A stretch of DNA of 63,871 nt, the filler included, from Sphacelaria rigidula (taxonomy: Eukaryota), in the NCBI GenBank assembly GCA_964200075.2. It is 6 parts of 6 records of this genome, joined end to end, with 100 filler letters (N's around TTAATTAATTAA, not from the genome) between each part and the next. Parts side by side here need not be neighbours in the genome. Positions count along the whole stretch, not along the records: positions 10,663 to 21,224 come from CAXNAA020006272.1; 5 more parts are not named here. One strand, 5' to 3'. The position numbers and the translations under genes are program-made. The notes below the pieces were generated by a model that searched no databases, was not told where the DNA came from, and saw nothing but the letters and a program-made list of their open reading frames with translations. Shown piece by piece: positions 1 through 63,871 of this stretch. The number at the start of each line of letters is the position of its first letter. Within the stretch, counting starts at the first letter, position 1.

Positions 1-1362
1 CAGGCTCGCACTCAATCACGAAGCGTGAAGCGCCGTGGTGTGTTCGGCGAGTCGCATCAACGAAAAAAAAAAGAGACGGATGGGGGGAGGGGGGGCATTG
101 ATCCCTCAAGACTATGGGTTCGTCCTGAGGAAGAGAAGTGGTCGAAGGTATCATCAAGAAAAAAAATATGTGTTGGGCGTGAGTCTGTAAACCGCTGACG
201 TGAAATCGTTCGCGCTTCTTCACAATTACTGAAAGATAATTTACAATGATTTCTGTCTACTTGAACTTCCCCGATACATTGCAGATTTACATCGGCAAAC
301 TCTGAGGTATACCGGAGCACTTTCGGCACAAGTTCAGGCACCGCTCCGATAGCATTATTCACTGCCCGCGATACGGTCATGGCGAGAACGGCAAGATACT
401 TGATCATGGACGCGAACCCAGCAGGGCGCACCTGAGAGTGGCGAGCGACAAGGACTGGAATTTCGCTTTATATACGCGACGGCAAGCTCCGCAGATGCCA
501 ATATCAATTTCTTGCCATCTCTTCGCTGCGCACCTGTCGTACTCGGGGAATTCCACAACTACCCAATTTCGGTTTACACGTATTGGCGATGAACCCCGCA
601 GACATTATGAGGCAGCAGAGGCGGTTCCTTGCCAACGCTTCGTTCTTTGCGAACCCGAACATCCGCTTCTGTCACTTCTCCGGCCTCCATATTCAAGCTG
701 ACGGGGCATGGACACTTTTGAGTTAAAGTGACACTCCGGAACTGCCGACTGACCACCGCTGCAGTATCAAGTGACACCTCCAACTATAGCACTGCGTTTG
801 ATTGTACCCGTAACAGTAATGTCCAGTGTCTTCGTGCCATAGGAGGGTGCAGAGAATGCACACGGCAACTAAACACGCATGCACGCAGAACACTTCAACC
901 TGACTGCGCCTGATGAACAGATTCTTGAATCAGATTCCAGCCACAAAATGAGCGGTGCACACCCATGCTTCATCTCCTATACACAAATCTGGGATGGCGC
1001 TACGCTCCATCATCCACGTACAGTGTGGGAGCATCAACAAAGAAGCTACGACACGGTCCTGCCAGATCGGACAGGAGTCTCATCACTCAAAAGTTGATCG
1101 GTCAGCAGCTCCGGCGTGTCGCTATACCTCATTACTGTCCACCTCCAGTCAGCTTGGATATAACGACGAAAGAGGCGGTGGCAATAAACCACTTTTGCTG
1201 CCTCTTAGCATTCGCGGGGTTCATCGAAACTTGTGAACCGAAATTACGTAGTTATCGCATTTGTGCAGTAGTACAGGTGCAGCGACAAGATAGAAGACAT
1301 GGCTCCATGTATCTGCGGAGTTCGCTGTGACATTCGTTCGAACAAAGTGTCAACACTGGGCC

Positions 1363-1461
1363 GTCGCCACTCTGAGGTGCCTCAGGTGCACCCTGCTGGG
1401 TTGGCGTTCATGATGAGGTCAATGGTCTGATGACTATGGCATGCATGGTCATGAGTACACC
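1363..1461 (+). repeat. Short dispersed repeat (core GGTCAATGGTCWGAYGACTAWGGCAWGCA)
   Basis: Core recurs at ~5966-6005 (+), ~10751-10795 (+), 31987-32025 (-) and ~53317-53362 (+). The upstream half also recurs inverted at ~399-448. Confidence 0.8.
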
Positions 1462-3646
1462 ATTTCGCTTGGGAGTCGCCAGGGAAGTACCCTAAAACCA
1501 AGTGTTCGTGCGGTCTAACTCGTAGCGCGTTTCAGCCCAATACAGTATCACAGATCATACAGTATTGTACACTGAACACAACACAGCAATACGGTACAGC
1601 ACAGGCGCCCAACGCACAGCACCAGCAGGAATGTCGCAGCAACGGACAGCGCGTTGTTCGTCTTACCGAAGACGAAACAGTCAACATACCCATGAAGCTT
1701 CCAACAGTGTGCAGCCAGCACTGCGTGCCGACCAACATTGCTTTCTGGAGAGACGAACACAACGACAATATCGCAGCCCATGCAATCCAAACTGTGTTCC
1801 CAATGCGTGAACACACCACAACAGAAGAGACAGAGGAAGCTCCGACATATGAGAGAGGGCTTGAGTGTTTTTGCTGCGGTAGGGTAGTGAAACAGGACAT
1901 ATCCCATGTCATAGTCCGCCGTCTGATTGTGGACATGTCTTCAATTTTGGGCCAGTGCTGAGTTGGAACACTCGGCAATAGTCGCGCTTCTTTCAATTCA
2001 CTTTGGGTTACCCTGATCTGTGTGTGGGAGGTTTGGCTTGAGATGCAGGCTTCGCCCACTAATTTAATTGGGCAAATTCCGGCCCAGTACATCTTCATTT
2101 TGCCACATAACCGTATTCGAGGAAGTGTATATTGCTACCGGAGCTGTATCTGAATTTGTTCCAAACATGCTCAGCTACACCTGAGCAAGGCAAAGTTCCA
2201 ATTATTTTCATTAGCCGCGGCGATCTGAGCGGGGATTCGAACCGGCACCCTGTGGTCGCAACCACAAAAGGCGCTACGGGCTCTTCTTCTGTTGCCGCCA
2301 AAATCAAGAGATGTTCAGTCCTCAAAAGATAAATGTGCCTCTCTACCTCTTCGATAGGCGGTCTCCATCCGTACGCACGGGTCGCGTGGTACAATTCGAC
2401 CTTTTCGACATGCTTTACCCCTGAAAAAACGTGAATGTACACGATCTCACATGACAGAGTGGTGTTGAAAATCAGGATATCAGGTCAGTGTGGGTAAGAC
2501 AGAAAGACAGTAAGACAAAGCATCAACAACGTAAAAAGAAGTCCTGCGCAAATGCACGTTCTGCAAAGTCTCCCCCATCACGCCAGTTATACATTTTTAC
2601 TGGCTTTCGTGTTACGAATGAAAAAACCGCCGCCGACGGCCGCCGCATCTTGTCAATGGCTGCTAGATCGTTCCGCCACACATCATAACTCTGGTGGTGA
2701 AGCAAGCCCGTTGCCAAAGTGTTAGCGTCCTGTACAAGCGACGCGGTCATGTAAATCTTTGCCAATCATGCGCTTCTCGACAAACGGAAAGGCCTGGTGT
2801 ATATCCGCTATATGCCGTCAGCGAAATTGATTCAGTGATGCTATCTGTAGTCCTCGTACCTGCTTGAGGGTGAAGTAATTTACCGGGAACACAGACGAGT
2901 CTATCATTCCCTCCGTGTTAGCCATGGACATTCCCTTGTCCATCATGTACTTCGCGACGTACATAACCAAGTCTTTGACCTCCACGTCCTTCCCCGCCTC
3001 CTTGCTGTACATTTCGACCTGCTCCTTACCGACCTGAATAAGTTGGGGGCGTCGTGAAAGTTGCAGAAGCGTTAGCCTTTCATCGACAAAACGGAATGAT
3101 GATGAGAAGTCGCTCTCAAAGACTCCTTTGAAAGCATGCTTCTGCTTTTCAAGGGCACACACAGGCGTGAGCATTCCAACATTCGCGGATCGTGCCGAGC
3201 AAAGTGGAGCATATCCGTGTGACTAGAAAACATTTCATCACTAAGCTGAGGGCCACCCACTCCGCACAGTCAACACTGACTGTGAAAGTCCACATGAAAC
3301 ACATCTCCTGCAAACGTACAGTCACGGTGATTCGGGCACGCCGCGGTTGAAAATATCCCAGCGTTCACGACGTACCGTGCAGGGACGTACTCACCACGAT
3401 ACGATGCTGCGTAATTCCCTTTGGGTTCGTGATCTCGACCACAGTGATGTAACCTCCAGGGGTCTCTTGTACAAATTGTATTTCGATCGATCGTTTTCTC
3501 CTGGAACGAGCAGCATGACGCGGATGCAGCAAGCAGCTTATAAGAACCTGTGCATGCTAAGGAGATCATATGATGGTTTAACCATGGGGAACGTTCATCC
3601 TTCATTGCGATTTTGGTTGCATCGTGGGCTAACGCGTGCTAATTTC

Positions 3647-5157
3647 CAGGGGTCTACACGTTACACGTTCACGTTCATGTTACGTTCATCACGTGAAAAA
3701 TATTTAACGGTCACGTTACGTTACGTTCATCACGTAAAAAAAATTAGCGTTACGTTATCTTTTCATGTGAAAATTTAACGTTACGTTCATCACGTAAAAA
3801 AAAATAAACGTCACGTGTAACGTTTAATATAACGTTTCATTCTGTGCATGTCGCGGCTCATGCACCGGTGTTGAAGGCGTTGTAACGTGCCGTTCAACGC
3901 GTGATGTTACCGTGTACGTGACGCTGACGGTGACCCGTCGGCTACTCGTCATGTATGAAAACAACTCTATGAAAAAACGCGTTTTCTGATAACCCACTTC
4001 CTATGTGATCGGAAAACGCGTTTGAAATCCCGCCGCACGCCAACACACCCTCCAGCCCACGACAGCAGCCATGGGTGGCTTAGCTGCCATCACCACTGCT
4101 ATCGCTGGTGCTCGCGGGTAGTCAGCGTGTTGCTTCATTGACTTTCGCTCGCCAGTATCATGGTAGCTCTTTACCCCATGAGAACAGCACAGGGCAGGGT
4201 CGATGACGAGTGCTGTACACTCTGTGTGTCGTTTGCACAGACAGTATTATAGCTAGCATTTCAGGTCTGTGCATGCAGCGTGATGCGAACAGCACTCGCG
4301 ATACAGTACAGATTGCCCACGCACCTAAGACTGTTGTGTGTACTCTTGTCCGCGCTTTCCTTTCAGTGAAAAGCACAACAGTCACTTATTAGTACAGCAA
4401 GGCGGTGTTCGTATTGATAGTCTTGCGTCACGCAGCCCACCATGTATTGCGCAGGCAATATATCACAGTAGTACAGACAGTCACTGCGGACCGTACGCCA
4501 CGACACGACAGCAGAGTGCTGCGTCTTTCTCGCGCGCACGATAATTTGCAATCATGCCTGCACACTTCATAAAAAACGATGAGCACTGCGTTTCCAATTT
4601 TGACAGCACGTCGATTACGTGAGAAAGGCTACTTTGAAAAACTATGCGGGAAATGGCGCTGTTGAAAAACGGCTATTTCTGACAACGTGTTTTTATACAC
4701 ATAAGCAGTAGCCTTGAATGTGGTCGAGATGGTCATGATGTTATGATTGTGACGTGTGGTGGGGAGAGCGCGAAATTTTCGCATTAGTACCACACCTATA
4801 CCATGGTCATTCAAACTCACTCGTGTTTATTGAAGCACCATCTTCTAGTATTTTAAAATTCATTGCAAACTTGAAGTTTCACCACTGCATGTGCCGTATT
4901 CATGACGTTACAGTTGTAACGTGTAACGTAATATATAACGTGACGTGTAGCGTGTAACGTGTAATGCACGTGTAATAGACGTTACACGTTACATGGAACG
5001 TTTCATATTACGTGATTTGAACGTTTGGGCATTTAGACGATCACGTTACGTTGCGTATGTCACGTTAAAAAAAATCAACATTCACGTTACATTTCGGCCA
5101 AAACGTAACGTGAACGTAACGTGTAACGCTGTGGCATGTGTAACGTGTAGACCCCTG
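3647..5157. mobile_element. Non-autonomous hAT-superfamily DNA transposon (1511 bp)
   Basis: Perfect 20-bp TIRs CAGGGGTCTACACGTTACAC (3647-3666 and 5138-5157). 8-bp TSD CTAATTTC (3639-3646 and 5158-5165). Dense subterminal ACGT-core repeats at both ends. No transposase ORF. Confidence 0.92.
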
Positions 5158-6116
5158 CTAATTTCAACGAGAGATTGAGCCTGAACATCAGTGCGGATCC
5201 GCATCGTTTCAGTTCGATCTTGTGGTATATTTCAACACACAGAATCGCAAAACAAAAAATCGGGCATGACCTGATACACGGGACTTTACTCCACTCTGGA
5301 GTCACCAACTCACGCTGCTGCTGCCGCTTTTGCTGCTGCAGGTGGGGCAGCCTTCTCGACCATGGACAACCATCGGTTCCGCTGCATTCCTGTTTGACGC
5401 GAGCTGACTCGCACAGGGCCACCAATCTGTGAAGATTACGATATGAACATGACGATAAAACGGAAGCGGAAGGAAAAGCGCATTTTCGGGCAGTACAACA
5501 GTTGAAAGCGAGGACACAGGTATAGGGCGGTAAGGATGAGCGCGCGGCCGTGGATACGCGCATGGTCATCTTAAATATGAAAGTACCATTAATGCACGAG
5601 CTACTTGTTTTTGGGCGCTGGACTTTCCAGTGGTCAATAATTCCGCTCCCATGACGCAAGATACAGGCAGACGGGACGAACACCCCCCCCTAAATCCCTT
5701 TAGGCACGAGGTGACTGGTGGTTCATACGTGAATCGCTCCACGTATTTTCTTCACCTGCATACACCATTTTTCTTTCTTCAGCCGTATTTTTGTTCAGGG
5801 GCCATTCTCGAACATTTGAAGCCAAGCGGATCGGAAGAGTGGGCTAGACTCCTCTCGGTGGGGCGATGCAAGGTGTCCAACGCGTGTGACGGCGATACTC
5901 TGTGTTTGAGGGTCAAAATCCGTGTCAAATCTTCCAAAAGTGGAAATCCCCCCCAAAGTGCCAACTTGGTCTAATGACTATGGCATGCACGATCATGAGT
6001 ACAGCTAAAGTGCCGACCGTAAGACACCGCATAATGTTCTTATGTTCGATTGCGTTGTATCGACCATGTCTCCCATGAATGGCCAATAAGAGTTCGCTCG
6101 AGGGCCCGGCTCCCAA

Positions 6117-7410
6117 TAAGGCCGCTCCCTTTGTCAGACAAAAAACCCCTGAGTAAGTGCCTTTTTGTAGTTTTCACGTCTTTTTACGCTCGAGAAGAGA
6201 GCTAGGCGGATTTTGACACCTTGGAATGCCTTACTGCACTCGTTGAGACGGTTCCAGCACACCTATGAGTTTTTGTGGAAACCGCATTTTTCATTCTTTT
6301 TTCTGGCCTAAAAGGCTACTTCTTGTGTATCAAAAAATAAATCTTGTCGAAAAGTGCATTTTTGGCTCTTCTCCGTCGTTTTTCCCCCAAAAAGAGGGCT
6401 TGGCGGATGTTGACGCCTTGGGATGATTTGCTCTACTCGCTGAAGCGGTTCCAGAGCACCTCTGCGTTTGCCGTAGGACACAGTTTCGTTCTTGGTCGAA
6501 CTTGCATTTTCAATAACAAACGGCCAAGTTATCAGAAAACAGGGTGAAAACTGATGTTTTTTTGGTGACTTGACTGTTCGTTATTGAAAATGCAAGTTTG
6601 ACCAAAAACGAAACCGTGACCTACGGAAAACGCATGTGTGCTTTGGAACGACCTCGGCGAGTAGAGCAAGTCATTCCAAGGTGTCAGCATCCGCCTAGCT
6701 TTCTTTCCGTGGGAAAAACGACAGAGAACAGCCAAAAATACACTTTTCAACAAGATTCATATTTTGATGCGTGAGGTCTTATATATAAAAAAAGAAAGGT
6801 TGCTGGAAAGTACATTTTTGACCGTTCTCCGTCGTTTTTCCCCCGAAAGGAGGGCAAGGCGGCTTTTGACACGTTCGAATGACTTGCTCTACTCGCTGAG
6901 ACCGTTCCAGAGCACACATGCGTTTGCCGTAGGTCATGGTTTCGTTTTTGGCCTAACTTGGATTTTCAATAACAAATGATCAAGTTATCTAAAAACAGGG
7001 GGTCAAGTTATCTAAGGCTACTTATGTATCGAAAAGTAAAAGATGTTGAAAAGTGCATTTTTGGCCCTTCTCCGTCGTTTTCGTCTCCAAAGAGGGCTAG
7101 GCGGATGTGGACACCTTGGAATGACGTGCTCTACTCGATGAGACCGTTCCAGAGCACCTTTGCGTTTTCTGTAGGCACATTTTATTTCCGTTCTTGGCCA
7201 AAAATGCATTTTCAATAACAAACGGTCGAGTTACTAAAAAAATGGCAATTTCCCCCCTTTTTTCGATAACTTGACCATTTGTTATTGAAAATGCATTTTT
7301 GGCCAAGAACGAAACTATGACCTACAGAAAACGCAAAGGTGCTCTGGAACGGTCTCGCGAGAAAAATGCAAGGTCGACCGAAAAAAAATTGCGGCCACCG
7401 GAAAAACGCA
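6117..7410. repeat. Compound foldback/MITE-derived array of ~200-bp arms in direct and inverted orientation
   Basis: Begins with the terminus TAAGGCCGCTCC shared with 18323 and 16098. The arm motif CTAGGCGGATGTTGACACCTTGGAATGACTTGCTCTACTCG is present at about 6200, 6400, 6860 and 7100 (+) and inverted at about 6660-6700, with a further partial inverted arm at 7265-7355. Confidence 0.85.
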
Positions 7411-9639
7411 CAGGTGAGCAAAGCTCTAAAAAAGGTACTTTTCCATAATTATTTTTTGTCTGCCATCAGGAGCAGGCGAAGAAGCTACAGTACTGGGCGC
7501 TTGAACTATTTATTGTTCAAAAGGGTTTTTGTCGCGAATACTCTTCTATAAAACTCCAAAGTGCTAGCGTCGGTAGATTTTGGTACAATAAACAGATGGT
7601 TCTTCTTCCCTAGTGCTAAAGTTAGTGTTACTTGGTCTTATCGGGCGATACGAGTAGAAACCCCGTTTATCCGGAGGGTGTTATTGACCGTGAAACAAAG
7701 TTACTCGGCTCTAGTGCAATAAGTAGGTAGAATTTGGAAAAAAAAAAATCCTGTACATTCCTCGACAGGTACGATCGCGACAGGCTCGATCGACCGTAAA
7801 TACCGAAGACTCAGAATCTGGGCTGAAACGTGGCAGGACCCCCGATGACCGATAAGTCCGTGAGTTACTCAAGATTGAGTACAGATGATTTTTTTTCTTG
7901 GAATGTGAAGCGGACACAAGTATCTTCAGATCCTAAATGTGATGAACGGTGGCAAGCGAAAGAACCCAACAAAATAGCCAAATACGAGGAAATTACCAAT
8001 ATGAACAGTTCAGGTGCCCAGTACAGTTGTAAACAATAATCCGTCGATTTTTTTGTGATGTTCACGTCGGGAACCTCAATCCTTGAACGCAATGATAAGT
8101 AATCGGGATCACGCAGTAATTTCTCAGTGAACAGTGATGCCGATTCAACACATGACCAACCCTTGCCCCCAAAGCGAGAAAAATCAGCTGAACCTCTCGC
8201 CAAAATAAAACAAGGTTTTGAGGCTGAGCCAAATCTAGTGTTGCATTCGAGCAGCCCGGGACTGTATCGATCGCCGAGAACACTGAGTTCTACGGAGTAC
8301 TTCGGAGTATCTGGAATATCGACACCTCAAATTACACGTACCCGTACTCATCCCAAGCACATTCGACTAGTTGTATGAAGGCAACAGAAGACGGGAAGGG
8401 ACGGTGGGGGGGACGGGGAATGTGATGCCGGAACTCAGATATGAGGGACCCCCCCGTGATACCGAGGTACCGAGAGTCCGTACCACAACATCACAATGAG
8501 GGATCAGCACACTGAACCCGAAAGAAAAACCAGCATCCGACTCTCTTCGGTGTCTCCACGGGCATACAGAGTCAGTATACTCGACACCTGCGAATGGAGA
8601 CACCCAAGACAGCGCACTGCAGTGACCGGGGTAGTCCGCACCCATGTTGAGGTCCACGATTTGTGTACATACCCTAATAAAGTACACTAGGACAAAGTCC
8701 AGATCATGATGACCGCCCATAGAACTGGCAGCACAGTGCAAAGAACAGCATTGGAGGGGCTGAAGTCATGTGTGCACCATCTCTGCTTGGCACATGCATC
8801 GGCGTCAAGACGAACGGATTTCGAGAGAATGGCCTTCTTGTTGCCTAATCCAGCTTCCGGTGGGTGTATGTGTCGGCGGTGCTTTGACACTATGTTGACG
8901 GTTCATGCAGTACGCAGAACGGCAGCAAAGCCGGTATACGTTTGCCTATCGGCACGTGTGAGCTGTAGAAGCAACCACACATCTCAGGGAGAGGAACAGC
9001 ATCCTACAACGAAGTAAACGCATCGTCCTATGTAAAGGATATGTAGCCAGTGTTGTGTTTCTGACGGCAAGTGTCCGTCGGCAAGGCATTGGGTGATATC
9101 CTCCGTAGAACTCACGTTGAAGCCATGAACCGCACATAATCCTACACACACCACCAGCGGGGTAGCCGCTCCAAGCTTCATATCAAGTTCTTCTGCTATG
9201 CGGCTGAAGAATCTGGTTTCACCACGGAGGATATTTTCCGCGGATGTTCAGAGCTGGGATTTGGGGATGAGCTTGTCGATTGCTCAACGGCAAAGTTGCT
9301 CGACATGCGGTCAAAGCGGTCAAGCTTTATGTTTTGAAGCTATGGCACTAGCCCCTCATTCAGGCCCGCGGTCAAAAATTGGACGTGAAACTTCCTGGGT
9401 ACCCACCGAAGTAGGGGTGCGCACCAGGCTCCGAATCGGAACATCCGCCTAATTATATGGTATGTGATATCTTCATGTACCGATGCATTGCGACAAATAC
9501 ACACACGCGCATATAAATACGTGGATACATCAAATATTAATATCATCGCCCAAATTCCGACAAATAAATGAGCACCCAAATATATATATATATATAATAT
9601 AGGTTGATATCTGATGGTGTTATTCCTAGAGCTCGGAAA

Positions 9640-10244
9640 TGGTACGAGCTGGGCCGCTTAAAAGCTGCTAAAACTTGCTCACACCACAACTTCCCCGGTT
9701 TCCCGAGTGAACCCGATGTGAGCATATCACGGTGACGTGTAGACCAACCTGGTGACACACGGCACCCCCCCTGAATGAAAAAAATGAAAAAAAATGTACT
9801 GCACAATGTATGGCCTCAACGGCGGACGAACAAAAAAGAGAATATGTCGGGATTCGAACTCATGACCTCCATAATTGGAGTCTCCCATCACTTGATGTAT
9901 AGGGGTGCAGCAGCGTCACGGAAAAAGTTGAACGCACGGCCCAATTCTACGAGTCTTGATCTGAAATCTCAGGAAGGCTTTCTGCACCCAAGGAACTGAT
10001 ACTTCACGTGTCCAGCTGCAGATTCTCCTTTTTTTCCTGGACTTACGGCATTATCTTGTTTTCGCTGAAATTTCAAATGCCCATAACTTAATTTTTATAA
10101 TTTTTGAATTTGCTGGTTCTGTGATCTTCTGCATTTAGATAATGAAAAGCTGCTATCAAAATTTCAGCGTCCAACTCCCAATATCGCACCGTGCGTCGCC
10201 TGAGCGAGATTCACAGCTACCCTTGGCTGGCCCAGCTCGTACCA
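9640..10244. mobile_element. Possible small TIR element (~600 bp)
   Basis: Perfect 16-bp inverted repeat TGGTACGAGCTGGGCC (9640-9655) / GGCCCAGCTCGTACCA (10229-10244). No clear TSD. Confidence 0.45.
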
Positions 10245-10562
10245 GTTATAATTGACCATTATCATTGTAATTGTAATAATGGTAATAACAGCCGATTTTA
10301 AATTTTGGGGTTCAACACTGAAATGGGGCTGAAGTCGCATTTATTTTTTGCAGGGAAGATACGAAAGAGTAACATAGAGCGAAAGTATCTTCCCCCCCAA
10401 AACTCCGCAGGAGGACTTGACCGTCAGACCGCGAGAGTAGGTCACCACCTGCTGAATCGGCATCAATATTCACTTGGAAAAAGTACACGCGTGGTCCAGA
10501 TGGACTACGGGCACCGCGGTCCAAGGGTTAAGCAACTCTGGCTAGGTGCACCCAACGAAATG

Positions 10563-10662
10563 NNNNNNNNNNNNNNNNNNNNNNNNNNNNNNNNNNNNNN
10601 NNNNNNTTAATTAATTAANNNNNNNNNNNNNNNNNNNNNNNNNNNNNNNNNNNNNNNNNNNN
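10563..10662. other. Artificial contig spacer N44-TTAATTAATTAA-N44
   Basis: Exactly 100 bp. TTAATTAATTAA gives stops in all six frames. The same spacer recurs every 10,662 bp. Confidence 0.99.
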
Positions 10663-11917
10663 CGATAAAAAACACGAAGTCAAAATATTAATAAGATTAT
10701 AATGGTGACCACCACAGAAGACTGCATGCCCCCCCCCCCCGGCCTCCTCCCGTGGTCAATGGTCAGACGACTAAGGCAAGCAACAAATGAGTACGCCCCC
10801 CCCCGGCCTCCTCCCCTCGATGCCCCTCCCGGTCTACCAAGCAGCTGCCGGGACGAGGACAGGTATACTCCTGCACTTCCCTCCTTCGTTCCGACACGAA
10901 CTCGCGAGCACTCCCAACACACCGCAACACGCAGGAGCCCCTCCAACTATGCCAAAACAACACACCTTCACGTAGTGTGACCTCGCTCTTCTCCCCGGAG
11001 TCGATCTCGTGGAGGCAGCCTAGCCGAACGCCGAAACGGTGCGCACACCTGGCATGTCAGGTCGATACTCGTGACACGTTACGATACAACCTCTACTGCT
11101 TGCGGCTTTGAAAGTAAACCACCCGCCTTGACAGACAAGGACGCTTTCTTTCCCACCGAAACGAATGAGAAAGACGACGAAAAAAAGGCCGCAACTCCCT
11201 ATTCCTATTCCAACATGAACTCGCTCGCACTCATAAAGCAAGGGGAGCATATCTTGTACTCTGTTGAGCTACTGTATACGTCGACACAAAAGCAGTTGTA
11301 TTATACACTCCATCACGCAAGCTGATAACGAGCACTGTAGGACTGAAATTTTCTTCATCAATCAGAAAATTGCGCGCTAAAAACGTCCCTCTCCATGTGC
11401 AAAAACGAAGAAGATAGGAAATAAAGACGGTACTCTGCTGTCCATCGCTCACGAGTCTTGACCGTCCATTTGGTTAGACGCAATGCCATGCCATGCCATG
11501 CCATGTCGCGCCGTCGCCCTGCCAGTGGACTGAGAGCAAGAACAGCATTCACGAGGGAGGGAACAGAGAGCATGAGCAAAGGCCGTTATGCGCTAGCACT
11601 TCATCACAAAGCTCTCACGGCGGGGCCATACTGTACTTTCTCTTGGGTGCCGCCGGTGCAACAACACGAAGCCAACGCCTGCACCGCACCCCAACATACC
11701 GTGTCATCACCGATTCAACTCTCCGATAAGTTACCACCACCACGCATCGAGTGGCAAATTGCAGTGAGCAGGAAGTCCGAGCACATGCCATGCGTCAACC
11801 GACGCGGTGGAGTGCTGACACGTGAAGCGGAGAGCTCGGGGTGCGCTACAACTGGGTGCCACATGCCGCACGCCAAAGCCCTCAATACTTACAGTAGTTA
11901 CTGTGCCTCCGAGGCCT

Positions 11918-14900
11918 TCACTTCCTGCGCCTCGACCTTGCTCCCCGTCCTCCCCCACCCTTGCCTCCGCCCCTGCCCCCGCCTCTGCCTCCCGTCGTGC
12001 CTGCGGTTGCGTTGGCGTTAGTGTTGGTGTTGGTGCTGGCGTTATCGTTCAATTTTTTCGTCGTCACTCTTCCGTCCTTCTTGACTGCCGCCGCCGCCTG
12101 ACCGTTCATTCTCCGGCATCCATTTGTCCTCCTGCCGTCAAAACCCGTCCGGTTGGTGTTTCCGTCTGGTCCACCTCCCGCCATCCTGATCCCACCCACG
12201 TCTGCCGGCTGTTCGCTCTGGCGTCCTGCTTCAGGCGAAATGTTCAAATTTGACGCGGAAGTGAAGCAAGGCAACCCGTCAGCCGCCTATACTAGCGCAG
12301 GGACCACACGTCCGGCCACGACAGAGAGCACTCTACTCTCCACGTCCTGCGTGTACGTCGCCTTTTTCTCGTATTTCCTCTCTACGCGGGCGGTTTCGAC
12401 ACTTGAGAGTCTACCATGGAGGGATTTCGCTTCGAGTGTTGATGAGTTCACAGGTAAATCGTGTTCGTTTTCGCTTTGTTCTTCGGCATCTAACCAACGA
12501 GCCAGGCCCTTTACCAACACTGGCTGAACACAAACGTTCAGTACTTCCCACTCCTGCCTCGTCACGATTAAAGCGTCACATCTCACCCGTGAAACCATCA
12601 CGGACGACGAGTAGAGGGCAAGTCGGGAAAGCCATTCAAAATGCTCGAGAGACTAGAAGCAAATAATTCTATACGGATCGTCTACTTCGACATCATGGCC
12701 AACGCCACTGCGGTCTCTATTGGCTCACCTCCGGAAAACTCTACAAACGCCGCCCGTTCCCTCTCTGCATAGCTCGTCCCGCCCCCGTCCATCATCTCCG
12801 CAGCCAGCTTCGCAGCCAACGCTTCATCCCCGGCGGTCTAGTGGGCAATAGATCAGCGCAACGGGAAGGTCCATCAAACAGCATTCAGCACTGTGTCGCC
12901 CTCGAGGCACGTCACCAAGCCTTTGTCGTGTATGGCGCATGCTTTACACCCAAGGGCACAAACCAACGCGCCGTACAGGTTGCCAACACGGATATGTACG
13001 TGCACATTTACCACCAAACATCAACAGATACTGCTCGATTTTGATCGATTGGTTGATTGAATGATTGAGTGATTGATTGTCGCGCTTCAACGGATCCCCC
13101 TGGGATCCAACTGTGGTCACATGATAGACCCGAGATGAAAACATATGAAACACGAGAGAAGGATACGGAATGGTGGAACAGACAGAGTAGACTAAGAAAA
13201 TAAAATAAGGGAGAGGGGAAGGGGAAGGGGGGGAATCTGCCACGAATCTAGTACGTCCAGCACCAAGCGCGGCACCCGCCGACAAGCTAATTTATGTGAG
13301 GCATTACCTCCTGCCGCACTCCATGCGCCTTCTCCATCTCCTTTCGGAAGACGTCCGGGTCGTGAGGGGCTGCCAGCTTGTTCCTGGCGGTGATCATGCC
13401 GGCCAGAAGCGAATCATCATCCACCAGCACGTCAAAGTGCCAGCCCTCCCTCTTAAAGACCTGGACGGTCTTGTCCGCATTTTCGTTGCCGACCGCATCA
13501 TAAGCCTGCCGTTATCGTTTTCAGGGGGTTCGGCGCGGTATCAAAGAGCAGCAAGGGCAACGGAGACACGACAAGCGCTTTCACTACTTCCATCGCTACA
13601 TACATGTACTTCAATGTACTGTAGTTGCCCCGACTGTCATGTTCAATACAGTGAATAGTTTCCTTGGCGACCGCACTCACGGTGAAACTGATTGCCTTCC
13701 TTCTGGCGTTCCATCCCTCGCCGAGGAAACCCACTGGCACTGACAGCGAGTCCCCCGGGATCCATGCGTACGGGTCGAAGTCGTAAAAACGGTTCACGTG
13801 CCGTGCCTGGTCCTGTGTGCGGCATTTCGTGCCGACCAATGGTGACGGGAAACAAATACAAACAGGCAGGAGCATCGACACGATCAGTTCGTCGAGTCGG
13901 GGCTCACGTGCACACAATAGGCGAACCCACGGGTGAGCCCGTAGAGATACAACAGCAGTCGGGCAAACGCAATACCCACGTATGCAGCGGGCAGAGCTGG
14001 ACACATCAAGGCGAGGCCACTTGAGCTAGCAGTGACTTATCTCAAATGCTTCGTCATATGGGATGGGGAAGAATCGGGCCGGTGTCTCGAAAACTCGAGA
14101 ACGAGGCCCCTCATGCCGCCGCCGAGGAGCCATGACCACGAGTGCGCCAGCCAAAGACGCAAACGCAAAAATGAACATCTCCCCCATGACAGCGGAGACA
14201 CCGACGCCGCTCTGTTTCGGAACCATCGTGGAAAGAAATGCATGCCTCGACACGACCGACAGATTACGTCTTGCAGGTGTCGGCCATTTCGAGTCGGACG
14301 AGACTGCATACGGGAGGGAATGAAAATACAGCCAAGGCCAAGGCAGGTAGCATGAGATATAATTGTCCTTGACTTTGCCTTGCTTTGCTTAATCCGGACA
14401 CTAATGTACAAGCACACCAACAATTAGTGCATAGCCTTCCTAGCCTTGGCATCGATTTCATGGTATCTCTTCGACAACTTTCGAGTCGACATGTACAGAC
14501 GACCACGTTTGCTTCTTCTCACCACCAGCTCCGTGGGACGGCTTTCATCCTGCAGGTGCACCATCTCGCAGATGCGAGCGGTGATCGCGGCGCCCTTGTA
14601 AAGACTGTGGTAATCGCTCCTCTTTACAACGCTCTCGAAGCGACCCCTCGCCTCTCGGGCAACCTGCGTGGAGACCGACTCGGCCAGCTTGGCGTCCAGC
14701 CTCCCCGAAGCCAACCTTTTCGCGCCCTCCTCCTCATGTGCGAGCGCCGAAAGGGCTTCGGCGGCAAGCCATGCCCCCACGTGCTCCTTCTCGCCTGAAA
14801 ATACCTCCCACCACTTTCCTAGGCTCACCACAAAGCCCACAAATGACTTCACGTGGTTCTGGGCATGTCGGCGATCAAGGAAAACGTCAGGTGATGTATT

Positions 14901-15832
14901 GAAGTCACGGGGAGCAACGGACGATCGGCGAGGAAAGGACACCCTGATGTGACAAGGACACCAACCCAGCACGGAAGAGGTACGCGAGCAAACAGTGCAG
15001 ACACGATCGGTGCTGCACCAGTTCCGAATCAGAGTATTTCATCACGCTTCTGTGCTTCCTCGACCAACTGCTTCGGGGCCACGTACTGCTGCATGCCCCC
15101 CTTTGCTGTTTTTGCGGTGTCTCGTTTCACTTCTAAGGCCGTTCGGAGCGCTCATGAACCGGTACAGGGGCATCTATGTACCTACGGTACCACAACCCAC
15201 TCACGTGTAGTCCTGCCCTTGGTGGGTGTGCTACGACACACCACAAACACACCTCACGAAATCCACCTCGACTCAGCACACGAGTTACCTTGGCTACCTT
15301 ACTTACCTTCGCCTTCGGTTGGAGATTCTTGTACGTCGATGTTGACGTGACCACAGCCACTTTTCCCTCAAACTCCTTCAGCTTCGTCGGGTCCTGTGCC
15401 GCGACCATCAACGCTGAGTCTATTTCGGACGAGAACCTACAGTTCCCGTCCCCACGGTGGAGGACCACAACTCCCCCAACGTACGCCGTGCACCCCTCTA
15501 CCCCTGCAGAGGTTTTATCCAGGAATCCCGTCTCCGGGATCACGAGGGACGGTAAACGATCCAGCTTCAGATCCTGTTCCGACAACTGTCAACACAGATG
15601 AGCAGTGGAAGGCAGGACGATGGATGATGGCCAGTAATAGTGTGTGTGTGCGCGCTGGGGGCTCATGGGGCATGGTCCCCCGTCGTGATCAGCGTACGAG
15701 AGGGCGAAGGGTGAGGGGATTCTTCAAGAGGACCTTGTTTTGTCGGAGATCGCAGTCACAGCTGCACACGTTGCGCTTCGTCTCCTGCCGTGCCACGTTA
15801 AAGGCGGATTGCACTGCATTGCCATAATGCTA
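11918..15832 (-). pseudogene. Multi-exon gene of unknown family, apparently disrupted, with a Gly/Arg-rich C-terminal tail
   Basis: Exon-like blocks with splice signals: 15307-15573 (cag|DLKLDRLPSL...QPKAK|gtaagt, 267 nt), ~14430-14945 (KWWEVFSGEKEHVGAWLAAEAL), ~13650-13815 (FYDFDPYAWIPGD), ~13308-13500 (GWHFDVLVDDDSLL...RQE|gtaatg) and ~11918-12600 (RGGGRGGGKGGGGRG). In-frame stops interrupt the ~14985-15180 block and occur at 12287-12289. Confidence 0.55.
13042..13140 (-). repeat. Non-LTR retroelement-like 3' end with (CAAT)n-type tail
   Basis: TTGA/GATT repeats followed by TGTCGC...GATCCCCC.GGGATCCA...GTGGTCACATG. Related copies at ~54872-55005, ~62555-62620 (opposite strand) and ~63625-63712. 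Confidence 0.6.
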
Positions 15833-16097
15833 GAACACGCCACACGACAACGTGCCGAATACTGTATTTGGTTCCGAGTATATAGCAACAACTCACAGCG
15901 AATATCGATTGCCTATACAAGCTCCGCTTACACCCTCACAAACGAACCACGAGCTGGGCCAGCCCGGAAATGGATTGAAGCTTGAAGATGGATTTAGTGA
16001 CTCAGTAGTGAGTGAGGGTTTGGCTTCGAAATTTATTTGTGGGAATCGCAAAGGCATAATAGAATACCCTGTTTCAAGACCACGTTTTTTTCATGAC

Positions 16098-16606
16098 TTA
16101 GGTCGCTTCTTATGGCAAAAAAGAATAGATGATGAAGAACTGCGTCTCTGGTCCTTCAGGTTCGTTTTACGCCCTGAAAGTGGGCTACTGTAGGCGGATT
16201 TTGACACTTTGGAGTGCCTTGATCAACTCGTTCAGATTGCTATAGGACATCTTCGCGTTTCCCGGTGACCACAGTTTTTCTTGGCCAAACTTGCACTTTT
16301 GTCCAAGGGCAGTCGAGTCCAGAGAAAACTGCTCGGACTGTGTCGTTGACAGAGACAAGTGGCGATTTTCCCTATATTTAATTGTTTTTTACCGTTCGTT
16401 GACAAAAATTCTTGTCTGGCCAAAAGATGAAAACTGCGGCCAACGGTAAACGGGTTCATGTCCTGGAACCGCCTCAACGAGTTCACCAAGTCATTTAAAG
16501 GTGTCAAACTCCGCCTAGCTCTCTTTCAAGGCGTAAAACGACGTATAAGGTCCACAAGGGCACTTTTCCACGTTTCAATTTATGTATGTTATAAGGAGCG
16601 GCCCAA
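16098..16606. mobile_element. Degenerate foldback MITE (same family as 18323-18796)
   Basis: Termini TTAGGTCGCTTCTTAT / ATAAGGAGCGGCCCAA. The two halves are mutually inverted and match the 18323 family. Confidence 0.75.
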
Positions 16607-18322
16607 GACGTGAGGAAAAACAAAAATGGCCGGTCCCTGCAACATGGCTTCGGCGTACAAAGTCCTGCGCAGAACCACTCTCATACCCCCAGTCGTAAAA
16701 AACAAGAAGCAAAAAAAAAAGCGAGGTACCACACTGCTCTGCCATACACCGGCAGGGAACAACACACACGTAGTGAGAAAGATGGGGAAAATGAAAGAAT
16801 ATATAGGAGGAAACGTAATACATACATATATATATATATATGTTCATTTCCAACACTCGAAGAGAGCTGGAGACAGCCAAAATTGGCATTGCCCGGAGTT
16901 GGGGGGAAAATAACAAAAAATATTATCTTACCATGGTAGGCCTAACTGTCTATTCGTCGTTTATCTTGTGTCATAACTTCATTATGAAATTTCAACAACT
17001 GCGCCGCGCATCGTTAGTGGCTTCTGGAAGCGGAGCCTTGGTCGGCTCAGCTCGCACTGTGCCTGCCTATTGCGTGGTGCTTCTAGTGTGTGACGTGGGT
17101 CATCAATAAAGTACGGCCAGTGCACACGTGGGCAAGCCCTTCTTGCAATCGAGCAAGCTGCACCTAACTGACGGGGGTGGTCTACCTGACGGAGCGGGTA
17201 GCAAAAACACAACGAAATTTAAAAAAAATACCGCGAGCACTTCCAACCGTAAATTTATCCTGCTAACCAAAGAAACACGAAAAAATAACAAGACCGTCCG
17301 TTGTTTCTTGGCATCAAATTGTAGATCAACTTGCTTTATGTATACGCCTATGAGTTCAAGCCATGACCTTCGCACGTGCGGCATGCTGCGTGCTTCATGG
17401 GCCCCGTTGTGTAGCAGCACACTGTACAGGCTGGTTCACACTTGTCACCGCAAAGCGTACTCATTCGAGAATCATCACTCTGGTTTTCGGAGTTAGACTC
17501 TAAACATTTGCAGTAACAACGTTCTTTAGGCCCTTACGCAACTTTTGAAATAACATTTTCTGGATTTCAACTCGCCGGTTATCGTGAGTCCCAGGGGTTC
17601 GGGAATTTTTAGGATCACACCCCCTTCTGAGACCCCCGATAACTGGTGAAATGAGAAAAAATTAGAAACCCCGTCCATCACAGGTTTCGTATTGACCCGA
17701 TGTACACGTGTGCACGTTTTCAAAATCTGACTCCGAAAACCGGCAGGAGGTCTTGCGGAGGACTGCGCTGAAGTGTACCGTGCCCAGTACAGCTTCCTAC
17801 CGAATGTTGGTTCTAGTATAGGAACGCCTTTTTCGGGTACGTTTGACATGACAACGACTCTCTTGCATCAGCTTATCGAGTTCAACTTGCCAAGCTTCGT
17901 ACAAATATTCCTTCGACTATCCCAGGACGAGCACATTCCCTACTTTTTGCTTTGAGGCGTCTTGTATCGGCTTTCGGAGGTCCTGGTATGAAGACTCTGG
18001 CAGTCGGTTAAAAAGCGCAGGAACTATGGGATAGTTTGTCAACGTCACATTTTTCCATTTGCAAGCACCAATGTCTACCGAACTGCCAACTTTGAGGGAG
18101 ATCTGAGCTATTATACTTTCTTCATGACTGAGTCTACGACAGATATGGGAGAAAGCGTCAGGACAATTACTGGGAGTTTAGCACAACAGTACCATGAAAA
18201 GAAATCCGACGACGCCAAAACCCCACATCACCGAAATACTATTACACGTTTTCGGGTATAATTCGAGCCCATAGTAACCCTTTCTAAATATATATATATA
18301 TATATATATGTTTTCCCCGCTA

Positions 18323-18796
18323 TGAGGCCGCTCCTTGTAACAGACAAGAATCAAATTATGTGAAAGTGCCCTGTTAGAGCTTTACCTCGTTTTACGCCCT
18401 AAAAGAAAGCTAGGCGAGTTGGACGCCTTGGAATGACTTGCTCTACTCGTTGAGGCGGTTCCAGCATATCTTCCCGTCTTCCGGTGGCCGCAGTGTTCAT
18501 TTTGGCCAAACAACAGTTGTTGTCCAGAGACGGTCAAGTCCAGAGAAAAATGGCGACGTTTTCTAGGCTTTGACCGTTTTTGACCGTCTCTGGACAACAA
18601 TTGTTGTTTGGCCAAAATGAAAACTGCGGCCACCGGAAGATGGGAAGATGTCCTGGAACTGCCCCAACGAGTAGAGCAGGTCATTCCAAGGTGTCAAACT
18701 CCGCCTAGCTCTCTTTTAGGGCATATGACTAGGTAAAAGCTCCAAAAAGGCACTCTTCCAGATTTTGATTCTGGTCTGTTGTAAGGAGCGGCCTGA
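18323..18796. mobile_element. Foldback (full-length palindromic) MITE, 474 bp, TA-flanked
   Basis: Termini TGAGGCCGCTCCTT / AAGGAGCGGCCTGA with TA on both sides (18321-18322 and 18797-18798). The arms are inverted almost to the centre (~18560). Confidence 0.88.
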
Positions 18797-19237
18797 TACA
18801 TCTCCGAGCTGATGGCGGTTCCTGCGATTTAAAGCATGTGGAGATTGAGTAAAAATTGAACAGGGAATTCAGTCTGTCAAGTTCCAAAAAATTGAGAGGC
18901 TGCTGAGTGGTCAAGGTACCTTTTCGCCCAAAGTGTCACCGCTACGGCCTTGAATAGAGATCTGGTCGTCACCTTCTTCAATTCTACATGGCGGTCAGTA
19001 TGATACCATGTATGGCACAATTGAGTAGGTATTGCCGACGACATTTGCTGATTGGTGAATTTTGGATGGTGAGCGAAAAGCAGACTGTACCTGACCCGAA
19101 CTACGCGACAGAGCAAATACCGTCGCTACCGCCTACAAAGAAGACCTTGGCTGTTGCCTTTCAATGTGATCGATGTTCTTCATTACTTGTAGTAAAGGGC
19201 TTGCAAGCGGCGACACAAGCACCGTTCACGTTCTTAC

Positions 19238-19336
19238 CTTCTCGTTTTGACGCTGCTGCTGCAACTTCTGAATGCGCTCTTGCGAGCGCCTTTCCGCCTC
19301 CTCCGAGGCCAGAAGCTTTCGCTTCAACTCCGAGAC
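19238..19336 (-). CDS. Coiled-coil exon cassette, copy A (99 nt, VSELKRKLLASEEAERRSQERIQKLQQQRQNEK)
   Basis: CAG acceptor and GTAAGA donor. Open in phase 0. Homologous to copies B-D. Confidence 0.55.
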
Positions 19337-19685
19337 CTGATGCACGCATCATATCGTTTGTGATTCGTGTGGGACGGGACCAAGAGCACGGAAAATGATA
19401 GAAAAAAAACCCGGCAAGGGTAACACGGGGATATACAGGGCGTGATATCAAGACTCAAGAGTGCTCAGCCCTGCACTGTATACGACCGCTGAACAAAAAG
19501 CAACGCCCGAAATGTGCTTGTTGGATCTGACTGCTTGCAGTGCAGGCCTGAGCGCTCTCGTTTCTTCATGTCATGCACAGTGTATCCCCGTGTTTTGTTC
19601 GTGCTGCCCGTTTCCGACTGCACTTCTTTCCCATACCCTTGGCCCTACGCCGCGTGAATCGCAGACGACATCATGCGTGCATCAG

Positions 19686-19784
19686 GTCTCCGAGTTGCAG
19701 CGAAAGCTTCTCGTCTCGGGGGAGGCGGAGAAGCGCTCGCAAGAGCGCATTGAGAAGTTGCAGCAGCAGCGTCAAAACGAGGAG
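19686..19784 (+). CDS. Coiled-coil exon cassette, copy B (99 nt, opposite strand)
   Basis: CAG|GTCTCC...GAGGAG|GTAACA. Translates VSELQRKLLVSGEAEKRSQERIEKLQQQRQNEE. Confidence 0.5.
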
Positions 19785-19797
19785 GTAACACTGCTAT

Positions 19798-19893
19798 CTT
19801 CTCGTTGTGACGCTGCTCCAACTTCCCACTGCGCTGTTACGACCGCTTCTCCGCCTCCTCCGAGGCGAGAAGCTTCCGCCGCAACTCGGAGAC
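19798..19893 (-). pseudogene. Coiled-coil exon cassette, copy C (96 nt, inactivated)
   Basis: CAG acceptor retained, but there is an in-frame TAA and the donor reads AT instead of GT. Lies tail-to-tail with copy B across a 13-bp spacer. Confidence 0.65.
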
Positions 19894-20147
19894 CTGATGC
19901 ACGCATCATGGCGTTTGTGATCCACGCGGCACAGGGCCAAGAGCACGAAAAAGAAGTGCGATCAGAAACGGGCTGCATGAGCAACACGGGGATACACAGT
20001 GCGTGACATATAGAAACGAGAGCGCTCAGCCCTGGACGGCATTCGGTCGCTGAGCAACAAACGACACTATTGATGTTCATATTGTGTCTCAAATAATTGT
20101 AGTACAAGGCGTGAAAGCGGCGACACAAGTACCGTCGGCGTTGTTAC

Positions 20148-20243
20148 CTCCAGGATGTGCTGCTGCTGCACCTGCACAATGCGCCCCTGCGAGCGCCTTT
20201 CCGCCTCCTCCGAGGCCAGGAGCTTCCGCCGCAGCTGGGACAC
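20148..20243 (-). CDS. Coiled-coil exon cassette, copy D (96 nt, VSQLRRKLLASEEAERRSQGRIVQVQQQHILE)
   Basis: CAG acceptor and GTAACA donor. Open in phase 0. Confidence 0.5.
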
Positions 20244-20870
20244 CTGATGCGCGCACCATGCAATTTGTGATTTACGCGGCACAGGACCAAGGGCACGGGA
20301 AAGAGGTGCAATCAGAAACGGGCTGCATGAGCAACAAGGGGATATACAGTGCTTGACATGAAAGCATGAGGGCGCTCAACCCTAGACCGGAAAAGAACAC
20401 TCGTGTCAGCTACATCGCATGAACTACAAAGTACTTCGTGTGCCGCAGACACTTCTACAGACAGACCACACGTACGTGACGGCTCGTCTCCTCCACAATA
20501 ATTCTCGCGCCGCTGGGTACTGTAGTAGGGTGCAGATATCGGTACCCGCACGTCGTGTGGCACCGCTGATGACAATACGGCAGTTCGACCTCATGGGGTG
20601 TGCACGTGTGCAAAGCGCACAGTATTTGTCACCGCATTTCGAATGCTCGCAGCGTAGGACACATACTCTCAGCGATATCCTCTCAACAGTTCAGTCGTCA
20701 TCGTCGTATGACTCTTCAAAGTATCCATGTTTCTTGATCGGTTCCAAGGCGTTGCATCACATGAAAAAGCCAGATTATTTTTCCCGTCTCTCTCGTCTTT
20801 ACCCGAATATTCAGCTTAACCCTTTTGGGACTGAAGCTTACCCACACCACGTTCACGACGTGTTAGTAAA

Positions 20871-21224
20871 ATAATAATAAACAAGTCTGGGAGCGACCTG
20901 TCCAATCAGGGCGAGGCGAAATTTATCGACCACATCAGAACGACCAGTGGGGGGGGGGGGGCTGTTGCCGGGAGTGATGTCACTGCAAAGTTGGTGTACC
21001 CTGTCCCTGGCCCACAGAAAAGCCTTCGAAGCAAAAGAAAGCCTACATTCTCGGGGCTCGGATTCCCGATTTTTTCATCATTTACTTGCATTTTATGTAG
21101 GCCCGACCTCCCATCCCCCGAATTTTTTTTGGGTCACCATCCTATAGTAAACCCTAGTTGATAGCACTAACATGTAATGCTCGGGGGAAATTCGGGAATA
21201 AATGTACCCCGCTCTATATATGTG
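20871..21224 (+). repeat. Dispersed repeat (~350 bp), second copy at ~40838-41270
   Basis: Both copies begin (ATA)n..AAGTCTGGGAGCGAC and end TATATATGTG, with colinear interiors. Confidence 0.85.
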
Positions 21225-21324
21225 NNNNNNNNNNNNNNNNNNNNNNNNNNNNNNNNNNNNNNNNNNNNTTAATTAATTAANNNNNNNNNNNNNNNNNNNN
21301 NNNNNNNNNNNNNNNNNNNNNNNN
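21225..21324. other. Artificial contig spacer
   Basis: N44-TTAATTAATTAA-N44. Confidence 0.99.
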
Positions 21325-21325
21325 C

Positions 21326-21400
21326 GCGTTTCTGGCCATTTTTCGTACCTTTCCTAGGCAAACAACGAGAAGGTGTACCTTTTCTAGGCCATTGCCCTAA
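21326..21400 (+). repeat. Repeat arm, reverse complement of 53117-53190
   Basis: GCGTTTCTGGCCATTTTTCGTACCTTTC...GAGAAGGTGTACCTTTTCTAGGCCATTGCCC matches the end of contig 5 inverted. Confidence 0.85.
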
Positions 21401-23615
21401 AAAAATTCCAAAATCAACAATCAAACCCATGTACCACCAAATGCAGTGTTTTCAGAATGTCGTGAGCATTTCCGAGATATCCACAGGAAATCACCGACCC
21501 ATCATTGAGACGATCATCCTACTCTGCCATAACTATATCATGAATAAATAGTTCACTCTTTTCCGGATGTCCGATGTGTTTGAGGTCATTGGTAGAGAAA
21601 CAAGCAAGCCCGCCAAGGCATTATATCCCTCTGATAACTAAGTTCATGCTAATCACTCGTCCAACTCAATCAGCAAAAGCCAGCAAGGTACAGCCCATTT
21701 CGTCGCGTAAGTTTCCCGCGATAACCATACGTTGATAAAATAAAAATAAATAGAACGATAACGGACAATTCAACCTGTTCGACGTGAGTTAATTGTCGGT
21801 ACATGTTTGTGAGAGCAACGACTTGCTTGGGACATCTGGTTGATGATCCAGCCGTACAGCATTTTTATTTTTCTCACACGACGATACAAAAACAACCGAC
21901 CGGTTTGTGAGGTCAGGTGTCCGTACACATAAAAAAAAAAACAGTAGTGAATGATACACAACCTTCGGTCCTACTACGTAGTTCCGAGGTGGATCGTCCA
22001 ACACATTCCTGAACCACGACAAATACACAGGACAGAAAGGGCCAACGTAGCCCGCTCCTCATAGTATTTGCCCGTTCGGACTAAAACGAGACTGGCCCGA
22101 ACACAAACTGGAGTAAAAACCACAGCCGGTCGTACCGTCACGTTACTTCGTCCAATATTCCCTGGAAAAAACAAAACACCACCGACCGATTTCAGGGGCG
22201 GGTAATTGTGCACAAAAAGCTGGTAAAAGTGACAGATAAAAATAACGAGTGGCGGGCTCTGAGCCTGAAGGCTGTACCAATGGTCGAATATCGACATGAC
22301 AGAACGGACAGTTCCGAAAGAGCAATCTACCTCATCATGATACGAAATGGTCCTGTATGAGGAGACGTTTGCAACCGATCATATCGCGACTTCAATAACA
22401 ATTCTTCAATACCGTCATGTACGACGCGGCCAGTGGTGGTCTCGTTGTAACTTACCAATCACCAAAGTATGAATCATCGCGTCGCATTATCCGTGACCCT
22501 CCTATAAACGAGGTCGGTCACATGCGGCAGGACTCGCAAAAAAAAAGTAGGCCAAGTATTCTAGACTCGAGGATCATGAATGTTGGAACACTCGTGGCAA
22601 AATTCCCGACATAGACGCAGAAACCAAAACCAAAATAATACAAAAGCAGGGGCACGCTGGGCAACAGCAAAAATGAAGATCCGCAACATAAAGCAAAAAA
22701 ACAACACGTGGCAACCGTCCTTGTAAACGGGAGCGGTTATCGTGTGTATGGAGCAAGCAGAGTCAAAAGTTTCGATCAAGAAGGTCAAAACATTTCAGGC
22801 ATTCGGCTTCGGCTACTATCGCCCATGTTCATACAAAACCCAGCGTGGTACGCACAAAAAAGAGGGACACGTCACGACCGATCCCGAAGAGGGAGGCGGT
22901 ATGCGTGTACGGAGCGGTTGGGCAAGAGCGCAACTATTCCAGACGGGGAGGTCAGGTATATGCAGCGCCCGCTCCTAAAACTCTCAACCGAAAAGACAAA
23001 ATAAAATAAAATACCGACAACGTATGACACAAACAAAAAGGTGCGTACAACGAGGAAGAAAAAAATGAAGAAAAAAATAACTTGTGGCAACTGTTCCAGT
23101 AAACGGAATGCTTGCGAATGTACAGCGCGGAGGACGGAGGATCAAGGTTCCAGACTCGGGGTCAGGAATGGAACGGTCGTCACTTATACGTTGCCAGATG
23201 AACCCAGAATTAACCAAGAAAATTGCCCATTGAACACGAACAAAAATCGAACACAAAGCACGAGGCGAAAAGAGAAGAAAAGAAGAGAAGAAAAACAACA
23301 AAAAACAAAGACAAAAACAAATCAACATAAATGACGCAAAGACAAAAAAAAACGAAACACAAAATCAGGTCCAAAGAAACAAAAAAACAAAACACAACAC
23401 AAGAAAAAAATACAAAATACAAAAACAAAAGACGAAATACCAAATACAAAACACAACATCAAATACTACAAGTACGGGGCTAATCAGTACGCAAAAAAAT
23501 GGAGGGGGGAAGGGGGGGGGAGAACACATGGTTTTCCAACGACGCTACGGTGCAAGACAAGCGACTCGAATGCGGTACACTACGCAAGGTGATTGGGGAA
23601 GCAGACTCGGATGCA

Positions 23616-24068
23616 TCATGAGTCATCTGCATCCCAAGCGGTGTCCGTGTTCCGTAGAACGGCTGTTTCGAGTTCGCCATGGTCGTGTCGTTGGAGGCAC
23701 CAGGATCCCCTCCGAGCGGTCGGCTCCTCGGTGAAGTAAGCATCATCCAAGCGAATCTCGAGGGGGCTCGGGTCATCAAGGAAACGGATAAAGTAGGAGT
23801 GGTCAGACGTAGGATCGACCAAATGAATTTTACCTAACCACCACAGCGAATCCAAGGCCTTATACCAGAAATACGCCCCTTTTGGCAATCGTTTTCCGTG
23901 AAAACACTGCATGTATTGTGAACGCGAAAGAAGGCTATAGCCTGTCACAACAAACCGCGCTGAGTGTTCACGTGCCAGTTTCTGAGCGGCGGCTCCCTTG
24001 CGCATCGACCGATATCTCTTATTCAACGGGCGGTGTTAGACGGTATCTCCTACCCAGTACAGCAATAT
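23616..24068 (-). pseudogene. In-frame C-terminal extension of the integrase with a Tudor/SH3-like motif
   Basis: Same frame as the chromodomain through two TAA codons. Motif GAYFWYKALDSLWWLGKIHLVDPTSDHSYFIRFLDD. Confidence 0.5.
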
Positions 24069-25500
24069 TTACCGACGAAAATGACGCAAATCAACCTCAC
24101 GCTCCCATGTAACACGCATGACTCCTTTCCAATGTGTTTGATACATTACCGCTATCTTACTTCCACGACCGCGAACCAGTTGATGATCCGAAATCCTATC
24201 TACCTCAACGCGTTCCAGGGGTGCATCCACATCCTCGACCGTCATATGATACGGCGGAGGTTTGATCGCATACTTGGTCAACACATACTGGCTAAGCCCC
24301 ACCGGCAGTTGTTTGGGCATGTTCGAAGAGTCATGAGGGGGGATACACGGTTTGTATCGTAGCATCGAGACGCGATTTTTCGGTTTCAAACCAGGTTCAT
24401 CCGTGGGAAAATCTAAAAACAAAAGTTTTGCTCCCACCGGACTCTTGTCGGGTGCGGTAGCGCTTGGACCAACAGCTGAAATTTCCAAAGGACCAGTCCA
24501 ATTCAAGGATAGTTTCGCCTTCAACACTTCATCCAAAGATGATGATTCCGAGCTAGCCCCTTCATTGATGGTCTTCACATCGTTATACACCCATGCCTAC
24601 TGGCCTACCTTCCACACCGGGCGGTTATGCACCACATCATCCAACATTGAGTTCGCCCTGGCCACCTTGGCCAAATTGATTTTGTTCTGTCCTCGTACCA
24701 CTTCATATGCAAGGCGAAGACGACTGCTAACCGACAAATGATACTCTGCAACATCACGATCCAGACTTTGATGTCCACCTGTATTTTTGCGTTCGAATAC
24801 CGTTAAAGGTAACCTAGGTATGCGTCCAATATGAATTTCATTCGACGACAATCCCGTAGCGGCATTGACTGTATTGTGGCAGGTGCAGATCCCAGTCCAT
24901 CTGTCTCTCATTCGCTACAGCAGCAAGCATCTGCGCCATCGCATGGTTCACTCGTTCTGTTCCACCATTGGTGGAAGGGTGATATGAACCAGTAAAAATG
25001 CGATGGGCACCCAAAAGGTCACTGACGGCGGCTGAAAGTTTGCCTGAAAAATGCGGGCCGTTGTCAGATAGTAAGCGTTTGGGCACACCCCACAGTGCGA
25101 TGTACATATAGACAAGAATGTTGGCGGTACCTTCCGCGGTATAACTACTGGGGGGAACGGCGTGCATCACCGCATGTCGACTAAATCTATCCGTAAACAA
25201 CAAAATATACGTATTCCCACTATCCGCCAGGGGTAAAGGACCAAAATCGTCCCACGAAACTACTTCACCAGGCCCGTTTGGGAGTGGCATGGAAACAATC
25301 GGTCAACGAACTGTTTGACGAGAAGTGTTTCGCGCGTGACACAAAAGACAACGCCTCACCCACCAATGACAACACTGATCCATACAAATCCACCAACGAA
25401 AACTTTCCAACATCTGGGAGGTCCTAATGGCGCCTAAATGAGTCGATTCCTGTGAATGACAGTCGTGTAGAACCCATGGGCGCAGGAGCATCGGGACATA
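24069..25500 (-). pseudogene. Gypsy integrase with GPY/F-like motif and C-terminal chromodomain
   Basis: HHCC finger (CHSQESTHLG...CLLC). Core motifs SWDDFGPLP, TDRFSR, LSDNGPHF and YHPSTNGGTERVN. WTGPLEI. Chromodomain VEVDRISDH...YQTHWKG...TWEREVDL. Confidence 0.95.
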
Positions 25501-26549
25501 GATGCGGATGGGTTCATCACCTAGCAAGCGGGCATGTCGACTTGTAGGCTTCCCCCTGGGGAGGGCTGCTGTTGGCCGGCGAACTAAAAGAACTATACCA
25601 TCATCATCCGTATGTAGCATACCTTTCCTTGAAAGTTCAGTAACTTCATCCTGTGTGGGCGCTACGAGATTCCCGATTGGCAAGAGGAATTCGGTTTCTG
25701 AGAATGGACATGGGCAACCTTTAGATATATAACGGATAACTGATTTACAAGCAGGTTCCGCCTGTTGTTCCCGGGCCCAATCGGCGTGGGAGAAGAGAGT
25801 CAAACGTTCCTTGAATACACCATCTGTTGAAGCGTCGACTTCGTGTGGGGTCGGTTCGGGGCGGGGTTGGTACGAAGCGGTGATTTCGGAATCAAGGGTG
25901 AGCCTACCATTTGGTGTACTCTTAGACAGAACGTTAACGTTTACTCCTGCGTCGATTAGAGTGGAGGGTGTTGTGGTGGTGTTTGCACTATCATGACCAA
26001 GGGAGATAGGTACAGCCGTGGTTTCGACTATGGTTGGTAGGAGCGGCACGGTCGGGGTCGATTTTCTCGGGGCCTTGCGTCGCGGGGGCTGCGGGGGCGC
26101 AAGGAAACTATCGGGGACCGGGGTGGGGGCAGGGAGGGGAAGGTCAGGACCAGATACGGTTAATTTGGTGGCCGTTTCGGCGGTTCGCCGTCCACGAGTC
26201 CTACTCGAAATCAAATCTCGAACTTCAACTGGTAAGACGAAGTCAGCAAAGTACGGTTCTACACCTGCTGCGAAAACCATGCGCTGGCCAGTTGCACGAA
26301 AATGATCATAGCCAACAGTATTCGTAGACAGTTCATTCCAAACTGAGTACAACAATTGAGGTTGCAAGCTACCTAGGACTGATTCGTGGGCTGTGGTCGT
26401 CAGCCCACCCATGCCTAAAGCCGGTGTTTCTCTCAGTGAAAGTGATGCGCAGAGACCTCTATGTCCATTCCTGCTTATGAAATATACAATGTCTTCGGTG
26501 AGATCGGTGATACGTCCCACGGGGGATTCATCGATAGGTTGAGCTGGCG

Positions 26550-27900
26550 TGGGCAAGCGTGACAGAAAGTCGGCGTTTGCATTCTGGGAACCTGTGCGGT
26601 ACTCCAGTTGAAAGTTGTACGACGACAGGATTTCGGACCAGCGTTGGACCCTAGCGTTGTTTTCCGCCATTTTGGCAAGGCATTCCAAAGACTTGTGATC
26701 GGTATAATTAAAAACGGGATATCATACAAATACTGACGCAGACATCGTACGCCCTAAACAACTGCGCCGGCTTCTTGTTCCATGACAGACCAATTCTGTT
26801 CATTCGGACAAGTGGTGCGACTCAGATAGACGATGGGACGAACAGTAGCATCGACTTGCTCCTGTTCTAATGTGCAGCCAAACCCAATTTTGGAAGAATC
26901 TGTGTGGAGCCGGAAAGGGCGGGAACCCTGCTCCGCGGCCGGCCAGTCGGGGAAGACGAGAATCAGCGGGCGCGAAAGGGTGTCAAGGAGGCGGCCGACG
27001 ATTTTTTCCATTTCCAATGTGAACACGATTTTCATCCCTTTTTTGAGGAGGGTGGTGAGGGGTTCGAGCTTTTGGGCAGGGTTTGGCAAGTATTGTCTGT
27101 AGTAGCTTAGACCTCCCAACAAGGAACGCAGTTGAGAAATGTCCCGTGGCATGGGCATATCGGAGAGTGCGGCGACCTTGTCGAGGTTTGGGTACGACTT
27201 TCGGGGGTGATGCAATGACCCAAGAACTCAATCTTCGTGGCCCCAACGCGGGATTTGGAGGGTGCGAGTTTCAAGTTGTGTTGTTCAAACCGATTGAAGA
27301 TTGATATCAACTGTTCGACGTGTTCAGCCGGTATGGAATCGTAGCATTCGGCATCATCAAGGTACATATAGCATTTGGGCAATCCATCAGTTACACGGAA
27401 CATCACACGTTGAAACGCACCTGGAGCTCCGGCGGCACCTTGTGGTGTAACCAATCACTCGTACAAACCTGATGGCGTGCAAAACGCTGTCAGTTCAATG
27501 GAAATTGGATTCATCACGAGCTGGTAGTAGCCGGACTGCGTCTCAAAGTTCGAAAATACTTCACCCCCGCCAAGAGAGTCAATAACTTCATCAATTCGTG
27601 GAAGTGGCAGCCGGGCGATTTTGGCGACAGCGTTCAATCGTTGATAGTTGACCGTCTGTCTGATTTTGCCATTCTTCTCACGGACGACTACTGAAGGTGA
27701 GGCCCACGGGGACGTCGAGTGCCGAATTAAACCAGCGGATAAGTAACCATCGAGAATTACCTGGATCTTATCCGCTAAGACGGGGTTCGTACGGTACGGA
27801 CGCATAGCGATAGGCGTAGTGCCATCAGGAATCTTGATCTTAAACGGTGTCGTGGTACATCGACCTAAATCCAAGGGTGCAGTAGAAACCCGTTCAGAGT
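26550..27900 (-). pseudogene. Gypsy reverse transcriptase and RNase H remnant
   Basis: RPYR...SPWASP...PLPRIDE...SGYYQL...TAFCTPSGLYE*...YMYLDD...IEFLGH. RNase H motifs FRLHTDSS...PIVYLSR...EAGAVV and QRWSEILSSYNFQLEYRTGSQNANADFLSR. Confidence 0.97.
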
Positions 27901-28559
27901 ATCTAATCAAGATGGATCTCAATCTATCGATTAAAGTGCGTGTCCAACCATCGCCAGATAGATTAAAAACAATATGCCGTAAGTGAGGGGGAATGTCATC
28001 CCACAACTTTTGAAAACTGGCTCGTTGTTCTAGAGAAAATCTATCCAGTAATGCAGTTGGGGGTTGAGAGTCAGGCGCATCCGTTGGATTTGTCACCACG
28101 ATAGGGTCAGGCATGTGTAGCGGAGGGGGGGCCGTGAATTTTGGGGGATCAGTCGGCGAGTTGTTGTTCGCCGGGGGGCACACATCTGACAGGGCGGTTC
28201 GTATGAGAGGCGCTTGCATAACCCAACAACTGACCGTTGAGTATATCGAAACATGCCGGGAACGTGAGGTAAATGGTCTGCCTACCTTCGTGGACAAAGA
28301 CTTCGGTCTGTTCAAACGGACCAACCTGTGCTTGGTCAGGTTTGAGCAATTCGACCAAATAATGTCCTGTGAGGGCGGGCGATCCATTGCGTCTCATGAG
28401 GTTCACTTTAACAAGTTGGGGTTCATGAGAAAGCGAGACTACAGGTTCACCAACATAGTACAGGCGGAAAGCGTTACCTGTTTGCGTGGGTTCATCCTCA
28501 TAAGCATGAGCTCCCGAATCAGTGTCGAAGTGACCCAGTGACAGTTTGCCTGTGACTGG

Positions 28560-28920
28560 ACGGTTCGGGACAGGTGTGTCCATCGTGTACGTGTGTGTGG
28601 AAAAACGAAGCCAACTATCTCGACCCAACAAAACGTCAAAAGACATGGAACCATTGGGCACTATTAGTGCCCATACGGACAACCGAGCATTGGGAGCAGT
28701 ATCCTGGTAGAATTGTACACTTAGTCTCACCGATTGATTGACCGTAAGAGATTTTGAGAACCAAACCCACCAAAAACTCGAGGGGCAAGGTGAACAGACA
28801 ATGCTCGTCCGCCGCACCCGCGTTGATCTTTTGTTGCCAGCAGCTGGCTGTAATGAACGTTTGAGGTGAACCAGAGTCTGGTAGTGCAAGAGCTATCAAA
28901 TGATAGTTTGCACGCGCTCC
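28560..28920 (-). pseudogene. Gypsy aspartic protease remnant
   Basis: ALALPDSGSPQTFI (D-S-G motif) and, after a frameshift, FDVLLGRD. Confidence 0.8.
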
Positions 28921-31819
28921 ACTATGAAAACCTATCTTGGTCGTAAAAGAAGCATCATCAATAGTTGCAGTACCACTGACGAGATCGGGCCCGAATTCGG
29001 GTAAGACATCTGACACATCCTGCTTTGCGTATTTAACGACGGTGCTAAAATACACCTGTTGATGATCCTGTGGGACAAGCTTTTGGTCGGAAGGATGGTG
29101 CATGCATGGAGTGTCAGTGTTTGTGCCTGGAATATTTGTTTCATCAGTTGAGGGTTGAATATCATATACTGCAACGGAGGGGCGATGCCGGGGAAGGGCA
29201 GTTGTCGTGGTTGGATCCGACGACTGATCTGTACGTGGTGTTTCACCCTTATTGGCCAGCAGAGGGGGCGAATCGTCACTGTGCAAAGCGGAATCAATTA
29301 CATTATCCAGCTTGGTTGGAACAGGGAAGAGTCATCGGGGCGTGGTGTTGAGTTTGACATGCCAATCAACTTAATACCATCACTAGTTAGGGCCAACATG
29401 GGAAGTTTTGGTGACGATTCGTCTGGACGCGAGGTTGGTAAAGCTGTACTGTTCAACCCGGCGTCTATTCAAGAGGCCAACGTGGTCGAGTTAGGAGACG
29501 AGTCGTCTTGCGTAACACTTTGTTTGCCTGGTGACGAACACACGATTAAGGTGCCTTCATGACTAGGATGCGAACGTCCATGAGTCGGCGAAGTCTCTGT
29601 CCCTACAGACGGCAACGCTTCATCGGAAATGGGGTCTAACGTAGTCCACGCGGGGTGGTCAGGGAGCAGTAACGATCTGTTCGAAATCTGGGGAGTACCG
29701 GCCCGTTCCACTCTAAGGTTTTCATCTGTCAGAACCCACACGCAATCTCCTTGGAGTTCACGTGCGCTTGCTACATCAGGGTTATCTACATGGTCATCTG
29801 GAGGAGCCCGCCTCTGGTGACGCGTGTAGCGCACGAAAGGGTCGGCGGCGCCAGGAGCTATTGAAATTAGTTCTTGGACAGTCGAACCTAGGTCAAGCTC
29901 TTGGCGCACCACCTGAGTCGCTGTCACTTGGGGTTCCATTCCAACCCGCTGAGCGACGGAAAACATGGGTTCTTTGCGGTTGCGACCCTTCAAGGCATAA
30001 TTACGCTCATCAAATAAAAGGGAACCGGGCACCGTAGATTTTGCGGAACGCGGTAGGGTGGTTAGCCGGGCACTTGAGCAGTTGAGGAGTGCTTGAGTGT
30101 GTGGCTTTGAATATGGTGTTTTCCGATGAACAGTCGAAGCAGCAGTGTCTACCGTACCAGAAGATATTTCGGCTCCTGATGCGTGAGAAACTGCACTACA
30201 TGATTTCCTCTCCTATGAAGGGAGGGGATTCGATTGAATATGAGTAGTACCTGGTAAATGTAAAACTGGGTGATCAAATCCTGGGTTAAAACGTCGGGTT
30301 TGATCACTGCTCAATTGATAGTCATGCAGCGGTGCACGGGCTTCGACTATCTTGGAACCCTTCAAGTCAGTGTTAGCATATCCAGGGAACCCACACCACA
30401 TGATTGAACCCGCGGTGGCCGCCGTTGAGTCACGTGTGTGATGTTTGTGACCTGGCCGAGCGAAAAAAGAAGTGTTGACATAATATTGTTGGATACTTCT
30501 GCGGTGAATTACCGGTGATTGTTTATTTCTGATTGTGGGATTGTACCAACTGATGAGAAATGAACTACAGAATTAGAAAATAAACAAACAGGTGACGGCG
30601 CGTAGGTTTTCGACTAAGCAACGCATCCTGGGTTACTCCACTGAATGGTATTTGAAATCTCCAGAACTAGTAGAACGTTCCCAAAAGGTTGTCAAGTTGT
30701 GAGGTGAGCATCAGTGTTGTGTGGGTACCTCCCTGGTGGGGTGCGGAGGTCATCGTCAGGAAAGGTTTTTGTAGCATTAGGGCTCACGTGCAGAGATGCC
30801 ATCTGAGAATGAAGATTGGGAACACCGTCAGCGGTTTGAGTGACCGGTTGGTGTACAGGGGAATGGGCACCAACGGGGCTAGGTTAAGCATGTGGAGGAG
30901 GATTGTCTTCATCCACACTCACGTCCCTGAAAATACGTCCTGCAACAACGCCGTCATCAACATCGAAACGTTCCGGTTCGTTGTTGCCAACCGTCCCACC
31001 ACGCATGATTTAGGTTGACTGTACGGTTGTTTTATCATTGCCTGTAGGGAGCGCACCGTCCTTCGTGACATCGTGCTCCGATGAAGTCAAAGGGCGGTTG
31101 ATATTAGAAATGGCTTGTACGCGTGCGCAATTGCGCCAGATCGTTAACGTAGAGATGCGGGGGTTGAAAAATGAACATTTCGTCGTGGGAGGCAGCATAG
31201 TTGTTGAGGACTGAGGCGCAGTGAACAAAAATAAAAGGAATAGAGTAGGAGGGTACTCTCGACAGTTTTCGTTCGACATGGAGGTCCGCGCACTCCGCAC
31301 ATGTAGCGGTCTTTTACCTTTTTAATCAGGTGCAGACGAAAGGAAAAGAAAAAATGTCGAAGGCACACAACAAACCGTATGTGTTTGTGTGTTGGTGGAC
31401 AAAGTGTAGCAGCAAAGAGACAAGGAAGAAAACGAAAGTTGTCACAACCAATAGACATACAGTGACTGTCATCAGCGCAACAGCGCATTGGACAAACCTG
31501 CATGCCATGAAGGGATATATGTGTGGGACGCAGCGAACCGCAACGTCAAACCACTCAGTTCTGTTGTGAGATCATGTTGAGGTTGAGAGAAAAAAACACA
31601 CCTTTCGGATGCTGTATCGTATTTCCAGAGGCAGTATCAGCGCAGCTGGCGATACTCATATAATAGCACCGCCTAGTTCACTGAAAATAGCCGAGTTGGG
31701 GTCTTGGTGACGTACATCGTACAGGTAGACAATTAAAAGATAGACACGTACAATCGCAATATAGATATGTAGTGCAGTACAAACAGCAACGCACAAAGTA
31801 CCGAACAGCAAATAACAAC

Positions 31820-31886
31820 AAATTGTGAGAATTGAGGTTTAATTTCGAGATGAGGCTCAAGCCTAAAACAGTGCTTTCCCCACACT
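31820..31886 (+). repeat. Left terminus of the 52428-family palindromic MITE, truncated by the contig end
   Basis: GATGAGGCTCAAGCCTAAAACAGTGCTTTCCCCACA resembles AATGAGGTTCAAGCCCAAAACCATGCTTCCCCCACA at ~52463. Confidence 0.65.
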
Positions 31887-31986
31887 NNNNNNNNNNNNNN
31901 NNNNNNNNNNNNNNNNNNNNNNNNNNNNNNTTAATTAATTAANNNNNNNNNNNNNNNNNNNNNNNNNNNNNNNNNNNNNNNNNNNN
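31887..31986. other. Artificial contig spacer
   Basis: N44-TTAATTAATTAA-N44. Confidence 0.99.
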
Positions 31987-34900
31987 ATGTGTTGCTTGCC
32001 TTAGTCGTCTGACCATTGACCACGCATCCCTTTCGAGACGGAGCACATGGGGGAGGGGGGGGGGGGCTATCGTAGAAAGTGTCCCCTCCCGAAGGATAAT
32101 TTATCGAAAAATTTCATGATTTTTTTTCGTTGACATTGTTGATAGATATCGAAATGTGCAAACACTGACAAAAACCGACGAGGCTGGCGGGCTTTGCGAG
32201 GCTCGTATATTTGCTTTTGCTCCTTATTGCCCGCCCTGTCCCGATGACCTCAAATGCCGGCAACGCTCAAACACATCCATGTACGATACACGAGCGCACG
32301 TTAGCGACAGCATGTGGCCAAAGTAAAAACATGATCTCACGCTTCGCCAAATTTGCCCGGACAAGTGGTGGGTAGTCTAGGCGGCACACGATACGGAACA
32401 TGATCCCATAAATGTAATCATGGTAGGTGATGAGCTTGGAGGGGCGGTGTGTCCGTCATCTCGACGGTCTCCATGCCAAGGATCTCTGTACACGGTAGCT
32501 GATCGCATCCGCCAACGCCTCGGCAATAATCTAGGAGAAAGCAAGCTGGATGTTCCCCTCCGCCCTCCTCAAAAACTCGAATTTTCGATCTCGGGGTCTG
32601 CGTGTCCCGAAATTTTGACCGACCCTTGGGCCCACCCAATTCGAGGTTACTGCGACGTGCCGTAACTGGCGCACGACTATTATAGTAGCATTTGTATCAC
32701 CGCTGGCCGCTCAGACGCTGTGCATTGTTGCGAGGCTACGATGAGGGTAGAGAGAAACTTCCACATAATAGTGAAGTGCATGCACTGCACGACGGGAGTG
32801 CAGCAGTACAGTACAGTAACCACAGCGTGAATACAGTCGATCGCTGCAGCACAGGCAGTGCGGCAAGCAGAGCGAACGATGCCAGAGGGATAGCCACCTG
32901 GGAAGTAGGGATACAGCAAGTAAGTGGGCAACAGCAAAGTACTTGGCGGAGGGTGTTGACATGGTCACAACATATGGACATTTAAGATTACGGTATCAAT
33001 AATGAAAAAGTGTTCAGTGTGATACGACGGACCGTTTCAGCATGATATCGGTGATCAATCTCATACGAGAGAGCAACAAATGAGGATCAATCAACCTGCA
33101 AACAAGTGAGGAAAAGCTTCCTGTATGACCGATAGCCACGTATACCTACCGCATGAAACCGGAAGGAAAAATCGTCATTCCAGTGTGTCAGATACGCATT
33201 TGATATAACATTGAGGGTTATACACGCCTTTGACTGGCGTCGCGAACTGCTCGTGTTTGTTATTGACGAGTGCACCTTCTTGGACTCTGTGTGGTCTTCT
33301 TTCTCATTTGGACATGATTAAAACTTGTAATTTTCCCACCGGCGGGAGGTGGAGGGGTATCTGACATTCCAGTCTAGGACCTCAGGAAGGATAAACAAAA
33401 GTAGGCTACAGCGGAAACATCGTGTGCCCGGTGTCATATATTGGAGGATCGAGTGCGACGTATGTATGCCACGTAACCCATACGTATCACAGGTGTCTTC
33501 GCCAAGAATTTCGTACACAACCATATGATTCGGATCTATGCGATACACAGAATGGAGATTCGTCCCCCAAACGTTTACAGAATAGTGTAAGGGGAAGGTG
33601 CAGTTGTACATTTGATGATGAGGATTCGCAATGATGCTCCCGGACAAGTGCTGGTGATGAAGAATGAGTATCGTGCGTAACCACTGGATCATACCGGTTC
33701 ATCTGCCAGGGTCGAACCAAAATCGATCGCCTGAGCAACTGATGATGGTGGAAAACCAGTATCATGTGCAAATGACTGGGTCACATTCACTCATTTGCCG
33801 GGGTCGAAGTAGACACGGCGTTCCCGAACGAGTGTCGATGATTTACGACGATTACCACATGAAAAATAACTAGGTAATATATTTTCATCTCTCAGGGTCG
33901 AATGATTGACGATGTCCCCGAAAGATAACCGGTGGTTCTCGGCGATTATCATGTGAACATGACCGGGTAAACTATTTTCCCCCGCAAGGCGCGAATCTTG
34001 GGTCATGTTCCTTTCATCTGCCAGGCGCTCACTGAAAATGGTGGTTATACATGAACGCTGGTGGTGGACCAAGATCGAAATATGTAAAACGCAGGGAAAT
34101 GGGCACGTTCGTAGATGCGTTGAAGGGTCACGACAATTCGACAATGCCTCTAGAAAGCGTACAACAACCCGAACCCGAGAACGACAACCACTACGTCCAC
34201 CCACTCACGGCCACCATGTGACCACCCACACTACGTCTCACCCACAGCAAGCACACACCGACAGCGATGGAGGGCACTGCCTCCCAGCGGCCATCTCCCC
34301 CCGCCACTGCAACGCTTCCTATCAAGCATTTCCCTGCTCAAGTACCGCACGCAAGGAGACTACATCAACCCGCCCGAAGCGGTCGAACACTCGCATCAAG
34401 GGACAGTCGCAAAAGCACCGTCCGCAGATCCAGATGTCAAATGCGCAGACCGTAGCAGCCCCTCCCTTTCTGTGGTGCATACTATTTTGAACGATTCTAG
34501 TAACTGTTTACTTAGTAGTGGCCCCGTTGCGTACCTCGTGAATGGCTCGTAGAGAGTAAGTCAAGACCTCTAGTATCATGTTGGGTAGCGTACGGACGTA
34601 CATAGTCACGAGGGAACTGTCTTGCTCGTGGGGGTTAGGATTGACGCCGCTAATTCCGAGGCATTGAGACAAACCAGCGCACTTTCGCATGCAGTCGGAG
34701 TCATGGTTCTTCCCGTGTGGACCATCGAGCCCGACATACATCCCGCTCGAGCAACCCGTGTGGCGGTGGGGGCGACGCCGGCCGTCACAGGTATGCGTGT
34801 GGCCATCTTTGGCCGTGTCGTGGAATTTTATTCCGTAGCCTGCGACCTTGAAGTCCTGCCCGGCGCTGTCATGCGGAAGAACGTTCGGGGCCAGCGCTAT

Positions 34901-35339
34901 TTGTAGAGACTTGACCGAGGCAACATTTCGGCTGGAGCCGATACCACTGCGTACGGCGCGCTCTGAAACATGGCGAGGGACGAGCACGGACGAGTAGATG
35001 GCGGTTGAACCCGCAGACAACACTGACCTTTAGTGCGTTTCGCGCTTTTCGATGCATGATCGTGAAGCAGTATAGTAGACGACTACCTCGTGTGGACTAC
35101 ACCGGAAAACGGGGGTACATCAGCTCGCAAATTGCGAAATATCAGCGTGCGCGTGTCGCAGCGCGCATGGGAAATCTATGACTGCGGGACTTTATGCTAC
35201 GAGCACGCACGGCAGACTGACTCACCGGCTCTCATCCGTTCTTCCGGCCGGTAGGGAGCAGGCCCTCCACAACGAACCAGACCTTGGCCTGCGCGACGCA
35301 TAGGCTCACGCTTGACAATCTTGACGAACAGAAACTGAG

Positions 35340-35880
35340 TAAGTAGCTCGTGGTGAGAAGCATAATTCTCGAGCAAACGAGCCATCGCTCGTGGTGGAAA
35401 AAATGAAAAGCTCGAGCAGTCGAGTCATCACTCGTGGTGAAGAAAGAGATGACTCCAGCCCACGAGTCACCGCTCGTGGTTCAAAAGAATACATGTCCTG
35501 AGGAAACTAGTCATTGCTCGTGGTTCAAAAAGGAATAGCTCGAGCACTCGAGTCATTGCTCGCGGGGGAAAAGTCAATTTCTTCGAGTACACGAGTCATT
35601 GCTCGTGGTGAAAAATATAAGACTCGAGTACACGAGTCAGTGCGCGTGGTTAAAGAAAATAGTAGCTTGAGCAGCCGAGTCATTACTCGTGAAGAAATAG
35701 ATAACCCCAGCCCACTCGTCACCGCTCGTGGTTGGAAAAATGGGTGGGGCAAGCACACGAGTCATTGCTCGTGGTTGAAAAGAACAGTGACTTGAGCACA
35801 CCAGTCTGTGCCCGTGATTGGAAAAGTAAATGACTCGAGTATATGAGCCAGTGCTCATGGTTGAAAATTCTCGTGGTTGA
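35340..35880 (+). repeat. Minisatellite, ~13 units of ~42 bp with a hairpin core
   Basis: Consensus CTCGAGCACACGAGTCATTGCTCGTGGTTGAAAAA(N~8). CTCGTG-like cores recur at 39-45-bp intervals from 35347 to 35854. Confidence 0.92.
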
Positions 35881-35905
35881 TTAAGTAAGATCCACTTTTA
35901 TCAAT

Positions 35906-36315
35906 GGGTTTTCGAAAATGGGATAAGAAAAAAATGAGGTTTAACTCAAAAGCCGTGCTTTTCCTGACCTGAATTCATGACAAATTACTCTCATATGGAC
36001 GGCCTCATGCCTCCCGACCTCCCTAAAACTATTTGGGGGAGTTTCTAGTCTTCCGTTCTCCCAAAGGATATGTGCGAAAGCACACTTATGCCTTGATTCC
36101 GGGGTGAAAAAAGGACGTTTTTTGTCCCGACAATCGTGCTTTCGCACATACCCTTCGGGGAAACGGAAGGCTAGAAATCCCCCGAAATAGTTTTAGGCAG
36201 GTCGGGAGGGATGGGGTCGTCCATATGAAAGTCATTTGTCGTAAATTTAGGTCAGGGGAAGCACGGCTTTTGAGTTGAACCTCATTTCTTGTTTCAACCC
36301 CATTTTTTAGAATCC
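35906..36315. mobile_element. Palindromic MITE (~410 bp)
   Basis: Arms AAATGAGGTTTAACTCAAAAGCCGTGCTT...GTGCGAAAGCAC / GTGCTTTCGCAC...AAGCACGGCTTTTGAGTTGAACCTCATTT. Terminal motif is shared with 52428-52828. Confidence 0.85.
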
Positions 36316-36466
36316 ACTGTTTTTCCTTGCTTCATGGCCTAGCGAGGTCCCACACAAAATTCCAACATACAAGTACCAAACCTGGGTCGGTAAGTGGCCC
36401 GCGATGTACTGTTCCGAATTTCGATCGGCCCATCTGCAGCGCAATTGTTTTAGTTGGACAAAAAAT

Positions 36467-36616
36467 AGGCCATGATACAAAAACGCATGCATGGACCCAA
36501 AGCTTTGTTTTTCTTTCATAGTTCAAGACAATAATCAGTTTTCAGGCTCAGTGCAATGCCGTTGACTCATGGAGGAAAAGCTTTGGGCCCATGCATACGT
36601 CTTTTTATTGTGGCCT
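36467..36616. repeat. Degenerate inverted repeat (old MITE core)
   Basis: AGGCCATGATAC...ATGCATGGACCCAAAGCTTT / AAAGCTTTGGGCCCATGCAT...TGTGGCCT. Confidence 0.6.
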
Positions 36617-37689
36617 GTTCATTGCCCATACCATATTTTAAGGTCCAACTTTAAATATGAAACTGCGAATAGGCCTACCAGCTACAAATCCGCTTCTAGG
36701 TTGGCCCAACCCGTATCGAGCATCACATCCACCAACCTAGCATGAATGGACCATTATTTTTTCTTCAAAGCTATTAGAATTGGGGCATAATATCTACAAA
36801 GCGAGCACCGCTTTCGGTGAGATTACGAGCATAAAATGACGACTACACGAGGGTGATTAGGAGAACCCTACATTGTGCGGCGGCACGAGAACGTTCATTA
36901 GTCCAAAAATAGCGATGTCAACAGACGCCAGGCTTACCAAATGCTACCTTACGTACTGAAAAAGATGGGGGCGCGGGGGTGGAGAGGCTCGGAGGGTATG
37001 GCGTGGAAAAACGAACAAGCTTCATCACCCCGCATCAGTATTCCGCTGAAAAGCTTCAACACCTATTCCTGCAACTTTTTGTGGTCCCAGACAAGAGGTT
37101 GCACATCTATGAGTACAGTAAAAACGTTGGCCTCGATTCTGAAATGTTCACTACACGGTCGTTTTCAGAGTTTCCGGTTCATGTGTGTCGTATCCACCGT
37201 CCTCTCCTTCGGCCGCCTAGAGCTATTTCACTTGGAAATAAGGCTAAACCTAACACCGATACATCGCACACATGTACTCACACAGGAACACTCTGACGCC
37301 GAAACACAAGGATCGGCGATATGGGAGGAAATTGCACTTTACCAATCACGGACTCACACTTGGCATCCGCAAAAGTGGCATATGTTCTTGTCGCATCGGC
37401 AGCACTTGGCGTTGAGGTCACGTTTGAAACTCTTACAGTATAGCAACCGCTGCAAGCTCATCATCCGCACTTGTCGTTGCCAAGGCAAGAATTTCTTTCG
37501 CGTTCCCATCACGAACACTACGGAGTTGCCCTCGCGGTGGCATACAGAAAAGTGAATATTTCAAGCTGCTGCTTCGCTGCGCCTGTCTTGACCAGCTCTA
37601 CCTAGGATGCGCCGCGCAGCAGTCCCTCGACAACCTCCTCTCGGCGCTCGTCCAACTTGGTCTCCGCCACCTGCAAGCGGCGCCCGCCC

Positions 37690-38110
37690 CATCCCTTCTC
37701 GGCCGCCTCCCGCGCTCGGTCGAGCGAGTCTCACCCACCTGCCAGCGGAGCCTGCCCACTCACACCTCGACCTGCCAGCGGGGCCCACCCAGATCAACGT
37801 CGGCCGGCTCCCGCCGGCGCTCGACCGCACGAGTGCCTGCCAAGTGTCACGGGTGCCTGTCCTCCCGCCGGCGCTCGGCCACCCCCCGCGGACGCTCGGC
37901 CGAACGAGTCCGTCCCAACTGTCACCGGTACCCGCCCACTTTCTTCTCGGTCACCTCCCGCCGGCGCTCGGCCGAGCGAGCCTCTCTCACGTGCCAGCTG
38001 CGCCCGCCCAATCCAAAGTTGGCCGGCTCCCGCCGGTACTCGACCACCCCCCGCTGACGCTCGACCGAACGAGTCGTTGCTAATTATCACCGGCGCCTGC
38101 CCAATCACAC
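37690..38110 (+). repeat. GC-rich degenerate tandem repeat
   Basis: Recurrent CTCCCGCCGGCGCTCGRCC...ACGAGT blocks. Reads as PPALGR or PPAGARP peptides in different frames. Confidence 0.7.
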
Positions 38111-38310
38111 CTCGGTCGCATTCCGCCAGCCCTGGCCCAAATGAATCCATGCCACCTACCACCGGCGCCAACCCAACGCCTATTCGAGCGTCTCCTGCAG
38201 TCGCTCGCCTAGGCGAGTCTCCACCGTCTGCCGCCGACGCACTTCTGCTCCCTTGTCGGGGTGACGTACCTCGACGAGGAACCGGTCTTGCCGGCCCGGC
38301 AGATCACACA

Positions 38311-38727
38311 ACACGGGATTTCACAAATTTGGGAATGGATTTTTTAATTGAGGATGAGAAACCCGGATAACTAAAACCTTCGTATTCACACCAAACGTTC
38401 GAACATGGTTCCATTTCTTCACTCACTAGTAGCTGTTGACAACTGCTACACGCGATACGAATTAGGATTTAAATAACCGAAATGTTGGGGTCCTAGGTGT
38501 AAAACCAATTTTGGGGGATTTCGGCTCAAAATTGTTTTTTCACCTAGGACCCCAACATGTCGGTTATCAGGATCCAATTTTGTATGGCGTGTAGTAGTTG
38601 TCAATAGCTACCAGTAGGTGGAGAAGTGGAACTATATTTCGAAGATTCGGTGTGGATACGAAGATTTGAATTTTCCGGGTTCTCATCCTCAACAAAAAAT
38701 CCATCCCCATTTCGTAAAACCCCGTGT
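38311..38727. mobile_element. Palindromic MITE (~417 bp) with ACACGGG/CCCGTGT termini
   Basis: Inverted arms meet at ~38520 (ATAACCGAAATGTTGGGGTCCTAGGTG / CACCTAGGACCCCAACATGTCGGTTAT). A partial copy lies at ~52035-52127. Confidence 0.85.
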
Positions 38728-39023
38728 TATACACCAGGCACAGACGCGCTGGAGCGCTGGAGCCGCCGTGCGTGATGAAGTTGGTCGCGACCTTGCAGCT
38801 GCACATGCAAATGCGGCCGCCAGCTGGCGAGTTGGCGGAAAGGTTCTGTTCGCGAAGATATCCATGACGGACTAATCGCGCCATGTGCAGCAGAAGCACG
38901 GTTGGTGCTGCTCATGGTTGCTCGCTAGGTCAGCGCGGAACGCACTACCCGCACCTGCACCTGCTCTGTGCCAACCTTCCAGAGCTCCAGCTACCAGCCC
39001 GTGTAGCGCGGGCTGCGCATGGG

Positions 39024-39198
39024 TATCAAACGGCTGTATCTTCGTAAAGTTGCGTACACTATAACACAGTCTGTTGTCATATGATGCGGTACTGTACTGA
39101 ACATATCCTGCGTATCATAACGGCTGTATCTTCGTTACGCTGCCTACACTACAATACAGTCTGTTGTCATACGGTGCGATACTATACTACACGTATCA
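39024..39198 (+). repeat. Two-copy tandem duplication (~88 bp)
   Basis: AACGGCTGTATCTTCGT...TACACTAYAAYACAGTCTGTTGTCATAYG..GCG.TACT occurs twice. Confidence 0.75.
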
Positions 39199-40837
39199 TA
39201 CTCCACGGTGGTTGCCGGTCGGTAATAATATGCGGTCGGTTTTGCAAACGAGTCTCTGTGCACACTATAATAACTACGACAAAACGGTAAAGGCTATTGC
39301 TGTGCTCTGTGCTCCTGCTGTCCGTCACATTAGCTCGATATCTCAAACCCGTGGTCTGTAAGGGTGCGTCATTTCACCGCATTTGTCGTATCGTGTCGAG
39401 CTTATTGTTATCGTTATCGTTATCGCTATCGCTTATCGAAATGTTTCCGATATGAACAATAAGTTCGATACGATACGATACATCAAAACGTTCGATACGA
39501 TATTCGATAACAAATGGTGGACGGATATTCAATACCAAATGGTGGGCGGCGGGCGCATGGGTACGTGTCAAATTATATAACGCATAGACTAATTTCAAGT
39601 AATATAATTTGTATATCACAAGTCCCTCTACATTATATAACGCATTATATAACGCAAACTTGATTTCAGCATGGACTCCGTCACACTTGTGCTCTCGAGC
39701 CTTGTGGTCCCCGCAGCCACCGCAGCCAGGACTGTGCTTCAGAAAGATGGTATCCAGTACACCGACGGACCCTCAAGCAGTGCTTTGTCTGTCTTTATGC
39801 GGGTTGTTGCGTCGAACCTTCGTCATGAGCGTCGTCGTGCCTGCGGTGCGGTTGCGGTGGCGGGGGTTGACGTTGCAGTCTCCATTTTTGCGCTTAGCTA
39901 GCTTTCGCCTCCTGTATCCTGCACGGCTTTGGATACGGGGCATCAGATAAGACGGTACTATCGTTGTCGCTGTGCGTTGTTTCATGCTCCCGAATAGCAT
40001 AACCCCAGAAGAGGACGAAATCGGCATTAATGCTGCTACTGTAGCTCTCTATTGCTGGCCGTCGTGCTCTTGTTCGGAATGGCTCGTGTTGATCGGTGCC
40101 GTACAGACAGTACTCACGCGATGCCCACCGCCTGGCCAGGGTTGGCGCATCTTGCGGTAAAGATACAGGTGGCACCGCGACAGAAATATTTTAGAGGTCC
40201 AATGGCGAAGACGACCAAGCACTCTACACACGAGACATCAGACAGCTAACGCAAAAATGTATGTCTCTTGTGTGTGCGATCCTGTGTGCTAGAGCACCGC
40301 CCCCCTTCGAAGATATACCGTGTAAGCTTGTTTTATGATGACATGGTGCTTGTGAAAATATCATCGATATACTGAACTGTTCTGGGCTGTAGCCAGCTAG
40401 CGGAGGGAAATGAAGCCCGGGCCGGGCCTGGACAGAAAAAAAAAAAAAATCTTAATGGCTTCTCTACGGTACATGGGGCTTGGGTAGCGCACGTGTGTCC
40501 GTCAACACAGAAATCCACGGTCAAATCCGTTGGAGAATCATGGAAAACAACGAAGAAGTAGCTGATTTTATTTTTATTTTTATATCACGACCCGTACCCA
40601 TGAACTCGGCGCCAAATGGTGGAAAAGCCTCCGCAACTGCTGCCGTGGGAAGAATTCTGCTGCAACCCTCCCTTCCCATCCGCGGACCTGATGCATCACC
40701 ATTTCGAGCCGTGAAAAAAGAAGGAAGTAGATCCCAAAAAGACCTACCGAAATGATGTATGTGGGAGACTAGTTTGCTCCTCTCCAACTCTTTTCGGACT
40801 GATCTCCAGTAATAAGGGGGTTCACCATGCGTTGGTA

Positions 40838-41270
40838 TAATAATAATAAGAAAGTCTGGGAGCGACTTGCCCGATCACCGGGAGGCGAAATTCATCGACC
40901 AAATTCGAACGATCAGTGGGGGTGGGGCTGTCGCCGGGATTGACGTCACTGCCGAGTTTGTGTGTGTACCCTGCCTCTGGTACAAAAAAAAGCTTTCGAA
41001 GCAAAAGGAAGCCGCGATGGTCGGGGAGCTCTTTACCGTTTTTTTTCATTTACTTGCATTTTATATAGGTCACTGCGGAGTTTGTGTGTGTACCCTGTCC
41101 CTGTCCACAAAAAAGCCTCCGAAGCATTGTCATTTACTTGCATATAATATCAATCCGTCCTCCATTCCCCCGAATTTATTTGGGGTTACCATCCCACATT
41201 AAAACGAAGTAATTAGACTAACACAGGGTGCTAGGGGGAATACGGGAAACGCATACCCTATTATATATGT
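40838..41270 (+). repeat. Dispersed repeat, copy 2 of the 20871-21224 family, with an internal duplication
   Basis: Colinear with 20871-21224. The segment GTGTGTACCCTG...CATTTACTTGCAT occurs twice. Confidence 0.85.
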
Positions 41271-42139
41271 GCTCATGTTCACGAGGCGACTGAATCTAGC
41301 AACGCCATGAAACGAGAGACGGAGCCAGAGGCATGAACTCGGCGTATCCCTGTACTGAGGTGGTACAGCATTCAGTGAGGTCGAATGTGGTCGACGGGAA
41401 CGAACACGCAGCTGATCTCCATCGCGGAGAACTGCCCTGAACGAGTGAGGGAGTATGCAGCGGCAGCTGCTGCTGCAGTCGGAGAGGCGTACTGTACTTT
41501 ACTGTGTGTGCGCCGCAATGCCCATGCCCTTCGAAGAGAATTTGCCGCTTGCAACAAAAGAGGGAAATCGTAGCCCACCCCGATCACAAAGGGCTTCGTG
41601 GCAAGGTGATGTGGACAAGACTATCATTCAAAGCCACAAGTGGCGGACGGCCCGCCGGTCGTCGCATCCTGATGAAAGCTCTCTACGGCAACCCGTACTG
41701 CTTGATACATCTGTACATTACCTGATGCGCATCCCACCCGAATTACAGTTTGTACCTCGACCTGAAAATAGATTGGATGGAACTTTTGGTCTTTGTCCTA
41801 ATCTCTCGGTTACATACGTTCGTTTTCAGCAACATGAAACCACTGTTTCGTGTAGACGCCAGACACGTCATTCCCCACCAGCCTCATGGTCGTTCTGAGG
41901 GAAAGGGTTAATATGAATACCAAATGTGACGCAACGCAAAATCTGAGCCAGACCATAACATGCACATCTGTGCATGTGTTCATTTCCGCTACTGCATTTT
42001 CCACTACACGCCTCTTCTAATTTACTCTGAAAATCGTGCTGTACCCAATGCCCGAAGCCTGTCCCTCCAGGTCCAACCACGGTATGAATCTATTATTTAC
42101 CCCGGTCGTGAAAACACGATGTGATCCAAACATACCCAC

Positions 42140-42400
42140 TTTAACACCGCATTAGAGCTGTTCTATCTCTGAATTACGGCCGACCATGAACCTGCCGCCG
42201 CCAATCTGGTGGCTCCTCCACTTCGCCCAGAACGTAAAGCGTACTCAAGTGGTTGTAAACCTTGATACTGAACCAATGCTCTCAACGCGAGTGTGGCCTG
42301 ACTTCGCGTCCGTGCTGTCCACGTTGTTCCTGAAGGGTATGCCGCTAAAGATACTTCCGCGCCTAGAGTTGGGTGCATGAACATCAATTCCAGCACTGTG
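42140..42400 (-). pseudogene. Tyrosine recombinase C-terminal fragment (DIRS/Ngaro or Crypton type)
   Basis: ATLALRALVQYQGLQPLEYALRSGRSGGATRLAAAG...VIQR* matches the HSxRxGGATxLAxxG...IxxxGRW box. The His is replaced by Arg and the frame is truncated. Confidence 0.8.
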
Positions 42401-42548
42401 TCAATGCCTACCCGCCCATGGGGTTGGCGTCGGTTGGCGGTGACGCCGTAAAACACGCCACTCACTGCGTAAGCTAGGCAACCAGGTTACCGATTTTTTT
42501 GCGCGCTTTCGTTTTTTTGCGGTAGCCATGATGGTGGTCGAGCTAGAT

Positions 42549-42648
42549 NNNNNNNNNNNNNNNNNNNNNNNNNNNNNNNNNNNNNNNNNNNNTTAATTAA
42601 TTAANNNNNNNNNNNNNNNNNNNNNNNNNNNNNNNNNNNNNNNNNNNN
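42549..42648. other. Artificial contig spacer
   Basis: N44-TTAATTAATTAA-N44. Confidence 0.99.
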
Positions 42649-42905
42649 CCCCCCCTCCCCTCTCTAAAGGGTGCGGCGGCCACTGGCCACACCCCCAAGC
42701 CAACCCAAAAATTAGTACGCCCCCCCCCCCCGCCCCCCCAAGCCCTGCCGGGTCGGAGTTCGTTGCAAAATCACTCCATGAAGTAGTTGCGGGCCTTGAG
42801 GCGGGGCGCGTGGTTACGCTGGAGGACGTTCAATCGTAGCTGACAGAACACAGAACCACAGCAAACGCCCGGGCTGTCCTCGACAAGCGCACAAGAAAGC
42901 AAGCG

Positions 42906-45850
42906 GTGAGAATTGTTGACATGGTGACGGCGGTCGGCACAGTCAACGCCAAGGTGGAGAAGATAAGCAGGGTTGAAGGGACTTCATGCGATGTACGGCA
43001 GAAGTTCATCTACCTCGTGCCTTCCGCTGTCGCACCCAAGGTAGCCATGGCGGCCGAAGTTAAAGTTCGCCATATGCTTGCCAGAGTGCAAGAACTGAAG
43101 CGTTCGGTCTCCCGCCTCAACACCCAGCTCGAGAGTGGTTCGCCCTCCGAACCCGCGCTCGAACGGATGACAGCTGCCAGGTCGACGGATGAGAAACGGA
43201 CCGTGGTCATAGCTGCTGAATTTATCGTTAGGATGGAAGTTGGAGATGTACAAGAACTGCGGAACGTGTCGGAGGATAGGGCCTGGAAATACGCGGCTGA
43301 CATTTCCAGAAACATTCCCCTAAATAATGATTGTCTGACGCATGATACCCCGCCGACACTGTTGGCGTCGCTGAGCAGTCTTCGCCATTTGAATGCGTCA
43401 AGTAGGGATGACCCGGACTTGCTTCTTCCGGCCGAGGAAGAGAAGTAGGGAAGGGGCTCCGTACATACGCCTTGCAACACCAGGGCAACTGATTTCGCCA
43501 TGCCGGCGCGGGGTGGAGCGGCTGGCTTGCTGGGCACCGCGGAGGGCTCTGGTGGTGGTACGTCACGATGGGACGCGGGGCAGTTGCAGGAGAATCGGTG
43601 ATATCCCGCGACAGCGCGACAGCGCATGGATTGACGGAACGGGAAAAGGTATTGCGGAGGAAGATCAGGATCAGGGAAAAGCAGACCCGGAGGCTTTACA
43701 TGCTGGCGCAAATCCTGGCCAAGACGTTTTTAGGCCGAGTATTCAGAGCGGCGCACGACTTCCATTTAGCGCATGTATTGAAAACGCACGGAATGCCTGT
43801 AGCGGTCATTGATTACGTCGCCGTCCACGGATTCTGTATGACAGAGTCGATGCGGCACGAGCGAGAGCAGTACTTCGTGAAGTCGAGGGCTGCTACGATC
43901 CCCTGGTACAGCGCAATTTTCGGCCCAAGACGGCTGTTACTGGAGCCGCCGTACATGTGAGTACTTTAGCGGTCATCTGCGTGGCTTTAGCAATCTGCTT
44001 GGAAATCTGTCGCTTATACGGGCGCACTGCCGACAAGAACAGCTGGTGGCCGCAAATATCACGACGGAACTTCTCTGGCGCAGGGATGGGGAGAAATAGG
44101 ACCGTTAACCCTCCGTCTTCGACGACGCAGCATTCCGTTGCGCGGTGGCAAGGATCGTAGGCGAAGGTGGCGACATCCACACGTGCTTGTAGATCGAACT
44201 CAAACAGGTGAGATGAGTTGTCCAGTTGTGTGTACACTTGGGCTAAACGTGTACGTGAACTTGTCGAGGCCTTTCCCTCCAATGTTGGTCGGGTCACCAG
44301 TGTGAAAATTTTGCAACATGACGCACCGGTGCGTGTGGCCCGGCGTCGTGCCTAGCATGAGAATAATATTTTGACCTTGGCGCTGTGATCACATGCACTC
44401 CAGGCCGTTCACGTGGTGATTGGTTGTTGTTTCATAGAGAGGGCAGAAATCCGCACAGTCGCCGCGCCTAGGTGATCACGTTGATATGACTGGCACCACG
44501 TAATACGGAATGATGCGGGTTCGATATCCCGACAGACGCAGTTTGTGTCTTGTCTGATCAGTCCTTCAACTCCATCGTGAAAACACGAAGTCGCGAGTAG
44601 CAGGAAAATACCTTGTGAAAACATCACAGTGAATGTAGGAGTGCTTATCCTATTTGTGATTCCATTCAATCAAAATCGTGTACAGCGGGCGGTATGGGAT
44701 GGTCCCTTGAGACCACCCATCCATCCCACAAAAGAGGAGGGTGGAAAGTGTGGGGTGAGAAAAAATGTAAAACGGTGTGTAACTCCCAAAATCGTCCGCC
44801 CTCGTTTAATCTCGCGGTCGATAATTCTTCCGCCAGGCAATACCTATGATGCAGAGGCAACCGCATGTGCGCAAGCTCCTCTTCATACGGTTGGGCACCA
44901 TCAAGAGTTGGTCCGACTCGAAGGCCACCATGAACCGACTTGCTGACATATGCCGTGTGGACGAGAGGCGCGCGGCGATGGCATGTACAGTTGCCGACGA
45001 CGAGGAGACGTATCGGTTCATGTACCCCCTCGTCTGGATTAATCCTGGCCACTATCACTGGCTCAGAAACATACGTGAGTGACCGGCGCCTTCTGTACCA
45101 AATGGCGAAGGTATTCATTAACCGATATTGGGGGGCGGGGATAGATCACATCGCAGAGGCACTTGGTGTGGACGGAAGAAAAGAATCGGATATAGCAACT
45201 ATGGGGTGGCACACCATACCATCAGCGTGTTATTCGAAGCGATGTGGGGTAAAATCGTCGCCGTGTACTACTCAGAGCATGGCGCCAGTATGGAGGTTAC
45301 CAACGTCGAAGCCGCGACGGGCACCGCCGCTGAAGCACCAAGCTCCGCAACAGAAGCAGGATCGGGCCAAAACATCGGTACAAGCACCAGGCACAGTAAC
45401 AACACCATCCGTGCCACCGATCGCCACCCTCAAAGTACAAACTGCGTGCGCCGCCGCGCCATCGCCTCTGCAGAAGGAGAGTACAGCAGCGCCCACACTC
45501 GGCGTCGGGCCGGCGGCACCCTCCTCCATCATAGCAGCACCAGGCGGTGCGGGGGCGACGGAGAGTGTCGGCACGGGTCAGCAATCAAGTCGACCGTGAA
45601 GCCTCCAGGCTCCAAACCCCTTAATGGAATGCTCACAGTGAATTTCAGCGTCACGCATGGAGCGTCGAGCCGGAAGAAAAGATCGGCCACAACGGTGGCA
45701 GGGAATCAGCGAGCAGAGGGGTGGTGGAGCTTACGCGGGACAACACAGTTGTGTACTTATCAAGCAACACATCCTTTGGCATATCCGGGAACGTGCGAGC
45801 CTTCAGATGTTCATGGAAGTTGGAAAAGGTGGCGCAAAGAGGTTACCGGT
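42906..45850 (+). pseudogene. Fragmented large ORF, possibly an Academ-like (DUF6589-type) transposase
   Basis: Successive frameshifted fragments VWINPGHYHWLRNI / FINRYWGAGIDHIAEALG / SNYGVAHHTISVLFEAMW resemble the PGxFH...YxGxGL...KxYxxAxxxH..EA motif order. No TIRs were seen. Confidence 0.4.
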
Positions 45851-46640
45851 GCCAAACCTGCAGGTGTTTGGGGAACTGCATATTGCGCTACGGTTGCCAG
45901 GGCCACTGCTTCTTGCCGTCGCCTTCTGCCCCAGCGACCGGCGCGACTCTCACCGGTGATACCGCTGAAGAGAATGTCGGTGCACACCGCTGATCCCATT
46001 ATGGGCTGGGGAGACCCACGGCGGACCATAGAAGGGGCGGGTCAGCGGCGAACCATGGAGGGGCGAGGCGAATGACGCGAGGAAGGCGTCGGGGGCAGCT
46101 GTTAATAGGGGTTATGCTGAGGAGCCGTGCTTGCGCGACGGCGGGATAGCGGTGGGAGGGGGGTCGGATCCGGGAATAGATGCTACCAGTCGCAACTGTT
46201 GCGACGGTGGGTCAGATGGCTTCATCATTCGCGGGTCGAAGTCTTCAGTCGGTATCTGGATTGGAGATCCGAGTGGACTCGGCATCGGAAGCTGGCAACA
46301 AGTGTTGTGATGATTTCGCGTTTGGTAAAACGAATTGGGAAACTCGGAGACATACCTCCTGTAGATACGTTGCACGCATGTATATGAAAGCCGAAGATTG
46401 TCTTCCCCGGTAGGTAGTCATAAAACGTGCGTCGCGCTGATAGTGAGGGTGTGTAGTGCTTGGTGCGCTGCGCCCTCAGGTGCACAGGTTTATGGCGGGG
46501 AGTTCGGCGACGCCCTTGGGCGTATCGTTGGCTGTGCGTGAGGATAGATATTGATATCAAATCGAACGATTGTATCGATGCAAAAGATAAGTCAGGAGCA
46601 AACCGTGGTCTCGAACTGGACATTTCAAAATATTGTGCAG

Positions 46641-46904
46641 TGTTGAGGTGTACGTGCATGGGAGCGAGACTGTCAAGCTATAGTTATGGTTTCCGGATGG
46701 ATACAGAAGCTCAATCTTTTACAGTTGTATGTAATGCGGCGTAACTATCTGTATGTTATAAGAGTGATCGTGTATGATAAAAGAGTGATCCAGTCTGTTG
46801 TTCCCAGCTTCTTGCTCAAGCGTTAAGCCTCCCCACGAGCCCTAAGGGAGGCACATACAGCACTATCACACCTGAGGTGTGACTAGGTGCAGCTTTTCCT
46901 CTCA
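46641..46904 (+). repeat. Copia 5' LTR (264 bp)
   Basis: TGTTGAGGTGTACGTGCAT...CACACCTGAGGTGTGACTAGG...CTCA, homologous to 51498-51769. Confidence 0.95.
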
Positions 46905-46916
46905 GGCCATGAGCCC
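46905..46916 (+). other. Primer-binding site (GGCCATGAGCCC), similar to the copia-type half-tRNAiMet PBS GGTTATGGGCCC
   Basis: Immediately follows the CA of the 5' LTR and lacks a TGG start. Confidence 0.65.
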
Positions 46917-46951
46917 CGCTTAGTAGGAGTAAGTACTGGAACATTCCCACG

Positions 46952-49900
46952 ATGGCAGCGCAAGGGATCCGGGATCGACGCAGCCTGACGGGTATCTCAC
47001 TTGGTAAGTCTCTGATTACTTTCTCCGGTAAATTTTTCAAGCACCCGGGAGAATGGAAGATCTTCGAGAAATTGTTTCTCGCTACGACGCGTGAGTTGGG
47101 CGGGGGAGGTATACCCTCTGGAAAGTGGAAGGCACCCGAGGCGCTAGCAGCAGATGCTGATGAAGCAGCCAGGACTGCTAACGAGATGGAACTTGAAACA
47201 TACCACGAGAAGAACGAGATACTGCACGGCCGATTGCAGATGAGGGTTTCGCAGGGGTTCTGGCATGCACGAGTCCTGCAGTCGCGACGGTGATCGTCCA
47301 TAGCCCCGCGCACAAAGAACTAAATGGGGACGCCTATGTAATACTTCATGCCCTGAAATATAAGTATGATGTAAGAGGTCGTTTCTGCAGGTCGGATCTT
47401 GAAGAACGGTTGACTGCGGTCAACATGCAATCCGAAGATAAGTTGGATCCATCGCGCCTGATCCAAGGAATTAGAAGCATTCAGGCGAACGCCATAGCAA
47501 TTGGTTAACCCCAGATCTCGAGTCATCTTGCTCGCAAGTTTTTTCGTTCATTACCGGACAAACACTGTCAGCCTTTCAAGACTGCCTATACGTAGCAAGT
47601 GACGAGTATGGATGAATTTGACTTCGAAGACCTTGCTCGTCGGGCAGTAGCATTCTTGAATATACAACTGAGACATTGTTTGAAACAATCTTCGAAGACA
47701 GGGAACGAGAGTGCACTAGCTACAAACGCTCATGGGGGAACGCGGGAGTCGGCATTCGCTAGATTAGGGCGACCCAACACAATGGAGACCGCCGACAGAG
47801 TTCAGAAAGCGAGCCCAAGTGCGGATGATTCTCACGGGCTGGATCGCAACGGCAACTGCTCGTATTGCCATGAACCCAGTCACAGACATAGTGAATGTAA
47901 GCGCCGGGTGCGCAACTAATGTAGACGTCTTGGACACTACATGAAAGAAATGCCGCCTGAGAGAACAACACGAAAGCGAATACGGTGACAAGCCGCGGGG
48001 CGCAAGAGCCCACAACTCAAAGATCCAAAGCGGCGATGAGGAGAGTGAAACAACAGTGGCCTGGTGTAGCCGGGCAGTTGGGGACACGGGCGGTAACACC
48101 GAAAATGCTGAGATCCATACGGTTTTTCTGGACTGTGCGGTTAGCGAACACATGCTCGGCCCGTCCTCACCTCCGATTTGAAACGTGAAGGAACGTCTGG
48201 AGTGCAAGGTACGAGTCAAGGGTTCGTGCGGGGCGAAAGAGGCTAACACCAAAGGTCGTTTGTATTTCAAACTACCGACTGAAGAACGCCGGGCTCCCCT
48301 GCATCTTGGGGTACTCCTTGTCCCGAAACTTGGCGCAGATCTATTCTCCGTTGCAGCTCTGGAAGAAAAGGGTGTACGTCTAAAATCTTATCCGTGATCC
48401 TCCTGTGCTTGAATTCGGAGATGAAATATTTCCCGTCAGCAAAGAGATAAAGAGCGTGTTTGTCCTACCAACGACTGTCGCGAATAACCAGGAGAAGGTT
48501 TTCGCATCAGTACAGGACGAATCTGATATTTGGCATCGACGCGTGGGGCCCTGTAATATCAAAAACTTGAAGCAGCTCGCGGAACGAGAAGGAATTGGAA
48601 TCAAGCTGTCAACGAATGTTCAAGACTTGGACTATCACGTATGTTCGGTATCGAAACACAAGAAAAGTACACACCCAAGATCTGATCGCCCACAGAACAC
48701 TAGGCGACTTGAATTAGTCCTCACCGGCCTACGGGATCCGCGTGTTGCTGAACCATACACCGGATGCAAATATTTGGCCATTTTCACCGACGAATTGTCA
48801 CGAATGTGTTGGATATATGCCCTGAAGTCGAAGGACGACGCCGTCGAAGCTCTGAGGGAATTCGATAAAGACGTGGCGGATCCGGAGAGACTGTGCATTG
48901 GCCGAATCAGGTGCGATGGCGGTGGTGAGTTTCAGGGTCGATCTTCTGAGTAGACGAAGTCGTTGGGATTAAGATCGAATCCAAAGCAACATGCGTTCCG
49001 CAAGGAAATGCCGTCGCCGAGCGAGGACTCGGAATATTATAGAAATAACACAGTGTCTTATGTTGGGAGCGAAGCATCTGCCGGATCAGTTGTGGGTAAA
49101 GGCAGCTCACTCAACCGTGTATGTGTGCAATCGGACTGCTTCGTCTGCACCGGACAGCTAAACACCTCAAGAACTCTGGTATGATCGGGAGCTGGGAAGC
49201 CTTGAACACATATATGAGTGGGGTTGCACAGCGTTTAAACAAGTCGAAGTTCGCCACCGTAGTGGGAAACGAGCACCTCGTGCGGAAAAGTACTATCTCG
49301 TGGGCTAAAACAGCCACAATCATACACGGCGCTTATGGAACCCGGCTAACCCGACCAGGTTCGCAAACTCTGGAGAAGTATCGTTCCGAGACAGGGCAAC
49401 TAGAGACTGCCCGAAGGAAGTGGGAATACGAGATGGTCTACCAAGTTTCACGCAACATTTCAATTACCCGCAGTCTCAGGACCACCCAAGAACTTCATGT
49501 GCAGAACTACGTCAGCTGCAATAACCTGCACCCGTTCCTGCAGAAAACACCGGTGAGAAAGGTCAGTTATGTACAAGCGCTAGGATCAGGGATCGCGCCG
49601 AAGGAGGTAACACAAAGCATTGGTTGTTGTCCGTGGATACGCGAAGACAGAAACTCGACGATCACCAAGACTCGAGTTGCGAACAAGTGGAATATGCTCT
49701 CGTGGCCGGGCTACTACACAAGAAAGGGAGCGAACAGGATGAGTTTACAAGAACAGATCCGGAGAATCACTCGGAAGCTGTCAGAGGCGACCATACTAAG
49801 GGGTGGGTTGAAATTAGTAGCGAAGAAGCGCTGGTCGCTTCAGGATCGTGTCGTGTTCGAGTGGGTTGATCCTCCAGAGGACAAAGATGTGAAACCCATT

Positions 49901-51400
49901 CCCTCCCCCCAAATTTACCTTCAGGTGGGAACATGACAAAGAAGGGAAATCTGTCAGGCAAAAGTTGAGGATTGTCGTGCAAGGATTTCATGGGGTAGAT
50001 ACGGGCAGAGACAACACTGCTGCAGTCGCTCATTCGGAATCTGTGCGTTCGGTGATCGCGCTAGTGGCCAGAGACAGCCTCCCCCTTTATCAACTGGACG
50101 TGAAGACGGCATTTCTCCAAGCCCGCATGGAACCTGACGACCCAGATGTATACGTTATTCCCAAGGAAGCTTTTGAATGCACTGAGAGACAAACTGAGCA
50201 CATATGGAAATTACGAGCGTGGCGTTACGGACTTCGGACATCACCGCGCGGCTAGCGGGGGACCATTCACTCATTCTTACTCTCACAGGGGTTTATCCAG
50301 TCCCGCCGACGCGTGTCTACATGTCCTCCATGACGGAGATGTGTTATTATTGCTATGTGTTGATGATGTCCTGCTATTAGGCAACGATACTACAAAGATC
50401 GATGAAACCGAAAGACAACTGATGGATCGGTTCGAAGTGGTGGATCTGGGACCTGCTACGTTTTTACTCGGACTGGCTATCAAACGAGACGACTTGACAG
50501 GGAAAATCAAGCTAACCGAGGAGACGTGCGCGAGGAGAATCCCGGACACTTACGGTACGGAAGATTCGAACTCGATGAAGACTACACGGGTGGCCACTGG
50601 GGTGCCTGTAACCTCAAATTTGGACGTTACAGACCTTGTGCAACGTCTGTAACGTCCAAATTTGAGGTTACAGGCACCCCAGCGGTCACCCGTGTACTGC
50701 TGGAGTAGAACTAATAAGTATTGAGGGAAAGGATGAATGGGCACCAGAAAATACAACTTACTTCAGAGCTGCGACGGGATCATTACTGTACTTAAGTCGT
50801 TGTACACGATCGTATATTACGTTCGCTGTTACGATATTATCAAGAGGCATGTCATCTCCTGGGAAACGTGTAATGACAAAGCTGAAAAGAGTGTTGAGAT
50901 ATCCACAAGGTATTACAGAGCTTCGTATTACGTACGGGAACTGTAGAGATGACAACGATGGCAAGCTAGTAGGATACGTAGCCGCAGAACATGCTAGAGA
51001 CCCGGATGAAGGTTCTTGGACAACCGGATACGCATTCTACTTCGCTGGTCGCCCTTTAGATTAATTATCACAAAGGCAAAAAATTATTGCGTTGTCCACA
51101 AAATGGAAGCAGAGTATGTAGCATTGTCAAAGTCTGAACAGTAGTGTGTATACTTACGGGATTTGATGTCTTCCGCTGGATTATAACAGGTTCAGGCAAC
51201 AACAGTTCACGAAGACAACACTGGAGCCCTCAAACTAGCGACAACGGATCGCTATCATCCGCGGACGAAGCACATAGGCGTAAAGCATGACTACATCAGA
51301 TATTTGATCGAAGAGAACGTGGTTGTAGAAGTGAAAATCTCTACGGGAAAGCAGAGAGCAAACCTACTCACGAAATCATTAGGATCATTGAAAGATTGTT
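46952..51400 (+). pseudogene. Copia gag-pol with stops and frameshifts
   Basis: Zn knuckle CSYCHEPSHRHSEC. Protease FFLDCAVSEHM. GAG-pre-IN IWHRRVGP. Integrase FTDELSR...IRCDGGGEF. RT QLDVKTAFL...YGLR...LLLCVDDVLL. RNase H EAEYVALS...EDNTGA...RTKHI. Confidence 0.95.
50585..50694. mobile_element. 110-bp palindromic MITE with TA TSD, inserted in the Copia RT region
   Basis: TA|CACGGGTGGCCACTGGGGTGCCTGTAACCTCAAATTTGGACGTTACAGAC...GTCTGTAACGTCCAAATTTGAGGTTACAGGCACCCCAGCGGTCACCCGTG|TA. Removing it restores the frame (MKTTAGVE...YFRAATGSLLYLSRCTR). Confidence 0.95.
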
Positions 51401-51497
51401 GAAGTAAGACAGATGTCGATGCAGTCTCAAGTGGTTGCGATTAAATTTGAATAATGTTTCGAGAGTACAAAAAAATGCTCTCAGTCTCGAGAGGGCG

Positions 51498-51769
51498 TGT
51501 TAAGGTGTACGTGCATTGGTTCGAGACTATCAACCATTAGCTATGGTTTTCGTATCGATACAGGAGCTTCATCTTTACAGTTGCATGTGTGTAATGCGGC
51601 GTAATTACTGTCTCTGTAGTAGGATATTTGTATGTGATCGTGTATAATGGAAAATTCAGTCTGTTGTTCCCATCATCTTGGTCAAGCGCTAGGCCTCTCC
51701 ACGAGCCCTGAAGGAAGGCATAAACAGCAACATCACACCTGAGGTGTGACTAGGTTCAGCTTCCTTTCA
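51498..51769 (+). repeat. Copia 3' LTR (272 bp), preceded by PPT GAGAGGGCG (51489-51497)
   Basis: TGTTAAGGTGTACGTGCAT...TTTCA. Confidence 0.95.
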
Positions 51770-52427
51770 TGCAGCACGACCACCGCACGTGCATCGACTC
51801 CTGTCGTTAGGTGGTGTCGGCGTTCTGCACAGCGACCAAACTGCCCGGATCCGTTGGTATGACCAATGTGCTAAACGCTGAAGGAACAGCGTCGGATGAC
51901 GTTATTTTTCTCTCTCTTGACATTCTTCGCACCGAAGTTCCGCCTGCACCGCACCGGACGGTCGATGTGGCTACCTGTCCTTCGAAGCACACACCGGCGT
52001 CATTTCCGCGGTATCACTATTTTGATTTGGAGAGGTTGCTATAACTGCTACATGTCCTAAAAATTTGGATGTCAATAACCGAAATGTTGGGGTCCTACGG
52101 GAAAATCCAATTTCGGGGAATTTCGGCGATCCGGCGTTGCTGACGACACAACTAGTCGGCAGAACGTGTGCGTGTGTGAGTTATACCTTGCGCGGCGATC
52201 CCGCAAGCACGCTTCACGTGCCATCCCAGCGACAGCGGCATGCACATGATTGTAACGTCTTTCCTACTGACGGGCAATACCGATTGTTGCATGCATGACT
52301 GCGGGAAAAGATATTCCCAAGACTAAAAGAATGGTGCTCCGGTATAGGGATGCACAAATCTTCCCTGGGGTTCGAAATTTTAGGAGCCCTCCATCCCACC
52401 CAAAAAACAACAATGTTTTCGTGAGAT

Positions 52428-52828
52428 AACAGACAATTCTATAAAATGAGGTTGTACGATGAAATGAGGTTCAAGCCCAAAACCATGCTTCCCCCACATT
52501 TTCAGCGATGGTGCCCGATGACCTTTTTTGTCGGCCTAATGCCCCTCGATCGTGTAGATACTTCTTGAGCGCATTTTCCCGACTCTGTGAGCTTGTAGCG
52601 CTGACCGTAACCGTCATTTTCCCTGATACCACCCGTTAAAAATCAGGGCAGATGACGGTTTCGGTCAGCGCTGTACGCTGACAGAGTCGGTAAAATGCGC
52701 TGAAGAAGTATCTACGCGATCGAGGGGCATTAGGTCATCGAGCACAATCGCTGCAAGTGTGGGAAAAGCCAGTTTTCGGGCGTGAACCTCATTCCATCGT
52801 ACAACCTCATTTTCTAGAATTGTCCGTT
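52428..52828. mobile_element. Palindromic MITE (~400 bp)
   Basis: AACAGACAATTCTATAAAATGAGGTTGTACGATG / CATCGTACAACCTCATTTTCTAGAATTGTCCGTT. Arms are inverted to the centre near 52635. Confidence 0.9.
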
Positions 52829-53210
52829 GGATTGAATGTCTTGTGTTGATTGAGAGTGAGTTTTATTATTCGCTCTAGCTACTTGTAGCTCGACCAATTT
52901 TCCATTTGGGTGTACTTTTCTTTGCCTGGAACATTGTCATGTGCTCACAGCTTCACGTCGATATCCTGCTTGAGGATATCAGAGGCTTCCATGGCAAGCT
53001 ACTACATTTCGGAACTTAAACTATCAATATTCGATTAATTAATTAGTTGACTGATCGCTTCTCACTCTCTCAAACCCACATGCGTATCCTTGACTGAATC
53101 TCGCAATAATATTGTTTGGGCAATGGCCTAGAAAAGGTACACCTTCTCGTTTTTTGCCCAAGAAAGGTACGAAAAAATGGCCAGAAACGCAAAAACGATC
53201 ACACACGCCA

Positions 53211-53310
53211 NNNNNNNNNNNNNNNNNNNNNNNNNNNNNNNNNNNNNNNNNNNNTTAATTAATTAANNNNNNNNNNNNNNNNNNNNNNNNNNNNNNNNNN
53301 NNNNNNNNNN
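53211..53310. other. Artificial contig spacer
   Basis: N44-TTAATTAATTAA-N44. Confidence 0.99.
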
Positions 53311-53507
53311 GGATTCGAGGTCAATGGTCTGATGACTATGGCATGCATGATCATGAGTACACCCACCCCCCATCGTAGCATGACTCTCTGTATGTCTGTC
53401 TGTCTGTCTCGCTCTCTCTCGCACCGCGCACAACGATGGGACTACATTGAATGTGGGCACTGAAACTAATGCAGCGCAACAGGACACGGTCACACGCATC
53501 CACACAC

Positions 53508-54247
53508 CTGCACCATTGTGAAGCGGGCCTCGTGTGCCCCGACTTCCGAGGGTAGGTATTCCACAGTAATCACCACGGTTTCGCCCTCAGCCGCACTGTA
53601 GTCTCTTGGAAACACACAGAATGGTCCCACCTGAAGATATTAGCACAGGCACAACCGCGATCGACGCCACGACCACCCATCGCGACACAAAATCTCTTGA
53701 ACGTTGGTTCCGGAGCTGTTCTGAAACCGACGCGAGTCATGTTGAGCAAAATGCGACATCTTCGTCATCATTGACTCCGAAGTCTGAAGAGTACTGCGAG
53801 ATGGACATATCCAGCAGCAGTACCGTATACATCTCGGTTCGTCATGGCGGTAAAGATACAATGCATGCAAGGAGTCTACTGCGGTATCGCATCCAGTAGC
53901 TGTCATCACTGTGGTGTATGACCGGAGCTTGTGTAGTAAGATATACATATATATATATATATATATACATACTTCGAAGTATGAGGTTGGAAGGATATCG
54001 CGAAGTGTGACTTGAAGAACAGTGTAGACGTCTACCGTCAATCTCGCGAAATATTGGGCACTACAGTCGAACGTTCTGCCCAGCACCTGGAGGTTTTGCA
54101 GATCGTCGTCAGCTACCACCTCGGAGGTGAGGTGTTGGTCATCATCAATATCCTCCTCTTGATTCCCACGGGCGATTGGATCGGCACCACCATTGTGTGC
54201 GCTGATACGTTTTGTCGTTGTTGTTGTTACATTTGCGGGGCGATAGC

Positions 54248-54287
<40 letters not shown>

Positions 54288-54417
54288 GTTGTTGTTGGGT
54301 GGCCGGGGGGGGGGGGGAAAAAACCAGACACCCGACACGAAANNNNNNNNNNGCGGCCTCGGGGGGGGGCTTCGCTGCGTTTTGGTTTGGTGTTGGTGTT
54401 GTTTTTTTTGTGTGGGT

Positions 54418-54470
<53 letters not shown>

Positions 54471-57400
54471 CTGGTAAGGCAGTTTGTACCTGGGTAACCC
54501 GGCTTGGAGGTACAAAACTCGTGCAGCAGCTACAGCATTGCAGCTAAGGGTTGAGGGATGCGTAGCGGACGTTCGACACAGTCTCACAGGCGGAAGATGT
54601 TTAGATCCCATGAGTATTATCCCAAGCTGAGGTAGCTTGTGAAACAATTATACCCATATGATTAAGAGACATCAGGTCATTCACCAATCCTTTTCCCCTC
54701 TATGCAGCAGAGAAAATCTCCAAGTTGCAACAATTTCCCTCAACCTATTTTACAAGGTTGATGGAGGATCAATATACTAAATACAGGCACCGTGGCGCCA
54801 TATCTCGTTCTACTGGAAGGTAGGTGCCCATAGTGAGAACATCTGTGGCTGTAACATGTAGTTGATCGTCGACTAGTTGACTGGTTGACTGGTTGGTTGA
54901 GTGACTGACCGACTGATTTATTTATTTATTCATTCATTCATTTTTTGTCGTCCATCAAGCAATCCGCAACGAATCCAACAGTGATCACAAGATAGACGTG
55001 CCGGAGGTAAATAGTCGGAAGCAAATCTTGAAGGAAACCGAATAAGGGGATCCGGCGGAAACGAAGAGGGAATACTCTGAATTGCAAACGAAAGACAAAG
55101 AGGAAGGCAATGAACGAAAAAAAAATACAACCAAACATTACGGGATAATTCAGTACCGGCCTCGACAGAAGAAGAAAGGCGAACGGAAGAGGAAGAAGGA
55201 AAACGGCAAGCCCCTGCCGCATGACTCGAACTGAAGGATTCCTACAAAAGCAATCGAAATATGGCTCTTTAAGCAAATTGTGGCCGAGATATCGAAGGGC
55301 CCTACTATGTGGACAGGAAATCTACCCACAAACTCTGCAGGGGTGGGACAGAAACACTACTGCTGGATAAGAGAAAAAACACCCAAGTATAAAGCCGAAA
55401 CGAAACGAATCGACCAAGAGACGAAAAGACGACGAAAACAGAGGACCCGAGGACGAAAGAGGGAGAAGAAGAGAAGAGAAAGCAGAAAAAAGGAAGAGCT
55501 GAAGACAAAAAATATTGATATTCAGAGGGAGGCACGACGTAGAGCATACATCAAGGAGTATAACGAAGGAAAATGGCTCGAGTTAGGGATAAGGTCAACA
55601 ACCGATCGGACAGGATAGTGGCACGTGCTACCCCAATGGGCGAAGGAGTGTTATGAAGCATGGCATTGCAGAGACCCACGCCCATCCGACCTACGTCACA
55701 AGAGAGGGGCTGTTGCACTGAGAGCCACCAAATGAAGAGAAACCACACTTGCCCCTGTAGCAACAGCCCGTCAAGACTCCAAGGTGGGAGTTGTCTAGAG
55801 AGTAACCTGCTTTGCCCCTGACTAGGGAGCCCATACTCTTTACGGAATATAGCCAATCATGCAAGTCGTTGACCTCCGTACCGTCGACAAGGTATTTCCT
55901 CCGCTACCCCTCGCGTTGGGATAGCCCCGAAGGTACGCAGACTCTCCTCAAGGCGGTTGCCTCAGTGGATTGGAGGCCTCCCAGCGTTCTTGGGTCCTTG
56001 TGCGGCCAATCATCCGCGTGCAAAATGTGCTACGGAAGACGCAATTCATCCTGTCAGACAAGTGCTCCCGCGTACTAAATTCGGCGCTTGCGGGTTATCC
56101 TTTTGATGTGTCGCATTCGATCATCTCGAGCATAGTTAGCTTTGGGTCAACTTCAACCCTTCCTGTCAAAGCCTACTTTCATTTTAGATTTGGTTTCACT
56201 CGCAAACCCTCGCTTTTCTCTCGACGAGTCCGTGGTGTCAAGGGGTTCGCCCATCCGTCCCTCAGCACACGCCTTATACTTCGGCATGGTGGATCGGACT
56301 AGCACTCCCGTACCGCGCCGGCGGTTGGCTAACACACTCAGCCAATCAGACTCGTCCTGACTTTTTGAACGGCAGAATTCAGATACTTCTGAGAAAAAGC
56401 CAAACAGGACGCATCTTGCGAGAATAACAACTACGTCGTATAACGCTGTCAACTGTACCCTTGACCGTTACGCCGTCGGGGCGCGGCGGTACTGCCTGTG
56501 CTATCACCAGGTGCTGCGGTGCTGCTCGCGGTGAGCAATGCACAGGATACCGATATCGTCCGGTTGCAGCATCCATGCAGAACACCCCTAGAGCACAGCT
56601 GTCGGCACCTCTGGTTTACGCCGCCGGAGTTTCAGAGAGGGCTGAGAAATTGGTCGGTCGTAGGGTTGAGGGCGATATTTTCGGGGGCATGCCCACCCAG
56701 CACCGATGCGGCGCTTGATTTCGATGAAAATATTCGGGTCTGCGTTGACAGCATCACCAAGGTAGACACACCCGCCCGTCTGCTGATATTATCAGCCTGC
56801 AGCTTCATGTACAGTGCAGCCACTGGGGAGCTGGGTACTGACTGCAGGCACATGGACTTAAGTTTTTCCCCGATATCTGTCGTCCAAACTCCTGACAGAT
56901 GACCACCATCACGCGATCATCCTAGCATGCACGTCCGGGGGCCTCAAGGCTATGCTGGCGTCGTCCGTGTACAGCTTACCATATGGTGCACACCGCACCC
57001 TCTCCAGCGATTCTGGCGTTGTCCCGCTCCTACGGTACCTCACCAGTCGTCCAAAAAAGCAGTGATGACGGTTTGAAAGTGGTACAGGATTTCCGAAGGC
57101 TCCGTGACCAATCCAAGCTTGGAGAATTCAGCAGGTAACTCATACGGCTCCATGTCTTGCTACTAGTCTCATCTCTTAGTGCCTTCTCCGCTCATCCAGG
57201 CTCAGCGGGTCTCGACGAGATATGGCTTTCGGCCGTGGTGTGATGTTCTCGATGATGATTCGATCGATGATTACCCAGATTTTTACTCGGCGAAGCAGAG
57301 AAGTATCGTCTCCACCTCTCACAGATTAACTTGGGCCGCAGAAGTTTCCCGTCCTCGTCTATAGAGTGCTACTCACTCCATAGCTTTCGCCCCACAAATC

Positions 57401-60400
57401 CCCATCCTCCTTTTTGCGCCCGTACCACATGTACCGCTGCAGTTTCCTCACGTGCACATCCATGTACTTGTCCAACCGTGCTTGTGCAACCTCTCTGAGC
57501 CGCGTGCTCGTTGCTCGCAAGTTGCGCCATGCAGATCTACCTCTCGATCCCACTCGTACCGCCAACCTTACCCTCTCGCTATCGTTTCACGCCTCTTGGA
57601 GTGGGCTTGAATTGCAGCATTCTCGAACCACCCTTGTACACGGAGCTATGAGGTTGCGGATGGCCTCGATCGTGTCGGATGTCGGGAGTATGTCGGTGAG
57701 ATCGCAGCCCATTCATCGACAGTACCTCCGGGACCGCTGTGTTTGAGCATGCTGACGATTAGCTGTACGAGGTGCCCCCTGCTATGTGTCAGACGTGAGT
57801 ATGTTCGACGGTGTCTGTTTGATGCAATTCAACCGAGGGTCCGTACTCTGCCCCATTCGATGGTGTGTCTGATCTCGGTGAGTTGAGTGGTTGGAGTTGG
57901 CCGGTGATATTTTATAAAAGTAGGCGGTGGGCTTGCCGTGTTTGATGTATTCAACACGTCTTCTGTCCGCGGGATGGTTCACAATACCTTTGAACGTATG
58001 CGATGTGCCTACCTTGGGGGTAGAAAAGAATGGTGACCAGGGCAAGCCTGTTACCACTAGTGACGTTTAAGAGTGCAGTACCATTGCTGTCGCTGGCGTG
58101 GGGGTATGCCCCTACGACGTTTCGACCTTCCTCCCCTCCTCTTACCCCAGTCCTAGCGTTGACATTCATCGAAAGAGCTAGGTGGTAGTTGTTGGGAACA
58201 TGGTTTACCATGCCGTCCAACTCAGTCCAACACGTGTCTCTCCATCTTCTTGACTTCGCCGTGTCTCTGCCGGCATTGCCAAGTGCACATGGGTGACGTC
58301 GCGACCTGTTGATTCGTACTTCGCAAAGCCACCACAACATGACCACTCCCATTCTGTACCTTGAGGAAGGATGTAATAGCGTTGTCGGTTGCCACTGTGA
58401 GCTCCCCAACACGGGATCTGTTTCAAGCTCTATTTACGCCCACACGATTCCCTCTTCATGGCGTCCTCCTTTCTTGGTCTTCTTGTCATTCAGGCGAGTC
58501 CTTTCATGTTTGGATTTCATCCTCGGCCAATACATCTAGGTACAAACCTTGCATTTGAATTTCACGGTACGGGTACAACTGTCCCAGCCCACGTCGGCCG
58601 CTTGCACCGATTTGCTGAATATGGCGTTCATGCACTTGTACCGTATATTCATCGATGTGTTTCCCGTGACAGAGTCCCAACTCTCGGTAAAATCCTGTAG
58701 CTGCGGGGGTGAGCTTTCGTCCGAGTGTGAAGTAAACGTCCGCGGCTGCGGGATTGACTTTTGAGAGTAATACTGCTGACATAGCCCGCCGGCTAGTCTG
58801 CATGTTAAATCATAGCTGACGCAGTATAGTGTACAGGCTCGTCTGTAGTGTTCGCCGTAGACCACCATTCATCGTCTAACGGGCGGCTACCGGGCAACTG
58901 TCGGGCGGCGGAGAAGAGTGAGATATCTAAGTAAAAATACTACTGGACTCTGAGTATGGAATCTAGACTGTTTCGAGATATCGATATCATTGACCGCGAT
59001 TCAGAAACTCGCACTGATGTGAAACACGACGTGAGAAAACGACCGACTGACCTGCCGCGTACCCAGCAGATCACCTCGCCACCGATAGTAGATCGAGGTA
59101 GGAAATTGTCAGGTCCTCTAGCGAGTTTTCCTGTGTATTACGTGGCCTAGCAAGCGGAGTATTCAGGCTGGAAGAAATATCCCTCTGTTTCAATTAAGAG
59201 GAGACAGGCACTTCGTTCCCCATGGACAGTACCTGGAATTGCGCTGCGAGTGCTGTGAAAGCCGGAAGCGGACCGGACCTCCCGTGTTGCGGATCGCGAA
59301 CCGGATCGTTTTCCCCTCGCCCAGCAAGCACCCTTCGCAATCCAAGATACCCGACGGTGGAAGCGAAAGGCAGGGCCTACGTCGATGCGCAAATATTGGT
59401 ACCTGTAGAGGTATCGGAAAGCACCACCACCCTCGTGAGGGAAATCGTAGCCTCAACAGCCCCAAATACACCTTTATTAGAGACTCCGAAACTTAGGGTC
59501 GTGGAAACATATCGGCACCATATGTCTTTACGCTCTGGTTCTAAGTCTCGCGGCGCAGGTTATCCTCATCTATCTCGAGATCATGAACGTTGGATAAAGA
59601 TACTGCCGAGAAGGTGATATTCCGTGTAATATGTCATGCGCGGGAAGCACCGAACATCAAGTCGGACGGTGTAAACGCCTCCGGTAGCCCTTGAGGGGGC
59701 AGTAGGTGTCAAAATACTTTCCTGCGAACGCGTCACAAGGGTTTGCCTGAGGCTCTTGAAAACTCGTTCGCTGGCCCAAGGAAATGAACCGTTCTGCCGG
59801 ACAACGGGAAGAGCCTGGGTTTTCAGCACAGTAGTGGATGAAGTAGTCCACAACCAGAGCCTCTAGGAATTTATATCCGGCCGTTCTGAACCCTGTTGCC
59901 CAAACGTTTGGCGATACTACGCTACCCTCTCCAAGTCGATTGCACAGATGTCTATCTTGCCACCATTATACGAATCAGGATGAATATCTTTGGGTTGTAG
60001 GCAACGAAAAGTAGGGAAGCGGGGGCTTCCATCAATGTTACAGTTCGTAGAAGACACGACGAAATTACAGTTCGAAAGGGGGAATTGGAAATTCCGACGC
60101 GTCGTGGACTAAAACGCTGCATAACGTTGAACTTTTTTGCGGCTTCTTCCTCGAAGTTGGCGGCGGTGACACTCTCCTCTAGAACGCTAAGAATGATGCC
60201 TCCTTCTCAACTCCGAACATCGACACCCCCAACATAGCCCTGATAGCCCCAAAACATATGGGGCAACCGTGTACTCGACGGTTGAGTACACGGTTGCCCC
60301 ATATCTTTTGGGGCTGTATGGGGCAACCGTGGGGGTAGCGTCCATCCTACGCTTATATATTCGTGCACCAATGTTTTTCGAAGAAAATGATACATGTTGT

Positions 60401-61709
60401 ATCGCATATTGGATCGCGGGTCCTACAGCAGTACCGTCTTGCCTCGAAGGTTCCAGCTTCCGTCACGACCAAGATGACATCATGATACTCCCTCAGGCTG
60501 TCTGGGGTGAAGTCCACCAAAACCTTCGCCCCCACACCCGGAGCAATCGTGCCGCTGCCCGTGACCGCTCCAGAGTCAAAATCTACCTCAGAAGATGGGA
60601 AAATGACCTGTTCATAAAGAACAGATGACGATCGAGTGCCCCGGAGGCACACTCTATCTTGTGACCGCGATTGTATTCGTGGGGGACCGGTTGATACGCG
60701 ACAAACAATCAGCCAATAAATCGATCGAGCAGTTAACATGCGAATACGCGCGTCAAAAGTTGGAAATGAGGCATCTACGTTAGTGTTTGGCCGGGGGGGG
60801 GGGGGTGCGGCTTCTGGCCGTTGTGGGACTTGATGTACAATATGTGTCATCGTAGCAGAACATTCTTCTCCGGTGCGAGAATTCAGACCGGTGGTCATGG
60901 AGTGCATGCCGTACCGCTCGCGTGACAATTCCAGAGTCATTATCCAAACGGGAAGATAGCGGCACGTACTCCGCATGAAAAATGCATATGTGTCGGCTCT
61001 AGACCAGATGCATACCACGAAGAGGACAGATCGGCTCAGGAGTGAGCATGGCTCCCGCTGTACACGTTGCCGCGTTTGCGTATCTGTGTGTGTGTGTCAT
61101 CACGCTGGAAAACCACGCTGTAGCGCTCAGTGGGTAAGTTCCTGCTATATGATCACATTGCATTGCTGCTTGCCATAAACATTTTCATCAATCACAGGGT
61201 TAACGTCAGTACTACTGGGTGTGGGTGCTCCAGATGAATAATCTTATTCGAAATAAAGAGTAAACGAGGCCCGGAGGAATTGTGAACAAGGCCCATTTTT
61301 ACAGGAAACACGCGCCAGAAGGTCTCGACAAGAGTCTGATGATACTCCGTATACTTCAGGACAAGGGGCACTTTAGTGCGGGTTTGTGACAAAAGGGGTC
61401 ATTGTACTGCGGTCTGATCTCTCTGACCCCGAGCATATTTTAGAATATTTTTAGCAGAATCATTCGCCCTCGCGTCGGCTGAAAAACAGTTTTCCAATCA
61501 TGTGAGCGTGATCCCATGAGAGCACGTTACCCCCTCTCAAAGAGATAGAACGTGACGTGTGAAAGTGGAGGCAGATTGCTGTGCATCAATCATGCCGTGT
61601 ATACCACGTCTCAAAATACACCTGTGCGATGCTGAAGTACTCCGTTGCAGGGGGCAGAAGCGTAAACCCGCGGCTGAGGCAGGTGATGTTCCGCAAGATA
61701 AGCTCCGCT
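53508..61709 (-). CDS. DLEC1: DLEC1/CFAP81 homologue (ASH-domain ciliary protein), partial: exons 61622-61709, 60443-60607, 59233-59402, 54087-54201, 53508-53630
   Basis: Phase-compatible spliced peptide AELILRNITCLSRGFTLLPPATEYFSIAQ|VIFP...GTIAPGVGAKVLVDFTPDSLREYHDVILVVTEAGTFE|VPIFAHRRRPCLSLPPSGILDCEGCLLGEGKTIRFAIRNTGG...|...LQNLQ|VGPFCVFPRDY...VVITVEYLPSEVGAHEARFTMVQ. This matches recalled DLEC1 motifs (VLPPSTPYF, APGM..VQFxPD, RRPPPVLTL..LDCGYCLIG). No stops in these exons. Confidence 0.85.
54254..54468. other. Poly-G low-quality segment with an internal N gap
   Basis: Long G homopolymers around a 10-N gap, likely a sequencing or assembly artefact. Confidence 0.7.
54872..55005 (-). repeat. 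Retroelement-like 3' end with a compound 4-nt microsatellite tail
   Basis: (GTTG/ACTG/ATTT/ATTC)n adjoining TGTCGTCC...AATCCAACAGTGATCACAAGATAGACGTGCC, related to 13042-13140 and 63625-63712. Confidence 0.55.
56340..58420 (-). mobile_element. Decayed, internally deleted RTE-like LINE within a DLEC1 intron
   Basis: APE endonuclease remnants (MNVNARTG, DSNGTALL, FFSTPKVGTSHTF, RVEYI). RT box YGKLYTDDASI (~56950-56985), followed by VICQEFG. Confidence 0.8.
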
Positions 61710-63624
61710 CTGTTGGTTTTCGCCAGGAGAGACACGTTCAAGCTCAGGATCGAATATACCCCGAAGGATACTCGGACACCAACTCCTCATGTTGGCAGAA
61801 TGAGGTCGTGGTAAACACTCGGTCAGAACAACTAAACGGGCAAAGCGAGGACTCGGAAGGCGCGAATGGTGACATACATCTACTCATGCTCACAACTTAG
61901 CTTCATCTCTCATAGCTATATTTGTCCCGTACAAGATACCGGTATCCTCTGGGAAGACAAGGAAGGTATCGCCGTGAGCTATCGATGCGATCGTGAATCT
62001 CGGCATCCCACCGGCTCCGAGATGCTCTCCGTAAACGATAGGCGTATATAAGCTTTTCAGGCCTGTCCTAGCAGGCAGTGCCTAGACCTACCGTGTTGAA
62101 GGCTTTAACATCGAGGTTCATGATCAGGGTCGGCTTATGTAGGCTATCGCCGTGAGCTGTGATCGGCCACTGTTGTGGTTGAGGGCTTGCTGCCGTTAAC
62201 ATTTGGGAGTTAGGGCTCGGAATTTGGGGTGTGCGGATTGGGGTCGGGATTTGGTACTTTTTGTAAGGCTTGGGTGCGGTTGGGGTTCATTAAGGTCAGC
62301 GAAAAAAAGCACGATCACCTCGGAGCTAGAACGTGTTGGGGTTTCATATTGATACGTTCAGGTACTGCCTATTCGTGAATGTTGAACATCGTATGGCGAT
62401 TGAGCATCCGCGGAATGCATAGATTGTGGGGTGAAGGAGCATCGAAGGTGTTGATAAATGGCGCTTTCTACTTCTGCAGCGTCAAACGAAAGCCGACGAC
62501 ACCATTATTTCGGATTTAATTATCATTTTTTTACCGGTGGATGACTTCCGTGCATTTCGGCTGGATCCCTGGGGGAAACCGGGTAAAGTGCGATGATCGA
62601 GCAAATCAATCAATCGATTTTGCCCAAATCTGACGAATAAAAATGGCATTATTCTTGGGCCCCCGACGCTACAGTTGTATAAGGTTCGGGTGCTCTGCAG
62701 GTGTTGTGAACCGGGTTTACCGTGTGTGCTTTAAGTACAAGTCTTCGTATGTCGCCCACACGCTGATGTGAGCCCTCTCGGACAGACATGTCTTGGTCTA
62801 TGCTCGCTTCTGGGGACATAAGCTGTTCCAACTCACTGTGTTTTCAACCCCTCTCTACTGCTACTGCAAGTGTTTTCGAAACATGTCAAATGCCCATACT
62901 GCGCTCATATTCCAACAACCCTCTTGCCCACAAATGTAGTCGTGGTGACTTGCCCCACAACCACTCGATTGAGGCAGTACACTTGTCACCTGCCAGAGCT
63001 CTCTATCCACACGACGTCGTGGCCTAACAAAAACAAATTCCTGGCGCTTTCGTCCCGCGCAGCGCTTCAAAATCGCTCGTTTCTTTTCTCGGTTATTCGT
63101 TAGCCTCCTGTTAGAGAGTCCGAGGACTTGCAGCTGAAATGAAAGCATTACTTGACCCATCTCACTGCCAGTATGCATTGAGTGCAACACCCTTATTCAG
63201 TGCTCAACTTTAGAATTGGCGGCCGTGTACGTTTCCTGCGAATGACTCTCTGTTTGCATGCTATCTGGCGGCGTATGAGCTACAAGTTGGTTGATTATAA
63301 TTATTTGCAGCTGATTGATTCATCGATTGATTGGATAGCTGACTGCCTCGAAAGAACCGATCGCCCGCGAATCTAGCCGTTGTCTCGAGACGGGAGGACT
63401 AAAGTGAGAACAACCACGAGCAACAACTCTCCGGACAAGGAGAACTCCAGCAGAAGAACGTCAGAGTAAACACTTGAAAATCAAGTATGCTGACACACAC
63501 GTTGGATCAACAGCGATCTGGAGAAGGAACACCGATGGGCCCGCGAAACCAGGCTGCAGCATAGAATATAAAGCCTTCGGCGAAGGTTCCGGGCTCAGCT
63601 ATGCGGAAACCGCGCGATTATATT

Positions 63625-63712
63625 ATCGATCGATTTCATTGATTGATTTGATTGTCGCACGTTAACTGATCCCCCAGGGATCCAGTCGTGGTCACATGGT
63701 GGACGTGCCCGA
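63625..63712 (-). repeat. Retroelement-like 3' end (13042 family)
   Basis: TTGATTGATTTGATTGTCGCAC...GATCCCCCAGGGATCCAGTCGTGGTCACATG. Confidence 0.6.
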
Positions 63713-63871
63713 GACAAACCAAAACTGGAACCTCGCTGAAGAAAAATAAGGATCAGAAAAAAGTCGAAAAGAACGACAAAGTGGACTAATAAGCCGAAAA
63801 AAAAAAAAGAGAACAAAAAAAAAGAGGATAAAAAGTCTAGAAAAGCAAAGCACAGAAAAAAAAAAAAAGAA

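What the first reader, a model, noticed from the sequence alone, without database searches (positions are those of the whole stretch)
19190..20385. Bidirectional array of phase-0 coiled-coil exon cassettes: candidate exon-shuffling or inversion locus
Seen: four homologous 96-99-nt units, each with a CAG acceptor and conserved flanking intron sequence. They are A 19238-19336 (-), B 19686-19784 (+), C 19798-19893 (-) and D 20148-20243 (-). A, B and D are open, have GT donors and are phase 0-0, so they are mutually interchangeable. C is dead (TAA, donor AT). B and C sit tail-to-tail across 13 bp, forming a ~500-bp palindrome (~19545-20035). Established: in Ectocarpus, ROCO-LRR and NB-ARC-TPR genes encode one repeat per symmetric exon, with spare exons on the antisense strand, and this was proposed as a shuffling system. 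Inference: the same architecture may operate here on a 32-33-aa coiled-coil module (VSELxRKLLxSEEAExRSQERI). Alternatively, it is an exon captured and amplified by a transposon.
Basis: partly seen in the sequence, partly recalled or inferred. Interest (0 to 1): 0.72.

Follow-up and report, generated by a model that had tools for sequence, protein, structure and literature searches.

The report
Duplicated and inverted helix exon, alga
In a brown alga, one short helix-coding exon of an otherwise unknown gene has been copied four times side by side, with one copy flipped backwards so that it probably folds onto and silences its neighbour, a small-scale echo of the exon reshuffling known from algal immune-receptor candidates.

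Summary
The four units are real and lie inside a spliced minus-strand gene of a brown alga. A single-copy ancestral exon (one homologue in a distant paralogue) was locally duplicated. D and A are sense, phase 0-0, and read in frame into six downstream exons whose joints appear in RNA-type runs. C is dead. B is an intact antisense copy that forms a ~500-nt hairpin with C. The module is not a dispersed transposon: 7 copies at 2 loci, omega 0.30 (p=6e-6). A second locus has the same D-C-inverted-B order. Exon-limited exchange is evident: A/B exons are 91% alike against 66% in their flank, and D/D' exons 72% against 88% around them. Best reading: tandem exon duplication plus a fold-back inversion that masks C, with gene conversion among copies. 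It resembles Ectocarpus LRR loci in anatomy but has no LRR or TPR domain, only 3-4 units, purifying rather than positive selection, and no reorientation seen. The D-A splice joint was not seen directly; only RNA depth fits it.

The parts
20148..20243 (-). Unit D: 96-nt phase 0-0 exon, sense, open, AG/GT
   Evidence: X6 RNA-type bin depths fit a piece of about 11.5x covering this exon only (indirect)
19798..19893 (-). Unit C: 96-nt dead exon (TAA, AT donor), trapped in a hairpin with antisense B
   Evidence: RNA-type depth 0 in bin 19488-19840
19785..19797 (.). 13-bp palindrome centre holding the remnants of both donor sites (7 bp in the paralogous locus)
19686..19784 (+). Unit B: 99-nt intact exon copy lying antisense to the gene; exon 91% identical to A
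19536..20041 (.). B/C inverted repeat (exon plus about 150 nt of acceptor-side flank per arm); pre-mRNA hairpin of -408.6 kcal/mol, z -32
19238..19336 (-). Unit A: 99-nt phase 0-0 exon, sense, open, AG/GT; predicted single 30-residue helix
   Evidence: RNA-type bin depth fits 14-18x over the exon (indirect)
15307..15585 (-). Exon E4 of the host gene (phase 0-0)
   Evidence: joint 14858/15307 in X6 and X7
14523..14858 (-). Exon E5 (phase 0-0), helical, no family
13681..13812 (-). Exon E6
13308..13505 (-). Exon E7
12729..12837 (-). Exon E8
11918..12225 (-). Last coding exon E9, G/R-rich basic tail with stop codon
20815..20835 (.). End of an inserted element with a terminal inverted repeat; the matching end lies at the end of contig C21143, linking the upstream coiled-coil exon E1 to D
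   Evidence: inferred join

Best explanation
The units are copies of one phase 0-0 exon encoding a 32-33-residue charged helix in the N-terminal coiled-coil region of a fast-evolving, lineage-restricted brown algal gene (upstream exons on contig C21143, then D, A, E4-E9). Steps: (1) the single ancestral exon was tandemly duplicated with its flanks in ~350-bp units (shown: a distant paralogue has one unit; D and C lie 350 bp apart). (2) A fold-back inverted duplication just past the donor site made antisense B (inferred from the symmetric centre). (3) In the pre-mRNA, B base-pairs with C over its acceptor and exon, so C is skipped and has decayed (hairpin computed; the skipping is inferred). 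(4) D and A are spliced in frame and held by purifying selection (selection shown; splicing inferred from RNA depth). (5) Copies exchange sequence by gene conversion, which keeps B intact and makes exon histories differ from flank histories (pattern shown; mechanism inferred). It works as a slow, germline exon-duplication and conversion hotspot, not as a switch.
For: In-frame model D-A-E4..E9 of 518 aa with AG/GT at every exon and one terminal stop. Five downstream joints in two RNA-type runs. One unit at the same position and strand in paralogue C864, the only non-training hit of a 7-unit profile in 155,005 bases (E 4e-5). Pooled omega 0.38 in the VSEL frame against 0.69-1.57 in the five other frames; codon model omega 0.30, LRT against 1 p=6e-6. 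6 of 7 units intact; neutral simulation gives P(>=6) of 0 to 0.012. Hairpin z -32, and 89 of 96 bases of C pair with B in the fold of the whole cassette. A/B exon 90/99 against flank 64/97, p=2e-5; D/D' exon 69/96 against non-exon 804/912, p=5e-5; A/B/C informative sites switch between flank and exon, p=5e-4. Same D-C-inverted-B order in C9419.
Against: No splice joint at D or A is among the 15 joints shown; 200 more were hidden. The runs are only guessed to be RNA and are contigs; much of their signal over E4-E9 carries other letters and may come from a copy missing from the assembly. C' in the paralogue is still open with AG/GT although it sits in the same hairpin. B is not clearly sister to C outside the flank tree. 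The D/D' synonymous excess (pS 0.63 against 0.12 in exon E1) needs a donor copy that is not in the assembly. The p-values rest on 96-99-nt sequences and on comparisons chosen after looking.
Confidence: 0.62

Rival explanations
1. An Ectocarpus-type shuffling cassette: recombination between inverted copies (B-C, B-D, B-A) repeatedly flips or swaps exons, B being a reservoir exon that is recruited at times, in the germline or somatically.
For: Symmetric, interchangeable exons; both antisense copies (B, B') keep frame and splice sites (neutral probability 0.04-0.11); divergence between the two loci peaks in exon D while the adjacent intron is 85/87 identical, as in the paralogue pair described in PMC3341825; both palindrome arms end 6-7 nt past a donor; unit number differs among loci (4, 3, 1).
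Against: Order and orientation are unchanged between loci about 12% diverged. Contigs from two DNA-type runs bridge A-B-C and B-C in reference order with 1 and 0 differences (records 8 and 15). The positional tree is not rejected (AU 0.25 exon, 0.17 flank). Selection is purifying overall. No LRR, TPR or other Pfam domain above cut-off in the 11 pieces scanned.
Confidence: 0.2
2. B is a selected RNA decoy: it pairs competitively with C, A or D in the pre-mRNA and so regulates alternative or mutually exclusive inclusion of the helix exons.
For: Computed duplexes of antisense B with A, C and D exons are all strong (-176, -164, -141 kcal/mol; with 40 nt of acceptor side -228, -229, -195). The inverted copy is kept in both loci. 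B's exon is closest to A, the downstream functional exon.
Against: With 150 nt of flank, C wins clearly (-406 against -339 and -349), it is adjacent and is transcribed before A. Any inverted duplicate gives such energies. No isoform data.
Confidence: 0.1
3. Repeat debris: an exon fragment captured and amplified by a transposon, or non-coding local repeats.
For: Exon and acceptor-side flank are equally diverged on average (78.3% and 78.0%); the region is rich in transposon pieces; no database homologue.
Against: Only 7 matches at 2 loci by DNA and by protein, whereas the neighbouring repeat gave 931 candidates; frame-specific omega below 1; fixed position upstream of E4 in the distant paralogue.
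Confidence: 0.08

Closest known systems
Ectocarpus ROCO and other type I LRR loci with shuffled exons (Zambounis et al. 2012, PMC3341825; parts 2-6 of 7 of the text read)
   Same: One module per symmetric exon; dead spare exons in introns; intact spare exons on the non-coding strand with splice sites kept; paralogues alike except in the repeat exons; brown alga.
   Different: Helix module, not LRR; no Roc-COR; 3-4 units against up to 18 tandem LRRs; 2-3 loci against 37; order conserved between paralogues; purifying selection. [quoted passage not shown]
Ectocarpus NB-ARC-TPR loci (PMC3341825)
   Same: Helical repeat encoded per exon, with inactivated copies in introns.
   Different: No NB-ARC or TPR match; the paper found no TPR exon on the non-coding strand of these loci, whereas here an antisense copy exists in both loci.
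Alternatively spliced ROCO LRR exons in four brown algae (Teng et al. 2024, PMC11378527; passages and section 15 read)
   Same: Symmetric exons allowing combinatorial splicing; no somatic recombinant locus reported there either.
   Different: Those exons are 72 bp and phase 2 by that paper; these are 96-99 bp and phase 0.
Tetrahymena 90-bp LRR exon arrays (PMC6564038; passages read)
   Same: Symmetric exon multiplied by ectopic recombination, number varying among paralogues.
   Different: LRR, phase 2, thousands of genes.
Exon skipping by inverted-repeat hairpins (inverted Alu pairs, PMC13019027; Dscam1 pairings, PMC8042237; search listing and abstract starts only)
   Same: An RNA stem formed by inverted sequence alters exon inclusion.
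   Different: Here the inverted sequence is a copy of the exon itself and pairs with it directly; the effect on splicing is untested.

Membership tests
Ectocarpus-type shuffled LRR/TPR exon loci | Repeat module encoded by one symmetric exon of near-constant length | tested here: met
   96-99 nt, phase 0-0, AG/GT
Ectocarpus-type shuffled LRR/TPR exon loci | Intact spare exons on the non-coding strand and dead copies in introns | tested here: met
   B and B' antisense and intact; C dead
Ectocarpus-type shuffled LRR/TPR exon loci | LRR or TPR module with Roc-COR or NB-ARC domain | tested here: not met
   No Pfam match above cut-off in 11 pieces; unit folds as one helix. E5 gave only sub-0.9 ARM/TPR-like leads. 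The 5' end of the gene may be incomplete.
Ectocarpus-type shuffled LRR/TPR exon loci | Exon order and number scrambled between recent paralogues | tested here: inconclusive
   Order D-C-inverted-B conserved and positional tree not rejected, but A has no counterpart in C9419 and exon D is an island of divergence
Ectocarpus-type shuffled LRR/TPR exon loci | Positive selection on repeat exons | tested here: inconclusive
   Overall omega 0.30; the 3' part has pN 0.245 against pS 0.189; no site or branch model was run
Ectocarpus-type shuffled LRR/TPR exon loci | Expanded, clustered family with high birth and death | tested here: inconclusive
   Two loci with the cassette, one distant full paralogue, six more contigs matching E4 only; assembly fragmented
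Ectocarpus-type shuffled LRR/TPR exon loci | Somatic rearrangement (proposed, not shown, in the literature read) | not testable with these tools
   Only contigs, which drop rare variants, were available
Transposon-captured exon (Helitron, MITE) | Many dispersed copies within element ends | tested here: not met
   7 matches at 2 loci; acceptor pattern 61 hits against 54 for the control, 4 exact hits all in the two loci; control repeat 931 candidates

The most novel reading that the evidence does not exclude
The exon-reshuffling machinery proposed for brown algal LRR receptors also acts on a non-LRR, non-TPR helical module: an invertible cassette in which an intact antisense exon is both a reservoir, exchanged with or flipped into the coding strand by breaks next to donor sites, and an RNA decoy that masks a sense copy, diversifying the coiled-coil of an unknown membrane-anchored protein.
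Probability: 0.15. Interest if true: 0.75.

Novelty: new variant of a known kind. Interest (0 to 1): 0.42.

Why it matters
The Ectocarpus study called exon shuffling with antisense spare exons nearly exclusive to LRR and TPR genes and took that as a sign of a targeted, immune-related process. A small non-LRR/TPR locus in another brown alga with the same hallmarks suggests that such anatomy can arise from ordinary tandem and fold-back duplication with gene conversion. It also offers a compact test case (1.2 kb, four units, a paralogue for comparison) for whether antisense exon copies flip, convert or silence their neighbours. I found no paper describing such a coiled-coil cassette in six literature searches; the library lacks most subscription journals, and the supplements of PMC3341825, which list the few non-LRR/TPR candidates, were not read.

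Tried and rejected
Protein homologues: none for L008 exon 6316 (24 candidates) or E4 (307 candidates) among longer proteins; E5 found 1 hit among 1.84 billion representatives, an unnamed protein whose first ~105 residues read the same as the C864 exon. Atlas searches gave no hit at 0.9 or above. Pfam: nothing above cut-off in 11 pieces. Rfam: 0 matches in 18000-21200. The E5 model was poor (pLDDT 57), so no fold search was run. No listed holder run is on record as RNA; X6 and X7 are guesses. Absence of RNA-type depth over B and C is only a blank in contig data. Repeated near-matches to the acceptor pattern in C1694, C21161 and C22564 are an unrelated ~326-bp tandem repeat with no profile hit. 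No unit homologue was found in the fetched parts of six contigs that match E4 only. Tree tests had little power. Per-branch counts of synonymous and replacement changes were not obtained, so whether B evolved neutrally after inversion is open (B/B' pairwise omega 0.66). Earlier scan notes: three look-ups returned nothing.

Full report
Observation. The four units are as described: A 19238-19336 (-, 99 nt), B 19686-19784 (+, 99), C 19798-19893 (-, 96), D 20148-20243 (-, 96), all after CATCAG. A, B and D are open with GT donors; C has TAA and an AT donor. B and C form an inverted repeat at 82% across a 13-bp centre. The window is a string of contigs joined by N spacers; the finding lies in G000:C6272, window 10663-21224. 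An exon elsewhere in the window is 78% identical to Ectocarpus proteins, so the organism is very probably a brown alga.

Copy number. A DNA search of the genome with unit D gave 7 matches and a protein search with unit A gave 7 of 7 candidates, all in C6272 and C9419. The same search with the neighbouring stretch 18850-19240 gave 931 candidates, so dispersed repeats are detected when present. The acceptor pattern gave 61 hits with up to one mismatch against 54 for the control; the 4 exact hits are in the two loci. The assembly is fragmented (27,214 contigs), so counts are lower bounds.

Host gene. Downstream of A on the minus strand lie six exons, E4 15307-15585 to E9 11918-12225. With D and A they give 518 aa, AG/GT at every exon and a single terminal stop; all junctions up to the start of E8 are phase 0. 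Five joints among E4-E9 appear in runs X6 and X7, which are guessed to be RNA, and not in the DNA-type runs X3 and X5. Upstream, C9419 has a coiled-coil exon E1' ending in phase 0; its paralogue is on C21143, which matches C9419 1495-3970 at 87.5%. C21143 ends, and C6272 begins, with the two ends of an element inserted at the same position of the C9419 sequence, so C21143 and C6272 are inferred to be adjacent. That the ends look piggyBac-like (TTAA, terminal CCC) is recalled, not tested. Further upstream exons on C21143 include hydrophobic stretches that may be membrane anchors (read; inference). The protein has no Pfam family and almost no database relatives. The unit folds as one 30-residue helix.

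Ancestral state. Contig C864 holds a distant paralogue with homologues of E4-E7 at 41-50% amino-acid identity and a similar basic tail. About 1.9 kb upstream of its E4 lies one unit on the sense strand; a profile of the seven units finds it as the only other hit in 155,005 bases (E 4e-5). Its acceptor is not preserved in the alignment. So the exon was single in the family and multiplied in one lineage.

Selection. Pooled omega is 0.38 in the VSEL frame and 0.69-1.57 in the other five frames. A codon model gives omega 0.30 and rejects 1 (p=6e-6; a second model p=8e-6). Six of seven units keep frame and splice sites, which neutral simulation rarely gives (0 to 0.012). Against this, mean identity in exon and acceptor-side flank is the same (78.3% and 78.0%), because synonymous sites have diverged more than the flanks.

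Expression of the cassette. No joint at D or A is among the 15 shown; 200 were hidden and the call could not be repeated. Bin depths in X6 (4.95, 0, 1.53, 1.62) fit a piece of about 11.5x over exactly D and about 18x over A; X7 fits less neatly. The eight listed pieces per run include none in these bins, which suggests short pieces rather than intron background. This is indirect. Much RNA-type signal over E4-E9 carries other letters, and DNA runs show a 92-94% copy of the E4 region that is absent from the assembly, so part of the signal may come from another copy.

Static order, mobile sequence. C9419 carries D', C' and inverted B' in the same order over a 1245-bp block; A has no counterpart there. 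C' is open with AG/GT; the centre is 7 bp. Contigs of X3 (633 bp, 19283-19915, 1 difference) and X5 (19738-20121, 0 differences) match the reference order, though either may share the assembly's source and contigs drop rare variants. A tree pairing units by position is not rejected. Yet exon histories differ from flank histories: non-exon sequence is 804/912 identical between the loci, the D-C intron 85/87, but exon D only 69/96 (p=5e-5), with pS 0.63 against 0.12 in exon E1. A and B share 90/99 exon bases and an extra codon but only 64/97 flank bases (p=2e-5; informative sites p=5e-4). This points to gene conversion or exon replacement. These comparisons were chosen after inspection and rest on short sequences.

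Mechanism. In the pre-mRNA, C and antisense B fold into a hairpin of -408.6 kcal/mol (z -32); in the fold of the whole cassette 89 of 96 bases of C pair with B. I infer that a fold-back duplication made B, that the hairpin hides C's acceptor, and that C then decayed while D and A stayed coding and conversion from A refreshed B. C' still being open is a point against, or shows that decay takes time. Rivals are an actively flipping reservoir (0.2), a selected RNA decoy (0.1) and repeat debris (0.08).

Comparison. Zambounis et al. (PMC3341825, parts 2-6 of 7 read) describe symmetric LRR exons with intact antisense spares at 19 ROCO loci, none for TPR exons of NB-ARC loci, and shuffling overwhelmingly restricted to LRR and TPR genes. 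Teng et al. (PMC11378527, passages and section 15) note that somatic recombinant loci have not been reported and favour alternative splicing. This locus works like those in anatomy and in exon-limited exchange, but fails membership on domain content and shows no scrambled order. Supplements of these papers were not read and may list non-LRR/TPR candidates.

Verdict. A real, selected, locally duplicated helix exon with an inverted copy in an orphan brown algal gene: a new small variant of a known kind. Interest 0.42. The bold reading, an invertible reservoir-and-decoy cassette outside LRR/TPR genes, has probability about 0.15.

Noticed in passing
window 11900-15800: DNA-type and RNA-type runs hold a 92-94% identical second copy of the E4-E9 region, at depth similar to the reference in X3, that is missing from the assembly: an unassembled paralogue or a divergent haplotype.
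   Followed up: partly
L008 6316-6476 and 8125-8251: Downstream of D'-C'-B' the C9419 locus has two in-frame exons unrelated to E4-E9; the first has no other copy in the genome and no database hit. The locus may be a chimeric gene or a duplicated block inserted into another gene.
   Followed up: partly
L019 13-570: The most upstream exon region of C21143 is itself duplicated in tandem (98%) and inverted (99%) at the contig start: further local fold-back duplication in the same gene, or an assembly artefact.
   Followed up: no
L019 2194-2619 and L008 1705-2193: Exon E1 has internal helical repeats whose number differs between the two loci; pS 0.12 and pN 0.10, close to neutral.
   Followed up: partly
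L051, L052, L053 (C1694, C21161, C22564): A long tandem repeat of about 326 bp with higher-order ~980-bp periodicity, unrelated to the finding.
   Followed up: no
window 18321-18798 and 16133-16603: Palindromic MITE-like elements of very high copy number in the intron between A and E4.
   Followed up: no
window 24069-30212 and 48384-51064: Degenerate ORFs that read like Ty3/gypsy and Ty1/copia retrotransposon pol fragments (identification recalled from motifs, not searched).
   Followed up: no
G000 C2051, C14483, C5874, C15888, C7594, C4680: Six contigs match exon E4 alone at 38-41%, one with a stop inside: a wider unnamed domain family in this genome.
   Followed up: partly
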